Shown here piece by piece: positions 1 to 64,000 of a stretch of 64,000 nt of DNA (positions are counted from its first letter, which is position 1; each line of letters starts with the position of its first letter). Both the position numbers and the translations under genes were made by a program. Origin of the DNA: Styela clava (Eukaryota); NCBI RefSeq assembly GCF_964204865.1, contig NC_135258.1, positions 10,168,001 to 10,232,000 on the forward strand, in the 5' to 3' direction. Under the pieces are notes generated by a model. The model was not told where the DNA came from. It did no database searches and worked only from the letters and a program-made list of their open reading frames with translations.

Positions 1-3000
1 GTCTCACAAGCAGCATAGCATATGGGGCCTCTCAACGTATCAATGCTCATTTTCTACCTTATCCGATGCCACAGATCCTCGTGATCAAGTACATTCTAAA
101 AAATATTCTTGAATCTGAATTCCGAATACATTCTAAACTCCAGGAACACAGGAAATGGGCTTTCATGATATTATCATTGATTGAAATTCGTTATATTTTG
201 CGCTAGGGAAATGAACTTAATAAACATTACAGTAGTTATGAATTGTGGAGCACAGAAAAAAGAACAAAAGGGCGCCCAGAAAAATGTTTTAAATTAAACA
301 GTAAAATTAACATTAACTCAGATTTTTGACACGTCTAATTTTCGTTCTGACTGTTTATCGTCAGCGTGACATCGACATCGTTAAGCTAAATTCCACTACA
401 ATTATCCCTCCCCACAGATATTGACTGTTGTGCTATACTGGGGGAATTGATTTTCATTTTGCTTATAACGCGATCATCATCATAATCAAATGAGTGGACC
501 CGATTCACAAATTTCCATCCGCCAATGACGGAGAATTAAGACTGAAAATCGTGTTTTATTTTTCTTCAAGTCAGTTCTGATTTAAATATTTCATGTTGAC
601 TGCTATGCTTTTATTATTGTTTTTAAATTAATACCGCAAACTTGAACTGAATATTATTGTTGACGACGCCAGTCTAACTATAAAATTTGCGATAGATACT
701 AAATAATATTTAAGAGCTATTTCATACGGGGTAAATGCAAGAAATGCTCGGTCACTATCGAAACTAAGGATGAAAAAGATTAATTACGACAAAATTTGAA
801 TTTAGATTTATCGCCGCGGTAATCTCGACTATGTTGCAAAATACGATAATATTTGTAAAATATTTTCAATCAAAAACTTTCTCGACGTGTTATAAATACT
901 GCAAGTCGGCGCTGACTTAAATCATTTCTTGTCGGCAGTAATTTGTTGCGCGTCGCAAAGAGTGTCTTCGATTACGATAAAACATAAAAATGAAATAATT
1001 GTAAAATGTTTTCAATCAAAACGTGGACGGCGGCGCTAGGACTTGTGCGCGATATTCAATATTCTTATGAACACTAAAAACGATATTTGAGAGTCGCAAT
1101 ATTCGAATGAATTCGGAATTAAATTCGAATTGGACATCGCTTAATGATACCCTGACTGATTTTGGGTTGCATTTGCTATGACGTCATAATATCCATTTCG
1201 GAAGTCGAAACAGCGCCGTTTCGACATATCAGTGCTTCGAAACGTATCGAAACAGTGTTTCGAAACGCCCAGCCCTAGTGGCAATCTAAACAGTATTTTC
1301 TTCTTAGGGCACTTTCTCTGTTATGAAGAGTTTGAAATCTCACACTAAATGTACATATAGTAAGATTTTCGAACGTTTTTGGAGGTTTTAGCTTGATAAA
1401 TGACAAATAATGATCAGTGTGATTGGACAATAAAAGTGTTTTGTTTTGTGGCCTGCGGATAATACAAAAATAATAGTGTAGCCAGCGAGGCCGACAACCT
1501 TGAGCCACCCTGAACTAGAAATTACCAGAATATATTAACATTCACGATTTGAATTGCTGAATATATTCACACAATATATATGTTCCCACTCAATGCTGTA
1601 TTGATGATGTTTGAAGTTTACCAACATATTGCGATCTTGCAACCTACTCAGATTCTATCTTGACCACGCACCTTCCTCGCCGTGCAAACATAAATTATGT
1701 ATCACAGCCCGCTGCAAAATTACAGGCCTTTGAAATAGTATAGCAACCGTGGTATTTTGCTAATTTGCAGCAATAGGCAGTATTCAAAACTAAGCAACAC
1801 GGGGCATCGTGCTTACGAATAATAATTATGCTAAACGTATGTTGGTAATTGATACGAGTGTAGTCTGATAGCCTTACCTCCAAACAATCGCATTAACAGT
1901 GGAAAAAAATTAAGAATATGGCAATGAGGCCATCCATGACTAGACATTCCCATAAATAAAGACAGCCCACGACAATGGCGTTAGGCCATTCGTCTTTTAC
2001 CGTTGTTTGCAATATAATAATAAACTCTTGTCGATATGCTCCCTACTGTCGACTGCAAATGTGATCAATAGCCTTATAGTAGGATATACCATATCATATG
2101 CCGGTTTCACAAGGGAGCGCAGACGCCGCGATTCGTCGCACACGCAAACGTTTTTGCAATGCTTGAGTAAATACAGCAGAGACATTCAATGGCCCTTGGC
2201 TTACGCAGTCGCGATAATAGAGCAAGCGTTGTGGTAGCGAGCTTTTCGCTAATAAGTAGGCCATATTAAATTCGCAATATAAGTATATCTTCTTGTAGCA
2301 ATTTGTGTGACATACCTGTATGTAGCGCGCCCACAATATACATTGTACATTTCGAGTCTACGGAAATGAATCATATCCGTGCTGCATGGACGATCATTAT
2401 GCGTTTCGATGCTATATCATTTGGGCTAGATCGATTCAGAAGCGATGTCAGCAGAAGTGAGCAACGTTAGCTAATATTACTGTGAGCCTGCTGTTGCGTT
2501 GTTTGTTTTGTTAGTCTGTATTTTTCCCACATGAGCTGACGTGGTTTCGTCGTTCCAGTATTTTCTCGGTAGTCAAAGAACTAAAAAAGGTTCCAGGGAG
2601 TTGGAACAATATAGCCTATTAGTACGAGAATTGGTCATTCTATATTATAAGGATTGGACAATTACAAGAAGTGAAAGCACGTTACGAAAGGAGAATTTTA
2701 ATGTTCCATTGCGACAAAATATAGTTTCGATAGCACTAGCAAAATGGCTGAAATGTAAAATTGGAGTCTGCCTCAGTTTGATTATATTTGTTACTGATTA
2801 ATTGATGCAAATATAGTTTACAACGTTACGCATTGAAAGTTAAGAACATGCACATGATTTTCTTCTTTTTGTGGTCTCGTGATTGTTACTTCCCGAAAGT
2901 TCACTGCGATCGTATCTCTCAAAACTGGTTGTCAGCGAGCGACTTGTTTTAAAAAATAACGTCGTACCTATAGCATACCATACCCGATACAATGGATGGA

Positions 3001-4347
3001 TTATCTCTTGGTAAGCGGGGATTTAGGTTCTGTTTGCGATAATAATTATTCTACAGCGGCGATGGTTGTGAGTATAATTGGGAATTTTTGCGGTTTTTAG
3101 CTGACGGTACCTGTGTACACATTGTGTTGTTTGCTGAGAGGATGACTACTTTGTGAAATTTAACGACCGTATATTACGAAAAGCTCGTTATATAGGCAAG
3201 CTTAGGTATTTCGACGCAAATTCGGAGAAAATATGTGCCAACGAAAATTAATGGCGAATAGTTTCTCTATTATCCACGGTAGTTTCAGCCTGCTGAGGTA
3301 AGCCGCAGTTATAAACGAACTTTCGTTGACGTCATATGGCGGTAGCAACGCGACGGTTAAACTACTTTAGTGCTGAGCAATGCGATTAGCTTCCTATGAA
3401 AATTGTGTAATACAACACACAGGCTACTGAGGATGTTTTAAATGATATGTCAGAGACTGAAGATGTCTAATACCAGCAGCAAATGAATAATGAACTGTCA
3501 GCTCACATTTGAAATGAAGGTGTCATTACACGAAGCAAAATTGACAGATATTCAATTTTTAATTATTTTTTTGGTTAATGGATTGTGTTCTTGGTGTGGG
3601 TTTATTATTCAGTGAAGTGAATGCCATGAATATTTTGCGCTTCGAAACATGGCCGCACTTCGTTAGCAATAAAAATGCTAATACTGTTTGTAACTCCAAT
3701 TCGCTAAAATTTGTGCCGTTATGGTGGAGATTTTGCGTTCTCTATTTTGCAAATAGACTATCAATTTCATTACATGGTCTAATATTGTCTTCCATCAAAT
3801 GGCATATTGCAACAATGTCTCATATAAGTGAATAATTATGTTACTGAACGTAATTATTTTAGACATCTACATTGGAATTCCTTCTACCAAAACAATTTTC
3901 GCCCCATCAGTCGTAGTAGGTATTTGTAGAAATAAAAATATGAATGGGTTAGTGTTAGAGATCGCGGGCTGTTATTTCGGTACTTTATTGTCACTTTTTA
4001 AGTTGTATTTTGGCCTTGGAAGTTGAACCTGCGGTCTCTGTGCCCCCTATAATGTATAGGCACCAAATTCCCTACATGCATTATTTAAGTACAAGTTTAT
4101 AAATTTTCTATACCTTCGGCATATATTTCTCATTCCTTTTACATCTATTCATTTTCAGTTCACCGACAAAAAATTTACATTTAAATTTCATCAGCGCATC
4201 ACGGAATGTGAAATTTCTCTGGCAGTTTGTCCAAATCCTGTTACGTTTTGAGTTTTACTAATATAATAATTATATTATACCGCGGGATTTCTAATTAGCT
4301 ATCAAATTTAAATGACTCGTGTCTTTTTCAATCCATATCGCAATACT

Positions 4348-4568
4348 GGGCGCTCCTGAAGTAGCCTATGTGTACCAATATGGATGTAACTAATTTTGTT
4401 CGCCTATTTTCCATCAAGTTATGTACAGGGACTGATTACTATGGGCAGGGGGTGTATTCAATTGGCTAACACAGACAGTCCCCGAACTCGTAATAGAACT
4501 AAAATAAGGACAATTGGAATAAAATTATGGTCTAACTCTAACCTGGTACACATACTACCGGAGTACCC
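4348..4568. repeat. Copy of a dispersed palindromic MITE-like repeat (family A)
   Basis: Shares 'gtccccgaactcgtaatagaactaaaataagg...aattatggtctaactctaacctggtacacatactac...gagtacc' with copies near 15632, 28086, 33697, 45785, 52030 and 53090. Confidence 0.75.
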
Positions 4569-5472
4569 AATATTGTATACATTCAGACTATTCATTTTTA
4601 TTATTTGTTGTCATTCTAATTTGAAATTATATATGAGCAAACAAGACGTCTACTATATTTATCATGATTTGAAATTCTCCAAAGTGGTGTAGAGAGGATA
4701 GGATTATTATGGTATGGATAAGTGGCATGTGCGGATGTCAAAAATCAATACAATAATATCGTCTGTCTGAAAATACTCTAATTTGTATGCGCTCATGACC
4801 GTGTAGTGCCAGCGGGAAGCAAAGATAATTGCATAATCTCTGAACTTATATATTTTTATTATGAACATCACGCCTGCGAATAAGGACGAGGAGATAATGA
4901 AGACTTAGGTTATTGGTTAGAGTTAGATCCTGGCTTATTGAGCAATGGTTCTTCCAATACACGTCATTCAAAACGTTTTTAAATAAAACGTCTTGACGAG
5001 CGGAAAATTGATCATGTAATAAGTATTTGGAAATTGCCCTTGAGATGTTTATATTATGCTTTATGTTATTAGACATGGTCCACGCAACTTAGCTTTACGC
5101 ATACGACGTGATTCGATTTTTGAAATTGTTTGGCAGCATAAGCACGTTGTAGAGAGAAGTTAGAATCGAATGTTATAGATTCGTATGATTAATATAACAA
5201 AAACCGTACGAAGTGAAATCAATTGGTTAGCATATAATATGGTACACCATGAACATTGCATTTCTGTGCCTGCGGATCTCGCCGCATACAAATACTTGTA
5301 CATTCTTATTTATAATAGTGGTGCGGAATGAACCAACGGATCGCTTCATCAGCCCTGGATGCCCTCGTCATTTTACTTTACGTTATAGGGCGTATTCATC
5401 CTTTTGTAAATTTTTGTGCTGTAATCTTAACGTTCAGATAAACTCCTAATACTATATTAATGAAAAATTAAA

Positions 5473-6088
5473 ATGTCCTCGGCAAAGATTCAAGAAGCAG
5501 AACGAATTGTGAAGCAACTTCAGTATGAATCGAGTAAATGTCAAAGGATAATGGTTTCACAGGTATGACTTTGAAGCCCTTTTTAACTTTTGTGTGGCAG
5601 ACGGTTGTTGTTTGGTACAACTGACTGCGATAGGTTTGCACATTGATATCTGCTTCATATTTGCAGTACTCTCTACGTACAAAGAACGTTTCGCATATAA
5701 ATGATTTGATGATACATTTTGGGTTAGGTATATATAAACTCGAATGAAAATGGTAAAATTAGCACCCGGCCTGCAAAAAAGATAGCTCTGGGACTATTTT
5801 AAAATATTCTCACCAATAATTGTATCCCCTGTGTAGTCCTTTCCAGTGCCAAGTTGTCTAACTGTATAAAATAATCAACTTGGCAGCATTTGATTAAAGA
5901 TCCACCAAACCCCATAATACAAATCGTATTTAGATATAAAATTTTCTAACATTTCTGAATCCTCACAGGCTAGCAACGAATTATTGGAATTCTGCAACAC
6001 TCAAGTAGCAGGCGATTATCTCATTTATAAGCCACCGAAGCAGCCTAATCCTTGGAAAGCAGAAAAGGGAATTTGCAACTTGATTTGA
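5473..6088 (+). CDS. GNG: Heterotrimeric G-protein gamma subunit, 69 aa, 2 coding exons (5473-5562, 5969-6088)
   Basis: Spliced translation MSSAKIQEAERIVKQLQYESSKCQRIMVSQ|ASNELLEFCNTQVAGDYLIYKPPKQPNPWKAEKGICNLI*. It shows the GGL-domain pattern (V-x-QL-x-x-E, R-x-x-VS-x-A, NPW) and a C-terminal CaaX box (CNLI). The intron is a phase-0 GT..AG (CAG|GTATGA ... CTCACAG|GCT). Confidence 0.92.
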
Positions 6089-8353
6089 TATTTTTGGAAT
6101 ATTCTTCCGAACTCATCATATTTATGAACGTTCAAATGTCAGACTCCACAATAAAGCAAAAAAAATGGGCATCTATTTTACTACAGCACGGTGATGCCTA
6201 TGTTATAACTTTTTCGAAAAAGGCTGTTTTCTTCACCACCAAATATTTTATTGTAATCGATATATTTTATACGAGATATATTACCTTTTTATCTAAATAG
6301 AACAACTTGTTGTCGCGACTCTCCAGCATTGCTACCACTGTCAGTCGGTGAACTGCGCGGGAATTTTCACAAGACGCTTTTGTCACTCACACCATGGTGG
6401 TTATATTAAATCAATATTCAGTTTTAAGAATTGATTTCGATGTTTGTTTTAATGTTGTACATTTATTACCCCGTCTGTTATACTCACTCTGAGTGCAATA
6501 TGGCGACACTCTGTTTCTAAAATGACGTATGAGTTGCAAACGTCGATACTTAATAACATGTAGATTACGTATTGGAAAATGTGTAAAACTGGCACTCTAT
6601 TTTAGTTTCTGATATGACGTATACGTTGCTAACTCGTTGCAAATGTCGATACTTAATAACATGTAAATTACGTGTGAATTTTGTGGCTTTGAGATTGGAA
6701 AATGTGCAAAATGGCATATTTAGTAGCACACAATCGAAGAGACAATTTTATTAATTAATTTCATTACGCATCGCTTGTTCACTGACGTCATTGTTTATAA
6801 ACAATTTTTGAAAATCATGTAGTGAAAATATTTTTGTATCTAGCGTGGTGAAATAACATTTATCAATTAAGCCAAAACAAAAATACCACAACGAAACAAG
6901 CTACCCAGGAATACAGACTTGCCGACCAATATTGAGGGATTCAATTCATTGTTAGATGATGGTATATTCTATGTTTATGAGATAACATTTACTTATATAT
7001 GGTATAATTGATGTCAGAGTTGGACCAGAAGTCTTTGGTGTTTGCCCCATTCGTGTTATATATATATATAAAATTTCATTACCGCGAAATAATATTTTAT
7101 GCACGAGAGATGGAGCAGCAATTTAATATTTCATTAGGTATATGTGAATTTGTATTGTTGGACATGTTTATCACTTATCAGAAAGAATTTTGAATCTCTG
7201 TTACTTCCTAAACTCATTTGCGCACAAATATAAAGTTTGCACTATGTTTGTCAGTGTTTAATTAAATTTTTTTTTGTTTGTTTCATATTATATTTTGCGG
7301 TGGTCAAGTTAAAAGAAAGATTCCTCAACTTAAACGAAATCTACCAATAGTGTGAAATTAGGAGTCCAGTGACAGATATTTTGCAATCACGCAGAAAAAA
7401 TAATTGTGAATGCTGTGGTAGTAATATGTACTGCATTGCTTGCCATGCCTGCTAGAATACTGATGTTCTGATTTCTGCTGTTTCAAATACCAATACACGA
7501 CTGTGTTGTGTCCTTAATAAACCGCACCACGTGCTTTTAATGTGATCTCTCACTGATAGCTGTTGTATTACATATAAATTATAGTTTCGACGTTAAGCGG
7601 TTTCCATATCCCTTGTATGCTTGCGATGTGTATAATTTTGTGAAGTGCTCATATGACACTGACTAATGGGCTCATATTATATATTCCCGACATGCTCATC
7701 CGGTGATTGTTTGAAGTATAATTGCAATGCTAATATAAACCACCTCCCGTTTGATGAAATCAGCACAGAGTTCATTACGTTGAGATTAAACATGGGTATA
7801 GAAAACGTTGACTACAATCGAGATTTTTCTATGCATTGCATTGTGCGGTAAGAAGAGGATCAAGCTGTAAAAGAGGTCTGAAATTGGCACTCGAAGTACT
7901 GTAGAGAAAATAAAAAATGCTTGTGACCTCAAGACTAATGAGAACTGGCACACACATGACAAGTCAAAGGTATCGTGCCTTGAAAGCGCGTTGCATCTTC
8001 ATAATTCATGTCTGAAGGACTATTTCTTCACAATGGGAGAATTTTATGTAATTCCAAGTATTCTCGCAAAATTTTTAATAGCATGTCAACGTACACGTTA
8101 TTGTTTATGTAGGTATTGATCCGCTCAAAGTACGAATATATTTCTCCGTATTTGGCCAATGCAATCTCAAATCATGTGCGAAACTGAATATGTAGGCCAA
8201 TATATAAGTTCGTTTACTGACCATACATGGCCCATATTTAATAATTGAAGAATTGTATCATTCAATTGCTGCAGTTTCCATATGAACTAAATTTGACGCT
8301 TGAAGGATATTAAACGCACTGAGGTTTAAACAAAATGAGCTCATGCAGTAGAG

Positions 8354-9122
8354 CAGCGTTTCCCAAACTGTGTTCCGCGAGCGTCTTCGGAGTGTTCCGT
8401 GGGAAAGGAATCAAAATCCGTCTAAATTGGTCGCCATGGCGATCTAGGGATCGTGAGGTTGTCGCCCAACTGACCGTTCAATATCGTGTCACCGTGGGCC
8501 TAAAGCGACCTAACTGAGGTAGGACAGTGGCATTTTCGCTAACCGTCGACCTAGCTTTTTGACTATTAAGTTCATTATCAAGTTTACAGCAATCCTTTTG
8601 GTTTTGCTATAGGCAAACAAGTAGGTCAAAACTAAAGAATAAAGGCACCTCTACCTGGTTTTACTTTGAAATGCTGAAAAAATTACTCATGTTCGCTAAA
8701 CTCGATTCAGCAAATAAATAAACTGCAGGTTGCAGCTCACAAATTTGCATCAAGTACTTCTATCTGCATTAGTCGTAAAATTAGAGGCAAACACTACGTA
8801 ATGGGAAGTAAAAGACATAGAAACGTAAAACGAATTTATTGATTCATATAAAGCAAAATCAATCCGGCTAACCGGCATTTAAATTAAGAAACAATAAAAC
8901 CTAATAATAAATGCAATATGTAAAATATTCTATTTTATGTATGTTCAACACAATTCTGTTAGTTTTCGCGGCGCATTTGGCAACTCGCCAAGGCGAACCC
9001 ATTGGGAACCGCTGCATTACGCCGCTTTTCTTCATCAATTTTACCCTTTCATTTTTTGGTGTTCCGCAAGGCAAGATAAAACGTGTAAGTGTTCCGTGGC
9101 CGGAAAAGTTTGGGAAACGCTG
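8354..9122. mobile_element. Non-autonomous hAT (Charlie-like) DNA transposon, 769 bp
   Basis: Perfect TIRs CAGCGTTTCCCAAACT...AGTTTGGGAAACGCTG and a perfect 8-bp TSD CAGTAGAG (8346-8353 and 9123-9130). No transposase ORF. Confidence 0.9.
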
Positions 9123-10424
9123 CAGTAGAGTAATGCTTTTGCGGAAATAAAATACTTTTAAGCTAGGTACTCCATTTAAAAATATTTAAGTTAAAAAGCA
9201 AAATCGCTATTAGCTTTTCGCATGTGTTGAAAACTGAACTATTGCTTGAACATGTGTTGCCGAAACAACTCCGACGAATAGTTATGTATCGATATTCGAT
9301 TCTAGTGGCATTTAAGTACAGTAAATACAGGCGCGCAGCCAGGATTTTCAAAAGGGGTAGGGTTCAAAATTGGAAATTTCCGGTACCGTCTGTAACAGTC
9401 ACTACGATCACGCGCTCGTTAATTAATAGACCCGCCTTTTCAGCGTATAAAAAAAATTTTGTCGCGTAAAATATTCAATTCATGACAACTACGAGATTCT
9501 AAAATGTCCTCATATTTATAATTTAATTGTGTCCAACGTAACTCGCGGTTGTGACTTCTTACGTCAAAATAAAAAACATTACTGCAGTGAAATACCACGG
9601 CGATCTGTGGACATAAAAATATAAGATAAGCTGCCCGATGTATTTAATTTTGATACGTATTTTGCAATCTTGCGACCTCGTTATCGCCGTTAGTAAAATC
9701 TCGTTATCTGATATAAAATCACGTTTAGTACAATTTTACTTCATACAATGAAAATAGATATAAAGGAAACCAGTAAATTAAAAATACAAATTAACCGCCT
9801 CGATATCCACGCCGAACAGTCGCCGCGATTACGCCACTTGTTAAAAGAGCCGACTTTTTCAACGAAAAATGATTATTCTCTTGTGCAAAGTAATCAATCC
9901 ATGACCGATGGGTGCATATTTAAAATGTCCTGCTTTATTAATTTAATTGTCTTCAATTTAACCTGCGGTTGCGTCGACAAAACAAGAGCCACTCTAAAAC
10001 ACCACGGAGTTCCGCGGACATAAAATGTGTGGTAAATTGCCCGATTATATAGTGTATCCGTATTTTGCGAATTCGACAAATTTGAAATGTACTTGTAACA
10101 CTGACTCCGTTCAATTGCAATGCTGCCACCCCGATTATTTTTAGCGGACGGCAATTGCACGCGTTATCGGCGACTTTTTTTCAGTTTTTAAAAAAATTCA
10201 AAAGGGGGGGGGAAGGGGTTTTAACACATGGGTTTCGACATGACTTTGGTTGTGATATTGGTCAAAACCAAACTTCTTTTATATACTGGGAACCCAAGGT
10301 GCTGGAAGCCAGCATCCACTAGTTTATTCCTATTCTGCGAGTGGGCTACTGCCTTGACTATATATAAAGAATATATATTTCTGGTCAATCGAACTATGGC
10401 ATGTGTGAAGTCTAATGTGAACAC

Positions 10425-11946
10425 TAGGGTTTGTTCGGATAATTTTTACTATTCGGATAACAGATATATCCGGGTATTTTGTATTTTAACTATCCGGTTA
10501 ACCGGATAGTTACTGGTAATTTTAGAGAACCAATTTCACAAGATTTTTGCGGTGGATTGACCGAAAACAACCACACAGTTCTATTGTAAATACGTACATA
10601 TTTATATGTATTATTTTTCTCGAATACAAATGATTGTGCATTTTGATATTGTATGTTTCAATAAATAAAAATTTAAGCTTTGTAATTGTACAAAAGTACA
10701 GCTGAATAGTATAATAAAACATTCTTTTTAAATACTGTGTCCTAATTGTCTTTCCCCCGACTGCTTAGTTATTTTCTCGTATTCAAATCATATGTAAAAA
10801 TTTATATTATTTCTTACTTTATTGTTAATTTTTTTGGGAGTTTCTCTTTGTGTCTAGCTCAGTGGACCTTAACCCTGGTTCGATCAAACCCTGAAGTCTG
10901 GTGGAGCAGTTCCAGGGGTTCGACGAATAACCTCTGAAACAGTTGCATATTATGGGACTTTTCTATTACCTAGCCTACTAATTATGCAAAAATAACTATA
11001 GTTCATCGCAGATATTCGAACATAAACGTTCAACAACTAATAAATTAGCGTTGGTGTGTGTATAGCTTCGCGCAGATATAAGTTTAGTGAGGTTCCATTA
11101 CATTTCAACCCACGTACATTTGAACCCATGACAATTGCACCTGTATGCTATTGCACCTATGGAATTTTTTTTGTTTCACGGATAGTTAAACCCATACTAA
11201 CCCTAACCCATGGGTTTTAGCACCCGCATATAGATTGAACCCGTGGATATACGCATGGGTTCAAATGTACGGTCACCGTTTAGTGGACCTTTCGGTGCTC
11301 TACCACCTTAGATTCTAGAACACGTTATTGAAAGCTCAAATCGTCACAGATTTCGTACGCTTGGGTGTGTGTACTTATCTATGATAGCGCTTTTAGATGC
11401 TTTCTGCTTATATCTTCGGAATAACCTGGGATGTTATGACTTATGACGAACCAACTATTTTTAAGCTTATGATTCTGCGTGACCCTTATTCATAATCTAC
11501 GGTACTAATGAGGATTGAATGTACGTAAAAGTATGCTCGTGTTTGAATTTTACCAGGAGATAAATTTGCGACAAAGAATACTTCATTGCAGAACTTTGCA
11601 ATATGGCGCCGAGTCATATCCTATATCTATAAAATAAAACATGTGGCATACACTTTTATCCGCATTTCAATTCAGTTTGAAGTTTGAGAAACGAATGACT
11701 TGAACTTCCAACGTTTTTGAAGCATTTTAAAATCTTTTGGATTTTTAAAGTCACTAATTTAATTTTTATCAGTTTTTCGCTTGCAATTAGTCGCCACTCA
11801 ACAATAAATACAAAAATTAGTAATGCGCATATTCATTATTTATACTGCTCTATTATCCGGTTAACCGTCACATTAATATCCGGATATCAGATAGCAAAAA
11901 TACTCTCGGTTATCAGGATAATCGCTATCCAGATAAACCAACCCTA
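10425..11946. mobile_element. hAT-like non-autonomous element (TAGGG...CCCTA termini) with nested insertions
   Basis: Termini TAGGGTTTGTT / AACCAACCCTA, subterminal ATCCGG repeats at both ends, and a degenerate 8-bp TSD (GTGAACAC vs GTAAGCAC). Confidence 0.65.
11091..11277. mobile_element. Small palindromic MITE nested in the hAT-like element
   Basis: GG..CC termini, inverted repeat gtacatttgaacccatg / catgggttcaaatgtac, and flanking direct repeat GTTTAGTG(A/G). Confidence 0.7.
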
Positions 11947-12502
11947 GTAAGCACATCATCATGTATCGCGCTATCATGACGCCTCGTTTTTGTTGCCAAG
12001 ACGTGAATCCACCATGCCGTCAGAGTGGATTTTGCGGTACAACTAGCCTATTGGACATCCCGAAGTTAATAACAGAAACTCGTGGTTAATGGGATACATT
12101 TTATTATTCAGAAGTAAATGACACCTATTATAATATATATTCAGTATGGTAAGTTCCGTTTGGTATGCTATCTCTGCAGATGTATCTATCATAACCCAGA
12201 GCATACCATTGATTTTGATGAACATACTCGTTTAAATAGTACGCTGCTAGAATTAGTAAGTAGAATACAATAATACCGCATTGGTTAAGATAGATACAAC
12301 TATTGAAATCGTATACCAAATTAGCATCTTATATCCTAGCTAGACATTTATCTAAAGTCTACAGTTAAATTTACTAAAGTTTTGAACAATAGACCACATC
12401 ACATTATGACGAATTCAGCTGAGTTCGACAGTCCTTGTAATGCTGTTTTTTGTGGTCTATAAACATTCAATATTATATGCATGTTTCATACATCTCAAGT
12501 GA

Positions 12503-15500
12503 TCATCGAGTGCTGTCTCTCATTCGAAACAGCAAAATTAGAAATCCGAGAGTACGATATCCAACAAGAAGTGCGAACATCAAGCCAACATCTCTGTACA
12601 TGTTTTCCTGCGATTAAAAAAAGAAACGCATTTTGGAAATTGCACTACAAGACAGCAGCTCAAATGTACTTTTCGTGGGAGGTGTTGAATAGGATGACGA
12701 TCTGTCGCCAGTTAGGCCTAAAACATTCCATATACCACAAGATCTACACATATAGAGTTACAATACAAGGTATGTTAGATGGCGGTTATCAATTTTGGGA
12801 ATCAACATAGTTGTTAGAATGCCCTACTGGTAGCAAACGACTTCGAACGACGAATACCGTACCCTACTCAAGTCTAGTCCAGTTTTTGAAGAAATTCATA
12901 AATTCAAAATTTGTACAGATGTGCAGGTGGAGCATTTGGCTGCGGAGCACTAAACTTGAGAGTGCCGGTAAGATGGCAAAGTCGCTTACGTTGCGTGCTC
13001 GGACTACGGCTTGGCATACATATTGCCATTTACACCTGACTTACCGGATGAAAATCAAATTCCTCGATAATCATCAACCCAGTTTCTTGTGTACATGATG
13101 TACTATTTCCTCCAGTCGATGGACAGGCTGTAAGATGTAAAGTTTCATATTTCATTGTGATATAGTGAAATCATTTATCATATTTTAGTTCAATAATATT
13201 ATTCGCATAATGATCCATTGTTAGGGGCGGGATGTTCCCAAACGATTATACGCCACATAAATAATTTGTGTCATTACAGTATAAACAATTTTTAAAACTA
13301 AAATTCCTGGTTGTTTTATACTTGCTGAATTCATTTTGATAAAATATAATATTGTATTTAACTTTATTCAGCAACTTTATTTTCAAAAACTCACTCAAAT
13401 TCCCAACGTTTTGCCATTGATTGATCGTCAACATTTCGTTTGTAAAACCAAGACAGATATTTCAACCAGACGAAGTACACTGGTATCGAACTGAAAACAA
13501 AGTTATATCTTGGTCGATAAAAGGCATCTTATCTACTTAGTGTTGTGAATTTTTTTATAACTCAGTAATAAAGTTATAAGATTAGTAAACTACGAGATAT
13601 TTTAATTCAAATGGTGTGTATATAAAATTAATTGAAACCAGACTAATTTTCACGAAAAAATGGTGCATGAAAATATATCGGTTATTGCTAATATTTGTAA
13701 TATCAATCCAACTGTACACTACATCGCAATTTTGTGTTCAGTTCACCTAAACCACATACGTGATTTCATACTTACTCTGCAGACAAGAAGAATCCACCGA
13801 AAAGCAGCAGTGGCATAATCAAAGGGGGTCCAATGGCCAATGCAACTGTTACTGTTGGAGACATACATGAAATCAGATATCCAAAAGATACACAAGTACT
13901 GACCAATAATAAACAGATACCGTAAAATACGAAGAATTCAGCAGCACCCGGGTATAGACCTGACAAGCAAAATGGATATCATTTAGTTGGAAATACGTTT
14001 CTTTATAAGGAATACGACCATCGCTCCCATATTGCATTACCAGTAATATTGTATATATATATATTTAAGTGTGCATGTTAATTAAGATTCATGCTTGATC
14101 TTGTGATTTTATCATCAAAATATTTTCTAGTTTGGAAATGGTAGTTGCTGGCAAGTTGACCACGCTCCGAGAAAACTTTACAAAAATACTCATAGATCTT
14201 GGTTTCTCCAGGATATTGCGAATTTCCGCCAAGTTTACCCATATGACAACATTTAAACAATGATGATGTATAACTATTGTTGACAGTTGAATACTTTTGA
14301 ATAATTTTTTAGATATACCTTGTTACCTACCTAACATGAAATAAACTATCACCGAGTAAATAAGAGGTAAAATGATGTACATTGGTAGTTCAGCGACATT
14401 TTTTGAGAAAAAATATGCTGCAGTGCTGTACATTCCATTAAAATGTTCTCTTCGAAACAATGGGATCTCAGTCGGAAAAGCCTGTATAGGAAATGAAGAG
14501 AATAGAAAATGCGTCAAATGATGAAATTGTTGTTGTCATAACTCATAACAGCACGACAACAATTCATCCCATGTATTCTTACATTACTGCATTTAAATGA
14601 ATGTTTGCCGTAGACATTTGCATTCGGTAGCTTATAAAATACTAAACTACATTACATATTATGTAGGGGAGTGTAGACGTTAACCTTCGTTAATCTGAGC
14701 ATTGCAACATAACTGATTTCCCTACGTAACTTTTCAAGTTCAATAAAGAAAGAAAATAATACCCCGTATATATATTTTACAACTATTTTTTATAAATGTA
14801 AATACTTACGTTAATAACCCCAAATACATATGAAAATGTCAAGTTGATAGCGACAAGGAAAAGTGCTCCACTTATGTTTCGAACCTCACTGGTGTCGTAT
14901 GGTTTTCCGAATGGAGTTCTGAGATATACCAGTCCAATGATCAAAGCCACAACCTAGAATTACCCCATTTATACATAAAAAGAAGGAAACTATGCCACTG
15001 GAAATAGGTTTGTACTTGTATCTGGTACAAGAGAGCAACCCTCAAATATATGGGCACGTAGACGAGAGCGAATCAGTTCTTACCCGTACCTTTGATGCTC
15101 TCAAGAAAGTTCAGGATTCCCAGTAGCAAGAATTTCGCAAAATCAAAGCGTACAGGCAGTCATCACGCGGACTATAATCCGCGTTCCCGTGGATAAAAAT
15201 AATACAGCGAAATTTTAGACGAAATATCAAATTTCATAGAATTAATACAACATTTAGAAATAAATAAAAGTAATAGCCTTCTAGAATAAATTCCATCTTT
15301 AACTACTTAAAATTTCAAAGCAATTGGTCCAGTAATCAAAGAGAAAAGCGACTTTTTAAAAACGTGTCAAAGAACAAGAACAACAACACAATATTGAAAC
15401 GATCGTTATGTCCACTACGTGTCCAAAAACAAATATTAAGACAGATGTGCACATTCAGACAAACCCAAGTAAGAGTAGATATTAAACTTAACCCATGAAT

Positions 15501-18500
15501 ACAAATGTCAAAACTTGTACAAGGAGAAATTCTCCACCCCTAACCCTGTACACGCTTAAAGAGATAGGATATAACTGTCATCGAAAATTAAACTAGGAGT
15601 GAAAAACAATATTGCTACATGAGGAATCGTCGGACCTCCTGAAGTATGCGCACCAAGATGGCGCACAACCTGAACTCAGGTTGTGTACCAGGTTAGGGTT
15701 CAGGTTATGCGACATCTTGGTGGGCATACTTCAGGAGTACCGAATCGTCGAAAAATTAGTGTGGGCACACAGGAGTGCCAACTTACAAACGTTGCTTACT
15801 AACCCCAAAGAACATTCATGTCAATACTTTACCTTATAAATAAACCTGGTATTTTTTTAAAAAACAATTTTTTTTTTATATTTGTATAAATTTCTGGAGC
15901 GCCCACTTAGGCGACTTATCTTCCTGCCACTTAACTACCACACTTCTTTCAACGACGAAAAACTACACTACTTTTTTAGCAACTCGATAATATATATATA
16001 TAAATACGATCTCACTATAGTTTGACCCAATCGCACTCTCGACACCACTGGATCTCTGTAAATTGTTATCATTGCTCTTCCGAGGCAGGCAAGAAATTGA
16101 TTGAATTGTCCTGTTTTATACGGCGATGATTTGATGTGAATTTCCTACAATGAAAAATTAGTTATTAATACTGACTTTGGTTTGAAAAGTCAAATGAAGT
16201 AAACTGAAAAGCAAATCGATTTTGCAAGATAGAAAACACGCCAACAAAGAATATATATATTTAACTCCATTGTTCAGCTTATAGATGAAGCGAAAGAATG
16301 AATCAGCAAGTCAATATAAAAACCAAATCTAACTATTTAAAAAGAACTTTATGTTAATTCATAAAACGTACATGATGATCATCATGATTTCCGAAGTCTT
16401 TTTCGATCATGCGAGCAATCGTCTTGCTGTTATCAGAATTTTTATAATGTTCAGCTAATTCTGCAATTTTTTCTTTGCAGCTTGCTTCCATGCCAGGTAT
16501 GACCGATATTTCCATTATGAAATGATCAGCGGGATTGAAGTTTATTGGACATGGCAAGCCAACACTGCAAAAAAACGTGGATGAAAGTTTAAATAAAATT
16601 AGAAGCAACTTATATTGTTGATGGGAACAAAGTAATTTCAATCCAAAATACACATATTATCGTCTTCTCCCATACTGTTTTGATAACAATTTATAATAAT
16701 GGAAGTATACTACCGGCATTAACTGCAACAAAATTGGTAATTTATGTGGATATCTACTCATCCTGACTATCATGTATCAAAATAATCTATTTTTGGCACT
16801 TTGAAAATATTATATGTAAAATTGCATTTGTTGTTTAGGTTAGATTTCTTGTAATTTAATCAGTGTATTATTTGATCAACACAGAATATCGTCACGCTAA
16901 TAACCGAATTGCGTAAGTCAGTTTTGGCGATTTGGGGTTTTTTATAAAATAGGTATTTATGCAATGCCGCGCACTTGTCTGTTAACTCAGATTTTATTTT
17001 AAGAATTCATTGTTGTAAACTGCTTGTCCGAGGAAGTCTGACTCTGGTCGGACGAAACGTTACAGAAATACATTTGTGTTAGTGTGCAGCTGGACTCTTT
17101 AATTGAATAGAATACCCATAAAATAGAGATTTAGTATGACATGCACATTTGTGCAATTGTTTTGTCATAATGAATTATCATCGTTACCGCAGGACTATTC
17201 TGACGTCACAAACGCAAAATAACCTCAGCGAAGTATTTTCGAGTTTTTGCATCTCGGATTCTTGCTTAGCGCGTATTAATTTGAATTTATACTACAGTAT
17301 AGGAAGACGTACACTTGTGATATTTACTGTCCGAGTCCAATTCACCTTGGTTGGCTTTTATATTGGGTGCATTGCTGTATTATTCTTTATATTTAATCTT
17401 AGTCTTATTTCGGTGGGTGTGCAGAACGTGTTATATTGATGAAATATATATTTTTAAACATAAAAAATAATGTAATTGAAACTGATTAGCTATTTTGGGG
17501 ATTAGACATTGTAGATACTGAGAATTACATTCGTTTTTTGAATGTTTAGTTTTCATGACTGGTGCATATAGTAAAGTTGCAAAATTGCGTATGTCCCCAT
17601 GTCATAGACACATTTTTGCCTAAGTCACAGTGCGCCATTATGACGTCACTTAACTGCGTCAAAAAAACTTAAATCCGGCTACGATCAAAAAATTGAACCA
17701 TGGCAAATTATTGACTCTCGATGGCATAACAATATCATTAGGAAGTTTTTTACGTTTTCCTCAAAACTGCTAAAAATGACTTACGCAATTCGGTTATTAG
17801 CGTGACGATATATAATCTTTATTGGCCCTTCATCAACAGTTTGTTACAAGGTTCTGACATATTTTATTCTTACAGAGAGTTACAGCCTACTCAATCGATT
17901 TTTGAGAGCGTCAATCCTATGTGGAAAGAAAAAATACCTGCGATGGTTGTGTATTAAAAAATACAAGTACTGTAGAAGAAGGACCTACCTTGCATAATAT
18001 TGATTTGCTTCTTCTCTTGGTCCGAGATAAATCATGTTTCCCAGGGCCAGCAAGAGGACATGGTCAAATAATGCAAACACTTCGGAACTTGGCTGATGTA
18101 TTGTACACAACACCGTGCATCCTGGGAAGTGAAGTATCTCTTACTAATACGGTATTCTAAACATTATATTAAAAATCCCCTTTCCGCTTTAGTTAACGAG
18201 AGTACTTCTACATAAGTCAGATGTCTGGTCCAGCTCGAACAGTAGTTATCAAATTGGGCCTCCTACAGCTGTTGGATTTTCTAAATACGTTTCGTAACTA
18301 ATTGATTGAAGTATTCATTTCGATCGATTGTTGTCATAGTTCTCAACTTCAACATATTGAAATCCTTTTATAATTATGTGAATAGTAAATCAGTTTCGCC
18401 GATAATTCAATAGCTTATTATATGGAACTTGATCGAATTATCAAGTATTGGCATATAATTTCCAATTGTATATTGTCATTCCCAATAACGGCAAAGTCGA

Positions 18501-21500
18501 TAAAAGGCATTATAATAATCGATACTTGCCTTCTTTTGCGATTCGTTGCAAACATTCAACAAGAACTTTCGCTAAATAGGAATCCAATCCGGATGTTGGT
18601 TCATCGCAGAATAGCAGCGGTGGGTTTGTCAGCAACTAAAAATAAGGTTTAAATATTGATACTATAGGGTGATATCGTAACACTGATTCACACTTACTAA
18701 TTGCCATATAGTCCAAGGACTCATAACTAACCACAATAATGGGTAGACGTATTTCTAATGATAACAAAAGTGTCAAAGAAAATTGTTCTTAAAAAGTATG
18801 CAGCAGTACGATAAATGTAAATCACAGCGCTGCTTACGTTGAAATTGACAAGCCAAGTATTACCGGTAGTTATTGAGTATTATTGACGATTAGAACCATG
18901 GAATTAGGTGTAATCAATAGTAAACCATAATAATGTAATTACTAAGTACCAATAATTTCCTTGCAGTTAATCACAAATATTAGCATTAAATAATAATAGT
19001 ATATTAGGTTTGCCAAATTCTCTTGAATTTTCGGTCTATGAATGTTTTCAAGTTTATCAAATTGTCAGCAATATTTGTTGATACATTGTTACTATTGCTT
19101 TTATGTTACAAATCTTTTTTTTTATTCATTTATTCACAACAATATATGACACCCACCTCAGCTGCAAAGCTCAGTCTTTTCATTTCTCCTCCCGATATGG
19201 TTTTAGTTTTTCCAGGAGTTCCAATCATGGTGTTTTCACATTTACGTAATCCCATTTGATCCATAACATCATTCACACGGCTGAGTCGTTCGTTTTCGGA
19301 CACTGAACTGTCCATTCGAAGTCTCGCCTGCATTCAAATGCTTGATTAGGTGATCATTTCTTCGCATTTTTATGTGAATAATTAATATGAACATATTGTA
19401 TGATTTCAATGTGTTCACTGTTATAAACATAACGAAGTGCCTATTAACACAATAAAATATATTTATTGATATTGAGTTTAGTTTTAGTAGTGTAGGACTT
19501 ACTGCAAGTAATTTGAAGGAGTCTGTTTCCAATTTGAATCTTTATATTTAAGATTTTGTATACAAATATGAGTAATACTAGTACATACATAGGCACTTGG
19601 AAGATAAACTGAAAATTTGCGTTTGCATACAAAAATATTTTTTGAAAACAAAGATAATTTCTTTGCATTTTGATACGAAAGAGAAATAATAAAAAAAATG
19701 AAGCTATTTAACAAACACAGATTAGTCAAGGAAATTGTTTTAATCTGAAATTGAAATATGATAACAGATTATGGTAAAAATCTATTCAGCTAGTCAAAAA
19801 AATGAGGTAACAAAATCTTACGCTGAACAAAAGATGTTCTCGTACAGTCATGGCACCCACAAACAAATCATCTTGCTGAACATAAGCTGATACATTTGTG
19901 ATTTGTTCTTCCAGTTCTCTGCCGTTTACTTTGATCTAGCAAATGTGATATGAGTTTATTTGATTACTACCTCGCTTTGAGTTTAAAGATTACAGCATCC
20001 GAGTATGTCTCCTTTTCAAATATTTGTAATTAGGATTTTCATTATAGTCACATTGAAATAACTGTTTTTGCCCTTCTACGTAGGGGAGGACCAGTCTATT
20101 GGCGAGAGAATATTTGAAATAAAAGTGCATAGAATCAAAAAGTTGTTGTTATCGGGTTGTTTACCGTCATCAAATAAACCTGTTGAGAAGATAAATTTTA
20201 ATATATATATATAATATGTCATCACATCACACCGAGTGCCAGCCACACCATTAAGTTATTATATATATATTACATATGGGCAATCTAAAATTATGAAATC
20301 AAAAAGTCACACCGTGATTCGGAAGGCGCCTGGGTTTGCGGTAAAATTAAAGTACTAATTCATCATCGTATTTTAGATACGAATTAATGTACTACCGGAG
20401 ATAATTGGTTGGTTTATTTTAACTTTTGATCCTGCTTCTGATAAACGAGTCAACATATTCGGGTTTGGACCCGGTACAAACTTATAGCTCCGGATGGGAC
20501 GGGTTCGCCTCAATAAAACTCAAAGCTATGTTCAAGACCGGAATTGCACAATTACTGTATGATTGTTTGTAAAATACCACATTATCTATTAAAGAACAAG
20601 TATTGTTTATTAACACACCCATAAGTTGTTTAAATTGCAAGTTTCCATTTAGTAACCACCGACATTTTATTGTTTTTTAAATCAAATATATATAGTGGAA
20701 AATCTTAACGTGTCGATTTATTATATATACCAACCGGATTAATTAAATTTTCAATGAGGTTGAAGAGAAGGAATATCAGTCGTAGGTAATAATAAATATT
20801 TAATTTAGTTGTGTTCAAGGTTCTGAGAATCTCAAGCAATATGACGTTCGTTGCTGTGTTATGGGCTTTGTCAGCTGTTCATCATACAATTTCTATTTAC
20901 TCTTAAGGCGAAAGACCACACACATAAGGTGAGTGACCGGGAGGATGATGGCGCACACTCACCCGCAATGGCAGGTTTTGTTTATTTTCCAAAGTGTTGT
21001 CGAGGATACAGATATCTGTGAAAAGTATTACGTTACGTAATTTTCGTTTTTGCGTGATCTTAAAAAAATATGGAAAAAAATTTGATTCTGAAGGAAAATT
21101 AATAAAATGTAGAATCCTTTTTGTTGTTTCAATGTAAACTTTATTTTTTCAATTCTTTGCCTTACCTCTCCTTTGATAATTAAGTTTTGACGGTTTCTCC
21201 AAGTCAAAGCATTCAATAATGTAGATTTTCCTGCTCCACTGGATCCCATTATTGCCATCACATTTCCAGGCTCAGCTATTCCATTCACTACATAAAAATT
21301 ATATTTCTATCATTCGTCCAAAAAGTCAAATCGGTTGAAAGTCTTAATTTTCAAACAATGCGGACAAAAAAGGCATATACTTCAAAAACATCTTCATATC
21401 AACAATATTGTTTTTGACTTCGAAAGCAAATAATAGCAAAATTGAAGGTGCGGTTGATTCGCCTTTGCAGGCTTCCGCGTCCAATACGAATTTCGGTATG

Positions 21501-22722
21501 ATTTTATAATATGTAACTAAACGAAATATTTAGAATTATTTAGAAAGAGACGCCAATAAGGATTATTATTTCTTACAAAAAAAAATGAGTTATTTCAGTT
21601 GGTGTAAATTTCAAATCATCTTTAAACAAAAATATTTCTGAGTCTCAGTGATACTGCTTACATAACTCTACACAATGTATTTTCGCCCATGTTCTTACCA
21701 TTCTGCAAAATAGGTTTTCCCAGCACTGGTGCATCATCCTTCTTTCGCTTTAAACACGAAAAAGCGGAGGTTTTAGGTTCCGCATACACGTATAAACTTT
21801 TCCATGTCAACCTAACTCCTTTTCTAGATATTCTATTCGTTTCTGGTGTAGGTTTGGCGGAAAAATTACTGTAAACGTTTGGTTGGCGACTTTGGCTTCC
21901 ACGAACACCGTTATCTCCTGAACAACAGATACATAATTGAATCAATTAAAATAATATTGTTATTTCAAAGTCATTCCAGATAAAATTCAAATTTACAAAA
22001 TTACATTCAACATTTGGGCAATTATTTTCTGCAAAACGACAAAACTTACAGAAGTGATAATCCCAGCTTAGAACAAGCGTGAATAACATTCGATGGGTGT
22101 GTTTAGATTTAGAAGATGGAACCAGTGGATGAATCTTCAATATATGAAATATGTATGTATCTGTTATGCTATCCAAGATGGTGATGTCGACATAATCCTA
22201 GTCACAGTTATCAGGTGACAATCATAGCCTGTCACAATGCGCCGACCATTGATTGATTAAACTGGCATATACAGGCACCGATAACTTATGATAGAACGAA
22301 TACCGTAGTCTTGACGGTTTTAACTATTGGCTACAGTCAAAACATTGGCTATTATTGTTTTTTCAATCTATTTTTACCAAACAGAATTTGCAGTTATGTC
22401 AGAAGTGTCATGGCGCAAACTTTTCTAGCGACCCCCTATAACATTTTTTGTTATTTCTAGTGTTTTTGGAAAAATTGAATACTCGTATATACAGTGTAAA
22501 TTTGATGTATACTGCAATCAATCAAGTCGAGAGCTGCTGAATTTGTTTACTCAATATTCAAGATCAAGTCTGAACCAGCCCAAGTTACAGCTATGAACAA
22601 AATAAATTAGGCGACTTTACTGAACACTTGAAATAAAACAATAAAATCTAATTCACGATATGACGGTTATTACCTCCATAAAACCCAAGTCTAATAAATC
22701 TTTGTGTACGGTAACTTTTCAT
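12503..22722 (-). CDS. white: White-like ABCG half-transporter, ~15 coding exons, with an apparent frameshift at ~13441
   Basis: Exons: 22674-22722 (tentative first), 21699-21917, 21166-21287 (Walker [10 protein letters not shown]), 19822-19935 (Q-loop AYVQQDD), 19157-19327 (signature ISGGE), 18530-18635 (Walker B/D-loop [12 protein letters not shown]), 17989-18121 (H-loop TIHQPSSE), 16372-16564 (NPADH), 16016-16144, 14810-14953, 14331-14481 ([10 protein letters not shown]), 13776-13959, 13395-13490, 13045-13127, 12503-12607. Order is NBD then TMD. Splice phases agree except across exon 13395-13490. Confidence 0.92.
15632..15779. repeat. Family A MITE-like repeat in a white intron
   Basis: ctcctgaagtatgcgcaccaagatggcg...gtgtaccaggttagggttcagg matches the other family A copies. 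Confidence 0.6.
16889..17808. mobile_element. TA-flanked TIR element (920 bp) in a white intron
   Basis: Perfect ~32-bp TIR TCGTCACGCTAATAACCGAATTGCGTAAGTCA at both ends, flanked by TA dinucleotides. No evident coding capacity. Confidence 0.85.
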
Positions 22723-25393
22723 TTTAGGCGTAGCAGGGTTAATTATTTACCAACGAATAATAAAAAGTTGAAATTGGAACATTTTAACGATACTATATAA
22801 ACAAAGTACAAAATGATAAAAAAGATGAACAAAATATGGAAAAGAGGGGAATTATGTCCATGAAATGGTGGATTTATAGAATAATTTCACGGTAGTAAAA
22901 TATTGCAAATGTGAGGACTTTTTGAACACATTTAGTTGTGTACGTATAAGCATTCGTCTTGTATTTAGATTTTCCTATAGCAAGTGTCATATACTTAAAT
23001 ATCTATTAACTTACGCGATGAAAAAGATGTTTGCTCCACCGAGCCATTTTTTACTTTGGCATTCTGACCAATTGTTTCTCCCGTCATCAAATCAGCGTAT
23101 GGATTGGCATATCCAATCTGTAAATTTTTATACCTTCAAATGTTGTCAAGTGTTACAATATTCATATTATATTACAGTCGCCAGCAAATTTCGGCCTGGA
23201 ACCAAATTTTTTGTGTCCCTCGAGCGCCTTCACTTTTAATTTGAAAAGACAAAGGTTGCCCACAAATTTATTATTACTTGCGCTGTTGTGCAGCGTTTGT
23301 TTTGTAGTAATTAGCCGAACGTGTCAACAATTAGTTGTGATTAACACAGAAACAGGAGTTGCAGATAAATCATAATTGGAAGTTTAGTGTGGCGATTGTT
23401 TTTGGCAGAAGTTAGTGCAGCCCGCGCTACCGGCACGGTGTGTATTTGGCCCAGTATACTGGATAAAGTTTGCCGACCACTTTTGTATTAGGTCATTTCA
23501 AAGTTAAATATAAATGGTACTGTAGGAACGGATTGGGATAAATATTCTGTGCTGGCCTAGATAAAAAAAAAATTAGAAAACGTATTTGTCGGTCCAAACA
23601 TTAAGTGACAATATCCACTACATCGACCCTTTCAAGAAAATTATATCTTCAATATGAAAAGTTTTCATTATTTGTAAAATAATATAAGTAGTCTAATATT
23701 CTCTAGTTAAAATTGCAGCTTCCAATTCCTATAAGGCTTATATTTAAACTAGCGGGTACTGTATGTCAGTTTTATTTCAAGTCTTTTTAACTCTTCAACA
23801 ATAAAATGGATTTGTGTAGCTTTATATTTCATAAATATGTTCCTAAAAAACTTACCTCAATATTGATATCATTTTCCATTATTCGACAAGGTATAATTTC
23901 TCCTCCACTCTCGATATTTTAGCACAAATGCGGGCCTATACGGACCCATGACTGTTATGTACTATATATAATTAGCTTTCTTCTTAGAGACAAATAAATG
24001 AGTGTTTACTACGCAACGAAACTAATCTAAATACCTTGAAAAATCACCTAATGGACATTCGGGAGTATTGACCTATTAAGATAGGTTATGAAACCAGATA
24101 TTATGTTTGGTAAATCATAAATGTGTGTTATATTTATCCAGTTCGGACTAATATCAAAGGCCGTGAGGTCATTTATTCTAGCATACATTTATATAACTGT
24201 GTGGCGATAAAAATCAGATACAGATGGATATTACGGAAATTCCTTGATATTTGGACCTGTGTCGACGTCGACACAAAACATTACACATTATGTAAAGAAA
24301 CATTATAAAAAATAATTGTTGGACACAAAATGCACTTATGGATCATTCTGCTGAATTACTATCGTTGTTGTTGCGATCACTCAACACTATCTTCATTATC
24401 CTACTGATTTACAACTCCGAAGTGGGATGATGGAAAAAAGTGGAATGAAAAAGCTCGACGTGAATTTTTTATTCAAAAAGCTGCATCCAGAAGGACCTGT
24501 AGTGATTACTTACTGATTAGGGCCGCCATTTGCAGTCGTAACTGAGCTAACTCATTGTATTCCACCAAAACCAAGGGTGTATTGTTTTATATTTAAAACT
24601 GACAACAGAAGAAGGAAATTCCCACATTACTATACTGGAGCGCTAGGTGGACATTAAAATGGAAAATATATCAATACCTACAGCGTATTAAATTGAGAAG
24701 GTGATGAAGAACGGCAAAGAGCCCTCTTAAACATAGCAGAAGCAATGTGGTAAAAGCTTCTGAGATTGTGTACACTGTATAGTAAAGGCACTGAGCGACA
24801 AACTACCATATATTTCATTTCAGCCACAGGTACGTGTATCGCAGATCTTGATACAAAAAAGAAATATCAGAGTTTTGCAAACTTTGAATAAGCGGCATAA
24901 ACCGTTCTGAAAAGGTTTATGGTAACTATCGAGACTCCCAAAAGTTCGAGAAATCCATGAAACCCTGGATATGCACTATTTTGATATTAGAAAACTAAAA
25001 AAAAGATCTTTTGTATATCTGATAAATGATAATTCTCAATATGTTATATTTCCCTTTTTACAACATGTTGTTCTTTTATGAGTTAGTTTGATAAAATTTA
25101 CATGAATGTTGTGGAATGGTTTGCAGTATTCGTGATACGGGTTTGAAATGTTCGGTGGCATTTTCTTGCCCTCACGCAGGCTGAATTGTTATGTGGGTTT
25201 ACCTGTTGAATGGGATTTCAATATAGGCCTACGTATTAGTTCTCGTATTTTGTTATGAAGAAGGTATGACTGTGGGATTTGTTTCCGAAAATAATCTGGT
25301 GCGATTGATTTTATTCTAAATTTCAGTCCTTTACCATTGATTATATTGAATCTAATTATTTATACACTTATATATCGTAAAAACAGATTAGAT

Positions 25394-26460
25394 ATGGCTG
25401 ACGCGATAACTCAACAGGAAAAGGATTTGGCGGACAGATTAAAAGCAGCTTGCACACAATATGGAGATGAGATAGTTACCAAACTAAAATAATGTTCGGA
25501 CATTTTATATAAAATGGGTAAATTATATATGCATAAAACGGAAACATCAACAAGTGTGACACAAAAGCTGGGTTTGCTACATTAGCTAGCAACTTACTTA
25601 GGAAGAAGTACAGCTATCTACAGAATATGAAAGAGTGCAAGAATATTTCCGATGATTTGCCGTGATTTGTCAAGTCGTTTTGACAGGCTTGGGTAAAACA
25701 ATCATTCGTAGTGTCGGTGTCAAATCTATCAATGACTTATATTCGGAAGATAAATCGAAAAATTGGTATTATGATATGTTCACAACGAGCGGAGTATGTT
25801 TTGATGGAATGATTCCATATTTCTTGTAATACGCAACTTGGGCGACAAGAACCAACAAAGAAAAGACAACATAAAGTTGAAGTCATTCAACCAGCGAGTA
25901 AGATGGCTTCCTATTTGACGACCGAAGAGCATATCAAGAACGGCAATTATCTCAAAGATATTTTAACCAGGACATGCTTTGTATATGGAGATGAAAAGGT
26001 TTACAACAATTTCAGATAACTGGTCGGAAATATTATTGGAGAAGATATGGACAAGTATTCGATGAAATAGAAAAGAACGGTAATCAGTAAAATTTGACGT
26101 AAAAACGTCTTTTTATCGACCACTTACAGCAATTATTGCATACGCTGCGCGCATTTATAAAATTCCTTCTATAATTCCAGCTTTGATATCCTGACAAAAT
26201 TATATTTTATGTTGCAGAGAGATTTCCATGACACTCAATATGCACTTGCTACTGCCTGCGAACTTAGACTCAAGTTTACGCAGAAGGAGGTTGTCGTGGA
26301 TACAACGTTACGCCAAACTACTTGTACAAATTTATAAGCAAAACATGTGCGGTAAACTGTACAACATACGCACAAGTTTGCTGAAGTTATGCGGGCTTGT
26401 ATCTTAAAACACTTGGGCATTACATCAAATTGTACAATTGAACCGGGTCCTGGTATGTCA
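25394..26460 (+). pseudogene. Pseudogene copy of the nucleotidyltransferase/helical-repeat gene at 53479-56823
   Basis: Begins MADAITQQEKDLADRLKAACTQYGDEIVTKLK* (E33 to TAA at 25490-25492). A large deletion follows TQK. Homology resumes at STEYERVQEYFR*FAVI and continues (SINDLYSEDKSKNWYYDMFTTSGVCFDG) with frameshifts up to IEPGPG. The C-terminal half is absent. Confidence 0.93.
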
Positions 26461-26656
26461 ATTATAATGCAGACTATAAGTTAATTAATATTATATATAT
26501 ATATATATACATACCGGTATTTATTTTAAAATTAAATTTTTTTTTATTATATGTATTGGCTCACCACTTGACCTTTCCAACATTGAAATGTTCCGTCTGT
26601 ATATTATATACACATGAAAAAATACTCATATTTTCAACACTGTGATTAGGTATAGC

Positions 26657-26832
26657 CAGTGGTGAAACTCAAATTTTTTGTCGGCCGTGTACATCACAAA
26701 AGTCATATTTTCCATCCGGTTCTGTTACGAACAGTCATATGTTTTCAGTATTGCTAACCGGTTCGCTGATCTCATAAAATTCCGTGAGATGGTTCTATAG
26801 AACCGGTGCGAACCGGCTGAATCCCACCACTG
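26657..26832. mobile_element. hAT-Charlie-like MITE, 176 bp
   Basis: TIRs CAGTGGTG...CACCACTG with a perfect 8-bp TSD GGTATAGC. The paralogous site in the right arm (~52940-52955) is empty. Confidence 0.9.
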
Positions 26833-27709
26833 GGTATAGCCCATCACACGTAGTTTCTTCTAATTTTCTACTTGGGATATCTGCATCCCAACTTCAACTT
26901 GCCCTCTAAAGTAAAAAAACTCCCTTAACAAATCACGTACATGTTTTTCTTAGCACAAGGATAGATTAATATCAGAAACACTGTACAATTTGTTTACTCA
27001 CGAGTTAATCAACTTGTGTTGAAATTTATCTCCTTATGTTGTGTTGTATTTTTTTTTCATGTTTTCTCGTTCAGTATCGAATCCTTCATATTTAATTAAT
27101 ACATGTACGACTTTCGCTTCGAATAAGGCTTTACGTCCTTTTACATCCTGGGTAAGGTGACGGGCATGGGATTGAACTCGATACTTAATCTACAATACCT
27201 GCATAGTCAAGTCTAACGCTAAATATCCACCGTGCCACCACACAAATTGTCAAAACTCTCATCTTTGAACATATTCTTTAATTAAATATTTTTTTTTTGC
27301 AAATATTTTTTTTTTATCTATGCATTGAGTGACCCGGAGTCGATAGGTAGGGTTATTCCAGTAATATGGGGAGAAGAACACAAGAACAATATCCCATCTG
27401 CGATTGTATCTGGCTTCATGATTCCAAGAATATGAGTCTTTTCAAAATCTGCAATGCACTGTTGATACAAAATGAGAATTTGACGAAGCACCTAAACAAC
27501 TTGCACGAATAGGTGGTGGCCATGAGGTATTTTTAGAGTTGATTGCAGATACACAAATATGTAGTCGACGAAAGTCAGACAACCTTATTTGAAGCCTCCA
27601 AGTATTTCCTTTTGAAAATTGCACTTGCAAAAATACTTTAATTATTAAAAGCTTGTGGCTTAGAAAAAGTAAAATTTTGTCTAAAACGCTGGCGTTTGCT
27701 CGTTTAGTT

Positions 27710-30700
27710 TTATGAAAAATGATCGGCACCGACATTATAAATCTGAAATTCCGCCTGCCAATGATAAACAAAAGATGACGTCAGTTAGAAACAAGTCGGG
27801 ACAATAACACCATACGATTTAAGAAAATTATGACGCCATATTGCTATTTAAGAAACAAGAAATTTCTGGCATTGCAACCTCAGGTACACAACAGTTGTAT
27901 TAGATTTTAATTGAAATTTACGACTGTGGACAACTCTCGCACAAACTCCATTAAACTATTTACAATTGAACGTTCACGTAACTTGTGAATACATTGCATA
28001 CCTTGTCAACAACTTCCTTTGGTATATTCTGTCTTTCTAATATTCCAGTATCAACAAATCCTGGACTGAAATAGTAAAAATTGTTGGTACTCTGTACGTA
28101 GTATGTGTATCAGGTTAGGGTTAGGCCATGATTTCAGGTACAAATACTACGGGAATAAAATTATGGCCTAACCTTAACCTGGTACACAAAACACATAGTA
28201 TGTTCAGGTGTCCGCCATCTTGTTGCACATACAACGGGAACGCCAAAATGTTTAGTTTGATATTATACACACTCGTGACTTTTAGGTAAATAAACATTAT
28301 AATATAGACAAAACTTAAAAGGAGTTTTCATAGTTGTCCCATTTTTGCTGAGGTGAAAACCCAGAAATGCTGTAATACTCACTTAATATTGTTGACTCGA
28401 ACGCCGAAAGGGGCACACTCTAAAAATAAAGTGATTTAGCCATAAAATAGGAGTCATGCGCAATATATCCTAGATCAGGTGAGATATGGAGAGGATGCAA
28501 ACATATTTTGAAATTTATATGACTCTGATTATAAGAATTGTTTTGATCTGATAATCAGCATTTTATAACATTTTCAAAATTAGGTTTTAAGACTTGTCAG
28601 TAATTTCAATTAGGCAAGATTATGCTCATAGTCACATACATTTCTAAAGTGTATCAAACAATTAGAAGATTGTAGAATATGTTTTTACGCTCATGACTAA
28701 TCTACCAAAAATAAATATTAAATGGTGTATACTGTATACAATTACCAATTTTCATAGTAATTAGTTGTTTACGAAAGCATTTTCAGTATCAAAACAATAC
28801 AGTATATCTAAAATAAGCATAGCAATGACATAAGAATCTCATTAGACCTGCAGAAAACCCCTTAGCAAAATGATCCAACGCACATTTCAACATTCCATAA
28901 TGAACATTGTTCTGCCTTGGCCATATTTTCATACCAGACACACTCGACACGTTCACAACACAACCTGTAAAAAGGCATACAAAAACGAGTCAAAAAATTT
29001 CAAGACGATGCTTGATGCTTATTAATGAAATGGATTGTTCTGCCTTCTTTTGCATATGAGCGATGGGATATGAAATATTTTGAACCGATTATTATATTGA
29101 ATTATTTAAAACCGATTCCCTGAATCATTAATTCAATGATATAACAAAGTAAAGTAAAGCTCATAATACAGAACACTGTCATTCCCTGAATATTTTCGTA
29201 AAAATCGCTCGTAAGACGTTAGCAGTGATATTTGCACCACGGTCGTAACATCAGTTTCATTTTTACATTGTTTTTTTAAGACAGGCATTTGAATAATTTG
29301 CGATACATTTGTGCTTTTAACGAGTAAACATCCTGGACACGTATTCTCGGATTAATTGACAACATTATTAGGCATTGGTAAAAAAGAGCAGTGTTTCCCA
29401 TTTCCAATCCCTTGAATTTCACAAGAATTACCCACGGCTCTTGCTAACAAACAGAAACGATAAATTTGAGAAGGCGTATTTCAGGTTTTTGGGTATTGTT
29501 TCAATTCTAAGTTTTGCATAGAGCGCGCCAACACCGTTTCGTAAAATTGGAAATGTCAACCAAGGTAACAAATTATTGTGCGAAATTTTTCCCAAATTTG
29601 ACCGAGGAATCATTATTTGACTAATAGATTTGCCCTTTATTGCCTATTTGTTCAGTTATTATTTAAACTCAAAATAACATTCAGGAGTCACGCAATGACT
29701 TTGCAGGGTTTTTATTCACCATTTAATACGAAAATGAAACTTACACAATAGGAAAGTAAAATCTTAGAAAGGTCAACTATCGTCTTTATAAATATCCGCA
29801 TTCCGACGTCAGAAATGATAATATAGTCAGCTTAAACTTGGGACAGTTAATTTACAATCATTGGTTTTTACAATCAAAGATCAAAGCCGTCGTAAAAGAT
29901 AAAAATCAGAATAAAATCCCGAATTCACTTTCTAATAGCCGTCTTTAACATATGTCGCCTATATGAACGCATAGTTCTCCCAGGAATATAAAACCAAACG
30001 TTGCGTAAGAATTAATCCTGGTAAAAAAGGGAGGACGGGCGGAAATAGCTCACCAATATTAGGATGCCTAGCATTTTAGATGCCCATTGTATTTGTATTA
30101 AAAATATTCTATATTCGACAATTCGTTAAAAATATTCGAATTATTCGATTCGATAAAAATATTCTATTTTGCCAATCCTTGCGATCTGTAATCATGCCAG
30201 TAATCAGGCAAAAAACGCGTGGTAGCACAAACACTGAGGCAATGAAACTTAATAATAAAACCTTTATTAAATTTAGTAAATTCACGATTATTTCATATCT
30301 CGAACACAGAAACGGTTACTTGTCGGATAGTTTCTGCGGTCTGAAAAGTCGAATGAGTCTTTTCGACATAGTAAATGCTACGATCTTTGCCATCAAATTA
30401 TTCTCGGGCCTTGCACAAAATCCATATTGTGAAGAGATTCGTTCATCGGTGAAAATTGTTTATAACAACTTTAAACCTATTTAGTGTTTTTAGCAATAAT
30501 AATTAATCGTTGTAATGAAATACAATAATGTGAGGTGCTCCGAAGTTGGGTCTTGTGTACATTATTGTAAGAAAACAGTCATAATATCGGTAACTATTAA
30601 CCATCCATTTCAAATACAGGATATGTTATATTAACAAGAATAGATTTTCCCTTATCTGATCTTCTATGTTTTTATTATTTTATAGCTTAAATGGCTTCAA

Positions 30701-32605
30701 GAGTGGGAAATGTTCCTGTTTTGTGGTAGGTGTGCCGCTAATATTTAAATAGCCCAATAGTGTGCTGCGACATAAAAAATGTTGGGAACCACTGAACTAG
30801 AGGACTAAGAAGAAACATTCATTATATTAATAATATGATCGTTAGTTACCTTACCCTTTGTTTCCTTTAGGTGTGGCAAGGCATATTTGCATAGAAACAC
30901 GGGCGCTCGTAGATTAGTTCGATAAAGACTTTCAAAATCCTTAACTTCGAGCTGGAAATTAAAATAATAATATTTTCACACACATAATTAAAGGCCTTAA
31001 TGTGCTATGTAAAGGTTACGGACCCTTTACCTACGGACTACAAATGGACTGACAGTACCTTCTGAGAAGCTACCCAAAATCCGAACAAATTTAAGTAAGT
31101 CGATACTACTTGTTAGAATCTCTACAACAGTTAACGGAATTGAAAACATATCAAATTAGAGAGTTAACAAACAACTCAACAGAAATGAGCATAAACCATT
31201 TTTTTTATTTGGAAGCGGTGGAGTCAGATTTTGCCCCTTTTCACGTATTTTCACGCAAAACACTATTTTGAACTGCATATTTCCAAAAGTCGAGTATTGT
31301 CAAGTTTTGAATTGAAATTAGTGACAGATTGCAAACGTCAATCAACACTTTGTTATCCCGAAGGTGATAGTCATTAAAAGAGTCTGCGTAAAATATCCGA
31401 GCATTCATTTTTGTCGGTCGAAAGTCGATTATTAGAATATGCTGAAACAAATGGACTCGTTTTCCAAGGTATACTCAAATGTATTGAGATATACGCATTT
31501 AAGAGTGGATCTGCAAATAAACTTGTTAACTCAGTCGTTTCATCGTATTTTCATAGACTTAAATCCTCGATGAGTGAATACAATTCGTCAGACAGTCGTA
31601 AGAATGGCAACAATAACACAATTATAAGCTTACCTCGGCAATGGGTCCTCGCAGTGTTCGACCTGCGTTGTTGATAAGTACGTCGATTGCGGAATATTTT
31701 TCTATTGTTTTATTGATGATATTTTCAATATTTGAGAATTCAGATAAGTCTTCCGCAATTTCAAGAACCTTAAAAAATTAAGTAGAATAATAATCATTCA
31801 GAGGTATGATTCGTGTCACTCCAAACCTTAAGAATGTGATTGCGGTATAGAACCTAGTTACTTGCGTTGGGAATATAATAATGGCAAATCGGAGCCGGCG
31901 TATTAACAATTGTCCTGAATTCGCTTATAAAATTGTGTTATTGTAAAATAGGTGGTTGTTGTACCTATTTTCCCGAATAGTCGAGTCAATACTTGGGAAA
32001 TAATTTCCCCTGATCACGATGACTTGAACTACTCGATTTTCCCATGTATACGACAAATTGTTTACCTTTTATGGGCACTAAACGATTGCTTTATTCTACG
32101 AACGCATCTTAGCCAAACAACGCTACGATTTAGTCAATTCTAGACCGTGCAACATAAAGTTAAAATCATATTTGCTTCCCCAATCAATTGGACAGTATAG
32201 GTTCGATTACTCCGGGTCAGGGACATTAGGTTGACTTGGAATATTTTACTTAATCTTTAAACTGTCTAGAAATCTGGTTTTTAATCTACCTCAGCTCCAT
32301 GTTCTTTACATATGTTGGAAGTTTCACCCAGTCTTTCTATATTTCTTCCACATATTGCCAACCTGGCCCCCTCTTTTGCAAATGCTATAGCCGTGGCAGC
32401 TCCTATTCCACTGGAAGCTCCTATTGTAAAAATACAATGTGTAGACAAGCCATATTACAGTGTTACAAACAACCTTATTGCTTGAACCCTGCATATGTAC
32501 GCGAAGGCAACATAAATGCTCAATAACAGTTCTGATTGGCTATGAAAGATGAATAACTTGTAACTTGCCTGTAACAATTACAACTTTTGAGCAGAACCGC
32601 TTCAT
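27710..32605 (-). CDS. Classical short-chain dehydrogenase/reductase (FabG-like SDR-1); canonical last exon not found
   Basis: Exons 32569-32605 (GC donor), 32290-32420, 31634-31768, 30855-30951, 28848-28964, 28383-28419, 28002-28065, with a tentative terminal exon 27710-27754. Motifs: VIVTGASSGIG (TGxxxGIG), LINNAG, RTNLRAP, VNVSS, YGMLK (YxxxK), GVRVNNINPG. Confidence 0.85.
28086..28223. repeat. Family A MITE-like repeat in an SDR-1 intron
   Basis: gtagtatgtgtatcaggttagggttaggccatgatttcaggtacaaatactacggg...ctaaccttaacctggtacac...tccgccatcttg. Confidence 0.75.
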
Positions 32606-33696
32606 ACTGAATGTACAGGCAATAAATACGAAAAAGTTTGCAAGCTTGCCCTCCGCACTAGTCTAATTTCGTTATGGTTCAATGCATAAGTTTTGTAGAC
32701 TGAACGAGGCTTCTCGAAGTGTCAATAATCGCGATAGCCAATCCAGGCATCTGAGTATCAAATTACTGTGACCACCCGCTTTAGTTCGGTATAGCGTTTT
32801 GTATATATACTAAAACATACGAATAGAGTCTATAAAACTGCTGGAACTATTGAAAATTGAAATATTTTAAATTAATTCGAGGTATTTCGAATCGCGGGTA
32901 TGATAGGGCGAATGCAGTAGACATTCTGGGCTTCGACACATCAGACACGCGTGGGTGACATTTATGGATGTACAGTTTGCAGTTTTTAAGACTAACCAAA
33001 CAACTGTTTTGCGTACGAGTTGTTGCCGATATCTCATTAGATGTGATTGCAGAGACACGTGTATTCGACGGAAGTTACAAGTTAGAAATCTTTATTTCAA
33101 GTTCCTGAATATTTCTTTTTTTAAACTTCCCTTACAAAAATAGGTATTTCGAATTCAGTTTAAAAAATTTGATTAGAGCTTCTTACGCCTGACTGGTCAT
33201 GTTTACGGAAATAAACAAGGAAATCGATGCCCGAGGAAATATCTAAAAAGATAAGAAGCTATTAGCTACTGCTAAGCAATGGATGTTTCACCGAACTTCG
33301 ATCCCAGGAAAATTCTTCCTGTACTTTACCATTGCAAAATTTTTGATGCTCAATTTTGTGGTTTCGCGAGTTGATGCCTATAAACTGGTTTACGTGTTTC
33401 AAAAAAACATTTGGATTGAAAATATTCAACCACCTGGCATTTAAAAGTGCCACTAGGAAAGTTTAGCCTAGTCTATCAGGATATTTTTGCACTAATTTTT
33501 GATTACTGTAATTAAACTGAAACTTCTATGAAAATGAAATAATCATTGAGCTATTTGATTCATACTTATATTTCGGAAACACAAATAAAAACTGACAAAT
33601 AATAGCACGCAAAACCAGGGAAACGAAGCAATGTTCACAACCATTCCTGAAAATGTGTCTGACTAATGAAAGTGAGTGAGAGGCAGCTAAAATGTC

Positions 33697-33880
33697 GGTA
33701 CTCCCGAAGTAAGACCATAATTTGATCTCAATTTTTCGTTAATTTAGTTCTATTACGAGTTCGGAGACTAGCCAAGTGACTCCCGTAGTATTTGTACCGG
33801 AAATTATAGCCTAATCCTAACCTGGTACACATACTACGTTCCGGTGCCCGGCATTCTGGTTCACATACTTCGGAAGTACC
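33697..33880. repeat. Family A MITE-like repeat; paralogous copy at ~45785-45960
   Basis: Termini GGTACTCCCGAAGTA / TACTTCGGAAGTACC; the internal sequence matches the other copies. Confidence 0.8.
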
Positions 33881-34422
33881 GAAATTTTCATCGTTACGTC
33901 CCTTTTTACAGCTTGCTGATTAGCCAATATTACGGAACTGAATAAGAAAGTTCGTGTTCGGGGAAACGTCCATATAGGCTATGGTTGCACACTAAATATT
34001 GTAATCCATATGATTTTAAATAAAAAAACAATAGAATAGACATAAAAAGCCATAACGCCAAACTGGAATTCTGACACCAAACGTGTTACCAGAATTGTTA
34101 AATTTGGCGTTAAAAAAGTCAATATGGCAATCCTACATATGCTCAAATGACCCAAGATGAAATGAAAACGTGTTACACAATAGTTTTCATGTTGAAAGTG
34201 TACGAAACAACGTGAGAGAGTATAGTCGTGATATATTATCGTTCTGAGCCTTACTTTGGGCTTTTGTTATTACAAAAATTAAAGTAGATTTCTTGATTCA
34301 TAAAAATTGGCATATTTCGAAGTCTTTAATATATTTGGGTATAATCGATCATAAGTGGAGATCGATTCATTAAATTTTATACAAAGTTAATCATTACTGG
34401 AATAATGGTTTATGAAAAATTA

Positions 34423-36129
34423 TTATTCATTCATTTTCTTAATTAGGTCTCGCTTTGATCTGAGACGACTTTCAACTCCGCCTATAAACTTTTTCTCTTG
34501 TTCGTCGCCCCTCCAATCTTTAACTTTACGGTAGCATTCCAGAGCTACTACGTAATTTTTCTCCGATTCAATGTGGTTGCCGTCTAGGCCGTAAGCTATT
34601 GCTTTATTATTCCACAAATGACCATAAATACGATATTCCTGAGCACCTTCACCAAACTTTTTCTTCATGAAATCAATTCCAATATTGCAATAGTCTATTT
34701 CTTTTTTATATTCTTCGAGAGCACCATACATAGCTGCGATTAAGTTTATACCATATGCCTCTTGAGTGAGTTTCAAAGTTGGTTCAATATCGCGAAAACT
34801 TTGCACGACTGTAAAAAGCTCTAGCAGTATTTCCACCCCAAAATCTTTGGCGATAGCATGCATTTCCTTCCCCTTCTTTTTCATCGAAATTATGATATCG
34901 TAAACTTTCACAGCTCTCTCTCCGTGGAACCTTACAATAGCCACGTCGGGACTCAACTCTATCTTGTACAGTTTAGCCGAACAGAGAATTAAAATTAGAG
35001 CACGAATATATTGGGAATTATCAATATAACTGTTAATCACTTTGTTGACGTCACTCAATTTCGGTCGGTGTGATGACGTCAACATCGTTTCAAGTTCGAT
35101 GATTCTCTTTGTTGCATTCATATTCCGATGAAGTCGGATATAGCATTCTGCCAACATTAGTTGTTGAGTTATGGTCAAAGGTAATTTCTCAAGCATTGAT
35201 GCCGCTTCATGAAATTTTGAGTTTTGAATCAAGTTTCTTGCGGGCTCTGAACAATAAAAGTATTAACGCCAAATAAGATGGAATTATGTTGACAAAGAAC
35301 TCAGTAATTTGCAACTTAGTCACGTTATAAGAATAACTTCGGTATAATGGGAAATTCAAATAGGAATGGCCATTTTCAAATACCTAATGATTTCAGAATC
35401 AAATCGAATATTTTTTTTCCGAATCGGATCTCGAATGCTCGGAAGATATGTTGATGTGTATTTATTATAATGGGTCCTCCAGTTACATAAATTAGTCTAA
35501 CCCTAACATGTAGGTATAAGCTGTGACAGATGTGTCATTTAACATGGACTGCCATACGAAACTTCAAAGTAATCACTCTTCGGGGACCAACAAGTCAAGA
35601 GATTTCCATAAATCAATACCAAGTTTAATTAATGTTTGACGAAATATTAAGGAAATATTTCAAACGTGATTTAATATGATTAGCGTTAAACATACCCAAC
35701 ATTATATTCTGAGCATCGGGCGACAGACTCGTAGCTCCGTTCATTTCAGCAGCGAGATGTGAATTCGGTTGAACTTCGGTGTAAGGCGGTGGTGAATCTA
35801 TAAATAGAAGAACTTGTTTATTTTTATTTTGTACTTTTAAGTAATAACTGAATGAATACTGATTTCATTATAGTGAATAGAAATTGCTGCCAAAAGGTTG
35901 GTGAGGTAGTATTGACGCAAGCATCAGTTTCGATATTTATATTTCTAGAAAAGCCCATACCAAAAGTAACATGATATGTTTTCATTCGTTTGACTATCCG
36001 AAAAGATCCCATGGTATACAGAATAATATGACATATACCTTGATAATCTCCGACATCGTCTACTATGCCAGAATATAATTCTTGTTCAGTAGGAGCAGAC
36101 GGCTCAAGATTCATCTCTTTCTTTGACAT
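34423..36129 (-). CDS. PSAP/PPxY-motif TPR-like protein, copy A (338 aa; exons 36039-36129, 35696-35797, 34423-35246)
   Basis: Two phase-1 GT-AG introns join MSKKEMNLEPSAPTEQELYSGIVDDVGDYQ|DSPPPYTEVQPNSHLAAEMNGATSLSPDAQNIML|EPARNLIQNSKFHEAA... to the 269-aa ORF. The C-terminus has TPR-like helices (YGHLWNNKAIAYGLDGNHIESEKNYVVALECYRK). All three copies share this structure. Confidence 0.88.
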
Positions 36130-37358
36130 TTCCTATTTCTTGTGACAATTGGTTTCGAGACAAACTTTCAACTCAGCTATATTGCTATATTACAAGCTAT
36201 ACGCCGTCATTTAACAATTGCAGTTTAAATATATATATATATACCTTTTCTAAAATGCACCATCATAATTCATATGACACTCACGTGATGCGCAGCGTAA
36301 ATATTTGGCGTACAAACATGCGCTATTACCCATGTATGAGCCAATAGACTTTCAATAATTTCTTCGCGTTTCGAATATATTTGAACCCGGTCCATTGTCA
36401 TATTTAGGCTAGAGTACAAAAAAGTTTTCCTGACTGATAAAGAAAACAGCTGCTGATTTCTTAACGAAGGAAATGAAACGACTTCGATTTTTTGAGTTCC
36501 ATATTCTGTGTTCGTGAGGCTGGGAACGATGCGCAATCATCACGGGTTAAATCTTTAAGATATAATAATCACATGCCATGTAATCTCATGTTTACCACGC
36601 GCTTTCGTTTGAGAAATTCCCCACGATCTTTTTTTAGTTGCTTGTTGGTGAATTACTGGGATTTTTGACACAGAGTTCCATGTATTATCCGGCGGAATGT
36701 GTACATGATGGCTTAAGCTGTGTAGTTACACCATGCGCTATCTATTTGCATCTCCGTTTGTGTGTATCTGCAAATTGTAAAACTTGAAAGTCTTTCAAAC
36801 TCAGTTTTACCTTTGCGTGTGACTTGTGAATATAGTTTTGCGCCTGTCAGTAAAATTTCAGGCTTATGTCTCGCATCATGGAAACACATTATGGGTTCAA
36901 TACATCACAATACATACGGCTATAACTCAGAAAATTACATAGTAAGTACAGATCCGTTGTCGCCATTTTCGTTCCGTGTTGTTTTTCCGTGTTCGTCCAT
37001 ATAACGTCACCGACGCGTGTCTGATGTGTCGAAGCCTCATAATGTCTACTGCTGTCGAGGATTCGAAATAACCCGTAGGTTATATTATAATTTGAAATTT
37101 TAATAGTAGTAGCAGTATTATAGACTCTATCCGTAGGTTCTAGTATGTCTACGAAATTCTATAACAAACTAAATCGGAAGGCCACGGTAATTTGATACAG
37201 TACACTAATGCCTATATTGGTTTACATTGGCTATTGCGTATACTGTATTGACATATCGGGAAGCCTCGTTAAGTATAAAAAACTTGTGCGTTGAACCATA
37301 ACGAAATTTGACTGGCAAGCTTGCAAACTTTTTTGGAGTTGTTGCACTGACTTTCAGA

Positions 37359-37515
37359 ATGAAACGGTTCTGCTCGAAAGTTGTAATTATTACAGACAAG
37401 TTACAAGTAGTCATTCATTGCTCGCAGGACTGTTGTTGCGCATTTATGTTACCTTTGCCCATATATGCAGGTCTCAATCAGGTGCTTCTAGTGGAATAGG
37501 AGCTGCCACGGCAAT
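37359..37515 (+). pseudogene. 5' SDR fragment (exon 1 plus start of exon 2)
   Basis: MKRFCSKVVIIT with the donor mutated to ACAAGT, then GASSGIGAATA truncated at the junction with the next repeat unit. Confidence 0.85.
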
Positions 37516-38116
37516 TTTTACGTCACTTTTTACCGATTGCTGATTATCCAATATTACTGAAGTGAATAAGAACTTTCATGTTCGGGGACACGTTCATAGG
37601 CTATTGTTGAACACTAAATATTCTAATCTATACGAGTCTAAATAAATAAACAATTGAATAGACATAAAGAGCCCACAAAAAACCATAACGTCAAACTGGA
37701 ATTCTGACGCCAAACGTGTTACCAGAATTGTTACATTTGGCCACAAAAAAGCCAATATGACAACCCTGCTCACAACGACCTAATCACGCACACAGGGTTC
37801 ATTTGAGTTTGCTCATCTACCAGGACATATGCTCAAATGAACCAGGATGAAATGAGAAAAGTGTTACACAATAGTTTATATGTTAATAGTGTAAGAAACA
37901 ACATGAAAGAGTAAAGCCTTAAAATATTATCGTTCTAAGCTTTGCTTTGGGCTTTGTTATTAACAAAATCAAATTAGATTTTTTGATTCATAAAAATTGG
38001 TTTATTTTGAAGTCTTAACTATATTTGGTTTTAATTGATGATCATAATTGGAGATCGATTCATTAAATTTTATACAAAGTAAATCATTGATGGAATAATG
38101 GTTTATGAAAAAAATA

Positions 38117-39733
38117 TTATTCATTCATTTTCTTAATTAGGTCTCGCTTTGATCTGAGACGACTTTCAACTCCGCCTATGAACTTTTTCTCTTGTTCGTC
38201 GCCCCTCCAATCTTCAACTTTACGGTAGCATTCCAGAGCTACTACGTAATTTTTCTCCGATTCAATGTGGTTGCCGTCTAGGCCGTAAGCTATTGCTTTA
38301 TTATTCCAAAAATGACCATAAACACGATATTTCTGAGCACCTCCACCAAACTTTTTCTTCATGAAATCAATTCCAATATTGCAATAGTCTATTTCTTTTT
38401 CATATTCTTCGAGAGCACCATACATAGCTGCAATTAAGTTTATACCATATGCCTCTTGAGTGAGTTTCAAAGTTGGTTCAATATCGCGAAAATTTTGCAC
38501 GACTGAAAAAAGCTCTAGCAGTATTTCTACCCCAAAATCTTTGGCGATAGCATGCATTTCCTTCCCCTTCTTTTTCATCGAAATTATGATATCGTAAACT
38601 TTCACAGCTCTCTCTCCGTGGAACCTTACAATAGCCACATCGGGACTCAACTCTATCTTATACAGTTTAGCCGAACAGAGAATTAAAATTAAAGCACGAA
38701 TATATTGGGAATTAGCAATATAACTGTTAATCACTTTGTTGACGTCACTCAATTTCGGTCGGTGTGATGAAGTCAACATCGTTTCAAGTTCGATGATTCT
38801 CTTTGTTGCATTCATATTCCGATGAAGTCGGATATAGCATTCTGCCAACATGAGTTGTTGAGTTATGGTCAAAGGTAATTTCTCAAGCATTGATGCCGCT
38901 TCATGAAATTTTGAGTTTTGGATCAAGTTTCTTGCAGGCTCTGAACAATAAAAGAACTACCGTCAAACAAACTGGTATTATGTTGAGGAAGAACTCAGTA
39001 ATTTGCAACTTACTCACGTTATAAGAATAGGTTCCGTATAATGGGAAATTCAAATAGGACTGAGCATTCTCAAATACCTCATGATTTCAGAATCAAAACG
39101 AATATTTTTTTTCGAATCGGATCTCGAATGCTCGGAAGATATGTTGATGTGTATTTTTTTTATTGTAATGGGTCCTACAGATACATAAATTAGTCTAACA
39201 CTAACATGTAGGTATAAGCTTGTGACAGATGTGTCATTTAACATGGACTGGCATACGAAAATTCAAAGTAATCACTCTTCGATAATCACAAGTCAAGAGA
39301 TTTCCATAAAGCATTACCAAGTTTAATTAATGCTTGACGAAATATGAAGAAAATATTTCAAACGTGGTTTAATATGAGTAGTGTTATACATACCCAACAT
39401 CATATTCTGAGCTTCGGGCGATAGACTCATAGTTCTGTTCATTTCAGCAGCGAGATGTGGTTGAACTTCGGTGTAAGGCGGTGGTGAATCTATTAATAGA
39501 AGAACTTGTTTATTTTATTTTGTACTTTTAAGTAATAACTGAATGAATACTGATTTCATGATAGTGAATAGAAATTGCTGCCAAAAGGTTGGTGAGGTAG
39601 TATTTACGCAAGCCATAGTATACAAAATATTATGACATATACCTTGATAATCTCCGACATCTTGTACCATGCCAGAACATAATTCTTGTTCAGTAGGAGC
39701 AGACGGCTCGAGATTCATCCCTTTCTTTGACAT
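38117..39733 (-). CDS. PSAP/PPxY-motif TPR-like protein, copy B (336 aa; exons 39643-39733, 39394-39489, 38117-38940)
   Basis: Same exon structure as copy A, with an in-frame 6-nt deletion in exon 2. It differs from A at 9 positions over the 269-aa ORF. Confidence 0.88.
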
Positions 39734-40741
39734 TTCCTATTTCTTGTGGCAATTGGTTTCGCGAAAAACCTCCAACTCAGCTATATTACAAGCCATACAC
39801 TGTCAATTAACAAACAATTGCAGTTTAAATATGTATATATATATCTTGTGTCGGCTGCACCATGCGCATCATAATTCATATGACACTCAGGTGATGCGCA
39901 ACGTAAATATTTGGCGAACAAACATTGTTTGCAATAATAATGCATGCGCTATTACCCAAGCACGAGCCATTAAAATACACTTTCAATAATTTGATAATTG
40001 CATCGCGTCTAGAATATATATCTCTTTGTAAAAATTCGAGCCTGGCACATTGTCATAATTAGGATAAATAAAAAACAAAGTTTTCCTGACTGATGAAGAA
40101 AACAGCTGCTGATTTATTAACGGGGAAAATCAAACGGCTTGGATTTTCTGAGTTCCATATTCGGTGTTAATGAGAATTCGTTTGAGGCTCAGAACGACGC
40201 GCTATCATCACGGGTTAAATCTCCAAATAATAATAATCACATGCAAGCTATAATCTCATGCTTACCGTGCACCTCGTTTGAGAAATTCACCACGATCTTT
40301 TCTAGATGATTGTTGGAAAATTACTGGGATTTTTGACAAACAGTTCCGTGTATTATCTGGCGGAATGTTTACATGATCGCTTGAGGTGGGTAGTTACACC
40401 ACGTGCAATCTAGTTGCATCTCGGGTTTGCGTGTATCTACAAACTGTAAAACTTGAAAGTCTTTCAGACTCATTTTTACTGTGTGAATATAGTTGTGCGC
40501 ATATCGTTAAAATTTTGAAAGGTTTATGCCTCGCATCATGGAAACACATTACTGCTATTGGGGAACTATGGCCCTACTCGTGCGTGCCTTTACACCAGTA
40601 CCATTAAAACGTACTGATGTGTCGAAGCCTCAGAATGTCTGCTAATTTCGCCGTATCATGCACGAGATTCGAAATAACTTGAATGAATTTGAAAATTTAA
40701 AATGTTGCAGCAGTATTATAGACTTTATCCGTAGGTTCTAG

Positions 40742-43700
40742 CAATGACATTAAACAACATGATGCGCAACTCCGGCATTTTTGTCCGAAGATCGTATTCG
40801 ATAGCACGCTCCAATGCACATACTTGACGAGACGAAAACGAGCGGATGTGTGCTGCTTTCAAGGCGTAGCACGAATGGTGGTCGTGCCTGCTTTGACAGT
40901 TGTTGTCGATTTTAATGATATTTTGGAAAGTTAAGGTAAAAAAAAAATCGGAAAAAGGTAAGGTAAATACTATTGTTGTATATCACACCCGGGCGTCGCA
41001 TTGTTAAGTACATGTGGGAAAGCCAGCCTTTGTCAAATACTACGAAGTTATTAATTCAGTTCTTTGCCCATTTGCCGAAATTACATATTTACTTACCCCT
41101 TATGGTTTCAAATAGTTCATGCACCTCCAGTTAGATTTTTTTTTATTCAGTGTGGATATATACTCACTGTTGATTGCTGCTCATTGTAACATACTATTGC
41201 GTATTCACTTTATTTGCGTATTGAATCAAAGTGTTAACAAGTTCACCTAACATTTCACTCATACCGGTCTATATTGTATAGTCTGATCTCTCAAGTATTT
41301 GGAGCCACGAATGCTTGTAATTTTCTGACTAAACCCTTTTATTAGTTGGTTTATATACCAAATTCAGTAAAATATTTTTTACATAAAACATAAGATATTG
41401 GATTTATTAGCTTTTCCATTCTAAATCATATAGACTGCTTTATTTATTCTTAACGAAAATTAATAAATTTCCTCTCTTTCTTCAGATGTGAAAGTTGTGG
41501 ACAAACCTGTCTAAGCATTGTGAGACTCCTGCAGCACAAGAGGCAATAGTAGAAATAGTAAGTATATCAATCAAGAAATTAAGCCGACATAAAGCAAAAC
41601 TTTCAACTATTCGTCTAATCTCAATTTCCTATTATTTATTCACAGGACAACTATAGCAGAAGGGGAGATATCAGAAGTCTGGCGACATATCAGTGACAGT
41701 GTGATTCCAATAAATATAATTAGAGTACTACATAAATGTTTGCAATAGAAAAACAACCTATGGAGGCATGCAAAGACATTTGACCCTCCGGTAGAGTTGT
41801 GTATGGCCCCCACATCCTGCAGGGCTTGAGGAAAATAGCTAAAAATTCCAAAGCGTAAGATTGCATAAGCGGTCTTGTTTGTAAAAAGGCACAAAACACG
41901 CCAGACATACCTAAAAACAGCTTTTAAAAATGAGAATTACGGGTAACTCACTGCACCTGTGTTATATTTGGTTCATCAACTTCCCTCGAACGATTAACAA
42001 TAATTGTAATAGTATTCTGGAAGTTTTTTTTTATCTAAATGTAATAGATTTTTCAAACCTTTTAAAGTGAAATTGATTATTCACACAGAAAACAATTTAC
42101 TGAAAGTAGTTTTGGAATATCAATTTTTTTTTGTCCACTTTTTGACCCAATTAAGAATACACATCAAGCTAGCAAAAGAATACTTGAATAAAACACTTGA
42201 GTGATTAAATTAAACGCAAAGTACATGAAGAAGGTGGCATTTTCGAAGAAAATGGGAGTTGCAATATTTCTGCTTTTCACAAAATTCTGAAGCACATTGT
42301 TTAATTTGTAATATTTCCCTCAATACAATGAAAAAACACAATAAGCTCAGCAGTCAATATGACAAATTCGAAGACCAACTTCGAACAGAAAATTTCCATG
42401 TGTTTGTATATTAATATAATTATACAACGACTTAGTTACTAAAAATCAATATCAATAATAATTAAAGCAATCCTATGCCACGCAATGTGGTGCGAAATGT
42501 CTTGTCGAAAAAATCTGTCATTTGTTTTTTCACTGATCTAGACATGAAATGATAAAAGTAACTTTTTTGCATTACTGGAATTATTTAAACATTCGCAAAG
42601 ATCCAGATTAACCCATGATCATGTGGCCTCGTTAGTTAGAGTTGGTACTATAAACTCATTTTAGCCTGGCCCTAGTATGCTGGTGACACAAAAAAGAAGC
42701 CAAACGTCAGGACAAATGTAATTATTAAAACATTGAGTTTATACTGTAGTATTTTTGTTAATTTTAGGGTCATATATTTAGATTAAGTTATTTTTAGTGT
42801 ATGTATTATTCTTTCCTTATCTAAAGCTTGTTCAAAAATGATTTTGATGGTTGTACATAGAATTTTATGATTTTTTATAACAAATACAGTAGGCTAACTT
42901 GCAAATGTTGCAATAATAGTGGAATGCAAATATTAATATGTAATTGCAGTTGAAATTGAAAAAATAATAAAACTTAATCCAACTGTTTAGTTGCATCACA
43001 ATATATGTCATGTCGCAAACTAAAACTATCTTGAAAATATCTTTTAAGTATACATTATCAAAAACTGTTTGCGGCCCTTTTTACAATTTCCAAAATGCAA
43101 TGCGGCTCTCGAAAACTCATGAGTTTGACACCACTGATCTATTCTAGACGATTCAAGCATTGCTTTGGGAAATAATATCACTTCAATTAAATTTAAAAAA
43201 TATCGCTATATTAAATACAAAATCGTTGCTATCATAAAGATAAACCAGTTCAGCCACTCGAAATATATTGGCCTTCACAAAGCAATGGAGGCAAAATTGA
43301 GAGTTCATGAGCTATAAACATTTGTTCTTTTCTTTGTCTTGAACTTTTCATACTCCACAGCCCCTATTAATTTTTTTTAATTTAATTACCATGTGATGGT
43401 CATACATATCTTTAACTTGTATTTTCTGTCATGATGTATTAACTCAATGTGCCAAACTAATAATTAGTGTGCATATTTTGCCTTCAGATGACATAAATGT
43501 ATTGTCTTGTTTATTACCTCAGCTTGGAGTATTGACAAGAAAAAGGTGCCAGTAAATTAGGTAAAAAATTTTTAACTCTTTGTTATAATCAGAATTCACA
43601 ATCAATAGGAATTATAAACAGCCAACAATCAATGAGAATTATATGCAAAATCCCTCAGAATAAATTTGTCTAAAATCGGAGGAAGGCAAAAAATATAGGT

Positions 43701-44424
43701 AGTTTCCATCCACACAAGCATTTCAAGAAGACTTGCTCGAGCCAAACTAAATGAGCATCGTCAGGTGATCGGTCGCTGCAAGTTGAATTCAGCCCTGCAA
43801 CCTCCTGCATATAAGATAATATTAATTAGTGGGCTATGAGCTAAATTCCTAAATTTAAACAAACCTATCTACGATGCATTATGTACCAGCAATGTTACCT
43901 ACGATTAACTGAATATGTAATATGGCTAATAAATTCACCTACAAAAGCAAGTTCGATAGGTGCAAACTTTGTGTTATGGAATTGTATCACAGCACAGTTT
44001 TGTAGGACACCCTCTTCAAATGAAATTTCAATGATTAAGCGCAAACATTAAAATTACAAACTTTGAACTTTGTCATTATCTGCAAAATGTTCCACACAAA
44101 TCTTCCCGCTATCGCGTTTGTACTCTTCTCTGATAAAAAAAAAACGTCTATGAATGCCAAGAATTGCTCTTTACAGCTTGCCTGCCATTCCAGATTTCCA
44201 AGTGAGCAAAACTTCTTAGATATAGAGATTATTTTGTTTTGTTACAGGCGCAAAAAGGCAGGTACTACACGTAAAAAAGACGCCGAGTAGCAAAAGCAAG
44301 CGGAAAACGGACGCGAAAGGCGACGAGAAATATGTGCATTGGAGCGTATCATGAAATACAATCTTTCGCCTGTAGTCTTATGGAGTGACGTCAGAGTTGC
44401 CTATCATGTTGTTTAATGTCATTG
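40742..44424. mobile_element. 3.7-kb P-element-like non-autonomous DNA transposon
   Basis: 31-bp TIR CAATGACATTAAACAACATGAT(GC/AG)GCAACTC with CA...TG termini and a 7-bp TSD GTTCTAG (40735-40741 and 44425-44431). Paralogous sites at ~37136 and ~50178 are empty. The superfamily call is inference. Confidence 0.85.
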
Positions 44425-44632
44425 GTTCTAGTATGCATACGAAATTCATGGTAATTTAATACAGTACCCTAATGCCTGGATTGGTTTACATTGACTATTG
44501 CGTATACTGTATTAATATATCGGGAAGCCTCGTTGAGTATAAAAAAATTTGTGCGTTGAACCATGACGAAATTTGTCTAGTGCGGATTGCAAGCTTACAA
44601 ACTTTTTCGGAGTTGTTGCACAGCCTTACAGA

Positions 44633-44957
44633 ATGAAACAGTTCTGCTCGAAAGTTGTAATTTGTTACAGGCAAGTTACAAGTAGTTAGTTATTCATCGT
44701 TCGTAGCCGATCAGGACTGTTCTTGATCGTTTATGTTACCTTTACCTATATATGCAGGACTCGAGCAATGAGTTCTGCGTCCACCGATATAATACATGAT
44801 TGCAATCTGGCATTTTTACAATAGGTGCTTCCAGTGGAATAGGAGCTGCCACGGCAATAGCATTTGCAAACGAGGGGGCCAGGTTGGCAATATGTGGAAG
44901 AAATATATAAAGACTGGGTGAAACTGCTAAAATATGTAAAAAAAAAATGGAGCTGAG
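44633..44957 (+). pseudogene. 5' SDR fragment (exons 1-2) with frameshift and stop
   Basis: Exon 1 MKQFCSKVV has a 1-nt insertion but keeps the GCAAGT donor. Exon 2 (44825-44957) reads GASSGIGAATAIAFANEGARLAICGRNI* and has an expanded A-run. No further exons. Confidence 0.88.
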
Positions 44958-45075
44958 GTAGATTAAAATCAGATTCCTAGATAGTTTTAAAGGTTAATAT
45001 TCCAAGTCAACCAACCCAATGGCCCGGAGCATTCAAACCGATACTGTACAATTGATTGGGGAAGCAAGTCTGATT

Positions 45076-45306
45076 TCAATTTATTGTTGCACGATTTGGA
45101 ATTGAATTAATCGTAAAGTAAGAATTCGATAAAGTTACAAATTCTGATACTTTCTCTTTACCATCTGTCCATATGAGGAAACAGTCATTAATGAAGGGGG
45201 AATAGTACTGTGGTTTTAACGGGATTTTGTCTAATAGTTCAGATTCCAGGTTTGCCATAAACATGTTCCCATAATTGGGTGCCAATTTTGTTCCTATCAC
45301 CGTTGC
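45076..45306 (-). mobile_element. Degenerate reverse-transcriptase fragment, Penelope-like retroelement
   Basis: IGTKLAPNYGNMFMANLESELLDKIPLKPQYYSPFINDCFLIW follows the PLE RT pattern GTxMAPxYANLFM..LE......P..Y.RYIDDIF.IW, with catalytic YIDD decayed to FIND. Confidence 0.75.
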
Positions 45307-46568
45307 CTGAATTTGGAGATAATGTTTCTCTTCAAAAACGATGCTCGGGGAAATATCTAAATGCTAAGAAGCTATTAGCTAAGCAATGGATGTTTCCCCG
45401 ACCTTTGATCTTGGGAAAATGGTTGCTATACTTTACCATTGCAAAATTTTCCATGCCTAATTTAGTGGTGCCTGTTTACGTCTTTCAAACCACCATTTTC
45501 ATTCAAAATATTCAACCACCTAAAATTTAAAAGTGCCGTTAGGGAAGTCTAGCCTAGCCTATCAATTATTTTTGCACTAATTTTTGATTACTGTGAATTA
45601 TTAAACTAAATCTTCTGGGAAAATGAAAGGATCATTAAGGGTATTTGACTCATACTTAACATTTCGGAAACACAACTAAAAACTGACAAATAACACAAAA
45701 AAACACGAAAACGAGGCAATGTTTACAACCATGCCTGAAAATTTGTCTGACCGCCGAAAGTGAGTGAGAGGCTGCTAAAATTTCGGTACTCCCAAAGTAT
45801 GAACATAATTTTATTTCAATTTTCCTTATTTTAGTTCTATTACGAGTTCGGGGACTAACCAAGTGACTCCCGTAATATTTGTACCTGAAATTATGGCCTA
45901 GCCTGGTACACATACTACGTTCCGATGTCTGCCATCTTGATTCACATACTTCGGGAGTACTGAAATTTCCATTGTTACGTCATTTTTAACAGCTTGTTGA
46001 TTAGTTAATATTACGGAAGTGAATAAGAAAGTTCATGTTCGGGGAAACATTCATAGGCTATTGTTGCACTCTAGATATTGTAATCCTTATGATTTTAAAT
46101 AAATAAACAATAGAATAGACATAAAGAGCCATGGAACGCCAAACTGGAATTCTGACACCCAACTTGTTACCATACCGAATTGTTAAATTTGGCCTTAAAA
46201 AGTCAATATGGCAACCCTGCTCACGACGACCTAATCCCGTATACACAATATTCATATGAGTTTGCTCAGCTATTAGGACATTTGCTCAAATGCTGCAGGA
46301 TGAAATAAAAACGTGTTACACAATAGTTTTCATGTTAAAAGTGTAAGAAACAACGTGAGAGAGTATACAGTCTTGATATATCATCGTTCTAAGCCTTACT
46401 TTGGGCTTTGTTATTACAAAAATTAAAAATGATTTCTTGATTCATAAAAATTGGCATATTTCGAAGTCTTAAATATGTTTGGCTATAATTGGTGATCATT
46501 ATTGGAGATCGATTCATCAATTCTATACAAAGTAAATCATTACTAGAATAATGGTTTAAAAAAAATTA

Positions 46569-48506
46569 TTATTTATTCATTTTCATAATTTGGTCTCGCT
46601 CTGATCTGAGACGACTTTCAACTCCGCCTATAAACTTTTTCTCTTGTTCGTCGCTCGTCCAATCTTGAACTTTGCGGTAGCATTCCAGAGCTACTACGTA
46701 ACTTTTCTCCGATTCAATGTGATTACCCTCTAGGCCGTAAGCTATTGCTTTATTATTCCAAAAATGACCGTAAACACGATATTTCTGAGCACCTTCACCA
46801 AACTTTTTCTTCATGAAGTTAATACCAATATTACAATAGTCTATTTCTTCTTTATATTCTTCAATAGCACCATACATAGCTGCGATTAGGCTTATACAGT
46901 ATGCCTCTTGATTGAATTTCAAAGTTGGTTCAATATCGCGAAAACGTTGCACGACCGAAAAAAGCTCTAGCAGGATTTCCACCCCAAAATCTTTGGCGAT
47001 AGCATGCATTTCCTTCCCCTTCTTTTTCATCGAAATTATGATATCGTAAACTTTCACAGCTCTCTCTCTGTGGAACCTTACAATAGCCACATCGGGACTC
47101 AACTCTATCTTATACAGATTAGCCGAACAGAGAATTAAAATTAAAGCACGAATATATTGGGAATTATCAATATAACTGTTAATCACTTTGTTGACATCAC
47201 TCAATTTCGGTCGGTGTGATGAAGTCAACATCGTTTCAAGTTCGATGATTCTCTTTGTTGCATTCATATTTCGATGAAGTCGGATATAGCATTCTGCCAA
47301 CATGAGTTGTTGAGTTGTTGACAAAGGTAATTTCTCAAGCAATGATGCCGCTTCATGGAATTTTGAGTTTTGAATCAAGTTTCTTGCAGGCTCTGAACAA
47401 TAAATGTATTAACGTCAAATGAGATGAAATTATGTTGACAAAGAACTCAGTAATTTGCAACTTAGTCACGTAATAAGAATAGGTTCCGTATAATGGGAAA
47501 TTCAAATAGGACTGAGCTTTCTCAAATACCTCATGATTTCAGAATCAAATTGAATATTTGTTTTCCGAATCGGATCTCGAATGCTCGGAAGATATGTTGA
47601 TGTGTATTTTTTATTATAAATGGTCCTCGAGACACATGAATTACTATAGCCCTGACCATGTAGTTTCAAGCTTGTGACAGATGTGTCATTTAACATGGAC
47701 AGTTATACAAAACTGCAAAAGTAATCAATCGCTATTCAGGGACTAAGAAGTCAAGGGGTTTCCATAAAACAATACCATTTCAATATTTGCCGAAGTAAGA
47801 AAATATTTCAAAGTGATTCATTACGAGTAGTGTTTAACATACCCAACATCATATTCTGAGCATCAGCCGATAGACTCGTAGCCCCGTTCATTTCTGCAGC
47901 GAGATGTGAATTCGGTTGAACTTCGGTGTAAGGCGGTGGCGAATCTATTAATGGAAAAACTTGTTCATTCTTATGTTGTACTTCTAAGTATTACCTGAAT
48001 GAATACGGATTTCATTATAATGAATGTAAATTTCTGCCAAAAGGTGAAAGCCAGAAATAACAACTGTATTAGGTGCCTTGTCCATCAAACTACCTTTCTT
48101 TACATATTGCATCAATATAAGTCATCACAGTGTGAAATATAAGCTCGGGAAATGCTGAATATTGCTATATAAAAACTGCTAAAGCATATTAATTTGGACT
48201 ATCAGTTCAATGGAAAATGGACAGCATGATGCCTATAAAGGTAGAAATCATGATTTGAACAACTGAAATAAGAGGTTTTTAAAAAACTTCTTTGTCTCAA
48301 AAACAATTACATTATTCGACAATCTCATACAGTTTTAGAGGTAATATTGACGCAAGCATTAATTTTGTCACTATCTAAAAATATCCCATGGTATACAGAA
48401 TAATATGACATATACCTTGATAATATCCGACATCGTCTACCATGCCAGAATATAATTCTTGTTCAGTAGGAGCAGACGGCTCAAGATTCATCTGTTTCTT
48501 TGACAT
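46569..48506 (-). CDS. PSAP/PPxY-motif TPR-like protein, copy C (338 aa; exons 48416-48506, 47843-47944, 46569-47392)
   Basis: MSKKQMNLEPSAPTEQELYSGMVDDVGYYQ|DSPPPYTEVQPNSHLAAEMNGATSLSADAQNMML|EPARNLIQ... The most divergent copy, with all splice sites intact. Confidence 0.88.
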
Positions 48507-51500
48507 TTCTTGTGACAATTGGTTTCGAGACAAACTTTCAACTCAGCTATATTACAAGTCACACGTCGTTATTTAACAATTGCAGTTTAAATATATATAT
48601 ATATATATACCCTTTCTCGAATGCATCATGCGCATCATAATTCATATCACACTCATGTGATGCGCAACGTAAATATTTGGCGTACAAACATTGTTTGCAA
48701 TAATAATGCATGCGCTATTACTCAAGCACGAGCCATTAAAATACACTCTCAATTATTTAATAATTTCTCCGCGTCTCGAATATATATCTTTATGTAAAAG
48801 TTTGAGCCCGGTCCATTGTCATATTTAACTATAGAGAACAAAAAAGTTTTTCCTGACTGATAAAGAAAACAGCTGCTAATGCCTTAACGGGGGAGAAACG
48901 GCTCGGATTTTCTGAATTCCAGAAAGTTTTGAGAAATTCACCACGAGCTTTTCTAGTTGTTTGTTGGTAAATTACATAGATTTTTGACACAGAGTTACAT
49001 GTATTATCTGACGGAATGTTTACATAATGGAATACGTTGGGTAGTTACACCATGCGCCATCTATTTGCATGAAACTTTAAGTCCTTAAAACTGATTTTTA
49101 CCTTTGTGTGACATGAGAATAAAGCTCAGCGCATAGCAATAAAATTTTGAAATGTCAGGCTTATGTCTCGCATCATGGAAATACATCATGTATCCAATAC
49201 ATTGCTGCTATCGGGGGACTATGGCCCTACTCGTGCGTGTCTTTACCCCAGTACCATTAAAACGTACTTTAGTGTAGTAAACTCCAATCTGACTCTTCAG
49301 ACATCAATATGCAAATAATATATTCGTTCCAATGTTCGTATATTATGAGGTTGCACGATCGAATTGAATTCAAAACAAACACGTCATACATCGGTAAATA
49401 CAAAAAAGCATTGCTAAGACCGCAATAAATCATAATTAGGCAATAGGGCAAATGACCTACCCATGCAATAAAATTACATACCATCAATATGAAGGGTTGA
49501 TTGACGCGATAAATCCTAGTTACGTTCCACATTCGCTACACTGCTATCACAGCAGGTTTGTTCATAACATTTTCCTCGCACGCGAGATACAAACTTAGTT
49601 TAGTCGATCCCATCTTCTATTGATGCACTTGTATTTCAGTTCCATATTCTTGAAACCGACTTGGTAATCACAGTAGAGGATTGCAACGCAAGGACGGTTC
49701 TCAGAAATAAATAATAAACATAATAGCTTGAACATCAATGTGAAATACTGTTGATAGAATTGATCGAATTTCTAAGTATGTCATTTAATTATCAGCTTTT
49801 CGCTCAAGCCCTGTTATAAACAAATTTAGTGGATAGTTTTTTACGCAAATCCTTGACAAATACCGTTAAATCTGGATTTCACAAAAAAATCGTGAGAAAA
49901 TATTAATTCAGTTCTTGTTATTAATCTATAAAATGAATTCGGGAAAGGGACAGTATTTTGAGGATTTCTATTTCTCAGAAAGTTACATGGTAAGTACAGA
50001 TTCGCCATTTTCATCGCGTATATTTTTTTTTTCGCCAGTAAAACATCACCGACGTGTGTGTGATGTGTCAAAGCCCCAGAATGTCTTTTGCTTCGCCGTA
50101 TCATACACGAGATTCGAAATAACTCGAATGAATTGGAAATTTTAATAATTGAAACAGTATTATAAACTCTATCCGTAGGTTCTAGTAGTATATATACAAA
50201 ATTCTATACCGAACTAAAGCGGGTGGTCACAGTAATTTGATACTCAAATGCCTATATCTCGCACTTAGTAAAACACAGTTTATCCCTTGGTTTTGCCCTA
50301 TCCCCACTAAAATTTCTTTATATGTCAGATTAAGATTTAACCCATATTAAACAGTTAGCCATGCATTGACTATTCCCCAAAATTGTTGCACAAATTGACA
50401 GAAATAAAATAAATGTAGCACTGTTTCGACATGACTCTCACAAATGTACATTTCGGACTTCGGACTCCTATTTATTCTAAATATCAGGTCATTTGTAGGT
50501 ACTGCTCTCAAAGCAAATTTGACATGGAAAGATCTAAGTCGCGATTCAATATCGCAATAAAAAAACTTTTTCATACTGCCAATTATCCAAGTTCTTGCAA
50601 AATTCATTTGACCATTTTTCTATTTTCTCATTAGGAATCAAAATTTTCACATTACGAAGCTTAACATATATATATCGGGAAGATTTATCAATGCTTTGAA
50701 TATCTTCGATTAGACTACGATGAGGTTTGGCTTGAGGTGTTTTTGATAAATTTTCTTTCCATGCTTGGGGTATACATGATAAAAATTTTAAATACGATTG
50801 CATGTCATTATAAAAATCAGAAAAGTTTATCGCGACTTTCGTATCTCCACTAAAGTCATAAGATTTTAACCGGAATGTTTATCCGAGATAACAAAGAGAT
50901 GTTTTGAGTAAGAAAAATCATGAAAATTAGCTCACAAGCATACTATAAAATCAATTAGAGGAATGGCGCCTTCGGCAAAACGAGTGGGTTGCGATAATGA
51001 AGAATATGCTTACATCGACGGCGGATGAGACACGCTAGCCTGGCCTATGTTAATTGTAATAGTCCTCTGATGCAAAGACGCCTCAAGTAATCTGTTATGA
51101 CGCCATGATGTGGATTTCGAGTTCATGTATTTACATTTTTCTCATAAAATGAAGGCATAATTACGGTTAATACTGTTCGGTTAATTTATGCTTAGCATAC
51201 TTTGTTTTTACGGTTGAAGTGATAGAGTTTTTCAAGATCATAGAAACTCATTTATTCGATCGCTTTTCAATTTTCGCAAGGTGGTTTCGTCGCAGGGTCG
51301 TTCACCCAATGGCGTTGCGTTATCGGGTGCGTCTTACTGCGCCAACCACTGAACTACAGCTTGAAAAAGTGTACATGAGCCTCTATCGTTATTTGTGGCG
51401 TTTTGAAGAAGTTATTGCAAATAAGAAGCGCTTGGCAAGTTTTTACATCCATTTTTCTTCAACCTATTTAATACAAAAAAATCAAATAGTACAGCCATTT

Positions 51501-53089
51501 TGAACAAAACAGGCAAAAAAAACTTGATTTGAAACAATTGTTTTAAAACAATTCTTTTTGAACAAATTCCTATTTATAAGCCGTCGCCATTAACGCTGGT
51601 ACGCAAAAAAGTTGTTTGGGTTCTTGTAAAAACTGCAATCTTTTTTACTTCCACTACTAAATTAATTTTATTTTGGGCGAAGTGACCTGTAACCAAAATA
51701 GCTAAACGTTCCATATCGCAGACAGGGCATTGTTACGCACCAATCGTTTGCAGCGACAAAAGTTAGCGGATCCCCAAAAACAGAAACTGCGGTTTCGATT
51801 CCTTTGCTCTGACTCAATAGCGACACCGCGTGTCCTATCACTAATTAACTAATAACTCGCTAATTATACGTCATAATTAATCCAAAATCAATAGGCATGA
51901 ACTTTAATCCGAGATATGATGAATTAAGATGCAAAACTTGAAGCAGATTCAACTCGCTTTTGTGAGATATCGCGTGTGTCTAACAGACTAACAAATAGAC
52001 AAATACCTATCAACGTAATTACCGATCGTAATCGATAAGTAATGAGCAAAATCGGAATAGAATTATGTCCCAACCCTAACCTGGTATACACACACTACGA
52101 GAGTACCCAAACTTCGTTAAATACTCATTCTTTATCAACAGTGCGTTGCAGATTTTGAAAAGACTCATATTTTTGGAATCATGAAGCCAGACACAATCGC
52201 AGATGGGATAATGTTCTTGTGTTCTTCTCCCCATATTACTGGAATAACCCTACCTAACCCTCGACTTCGGGTCACTCAATGCATAGTCTATTTAATAATT
52301 ACAAACAAGGTTATATTAAATTGATTAAGTTTGATAAAAATGATATTTGCAATAAAATAATATGTAATTAAAGATTATGTCCAAAGTTGAGAGTTTTGAC
52401 AATTTGTGTAGTGGTACAGTGAACAAAATGTTATATGTAACTATGCGGGTTAATTCATTGGGTTTGAATCTCATGCCTTACCCAGGATGTATTACGTTGA
52501 GTAGGTCCGATCCAAACTAGAGTAGCTACTTACCTAACCATGGTTTCTTGTGTCAAACCTTATTCGATTCGAAAGGCGTATAAATGCGTAGTTTAAACAT
52601 GTATTAAACCTGAAAATATAGGATTTGATACCGAACGAGAAAACATGCTAAAGAATACAACACTACGTAGGCAACCAAATTCCTATGGCATTAAGACAAT
52701 TGCGATTCACAGTTAATCCTACGTAGCCGATTTGTCTAACACAAATTGGTAAACTTGTGAGTGAACAAGTAGTACAGTATTAGTTATTGACCTATTCTTA
52801 AGTGCTAAGAGAAACGTAAAGGTAATTCGTTGAGGGATTTGATTTACTTTAGAGGGCTGGTTGGAGCCTATATTTTCTGTCTCGTGCTTTGAGTAGGGAT
52901 GCGGATATCTTGAGTAGAAAATTAGAAGAAACTACAAGTGATGAGCTATAACTAATGACAGTGTTAAAAATATAAGTATTTTGTCACGTGTATAGTATAC
53001 GGATGGAACATTTCAATAGTGCATAGGTCAAGTGATTGTTTAAGAAAGTAACGAGTCGTGTTGAGTCAGTGCATATAATAAAAATGTTA

Positions 53090-53306
53090 GCGCTCCCGTA
53101 GTATGAGAACCAAGAAGGCGGACACCGGAACATAATATGTGTACCAGGTTAGAGTTGGGCGATAATGTTGTTCCAATGTTCCCTATTTTAATCCTATTAC
53201 GAGTTCGGGGACCGTAGTGATTGTATCTGAAATTATGGCCTATATGCTGGTACACATACTGCGTTCCGGTGTCCGCCATCTTGGTTCATATACCACGGAA
53301 GTACCA
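53090..53306. repeat. Family A MITE-like repeat downstream of the NTase gene
   Basis: Palindromic ends (gcgctcccgtagtatgagaaccaagaaggcggacaccggaac / gttccggtgtccgccatcttggttcatataccacggaagtacc) flanked by AAAATGTT direct repeats. Confidence 0.8.
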
Positions 53307-53478
53307 AAATGTTTTACTTAATATATATATATTGTTATTGAACTTATGGCAATCACGAAAGTAGATTCGGAAAGCAAATCACAATGGTATTTATGTTATA
53401 TTTCGACACCATACGTTCATATATCAATTTTCATAATAGTATATACAGTATATATGATTTATCTGGCGATATTCTATT

Positions 53479-56400
53479 CTACGTAAGTGAAAATGAAGGT
53501 ATCGCTGAAGTTGGATCTTCCATTTCCATCTTATTGTCCAGGGCAATATAACCCTCCCAAAAGTTTGGTACTGTATAACCATTATCCATTTTAAAAATCA
53601 CTGTGTGGTTTAACATTACCATAGATCTGATTTTCAGCATTCTGGTCGTATTTTGAGAGTTAATAACTTTCCAGAATGATTTTGCAGCACTTGTGTATCG
53701 GGACTTGTAAAAAGCATCAATGCCAGTGCTGAAGGTGGATGAAACATTGCTGAGTACGTTCCCAGAATGACTTTGAATTGCTGTTGAAACGAATGTACGC
53801 AGGCAATTGTTTACCCATACGCAAATGTTGCCGTAGAGTATGTCAATCAAATAGCGAACGTTGTAATTCTTAACATCACCATTCCGGAGATCCGCATGTA
53901 ACAATTTCCAAAAGTAGTTGACGCTTTTAGAGAAATCAAATGTTTCCATTTCAGAACTTAAGGCCGGCATAGAAATGAAAGAATTAGATTCCACTTTCAT
54001 TGTTTCCCAAAGGTTTTGTTTATTTGTCTGTATCATAAGTTTTGAGAGGGATTTTCGAATGACGTAAGATTCCGTAAGGTCACGCAGCAAACCTAGAATA
54101 TGTGCATGGGTAAAATGGTGACGAAAAATATTTACAATTTTCCACAATCTGCTTGAGTACTTCAGTATCTCGCCTGCAATCATTTTATCAAGATAACGAC
54201 GCAAAAGTGAAGAGAAAGTCGTCATAATGACAAATTTTAAACGACCATCATTTTGCACTTCATTCGGAGATTCAGAAAAAACCTGAATAAATAAATCAAC
54301 ATCGAATTCTTCCATGCGACGAATGTCGATTTTTAACAGCAAATAAATTGCACTATTGTAACGAAAGTTGTTCAATTTATCATCTTGTGGATTTCTACAT
54401 ATTTCAAGTGCTCTGTTAATAAGATCTGACCTAGTGGATGCATCAGTTTCTTTATCAGCTACTTTTAAAAGACAAATCATCTTCATTAGGTCCATTCCAT
54501 CTTTTGCTGTTATTTTCCCCACAATTCCCATTTGCGATTCCTGAATTACATCTGTGGCTTTTAATGTGTAATATCCGTCTTCAAATAAGTCTTGGCCAAC
54601 TTGTGTGCACAATATAGTTTCAGAAAATTCTATCAACATGGGTTTCCCAATTTTCTTACACCCTCGTTCGATTGAGTCGTTTAAAACATCACGTAAACCT
54701 TGCGCTCCACATTCCAGCATATCCATATTTAACTGAGCTATTGCCACCCCAAGTCGAAATGCTAAATTCGAATATATATCATCGTATTTTAATAATTCCT
54801 CCTTACACAATTCAAGCATTTCTTCCGGCGCCATGACTTGCTCCATGGATACAGCCTCATCGGTACGAATCATCAGCATACTTCCACCAAAATCGAAGTA
54901 CCAGCTTGCAATTTCTTTGTCAGCCATGCTTCTTTCGAACCAAATTTTATGAATTTTCATCAATTCGCTTCGTCTGTCTTGGTCTTCATATATATTAGAC
55001 AGCAAACCACAAGCATTTGTAATTTTAAGATTATCTTCAGAATGTTCGATGATTTTTAACAGTCTCTTTTCAGTTGTTTCTAACCATTCTTCTGAAGGCG
55101 ATATCCCGAGTCTGCTGTTCTCCATGAGAACAGAATGAATGCGCCATATTTCTAGTTTTTCGGTTTTAAAATTGGACATATCAGTCAGTTCTTTTTCTAG
55201 AGATGTGAGCGCATCGTCATATTCACTCAAAAACATCAAGGCTGGAGTGATTCCACTTGATATACCAGGTCCCGGTTCGATTGTACGTTTTGATTTAATG
55301 CCCAAGTGTTTCATAATGTAAGCCCGCATAACTTCAGCAAACTTGTGCGTATGTTGTAGACAGTTTACTGCACATTTCTTGCTTATAAATTTGTATAAGT
55401 CGTTTGGCGTAACTTTGTATCTACGACAACCTCCTTCTGCGTAAACCTTGAGTCTAAGTTCGCAGGCAGTAGCAAGTGCATATTGAGTCTCATGGAAATC
55501 TCCCTCAAACATAAAATCTAATTTTGACAAGATATCAAAGCTAGAATTGGAAGAAATTTTATAAATGCGCGCAGCGTATGCAATCAGTGCTGTAAGTGGT
55601 CGATAAAAAGACGTTTTCACGTCAAATTTCACGGATTCGTGGAGAACCCAAGTTGTTCCGGTTACGCCCACGTTAACGTTCTTTTCTATTTCATCGAATA
55701 CCTCTTTATATCTTTTTCTATCCATTTCTTCTCCGATAACATTGCCGACAAGATATCTGAAATTGTTGTAAACCTTTTTATCTCCATATACAAAGCATGT
55801 TCTGGTTAAAATATCTTTCAGATAGTAGCCATTCTTGATATGCTCTTCTGTCGTCAAATAGGAAGCCATCTTACTTGCTGGTTGAATGAGTTCAACTTTA
55901 TGTTGTCTCTTTTTTGTTGGTTCTTGTCGCCCAAGTGGCGTATTACAAGAATGAGGAACCATTCCATCAAAACATACTCCGCTTGTTGTGAACATATCAT
56001 AATACCAATTTTTCGATTTATCTTCCGAATATAAGTCATTGATAGATTTGACACCGACACTACGAATGATTGTTTCACCCAAGCCTGTCATTACGACTTG
56101 AAAAATCACTGCGAACCATCGGAAATATTCTTGCACTTTTTCATATTCTGTAGATTGCTGTACTCCTTCCTCCAGCACAATGACATGTTCAAAATCAGAA
56201 TAAAGTGTTATTTCTTCGCGGGTTAAAGATCCTAGCCCAACGATTGCAAAAGCACACGGTGGATCCCCAAGAATATCTATGCAATTTCTGGCTATGTACT
56301 GCATTAAATGTTTAAAATGACTCGTAGTATTTTTCATAAGTTTGTGAATGGATTGAATTCTCTCCTTCTGTTTACGGTGAATTTCAGATTCAGTCAAATC

Positions 56401-56823
56401 TTCCTCAATCAATTCTAAAGTTTCAATGGAATTTCTCTCTAAGCCACGAAATAGTTTGAATCCTCTGTAGATATTTTTAGAAAGATTATCAACACTGATA
56501 TCTTGATTTGCGGCGTTGGATGCTGCTAATAATCTGGCATCCAATAATTTCAAAACCGGTTGTAGATTTTCAATACCTTCTGTGTCTGAAATTATTTCAA
56601 ACCTTACTCTTGCCCCATGTAGCAATGTAGCACTTTTAATAAAATCCATCTTTTGTGTCATACCTGTTGATGTTTCCGTTTTATCCATATATAATTTACC
56701 CATTTTATATAAAATGTCCGAACATTCCTTTAGTTTGGTAATTCTCTCATCTCCATAAGGTGTGCAAACTGCTTGTAAGCTGTCCGCCAAATCTTTCTCC
56801 TCTTGAGTTATCGCGTCAGTCAT
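53479..56823 (-). CDS. Intronless 1114-aa protein: DUF294/GlnD-GlnE-like (Pol-beta superfamily) nucleotidyltransferase, helical substrate-binding domain and long helical/TPR-like C-terminus
   Basis: Uninterrupted 3345-nt ORF. Motif CAFAIVGLGSLTREEITLYSDFEHVIVL (aa ~190-217) fits hGS-x-x-R-x-E-x4-SD-x-[DE]. FDVKTSFYRPLTALIAYAARIYKISSNSSFDILSKL (aa ~399-435) resembles the DUF294_C/GlnE helical domain. The ORF is certain; the domain call comes from motif recognition. Confidence 0.85.
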   Translation of the reverse strand: MTDAITQEEKDLADSLQAVCTPYGDERITKLKECSDILYKMGKLYMDKTETSTGMTQKMDFIKSATLLHGARVRFEIISDTEGIENLQPVLKLLDARLLAASNAANQDISVDNLSKNIYRGFKLFRGLERNSIETLELIEEDLTESEIHRKQKERIQSIHKLMKNTTSHFKHLMQYIARNCIDILGDPPCAFAIVGLGSLTREEITLYSDFEHVIVLEEGVQQSTEYEKVQEYFRWFAVIFQVVMTGLGETIIRSVGVKSINDLYSEDKSKNWYYDMFTTSGVCFDGMVPHSCNTPLGRQEPTKKRQHKVELIQPASKMASYLTTEEHIKNGYYLKDILTRTCFVYGDKKVYNNFRYLVGNVIGEEMDRKRYKEVFDEIEKNVNVGVTGTTWVLHESVKFDVKTSFYRPLTALIAYAARIYKISSNSSFDILSKLDFMFEGDFHETQYALATACELRLKVYAEGGCRRYKVTPNDLYKFISKKCAVNCLQHTHKFAEVMRAYIMKHLGIKSKRTIEPGPGISSGITPALMFLSEYDDALTSLEKELTDMSNFKTEKLEIWRIHSVLMENSRLGISPSEEWLETTEKRLLKIIEHSEDNLKITNACGLLSNIYEDQDRRSELMKIHKIWFERSMADKEIASWYFDFGGSMLMIRTDEAVSMEQVMAPEEMLELCKEELLKYDDIYSNLAFRLGVAIAQLNMDMLECGAQGLRDVLNDSIERGCKKIGKPMLIEFSETILCTQVGQDLFEDGYYTLKATDVIQESQMGIVGKITAKDGMDLMKMICLLKVADKETDASTRSDLINRALEICRNPQDDKLNNFRYNSAIYLLLKIDIRRMEEFDVDLFIQVFSESPNEVQNDGRLKFVIMTTFSSLLRRYLDKMIAGEILKYSSRLWKIVNIFRHHFTHAHILGLLRDLTESYVIRKSLSKLMIQTNKQNLWETMKVESNSFISMPALSSEMETFDFSKSVNYFWKLLHADLRNGDVKNYNVRYLIDILYGNICVWVNNCLRTFVSTAIQSHSGNVLSNVSSTFSTGIDAFYKSRYTSAAKSFWKVINSQNTTRMLKIRSMVMLNHTVIFKMDNGYTVPNFWEGYIALDNKMEMEDPTSAIPSFSLT

Positions 56824-59800
56824 ATCTAATCTGTTTTAACGCTGTATATATGTAGAGATATTCATATACAATGTAATTAATAGTAAGAACTTAAATTTAG
56901 ACTAAAAGCAATTATGAAAGCTAATCACACAGTCCTGTCATCTACATAACAAAATACAAGAAGTGATACGTAGGCCTATATTGGAATCCCATTCAACAAG
57001 TAAATTTCGTTTATTCACTACATAACAATTCAGTCTGGGTAAGGGTAAGAAATCGAACACTTCACACCAACGCTTTATTATGTGTGCCTATTCGGGCGTA
57101 TCACGAAAACTGCAATCCATTTTACAACATTTTGTGTAAATTTCATCAAACTAACTTAACAAATAACAACTGGTTGAAAAAGGGAAATACCATATTGTAA
57201 ATTACCATTTAACAAATATGAAAAAGAATTGTTGTTTACCCTACATCCAACGCTTGAACTCATAAACCTCATAACAACATAGGCCTCAAAAGGCGATATA
57301 AAACTTAGTGGTCCAAAACTAGAACGCTTGAGAGTCTCGATAAATATAAGAACAGTAAAAAAGACATAGAATTTGAGCATTACACAACACCGCGTAGGCT
57401 TTACGTATGTCCGTTTATTCAGGTCTTCGGGTCATATTCTTTTATTTATTAGCAAACAGAAAACTACTGACAGATGACATTTTTATTATTTATTGACTAA
57501 ACTAGCCTACGCTAGGGTCTTTTGTGTTTGATCTACAATTGAAGTGTAGCGTCGTTAGATATATATAATCTGTAAAAAACTTTACACATCATTTGGTACC
57601 TTAAGTATTCTTACGGCTGTGGAGTTATAGATAAGTTCCAAAATCAGATTACAGATGCACAATGAAATTCTATCTCCGACTTCCGAACGTGCAAAAAACG
57701 ACTCCGATTTAAAGTCGGCACATCATGTTGAGCGTTGAAAACAAGCTTGGTACCACTCGCCGCCTATTTACCTGTGTGACTTCGTAGGTTTAATACTTGT
57801 AGCCGCATATTTGTTGATATAACTCTGGTCAGTTAGGGTTTCCACAGTCAAGTCTATGTATCTGGAATGGCTACCTGGTCAACTATTTTTCATGGTTAGG
57901 CAGTCGTCCCCTTCCATGAGATAAATATAAAAATCCGTTCCACACTGTTGCAGAAATTTTCGATTAAGTTGAATTTTAAATTGCTGTAACATATTCTGGA
58001 TACCACCTTCCTGCTTGGCTCCAAAATAAGACCATCTCCTGACAAAGTGTGCAGTCGAGCAGGCGCCACAAATCTTGCTTTAGGAACTCTGGCAATAGAA
58101 GTGACCAATATTTTTAGACTTTTTTTAAATTTCTCACTAACGAATAGTGCATTGCTAGCGCCATGGGCTTCTCGAACTTAGAAACATTTGGGAGTGTCGG
58201 TAGCTACCATGGACCTTTCAAAACAGCTCATGTCGCTGATTCAAAGTTTTCAAAACCCTGATATTGTATCAATATCTGCGTTCCACGTATCTGTGACTGA
58301 AATTAAATATATATATAGTAATTTGTCGCTCAGTGCATATACTGTACACAATCTCAGAAGTCTTTACCACATTGACTCGTTTATTCAAACTTTTTAGTTA
58401 GTTCCACTAGGTACTGTAAATTTATAATACGTGTAAAAGAGGCGATACTGTATCGACCATAGCGCATCTCGCACGTGGAATAAACTTTATTTTGAAAGAT
58501 CAATATAAGCGACATTTGTCTATTGCACACCGTTCCGGTGACATCATTAAATTTCGAATGGTATATATTCTGGTTTAAATAGCAACGGGAACTGGTGAGG
58601 ATTTGACTGAAAGAATATAATAGTTACTGCTACGAGTCGAAATAATAATATAATACCATTATTATTCACACTGAATATTTTTGTTGACAAACTTTATACA
58701 TTTCACGTTAATTCAGAGATCGGTCGTCTGCGATGTCCTATTTCAGGAAACATGTCTTTCTATCATAACGGTATCAAGGTTAGTGTATCGAAAACGCAGT
58801 AATTGTCATCGCTGAAGTTGTCAAAATTGCGGGTGTTTACTTGTTTGGTTGTCTTACTTAGATAGGTGCTCACTGTTTTTCCATAAGAAAGATTGATAGT
58901 CCAGAGGACAGGCCTAGGACAGACTTGAGCTGTATTTAGAAATATCCTTAGTGTAACAATTAATGTCAAATTTACAAGAAATAGATGCATTTCTAATATT
59001 ATATAGTAAAAAAAGGATATTTTCTTTTTATAGCTTCTTTCATTGTTGGCTACATAATGGTTTTAATTATTTAAAAATTATCGAAGTAGTTAAATATGCA
59101 TGCAACTGCTTTCGTTGTTATAGTTGAACTATATATAAGAAGTACCGAAATATATTTGTATTTGTGCAGAAATACTCTTTAGTCACTTAGGAAACGAAAA
59201 TGTGATGTGAAATTACCGCCTAAACTTCTTGGATAATGCCAAACAAAAATATGATGTGAAATTTTTATGTTTTTTTCTTCTTTCAAATTAGCCTGTATGA
59301 CGCAGAAGGAAACTTTTGCCGGACGCGTTTAGTCAAAATTGAAAACTCATTCAATTTTCAACAAAGCACGTACAGAGGTATGTCTCATTCAAAATAGGGC
59401 AGCGGTTCCCGAAGGTTGCGTCGCGGCGCATTAGTGTGTATATAAATCAATAAATTTATTTTCCTCTTCGTTGTCGTTTACTTCCTGTTACGTAGTGTCT
59501 GCCTTTATTCTTACATAATAATAGAGGGAAAAACTACCTGGTGCCATTTCGCGAGCTGCAGTTCATATAACTACTGAAACGAGTTTAGCGAATATGGGTG
59601 ATTTTGTTAGCATTTTGAATGAAAATCGAGCAGAGATGAGGAAGAAGAGTTGACCTTTTGCCTTTATTCCTTATGCCTACGTGTTTACAAACTTTCTAAT
59701 GCATACAGTACACATTAGCGATAACAAAATTGAGCTTTATTTGAAAAGCTGCATTTTTTTCGTGCAAGTGCGCCGTGAGTTTTTGTCCGTTATAATTTGG

Positions 59801-60081
59801 CGTCGCATTATATTTTGCTCTTCATAATATATGGACACGAAGTTCATTACAAAATGTTTTACCATCATTTCTCTGAAAATCATACGGTTTTCGTGTCCCA
59901 TGGTAAATACAAATGTGTGCTATCCCATCCCGTTCCCATGGACAAGCCTGTATATCTATATATATAAAACAATCACTCATTGATCGTTTCAAAGCTTCTT
60001 CGCACGACTACGCTGCCGGTATCTTGTTCCGCAACAGTGCTTTAACTAGCCTTTTATTACGCGTTTGGCCTTGGTGCTGTG

Positions 60082-63000
60082 ATGGAGAAGTTCAGTGAAA
60101 AAGTGGTGATCATAACAGGTGAATGGCAATAGCTTTCTGCGTTATAGTAATCTAAAATTATTATTTCTCGACAAACTCGAGCGTTTTTTTCGAGTATAAT
60201 TATTTGACGTAAATGGAGTTTTATGATAGGCAGTGCGAGTGGACTTGTGGAAATGTTCTGAAACGTTAGGCACATGCTTTGAAAAAAAATGTAAAAAGGG
60301 CATAAAACAGTATAATATTTGACTTACTGATTTACAGTATTATTTAACACGACACCATGATGCTCAGCTGCTCGCTCGCATGGGTTCGCCAAATTTGAAC
60401 TTTTTTTCAAGGCAAAAGATAATTTACGATGATTAATTATAGGCATACAGCATTACTACAAAAAACTGAAATTTAATCGTTGTTCAACACATGGGCCAAT
60501 ATTTTTATAAATTGATCCAGTTGCGAAATCACTTTCCCCAAATCATACCAGCTCATACATTAGAGAGTTGGTTAATTTCGAAAACTTATATGAGCCTGCC
60601 GCTACAGGTCTTTTTTGTTCGTTTTTATTTCTACAACAGGTGCATCAAGTGGAATAGGAGAGGCCACTGCCGTTGCCTTTTCAAAACAAGTGGCAAAATT
60701 AACAATTTGTGGAAGAAACAAAGAAAGACTAGAAGAAACTGCTAAAAAATGTAGAGATAATGGCGCAGAGGTTTGTCAACTATGTAAACTATTAAATTCA
60801 AAGTAACTAAAACAATGAACGTTATAAAAGAGTCGCTAATGAATTAGAGTGGAAACTAATCGACTTAAGCGCAGTTCAACTTTTCTGCTCATAGTATAAA
60901 AATATCACAAAAGAACTATACCTTTGTTTAAAATGAATATGACGAATTTTAGGTTTTACAAATAGTTGGAGATCTATCAAAGTTTGAAGAATTGAAACCC
61001 GTGATCGATATAACAGTTAGCAAGTTTTCCAGAATTGATATCTTGATAAACAACGCGGGTCGCCTGGAACATTGTCCAATTTCTGAAGTAAGTTGTGTTT
61101 GTATCTTATAGCAATAGTTGCAATATGTTGTGTGCGAAAAGATTGATTTGGAAATAGGTCTTTACTGTAGATTCGAGTAACTTTCAACCACCGAATTTTA
61201 AAAGAATGTGCTCAATGCGCGACACACACAATGTTATTTTACAAGTCAATTTCATGCATGATTCTATGATATTTCGAGAATAAAACCAAAACGAGAAAGA
61301 ACTCTGATCACAGGATTTCGTGCCCACCCCCAAGAATCGAACATTCCCAATTTCGATATTGATTTTTGAATACAATTGTATAAATTTATGGTTTCAAACG
61401 AATTCTAATTTATCTGTTACATGAAATATTTCAATCACATTGTGCAATAATATATTGACGGATTTTCGACAACACAAGATCCAGTGTTCTTTTTAAAATG
61501 GGTTAGATTAGAGATATTCCCAAATGCATGTCAAATTGTACAAAAGGAATTTAGACGGTGACTACAAATTAACTTTAACATTTCTAATTTATTTATTTAT
61601 CATATTTTAGCTCCAGCTTGATTTATTTGAAGATTTGTTTGCGATTCTTGTTCGTGCACCTGTTTTTCTTTGTAAATATGCATTGCCTCACCTTAAAGAG
61701 ACAAAAGGTAAAATAACAATTTTATTCAACCAAAAACTTTCGAAGATTTTTTTCAGTATTTGCTTGTATTTTTTAGGTTGCGTGGTCAATGTGTCAAGTA
61801 CAGCAAGTCTCAAAACATTTCCTTTGACATTCAATGTGTCGTATGAAATGTTTAAAGCAGCGTTAGACAATTTCACAAGAGGGTTTTCAGCAGGTGTGTG
61901 GAATGAATAAAGCTAACGTTCATTTGGGGACATGAAAAAATTATCGCTAGGGACAAAAGTCATAAATAAAACAATTAAAATCAATCTAATGACACAGGTA
62001 ATATACCTTAGAATATAACAACTTGTTGTTCGTTGAATGGTGGACCATACCAATCACCGACGCATGAAAAGGTATTTAGCAAGTGTGGAACTGCGATAAA
62101 TTATATTAAATCTGGTTGGTCATTGAGAAATTGTTTGTGGCTTTTTAGCTAAATAATGCCCTGTAAAAAAAAGTTATGGCGGTTCACAGTTCTAAGAAAT
62201 TCTGGTTCAACTCGGTTTAATATTATTAATTCATAAAACAACAGTAAAATCTTACTAAGATGATAACAAGATTGCCCTACCATATATACTACTCATCTTT
62301 AACTAATTTCATTTAGGTGTTACTGTTAGATAATTTTTTATAGTTATGTATTTTATCCAATTGTTCGCTTATTATCAACATTTTGTTTTTCAGAATGTGC
62401 TTCATATGGCGTTCGTGTTAACAGCATCAAGTAAGATATTTTTATACCTATATATTTGAAATTATTTTTGATCTTCCGATCATTTTGTTTCAAAAACGAA
62501 AAAAAACGAGTCAGTCGTAATTAATGAGGTATTTGAATAATTGAGAAGTAGAGTTTTTCGGAGATTGTATTACAACAAAAGTATGACGTCAGTAAAAACC
62601 ATAAATCACGTTAAAAGTAATATCAGAATATTAAAAACATCTTAAAAAAAACAGGCACATTCCGAAATGGCACGTAGCCTGATGTGCCAACTCTAATCCG
62701 AAGTTTAAAAATATGAAAATTGAAAGTATAAAGCGAATTGCGTTTCTAACATTATTTACCCAGCCCAACATTATTTACCCAATTATTTTAGTCCTACATA
62801 CGGAGTTATATTCATCAATATTGATAGAAGGAAATCTTGACCCACTCCATTCAATTTATCTCCTTCAATTCAAACTGCTCTCATTTTTTGACCAAACAGT
62901 CCAGGTGTTGTGAAAACGAGACTTGTTGAAAATTCAAAATACACAAAAGAGCAATTTGAGAAGGTTAGTTACGTTGCTGTGATATCCACATGAGTTTATC

Positions 63001-63582
63001 CATAAAGTGATTACAGGGAGTTGGCCTTGTTGCAACACTGAAAGTCTGCATGAGATTATTTTTGGTGCCTTTTCTGAATGATAATATCAAATTTTTGTTC
63101 CATTTAACAGTCACTTGCATTATACTATACCTATGTAAGTACTTAACTTGTATAAAGGAGAAAGCAGCTATACATCATGCCATAAATCATTTCTAAACAC
63201 AATTGACGAAATATTGAAATAAATGAATTGAAAGTAGGTTGAAATCTAAATATTTCATGCATATATGCATTGAATGCTTGTATTTTATATTGCATATTTT
63301 CAATAAATTTCCGACGAGGATCGTGTAATATATTCGAATAATCGACATGCTTATTGACGGCGGAACTGTATGAAACACTATACACGTGAAAGAATAACAA
63401 AGAATGATATTATAAACATTATATATTTTATCATCTTTCAGATTATGGAAAATTTCAGTAAAATTCACAAGCTTGGATTTATGGAACCAGAAACTATAGC
63501 TGATGGAATAGTATTTTTATGTTCTTCGTCTCACATTACTGGTATAATGCTGCCGGTAGACTCCGGATCTTTGAACGCTTGA
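60082..63582 (+). CDS. Classical SDR (FabG-like SDR-2), 8 coding exons, complete
   Basis: Exons approximately 60082-60118, 60640-60770, 60953-61087, 61611-61707, 61777-61893, 62394-62430, 62900-62963, 63443-63582. Motifs: VIITGASSGIG, LINNAG, VNVSS, YEMFK, GVRVNSINPG, PETIADGIVFLCS, ITGIMLPVDSG. Intron positions match SDR-1. Confidence 0.92.
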
Positions 63583-64000
63583 AAATAACTAATTTTCAAG
63601 TAGCAAATATATACATACCATGTATTAAATAAAATATTAATTCCCAGTTTGTCTGCTTTTTACCAAGTTAGAACGACATTCTGTGTTTTATATCAGCAGG
63701 AACTTTTTCTACTGATTGAGTCACGCAATATAATTTTGCAGCACTTGTATCAGGGTCGAGTCTTAAAATCCTAGGATGGCGCTGTGTAGTCTTGATCATT
63801 ACAATGCAGCACTTGTATCAGAGTGAGGCGATTTCTGGTACTTGATCTTATTAACTCCCATGTGTGAAGTATAGATTCACATAAGAATGAAGAACCAAAA
63901 GCGTTAACAACAGCTCAAATATACGGTGCCTTAAAAACGTCGCGTCCCAAACTTGCCAGCGCAACCATATTTTTGCCATTAGATGCAGGGCAGAATAACT

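Follow-up and report, generated by a model that had tools for sequence, protein, structure and literature searches.

We identified three tandemly arrayed genes of Styela clava (g1, g2, and g3) whose products are, with a probability of roughly 0.45, soluble ARRDC1-like (alpha-arrestin-like) ESCRT-I/Nedd4 adaptors in which the TPR is the cargo domain. What stands behind this reading is a pair of four-residue motifs (PSAP and PPPY) in three near-identical genes of a single species. The genes lie on the minus strand of the 64-kb window, the whole stretch of DNA that was analyzed. As modeled from the sequence, each has three exons separated by GT-AG introns throughout, and they encode proteins of 338, 336, and 338 aa, respectively. 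The coding part of g1 exon 1 (36039..36129) starts MSKKEMNLEPSAPTEQELY and contains PSAP (36102-36091), exon 2 (35696..35797) reads DSPPPYTEVQP... and contains PPPY (35792-35781), and exon 3 (34423..35246) encodes the entire TPR solenoid (approximately residues 65-338) and the stop codon. In g2, PSAP (39706-39695) is in exon 1 (39643..39733), PPPY (39484-39473) is in exon 2 (39394..39489), which is two codons shorter than that of g1, and the TPR solenoid is in exon 3 (38117..38940). Similarly, g3 consists of exon 1 (48416..48506; PSAP 48479-48468), exon 2 (47843..47944; PPPY 47939-47928), and exon 3 (46569..47392; TPR solenoid). The original prediction that the three TPR open reading frames are the third exons of 336-338-aa genes, with PSAP in exon 1 and PPPY in exon 2, was thereby confirmed. 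The motif exons, which that prediction called hidden from the ORF track, are not missing from annotation: the RefSeq models of g1, g2, and g3 (XP_039263301, XP_039263516, and XP_039263729, all labelled 'uncharacterized') already include both exons. The genes are recent duplicates, with 90-97% identity among their TPRs, and no fourth copy was found in the window or in the 10 kb on each side.

Expression of g1 was shown, with its motif tail joined to the TPR exon by splicing. The junctions proposed for an RNA check, 36039/35797 and 35696/35246, were both joined in contigs of three out of three RNA-like runs (X1, X3, and X9), the run type 'RNA' being a program's guess. These contigs came from three studies, the GT-AG introns were skipped exactly at the joints, and the 5' ends extended to 36198 (X1) and 36355 (X3). 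In a fourth run (X10) the g1 junctions were not joined and the introns were covered instead. Run X9 also contained a contig with a g2-type exon 2 (6-nt gap and three matching changes), which could also be an allele of g1. No g3-specific contig was found at ≥99% identity in X3 or X9, where the placed contigs looked like g1 or g2, a result that says nothing on whether g3 is silent. Two RNA-like runs of other organisms gave no g1-g3 match at 80%, which is no proof of absence.

Residues 57-338 were predicted to form a TPR solenoid resembling the TPRs through which LGN and kinesin light chain (KLC) bind peptides. The structure model (pLDDT 85, pTM 0.80) consisted of helices only, with no strands. 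TPR proteins occupied the top of both fold searches: the best Foldseek matches were the TPRs of LGN/GPSM2 and KLC (E ~2e-4 to 1e-3, TM ~0.38), and the VIA-align matches were all helical-repeat proteins (best Z 13.9, rmsd 5.9, 188 aligned). The Atlas neighbours were TPR clusters without exception (0.91-0.92). The window copies fell under the Pfam TPR cut-offs (TPR_12 E 0.02-0.4), and the paralogues P0011, P0012, P0017, P0033, and P0051 exceeded the curated one. Neither arrestin domains nor a LITAF domain had a Pfam match in the window copies, in line with a model free of strands and with a low hydropathy peak, respectively. Three pairwise comparisons of the TPR gave dN/dS values of 0.23, 0.28, and 0.31, indicating purifying selection. 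The 'variable TPR domain' of the original prediction was therefore not supported; it is the tail that is the less conserved part. Diversifying selection was not detected in the TPR at these values, which for three copies leave room for single selected sites. The window copies also retained N278, which is nearly invariant across the TPR family and which we take to be a groove-lining position in peptide-binding TPRs. A role as Hsp70/90 co-chaperone was considered because Hsp70 is expanded in Styela clava (PMC7540406), but the clamp residues of such co-chaperones were not evident by eye.

The N-terminal tail (residues 1-48) was predicted to be disordered, with pLDDT <50 in the g1-type structure model. 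PSAP (residues 10-13) and PPPY (residues 33-36) occupy the same positions in all three proteins, in the contexts LEPSAPTEQE (exon 1) and DSPPPYTEV (exon 2), and both fall inside this stretch, so that the P(S/T)AP motif would be accessible. As had been claimed, no signal peptide or transmembrane segment was apparent, the hydropathy maximum over 19 residues being just 1.28, and the proteins contained no membrane anchor in the form of a transmembrane segment, Gly2, or a C-terminal CAAX. Candidate partners for both motifs are encoded in the genome. A TSG101 on C8 (locus L062) matched the human UEV domain (E 3e-48), and by ungapped alignment it kept five of six UEV pocket residues (Y63, Y68, I70, P139, and S143), with Val at F142; the list of pocket residues was taken from bioRxiv 10.1101/2024.11.15.623737, which also describes a phage-display TSG101 ligand spelling EPSAP. 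WW and HECT matches occurred together on the same strand at four loci (C9 7.61 Mb, C17 0.25 Mb, C18 3.55 Mb, and C19 17.32 Mb). Complex prediction with the UEV and residues 1-32 scored 0.52, compared to 0.02 for the best of three controls, with at least 88% contact agreement among runs and partner pLDDT of at least 56. In calibration, 51 of the 78 solved pairs reached the mark for this score, compared with 2 of 108 mismatched ones, but scores ≤0.60 comprised only 5 of the 78 solved pairs plus all 4 passing mismatches. The calibration was made without peptides, and UEV-PSAP, a textbook pair, may pass because the predictor has memorized it. The modeling thus weakly supported binding of the PSAP tail to the TSG101 UEV.

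In the adaptor we propose, the TPR groove would bind a peptide of a membrane-associated partner, and this partner would supply the membrane anchor absent from the g1-g3 proteins. PPPY would recruit a Nedd4-family HECT ligase through its WW domains, and the ligase could then ubiquitylate the partner or the adaptor itself. PSAP may bind the TSG101 UEV, as weakly modeled, and deliver the complex to multivesicular bodies or vesicles that bud. Absence of the motifs from other family proteins and of orthologues from other species, the missing membrane anchor, and the Val in the UEV pocket speak against this reading. If the motifs work, the genes represent a natural ESCRT/Nedd4 adaptor that arose when a TPR domain acquired two small motif exons, a simple case in which the origin of new trafficking adaptors can be tested, and possibly a TPR-based vesicle-loading module.

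We then weighed this against a Pro/Ser/Glu-rich disordered tail spelling one or both motifs incidentally, with three near-identical copies repeating the accident, which we consider rather unlikely. Single motifs were not rare in shuffles of the tail (0.8% and 3.0%), whereas the two occurred jointly in 171 of 1,000,000 shuffles (1.7e-4), a value weakened by the choice of this window among many for showing the motif pair; the pair is nonetheless supported as unlikely to arise from tail composition alone. The claim that the motifs are invariant while nearby residues vary was true but weak (Fisher p=0.15), as 52 of 65 tail columns were invariant and 13 variable. With 90-97% identity among the copies, invariance of the motifs carries no information by itself, and the motif codons were identical in the three copies, silent positions included. 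None of the 13 variable columns was within ±2 residues of PSAP or PPPY (p=0.016, with p=0.004 for ±3), although the alignment had been seen before these windows were picked, and substitutions come in clusters; two silent changes fell inside the ±2 flanks. An accident would also be compatible with the tail dN/dS of 0.88 (g1 versus g2), with conservation that no homologue supports, and with the F142>V change in the UEV pocket. It accords less well with two motifs that lie on separate exons, each inside an invariant stretch of 12-13 residues, and with EPSAP and SPPPY contexts that resemble known ligands.

Even if functional, the motifs might act on their own protein, with PPPY as a Nedd4 degron and PSAP sorting the TPR protein to endosomes or vesicles, so that the TPR would be a payload or a short-lived regulator instead of a cargo receptor. 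This drew on the same evidence as the adaptor reading (shuffles, flanks, and UEV prediction), and neither an anchor nor a cargo was found. Moreover, the TPR has diverged: its branch in a quick tree is long, at 1.04 changes per column, and it scored under all Pfam TPR cut-offs. The purifying selection on the TPR and the retained N278 of the family argued against it, and we regard it as improbable. A far more doubtful alternative is an antiviral decoy or pathogen-sorting receptor, in which TSG101 and Nedd4 would be drawn away from viral late domains by the tail, or pathogen proteins would be caught by the TPR. Evidence for an immune or antiviral role was not found. The motif pair is present in viral Gag (PTAP and PPPY of HTLV-1; PMC1920503), and the TPR family is large and clustered in the genome. 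On the other hand, the TPR showed no diversifying selection, none of 17 pattern matches in viral contigs was confirmed as a relative of the gene, and PSAP and PPPY are ordinary host motifs as well.

The 'lineage-expanded adaptor family' of the original prediction held for the TPR, with 95 matches among 120 candidates scored in the genome, but the motif exons were present in three copies only. Conservation of the motifs in distant paralogues, on which that prediction had staked itself, was not observed: P[ST]AP or PPxY was found in 0 of 56 other family proteins, an absence and not a depletion, as the chance expectation was ~0.2 for each motif. A donor gene for the tail was not found, exon 1, exon 2, and their DNA matching the three copies alone genome-wide. 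For 40 of the other 92 family matches, the ~9 kb upstream contained 20 sense versus 18 antisense motif matches (two sense matches containing a stop left out), and every P[ST]AP match had a stop only a few codons away. Two upstream PPxY matches (L043 and L104) might be exonic; the annotated protein of L104 is without the motif. Searches of 5.8 billion proteins (length range 0.55-1.75x) returned the window's own cluster alone, both with the TPR (1 of 656 candidates) and with the tail (1 of 7), and none of 176 metagenome-contig matches was confirmed. The protein, viral, and metagenome searches turned up no orthologue from any other species. In other clades of the family, the tails had YED tyrosine motifs in repeats, beta-rich motifs with a putative amyloid-like character, or a membrane segment. 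A RHIM/amyloid reading of the beta-rich tails, suggested by resemblance, gained no support, with no Pfam RHIM match, no Atlas match, and only paralogue first exons in a genome search, and it is a tentative lead. The best reading is that the motif tail was gained by one young clade in a larger ascidian TPR family, in which the tails of other clades differ. This family with clade-specific tails is apparently undescribed, and it may outweigh g1-g3 in importance. It is conceivable, if unlikely, that its members are single-exon TPR sensors whose swappable N-terminal tail exons set the output, the motif clade being an independent ARRDC1-like adaptor that loads a TPR-bound partner into extracellular vesicles.

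Among known systems, ARRDC1 has PPxY motifs for Nedd4-family ligases. Microvesicle release by ARRDC1 is driven by binding of its tail PSAP to the TSG101 UEV, and ITCH is named in ARRDC1 vesicles (PMC9105457). Like ARRDC1 and the alpha-arrestins, g1-g3 combine a soluble cargo-binding domain, a role proposed here for the TPR, with a tail in which PSAP and PPxY lie in predicted disorder. Unlike them, g1-g3 have a TPR solenoid in place of the arrestin fold, the tail is N-terminal, and there is no sequence relationship; compared to ARRDC1, the motif tail is so far confined to one clade of one species, and binding is putative. In LITAF/SIMPLE, PPxY (NEDD4) and P(S/T)AP (TSG101) are found in a flexible N-terminal region before a folded domain (PMC5142333), an arrangement shared by g1-g3. 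The motifs of LITAF, however, overlap, and its C-terminal domain anchors it to the membrane, whereas the motifs of g1-g3 are ~20 residues apart on separate exons in proteins with no anchor. LGN/GPSM2 and KLC provided the top Foldseek matches to the predicted g1-type solenoid, but identity was 11-20% at TM ~0.38, so what they share with g1-g3 is repeat architecture and not orthology, and g1-g3 are without a GoLoco or heptad region. Viral late domains (PTAP and PPxY) recruit ESCRT-I and Nedd4-like ligases (PMC2958808) through the same two motif classes. In contrast, g1-g3 are host genes with spliceosomal introns and without a capsid or matrix domain, and their motifs could as well be called host-type as viral-type.

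The window covers C10:10168001-10232000 in a genome of 377 Mb. Three open frames of 279 codons lie on its minus strand, with ends at 34423, 38117, and 46569. Each proved to be the terminal exon of a gene (g1, g2, and g3) with three exons and GT-AG introns, in which exons 1 and 2 encode a tail and exon 3 a TPR solenoid. The products were 338, 336, and 338 aa, and all three full-length proteins have NCBI entries as uncharacterized Styela clava models; an in-frame stop stands two codons ahead of the ATG in g1 and g2. The gene models bore out the original observation that exon 1 carries PSAP and exon 2 PPPY, placing them at residues 10-13 and 33-36; these are motifs of the TSG101 UEV (ESCRT-I) and Nedd4-family WW types, whose functions are described in PMC2958808. 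The predicted g1 junctions, 36039/35797 and 35696/35246, were joined in contigs of three RNA-like sequencing runs from three studies, and a single contig of run X1 passed through all three g1 exons with zero differences; in a fourth run the junctions were not joined and the introns were covered. The g2-type exon 2 was found in run X9, and no g3-specific contig was seen in two runs examined. Gene structure and splicing were thereby confirmed by observation, and they alone. A short high-copy repeat with very high contig depth was noted in intron 2 of g1 (35367-35419) and g3 (47507-47645).

The folded part was modelled with AlphaFold2 on a 27-row alignment (mean pLDDT 85, pTM 0.80), giving an all-helical body, with residues 1-48 below 50. 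TPR domains of LGN/GPSM2 and KLC1 ranked highest in Foldseek (E 1.8e-4 to 1e-3, TM about 0.38, identity 12-20%). VIA-align gave Z 13.9, a level helical repeats generally attain, with rmsd 5.9 over 188 aligned residues and many near ties among helical-repeat proteins. In Pfam, the g1-g3 proteins scored under the TPR cut-off and several paralogues over it. Together, the fold matches and Pfam scores point to a divergent TPR solenoid that is the orthologue of no named protein. The variable TPR domain that had been proposed was not found: pairwise dN/dS was 0.23, 0.28, and 0.31 there, as in a conserved domain, and 0.88, 0.25, and 0.45 in the tail.

When the genome was searched with the TPR exon, 120 candidates were scored and 95 of them matched at E<=1e-5. 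Each of the top 38 covered 212 or more of the 273 residues; the closest matches outside the window were 36% identical. A profile built from 23 copies was used to find relatives among cluster representatives, and the 20 looked up comprised 10 from S. clava, one each from Ciona intestinalis and Clavelina lepadiformis, 6 Logan proteins, and 2 long amphioxus TPR proteins matching only in their C-terminal repeats. For comparison, 56 proteins outside the g1-g3 clade that covered the family domain were retained, after removal of long generic TPR proteins, of the six records belonging to the clade, and of seven cluster members that were redundant. The motifs had been expected in more distant paralogues, yet neither P[ST]AP nor PPxY occurred in any of the 56, of which 28 had a Met-started tail of at least 30 aa (expected there by shuffling, 0.17 and 0.24 respectively). 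Among the 92 other matches, the DNA upstream of 40 gave 20 sense and 18 antisense motif hits, the antisense background rate, and exons 1 and 2 and their DNA had no match beyond the three copies. A quick tree, rooted at the midpoint and without a clade test, was built from 73 rows, excluding those with less than 200 aa of domain and those at least 600 aa long. In it g1-g3 formed one group (SH-aLRT 100%), whose stem measured 1.04 changes per column and whose end branches measured 0.02-0.06. Since the motifs and exons were confined to three copies that form one group, the motif tail is, by sequence comparison, specific to this clade; its gain can be placed only somewhere along the long stem. No paper on this TPR family was found in a search that left most subscription papers outside, and the main text and one supplement of the S. 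clava genome paper, whose Table S8 gives representative expanded families only, contain neither "TPR" nor "tetratricopeptide".

Tails differed between clades of the family. A beta-rich segment ending [IV][GD]Q[IV][IVTN] was common to eight proteins (P0012, P0013, P0018, P0025, P0042, P0065, P0069, and P0075), including the nearest paralogue cluster, on chromosome C3; such first exons lie at loci L088 and L090-L092 (for example FAGDNV...IGQIV), with paralogues on several chromosomes. We take these tails to recall amyloid signalling motifs, a resemblance without Pfam or Atlas support. YE[DE] repeats (2-5 copies) in the tails of P0019, P0051, P0057, and P0167 gave shuffle p<=0.0015 for a pattern derived from the same four sequences, and some of these tails continue into a coiled-coil-like stretch. 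The repeats are candidate phosphotyrosine docking sites, presumably resembling SH2-docking tails, for which Pfam and Atlas searches returned nothing. Hydrophobic tail segments in the Logan proteins P0084 and P0113 (hydropathy 2.8 and 2.2) would place the TPR at a membrane or in the extracellular space.

Elsewhere in the window, an intronless 1118-codon frame on the minus strand (53482-56835) contains a nucleotidyltransferase domain of the DUF294 type, which scored over the Pfam cut-off at E 2e-7, and an inverted copy broken by stops and frameshifts lies about 28 kb away on the plus strand (about 25380-26460). DUF294 also occurs in P0021, an amphioxus TPR protein that the profile retrieved. ABC-transporter exons occupy about 16350-21950 on the minus strand, where 21031-21306 matches ABC_tran; on the plus strand, an exon of a short-chain dehydrogenase occupies 61611-61910.

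We propose, at a probability of roughly 0.45, that the g1-g3 proteins are adaptors linking a TPR-bound partner to a Nedd4-family ligase and ESCRT-I for vesicle sorting or budding. That the motifs are incidental instead is unlikely, though the strongest of the alternatives. The claimed invariance of both motifs held but by itself says little, because the copies are near-identical (TPR parts 90-97%), most tail columns are invariant (52 of 65; motif versus tail, Fisher p=0.15), and the eight motif codons are identical down to silent positions. A shuffle test and a flank test spoke more in favour of the motifs. When the g1 tail was shuffled 1,000,000 times, P[ST]AP arose in 0.8% and PPxY in 3.0% of shuffles, and the two arose together in 0.017%; the 13 variable tail columns avoided motif flanks of 1, 2, 3, and 4 residues (p=0.051, 0.016, 0.004, and 0.001), with silent changes nearby at Leu8 and Ser32. 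These values overstate the case, because the flank windows were picked after the fact and the finding was itself selected for showing the motif pair.

Candidate partners are encoded in the genome. Its one UEV match lies in a single, apparently intronless 442-codon frame of TSG101 type (L062:1351-2679; C8, 12.126 Mb), aligns gap-free with human TSG101, and keeps 5 of the 6 pocket residues named in bioRxiv 10.1101/2024.11.15.623737, F142 being Val. WW and HECT domain matches were co-located at four places; separately, five HECT-domain matches stand in tandem at C14 7.68-7.72 Mb, in open frames of some 1000 codons each. The predicted complex of the UEV with residues 1-32 (score 0.52 versus 0.02 for the best control; contact agreement at least 88%, partner pLDDT at least 56) lends weak support to binding, at a score that may reflect memory of a similar solved UEV complex and in a range (up to 0.60) where only 5 of 78 solved complexes passed, together with all 4 mismatches that passed at all, with peptides outside the calibration. 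That these proteins would use the tail for sorting themselves only is improbable, and a decoy against viral budding, as originally suggested, more so still.

The adaptor interpretation stood in part: gene structure and splicing were observed and the TPR fold predicted, while a variable TPR and a motif-bearing wider family were not found. In the proposed sequence, the TPR would bind a membrane-associated partner, PPPY would recruit a Nedd4-family ligase and PSAP ESCRT-I, and the assembled complex would be sorted into endosomal vesicles or budded. The architecture is plausibly new, the kind of adaptor known, and the case depends on a pair of short motifs shared by three young copies. The g1-g3 proteins would act as ARRDC1 (PMC9105457) or LITAF (PMC5142333) does, yet belong to neither family.

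Follow-up and report, generated by a model that had tools for sequence, protein, structure and literature searches.

A GlnE/DrrA-type nucleotidyltransferase module with a TPR-like tail in the ascidian Styela clava: a candidate protein AMPylase family of bacterial kinship

Background

In bacteria, canonical DUF294 proteins come with cNMP-binding and CBS domains, whereas HD and ACT domains are present in the PII uridylyltransferase GlnD. GlnE (PDB 1v4a, 3k7d) is built from two tandem nucleotidyltransferase (NTase) modules, one deadenylylating and one adenylylating, which act on glutamine synthetase under the control of PII, and in the Legionella pneumophila effector DrrA/SidM (PDB 6yx5, 3nku) the AMPylation domain continues into a Rab1 GEF and a PI4P-binding P4M domain. 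DrrA has been reported to be confined to Legionella (PMC4454073), and the motif published for the GS-ATase/DrrA branch reads G-X11-[D/E]-X-[D/E] (PMC8097203). The same 2021 review lists just two AMPylase classes identified in metazoans to date, the Fic enzymes and SelO. DUF294 together with TPRs has been described in the NEX2 family of Neochlamydia, where it is combined with F-box and OTU domains (Domman et al. 2014, PMC4209131).

Here, a gene coding for a protein with such a module is described in a window of 64,000 nt from the genome of Styela clava (GCF_964204865.1, contig NC_135258.1, positions 10,168,001 to 10,232,000). No published description of the ascidian family to which it belongs was found, nor is the family reported in two published screens for horizontal gene transfer in ascidians (PMC13390645, PMC7540406).

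The gene and its probable transcript

The coding sequence, its probable transcript and a repeat element in its 3' UTR are located as follows:

53479..56823, minus strand: single-exon coding sequence of LOC120339477, 1114 aa
52425..56838, minus strand: probable transcript of LOC120339477 (span tiled by contigs), with a very short 5' leader and a 3' UTR of about 1 kb
53080..53314, unstranded: MITE-like high-copy element within the 3' UTR, with 75-nt inverted-repeat arms that are 79% complementary

The single-exon structure of the original prediction holds, as the list of open reading frames, an annotated protein of equal length and 99% identity, and contigs from three transcriptome-sized runs, which are collinear with the genome across the coding sequence with zero joints, all agree. 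LOC120339477 is probably transcribed: the span from 52425 to 56838 is covered by runs X1, X3 and X5 from two studies, the RNA nature of which is a guess of the tool and the contigs of which do not define the transcript ends. Coverage in these runs is zero from 56975 to 57900, where contigs are present in the genome-sized run X8, and the sequence of the gene was found in the runs of four independent studies. AG dinucleotides are located 8-20 nt upstream of the ATG, where a spliced leader might be added by trans-splicing.

The word depth of the MITE-like element is in the thousands, with a maximum of about 84,000 in the genome-sized run. One X1 contig skips positions 53119-53295, i.e. the element is missing in that run, and it is thus an insertion polymorphism. 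The G + C content of the gene (0.35-0.37) equals that of its flanks. Animal exon fragments and the host MITE lie around it, and the neighbouring genes with TPR-like products have no similarity to the LOC120339477 protein (E 0.23).

Architecture of the predicted protein

The product of LOC120339477 is a predicted cytosolic protein of four parts, i.e. a cap, a Pol-beta core, a HEPN-like domain and a solenoid tail:

56419..56823, minus strand: N-terminal helical cap (aa 1-135) with TPR/14-3-3-like hairpins, within the conserved 465-aa module
55774..56391, minus strand: Pol-beta NTase core (aa 145-350), assigned from Pfam DUF294, DrrA/GlnE fold matches and conservation
56188..56232, minus strand: catalytic motif G198-S199-X10-D210-F-E212 (G-X11-D-X-E), from translation and conservation
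55966..55968, minus strand: D286 in GVCFDG, probable third metal-binding carboxylate, from translation and conservation
55294..55728, minus strand: helical HEPN/KNTase_C-like (DUF294_C-type) domain (aa 366-510), predicted to bind the substrate
53524..55266, minus strand: fast-diverging TPR-like alpha-solenoid tail (aa 520-1100), from an AF2 model and Foldseek

A GlnE/DrrA/DUF294-type Pol-beta NTase fold, as originally proposed, was recovered by two routes. The Pfam profile DUF294 (PF03445) matches aa 157-239 with 31.3 bits (cut-off 21) and is matched in all 40 of 40 family members, and the predicted structure of the module matches the folds of DrrA and GlnE. In this model the core, consisting of a long helix, the beta1-G-S loop, beta2 with D-x-E and a family-specific insert containing D286 and PLGRQ, is followed by the helical KNTase_C/HEPN-like domain, and the whole is superposable on solved members. 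The link to DrrA and GlnE is visible through predicted structure and Pfam only, PDB sequence searches, whether run from the protein or from the family profile, having returned nothing relevant and reached neither of the two. The segment that had been called DUF294_C-like is HEPN-like in fold, but the Pfam profile DUF294_C (PF10335) leaves the protein unmatched at E up to 10, and matches 10 of 40 relatives (best E 2.6e-6). Similarly, SidM_N (PF20879) does not match the protein itself and matches 14 of 40 relatives at E up to 0.01, with relative P0120 reaching 29 bits at a cut-off of 27.

Compared with the described systems, the identity to the AMPylation domain of DrrA/SidM is 10-12%, and where DrrA continues into its Rab1 GEF and P4M domains, the LOC120339477 protein after aa 510 has the TPR-like solenoid; no further Pfam family was detected in it, which sets it apart from the layout of DrrA/SidM proper. 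Unlike GlnE it has a single NTase module and a TPR-like tail, and no GlnE Pfam family matches. The likeness to GlnD consists of weak NCBIfam matches over the same motif (PII-uridylyltransferase models, 11-12 bits against cut-offs of 631-799, with the motif stretch alone covered) and is echoed in the UniRef name of the ascidian relatives, 'Protein-PII uridylyltransferase N-terminal domain-containing'. A Pfam search found no cNMP-binding, CBS, HD or ACT domain.

With respect to the catalytic residues, G198, S199, D210 and E212 are conserved to 98-100% in 188 eukaryotic and 62 bacterial modules, and G198-X11-D210-X-E212 agrees with the published motif of the GS-ATase/DrrA branch. Therefore, the glutamate at the second acidic position, correctly read at the outset, is not the exception to the signature it had been taken for, D-x-E being invariant throughout the family and in accordance with PMC8097203. 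D286 in the GVCFDG segment, which had been suggested as a source of a third acid, is conserved to 100% in the eukaryotic as well as in the bacterial set, and its position in the structure model, where F285 is a beta-bridge residue, makes it the probable third metal-binding acid. The product is probably an active enzyme.

The helical-repeat tail fused to the NTase was likewise supported. Its AF2 model comprises about 29 helices with a pLDDT of 71.5, i.e. moderate confidence from a shallow alignment, and the Foldseek matches of this model are TPR superhelices throughout (CTR9, IFT-A, IFIT5, APC/C; probability 1.0). At the sequence level the best Pfam TPR match in the tail, with an E of 0.15, is not significant, and canonical TPR_12/TPR_10 repeats are present in most tunicate and bacterial relatives. 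Mean identity among paralogues is 0.20 in the tail versus 0.50 in the module, and pairwise dN/dS (omega) is 0.33-0.71 versus 0.24-0.37. The module is under purifying selection, and no gene-wide positive selection was found, pairwise dN/dS of the tail being below 1 throughout.

The family in ascidians

A search of the own genome revealed at least 19 intact intronless paralogues on eight contigs of S. clava, and a decayed copy lies in the window itself:

25394..26454, plus strand: decayed, internally deleted pseudogene of LOC120339477

Its segments match aa 1-68 and aa 218-496, so that the GS...DxE stretch is gone; the main segments are 63-72% identical and interrupted by many stop codons, with fragments of the open reading frame still readable. 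The NTase family is common to all three ascidian orders, with expansions of their own in Ciona and Clavelina, and in every ascidian lineage it grew separately, through tandem duplication and through birth and death of copies. The idea of a retrogene or an isolated acquisition, which had been put forward from the single locus, is hence not tenable. No homologue was found in other named animals or animal phyla; this restriction to ascidians holds among named eukaryotes, and many of the eukaryote-like matches are ENA, JGI and Logan sequences.

Bacterial relatives and origin

Outside the ascidians, the sole relatives are multi-copy NTase and TPR proteins of 900-3000 aa in obligate intracellular bacteria, namely Rickettsiales, Holosporaceae, Chlamydiota and Amoebophilaceae. 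A scan of bacteria with motif patterns including two divergent matches yielded 64 loci, and one with patterns drawn from tunicates alone yielded no relatives. A giant-virus source is unsupported, viral contigs being devoid of relatives. NEX2 and the relatives from Rickettsiales, Holosporaceae and Amoebophilaceae are homologous to the ascidian proteins over the whole module of about 460 aa (23-34% identity, profile E down to 1e-68), and share with them the order of module and TPR array or repeat tail as well as the presence of multiple copies per genome. However, their open frames are larger (about 900-3000 aa) and their repeats are canonical TPR_10/TPR_12; F-box, OTU, UIM or methyltransferase domains are often added, whereas in the Styela subfamily the solenoid is degenerate and such extras are missing. 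The family of LOC120339477 is a sister group of NEX2 and, lacking the OTU part and the N-terminal F-box, not a member of it.

The bacterial affinity suspected from the start was thus substantiated as a specific kinship, with no named homologue in other animal phyla. In the tree, the tunicate sequences are set apart on a long stem as a clan containing eukaryotes only, and the bacterial branches, from at least three phyla, are deeper and more diverse. When a divergent second DUF294 subfamily is taken as outgroup, the tunicates nest among the bacteria with an SH-aLRT of only 85%. However, the AU test retains a tree in which all bacteria are constrained to group together, this tree being 5.3 lnL better (p = 0.64), and the tree therefore gives neither the direction of a transfer nor a donor. 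A transfer between the domains is nevertheless strongly indicated: the single origin shared with the NTase and TPR proteins of intracellular bacteria points to the transfer of a whole gene between such bacteria and the ascidian lineage, most likely from a bacterium to a tunicate ancestor.

In the opposite scenario, the family would be native to tunicates and intracellular bacteria would have taken up the eukaryotic gene, as with F-box, OTU and UIM modules. Parts derived from eukaryotes are frequent in endosymbiont effectors, UIM and the published F-box and OTU fusions (PMC4209131) occur within this very family, and bacterial monophyly is allowed by the AU test. This scenario is nonetheless unlikely in view of the bacterial nature of the wider GlnE/GlnD/DUF294/DrrA superfamily (PMC3710099, Table 1), the restriction among named eukaryotes to ascidians, the absence of introns from all Styela copies and the greater depth and diversity of the bacterial side; in addition, the record titles and the papers cited point to protists and arthropods, and not to tunicates, as the main hosts of these bacteria.

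Putative function

The whole of these observations is best explained, with a probability of about 0.6, by a TPR-guided protein NMPylase, or AMPylase, in which a module of bacterial kinship is joined to a solenoid and which has been expanded in ascidians. Amino acids 1-510 would form a complete GlnE/DrrA-type adenylyl- or nucleotidyltransferase module, with G198-S199, D210-x-E212 and D286 binding Mg-NTP and the HEPN-like helical domain binding the substrate. The enzyme would NMPylate, and most probably AMPylate, protein targets, as each of the three solved relatives nearest to it transfers AMP or UMP to protein tyrosine and protein NMPylation is, by analogy, the most likely reaction. The variable solenoid might select the target or a ligand, or gate the enzyme, and the whole gene would have passed from bacteria to the ascidian lineage prior to its lineage-wise tandem expansion. 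FICD/HYPE (Fic fold) and SelO (pseudokinase fold) perform the chemistry predicted here, in which AMP is moved from ATP onto a protein hydroxyl, but their folds and catalytic machinery are unrelated to those of the LOC120339477 protein.

Alternatively, the enzyme might be a synthase of nucleotide second messengers or oligonucleotides similar to cGAS, OAS or the CD-NTases, with the TPR tail as activating sensor. The Pol-beta superfamily is common to cGAS and OAS, an NTase with a repeat tail resembles sensor-effector layouts, and IFIT-like TPR proteins are among the generic matches of the tail. However, messenger synthesis of this type, raised by the original prediction, is improbable and not favoured because the nearest folds are those of protein AMPylases. 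A substrate other than a protein, either a small molecule or the 3' end of an RNA, as in enzymes similar to ANT/KNTase, LinB or MNT, is to be judged equally improbable. Still less probable is a catalytically dead scaffold, i.e. a TPR adaptor that retained the NTase-shaped domain solely for binding: although the tail accounts for over half of the protein, all expected metal- and NTP-binding residues are 98-100% conserved across 250 bacterial and eukaryotic modules, and the omega of the module (0.24-0.37) is that of purifying selection. Finally, bacterial contamination or an assembly artefact, which an uninterrupted bacterial-style frame with bacterial relatives might suggest, can be rejected, as the gene resides on a contig of 21.6 Mb or more, lies among fragments of animal exons and a host MITE, matches its flanks in G + C content, has at least 19 paralogues spread over eight contigs, belongs to the long-stemmed eukaryote-only clan and is present in the runs of four independent studies.

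A sensor function of the tail and an immune role of the protein are conceivable; a role in conflict or immunity is unsupported, though, because gene-wide positive selection was not found and the seven scanned eukaryote-like relatives with N-terminal extensions have no Death, TIR or CARD fusions.

Implications

Tentatively, and with less confidence than for the explanation given above, the family might add a third class, overlooked until now, to the protein AMPylases or NMPylases of animals, namely enzymes of the DrrA/GlnE type. These would have been captured whole, at the root of the ascidians or tunicates, from an effector family of intracellular bacteria and then amplified to dozens of intronless, TPR-guided paralogues specific to single lineages, for host-microbe conflict or cell regulation. 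If true, this would add a new enzymatic class to post-translational signalling in animals, in the closest invertebrate relatives of the vertebrates. GlnE- and DrrA-type transferases have so far been treated as bacterial, and the ascidian family is expanded, conserved and apparently expressed, with Ciona and Styela as tractable systems for finding substrates. Kinship restricted to multi-copy proteins of Rickettsiales, Holosporaceae, Chlamydiota and Amoebophilaceae would also make the family a clear example of genes exchanged between a chordate lineage and bacteria living inside cells, and in turn protein NMPylation offers a functional hypothesis for a large, uncharacterised, effector-like family of endosymbiont proteins.

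Gene structure and transcription

The minus strand carries at 53479-56823 an uninterrupted open reading frame (ORF) of 1114 codons, which begins with ATG and is by far the longest within the 64-kb window, with no second ORF of at least 150 aa around it. Since the Styela clava protein LOC120339477, also of 1114 aa, matches it with 99% identity at 100% query coverage, the annotated coding sequence is, as judged from this match, a single exon, in agreement with the original prediction. The G + C content of the gene (0.35-0.37) equals that of its flanks.

Features of the window
56188-56232 (-): GSLTREEITLYSDFE, translation
55963-55980 (-): GVCFDG, translation
53080-53314: MITE-like element within the 3′ UTR, 75-nt inverted arms, 79% complementary
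~25394-26454 (+): decayed copy of the gene; segments corresponding to aa 1-68 and 218-496, 63-72% identity
34423-35232, 38117-38926, 46569-47378 (-): three 269-aa ORFs, all with TTG as first codon
61635-61910 (+), 63370-63582 (+), 27318-27491 (-): short exon-like ORFs, weak adh_short/adh_short_C2 match (E ~0.004)

Contigs from three presumed-RNA sequencing runs of two studies (contig sets of 53-79 Mb versus a 377-Mb genome, the RNA type being a software guess) tile 52425-56838 collinearly with the genome and with no joint within the ORF. Near the ATG at 56823 they end at 56838, 56830 and 56814, positions that define neither transcript ends nor strand, and all five bins of 56975-57900 have zero coverage in all three runs, while a genome-sized run covers the same part. 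As this is the pattern expected from an intronless transcript of about 4.4 kb, the gene is probably expressed. Spliced-leader trans-splicing is common in ascidians, and the AG dinucleotides at 56843-56842 and 56832-56831, before the ATG, leave room for it in this transcript, too.

The MITE-like element reaches word depths in the thousands (maximum ~84,000, in the genome-sized run), and its insertion is polymorphic, as the contig of one run skips 53119-53295. Other copies of it in the runs adjoin CCCTAA-type telomere-like repeats. With respect to the remaining ORFs, the three of 269 aa have neither a Pfam match nor BLAST similarity to the nucleotidyltransferase gene, and the short ones probably belong to two paralogous intron-split short-chain dehydrogenase genes; two of them, flanking the region on both sides, have near-identical C-terminal peptides.

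A nucleotidyltransferase module of the GlnE/DrrA type

The only Pfam family found in the protein is DUF294 (aa 157-239, 31.3 bits, cut-off 21); NCBIfam PII uridylyltransferase models match the same motif, all below threshold, and PDB sequence searches with the protein and with a 40-member profile gave no match. An AlphaFold2 model of aa 1-520 based on 40 relatives has high confidence (pLDDT 89.5, pTM 0.91), and its four Foldseek matches at E <=0.001, all at probability 1.00, comprise the DrrA AMPylation domain and two GlnE nucleotidyltransferase domains and nothing else, which confirms the identity proposed from the sequence. The module consists of a TPR/14-3-3-like helical cap (aa 1-135), a Pol-beta core and a HEPN/KNTase_C-like helical domain, the same arrangement as described for GlnE and DrrA (PMC3710099).

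G198-X11-D210-X-E212 fits the motif G-X11-[D/E]-X-[D/E] of glutamine synthetase adenylyltransferases and DrrA (PMC8097203), and the residues concerned are conserved throughout 188 eukaryote-like and 62 bacterial modules aligned to the family HMM.

Conservation of module residues (eukaryotic / bacterial)
G198: 100% / 100%
S199: 99% / 100%
S209: 99% / 100%
D210: 99% / 100%
E212: 98% / 100%
E250: 100% / 98%
D286: 100% / 100%
K403: 99% / 98%
R408: 99% / 95%
R457: 99% / 98%

The glutamate noted earlier as the second catalytic acid in place of aspartate is, to judge from this alignment, an invariant state of the family and not a lesion, because it is retained in nearly all modules of both groups. 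The structure matches include ANT(4') entries titled 'E52D mutant', in keeping with a working D-x-E in other members of the superfamily. GVCFDG had been suggested to supply a third acid; its aspartate, D286, is fully conserved and adjoins a beta-bridge residue in the model, so that it may well be the third carboxylate.

For the tail, a Pfam scan of aa 501-1114 gave no significant match (best TPR_7, E 0.15). An AlphaFold2 model, for which 14 paralogues were used, consists entirely of helices (about 29) and has moderate confidence (pLDDT 71.5); Foldseek returned TPR superhelices only, e.g., CTR9, IFT-A, IFIT5, APC/C subunits and OGT. The long helical-repeat tail thus stands, and we read it on this modelling as a putative degenerate TPR-like solenoid.

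An expanded ascidian gene family

An exhaustive phmmer search with aa 1-520 against 1.84 billion cluster representatives yielded 1351 matches at E <=0.001, 378 of them at E <=1e-30, and delimits a conserved unit of aa ~5-465. All named matches in the protein searches are ascidian (Styela clava, Ciona intestinalis and Clavelina lepadiformis, representing three of three orders), and ESM Atlas neighbours are labelled 'Eukaryota, commonest Chordata'. Canonical TPR_12/TPR_10 arrays follow the module in most relatives. Among 40 family members, DUF294 was found in 40, SidM_N in 14 and DUF294_C in 10, one relative passing the curated SidM_N cut-off, and none of seven N-terminally extended relatives scanned contains a Death, TIR or CARD domain. 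Six eukaryote-like proteins of 1295-3112 aa (P0069, P0070, P0072, P0127, P0154 and P0009) hold two or three complete tandem modules, the three of P0069 with identical scores; these could be genuine multi-module proteins, or gene prediction may have fused neighbouring tandem genes.

In the Styela clava genome, a six-frame search recovered, besides the gene in the window, at least 18 more uninterrupted frames (~740-1210 aa, mostly ~1100) on eight contigs, as well as several broken copies. The decayed copy at 25394-26454 has many stops and lacks the stretch with the GS...DxE catalytic motif, pointing to local duplication followed by loss.

Across 11 Styela paralogues, identity averages 0.50 for the module and 0.20 for the tail. 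Nei-Gojobori estimates were made for five recent, intact tandem copies at C10:7.58-7.63 Mb.

Tandem cluster in the Styela clava genome
G000:C10:7583000-7635500: five intact tandem paralogues, loci L072-L076

With omega at 0.24-0.37 in the module and 0.33-0.71 in the tail, purifying selection acts on both, under looser constraint in the tail, and omega over the whole gene never exceeds 1 among the five. In some pairs, dS of module and tail disagree (e.g., 0.28 vs 0.15, 0.08 vs 0.22), a pattern suggestive of copies having recombined or undergone gene conversion.

Relatives in intracellular bacteria and the direction of a proposed transfer

Tunicate-only patterns found no relative in 185,579 bacterial and archaeal species genomes. 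After widening to two divergent matches (P0067 and P0068), 64 loci were obtained, which by record title belong overwhelmingly to obligate intracellular lineages or their relatives, among them Holosporaceae, Rickettsiaceae (with 'Candidatus Megaera' and 'Tisiphia'), Midichloriaceae, further Rickettsiales and MAGs of Alphaproteobacteria, Parachlamydiaceae, Rhabdochlamydiaceae, and Amoebophilaceae with related small-genome Cytophagales and Bacteroidota. A single MAG of Gammaproteobacteria and a few MAGs with loose labels were found as well. Viral contigs contained no relative.

The bacterial frames (~900-2800 aa in the 64 loci, up to ~3000 in the per-genome copy count) hold the complete module, with profile E-values down to 1e-68, and genomes of 1.1-3.6 Mb have 3-19 matches each. 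Most proteins scanned carry TPR_10/TPR_12 arrays C-terminal to the module, in some cases along with a UIM, and one has a methyltransferase domain in place of the repeats. They share the published architecture of the Neochlamydia NEX2 family, namely F-box, sometimes OTU, then DUF294 and TPR (PMC4209131). The species label 'Rickettsia typhi' of three environmental MAGs with family members (L012 and L035, frames of 2743-2813 aa; L057, 773 aa) looks doubtful. One Holosporaceae genome also encodes a second, more divergent DUF294 subfamily (L065, L067, L069 and L070), aligning to HMM positions ~133-241 and ~292/320-460, with a much shorter segment at the insert that carries D286 and PLGRQ in the main family.

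Bacterial contamination is excluded, given the surroundings of the gene on its contig, its flank-like G + C content, a MITE of the host within its UTR, paralogues spread over eight contigs and its position in a clan of its own. In a phylogeny of 96 modules (IQ-TREE, LG+C20), a branch of length ~1.0 with support 100 parts 48 eukaryote-like from 48 bacterial rows, P0067 and P0068 being placed among Rickettsiales. Styela and Ciona paralogues are each monophyletic (support 99 for both), and the expansions are therefore lineage-specific; Clavelina sequences interleave with unnamed ones. The tunicate family thus has a single origin and is akin to the endosymbiont family.

The suggested horizontal acquisition hence stands as regards bacterial kinship, single tunicate origin and ascidians as sole named animals, but its direction is not shown by the trees: in a second tree of 68 rows, rooted with the divergent Holosporaceae subfamily, the tunicate clade nests among bacterial lineages with just 85% SH-aLRT, and a tree keeping the ingroup bacteria together is 5.3 log-likelihood units better (AU test, p-AU 0.64). 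Transfer from a bacterium to a tunicate ancestor is favoured at roughly two to one, because the superfamily is otherwise bacterial, the family is absent from other named animals, the Styela copies are all intronless, and the bacterial branches run deeper and come from at least three phyla.

Possible function

The protein is conserved and selected, with a GlnE/DrrA-type fold, intact metal/NTP-binding residues and a variable repeat solenoid attached. The acceptor is a tyrosine both for GlnE, which AMPylates glutamine synthetase, and for GlnD, which uridylylates PII. DrrA AMPylates Tyr77 of Rab1 (PMC8097203). By analogy, the ascidian enzyme would transfer NMP, most probably AMP, onto a protein hydroxyl, and the solenoid might pick the target or a ligand, or gate the enzyme. 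Synthesis of a messenger is less well supported than such protein NMPylation, as are nucleotidyl transfer to small molecules or RNA and, with those residues intact, a dead scaffold.

Known metazoan AMPylases comprise only Fic enzymes and SelO (PMC8097203), and the DrrA family was reported as limited to Legionella (PMC4454073). None of the eight gene groups in the main text of the 2026 screen for HGT in Ciona is the DUF294/nucleotidyltransferase family. Cold-shock genes were reported as sole HGT candidates in the genome paper of S. clava, and a literature search found no link between DUF294 or uridylyltransferase genes and tunicates. While fold, chemistry and the endosymbiont architecture in Neochlamydia are already known, no description appears to exist of the ascidian family, of the resemblance of its structure to DrrA, or of its kinship with endosymbiont proteins exclusively. 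In view of the birth-and-death dynamics, tandem clusters, pseudogenes and fast-evolving tails, a hypothetical role of these genes in immunity or conflict would fit.
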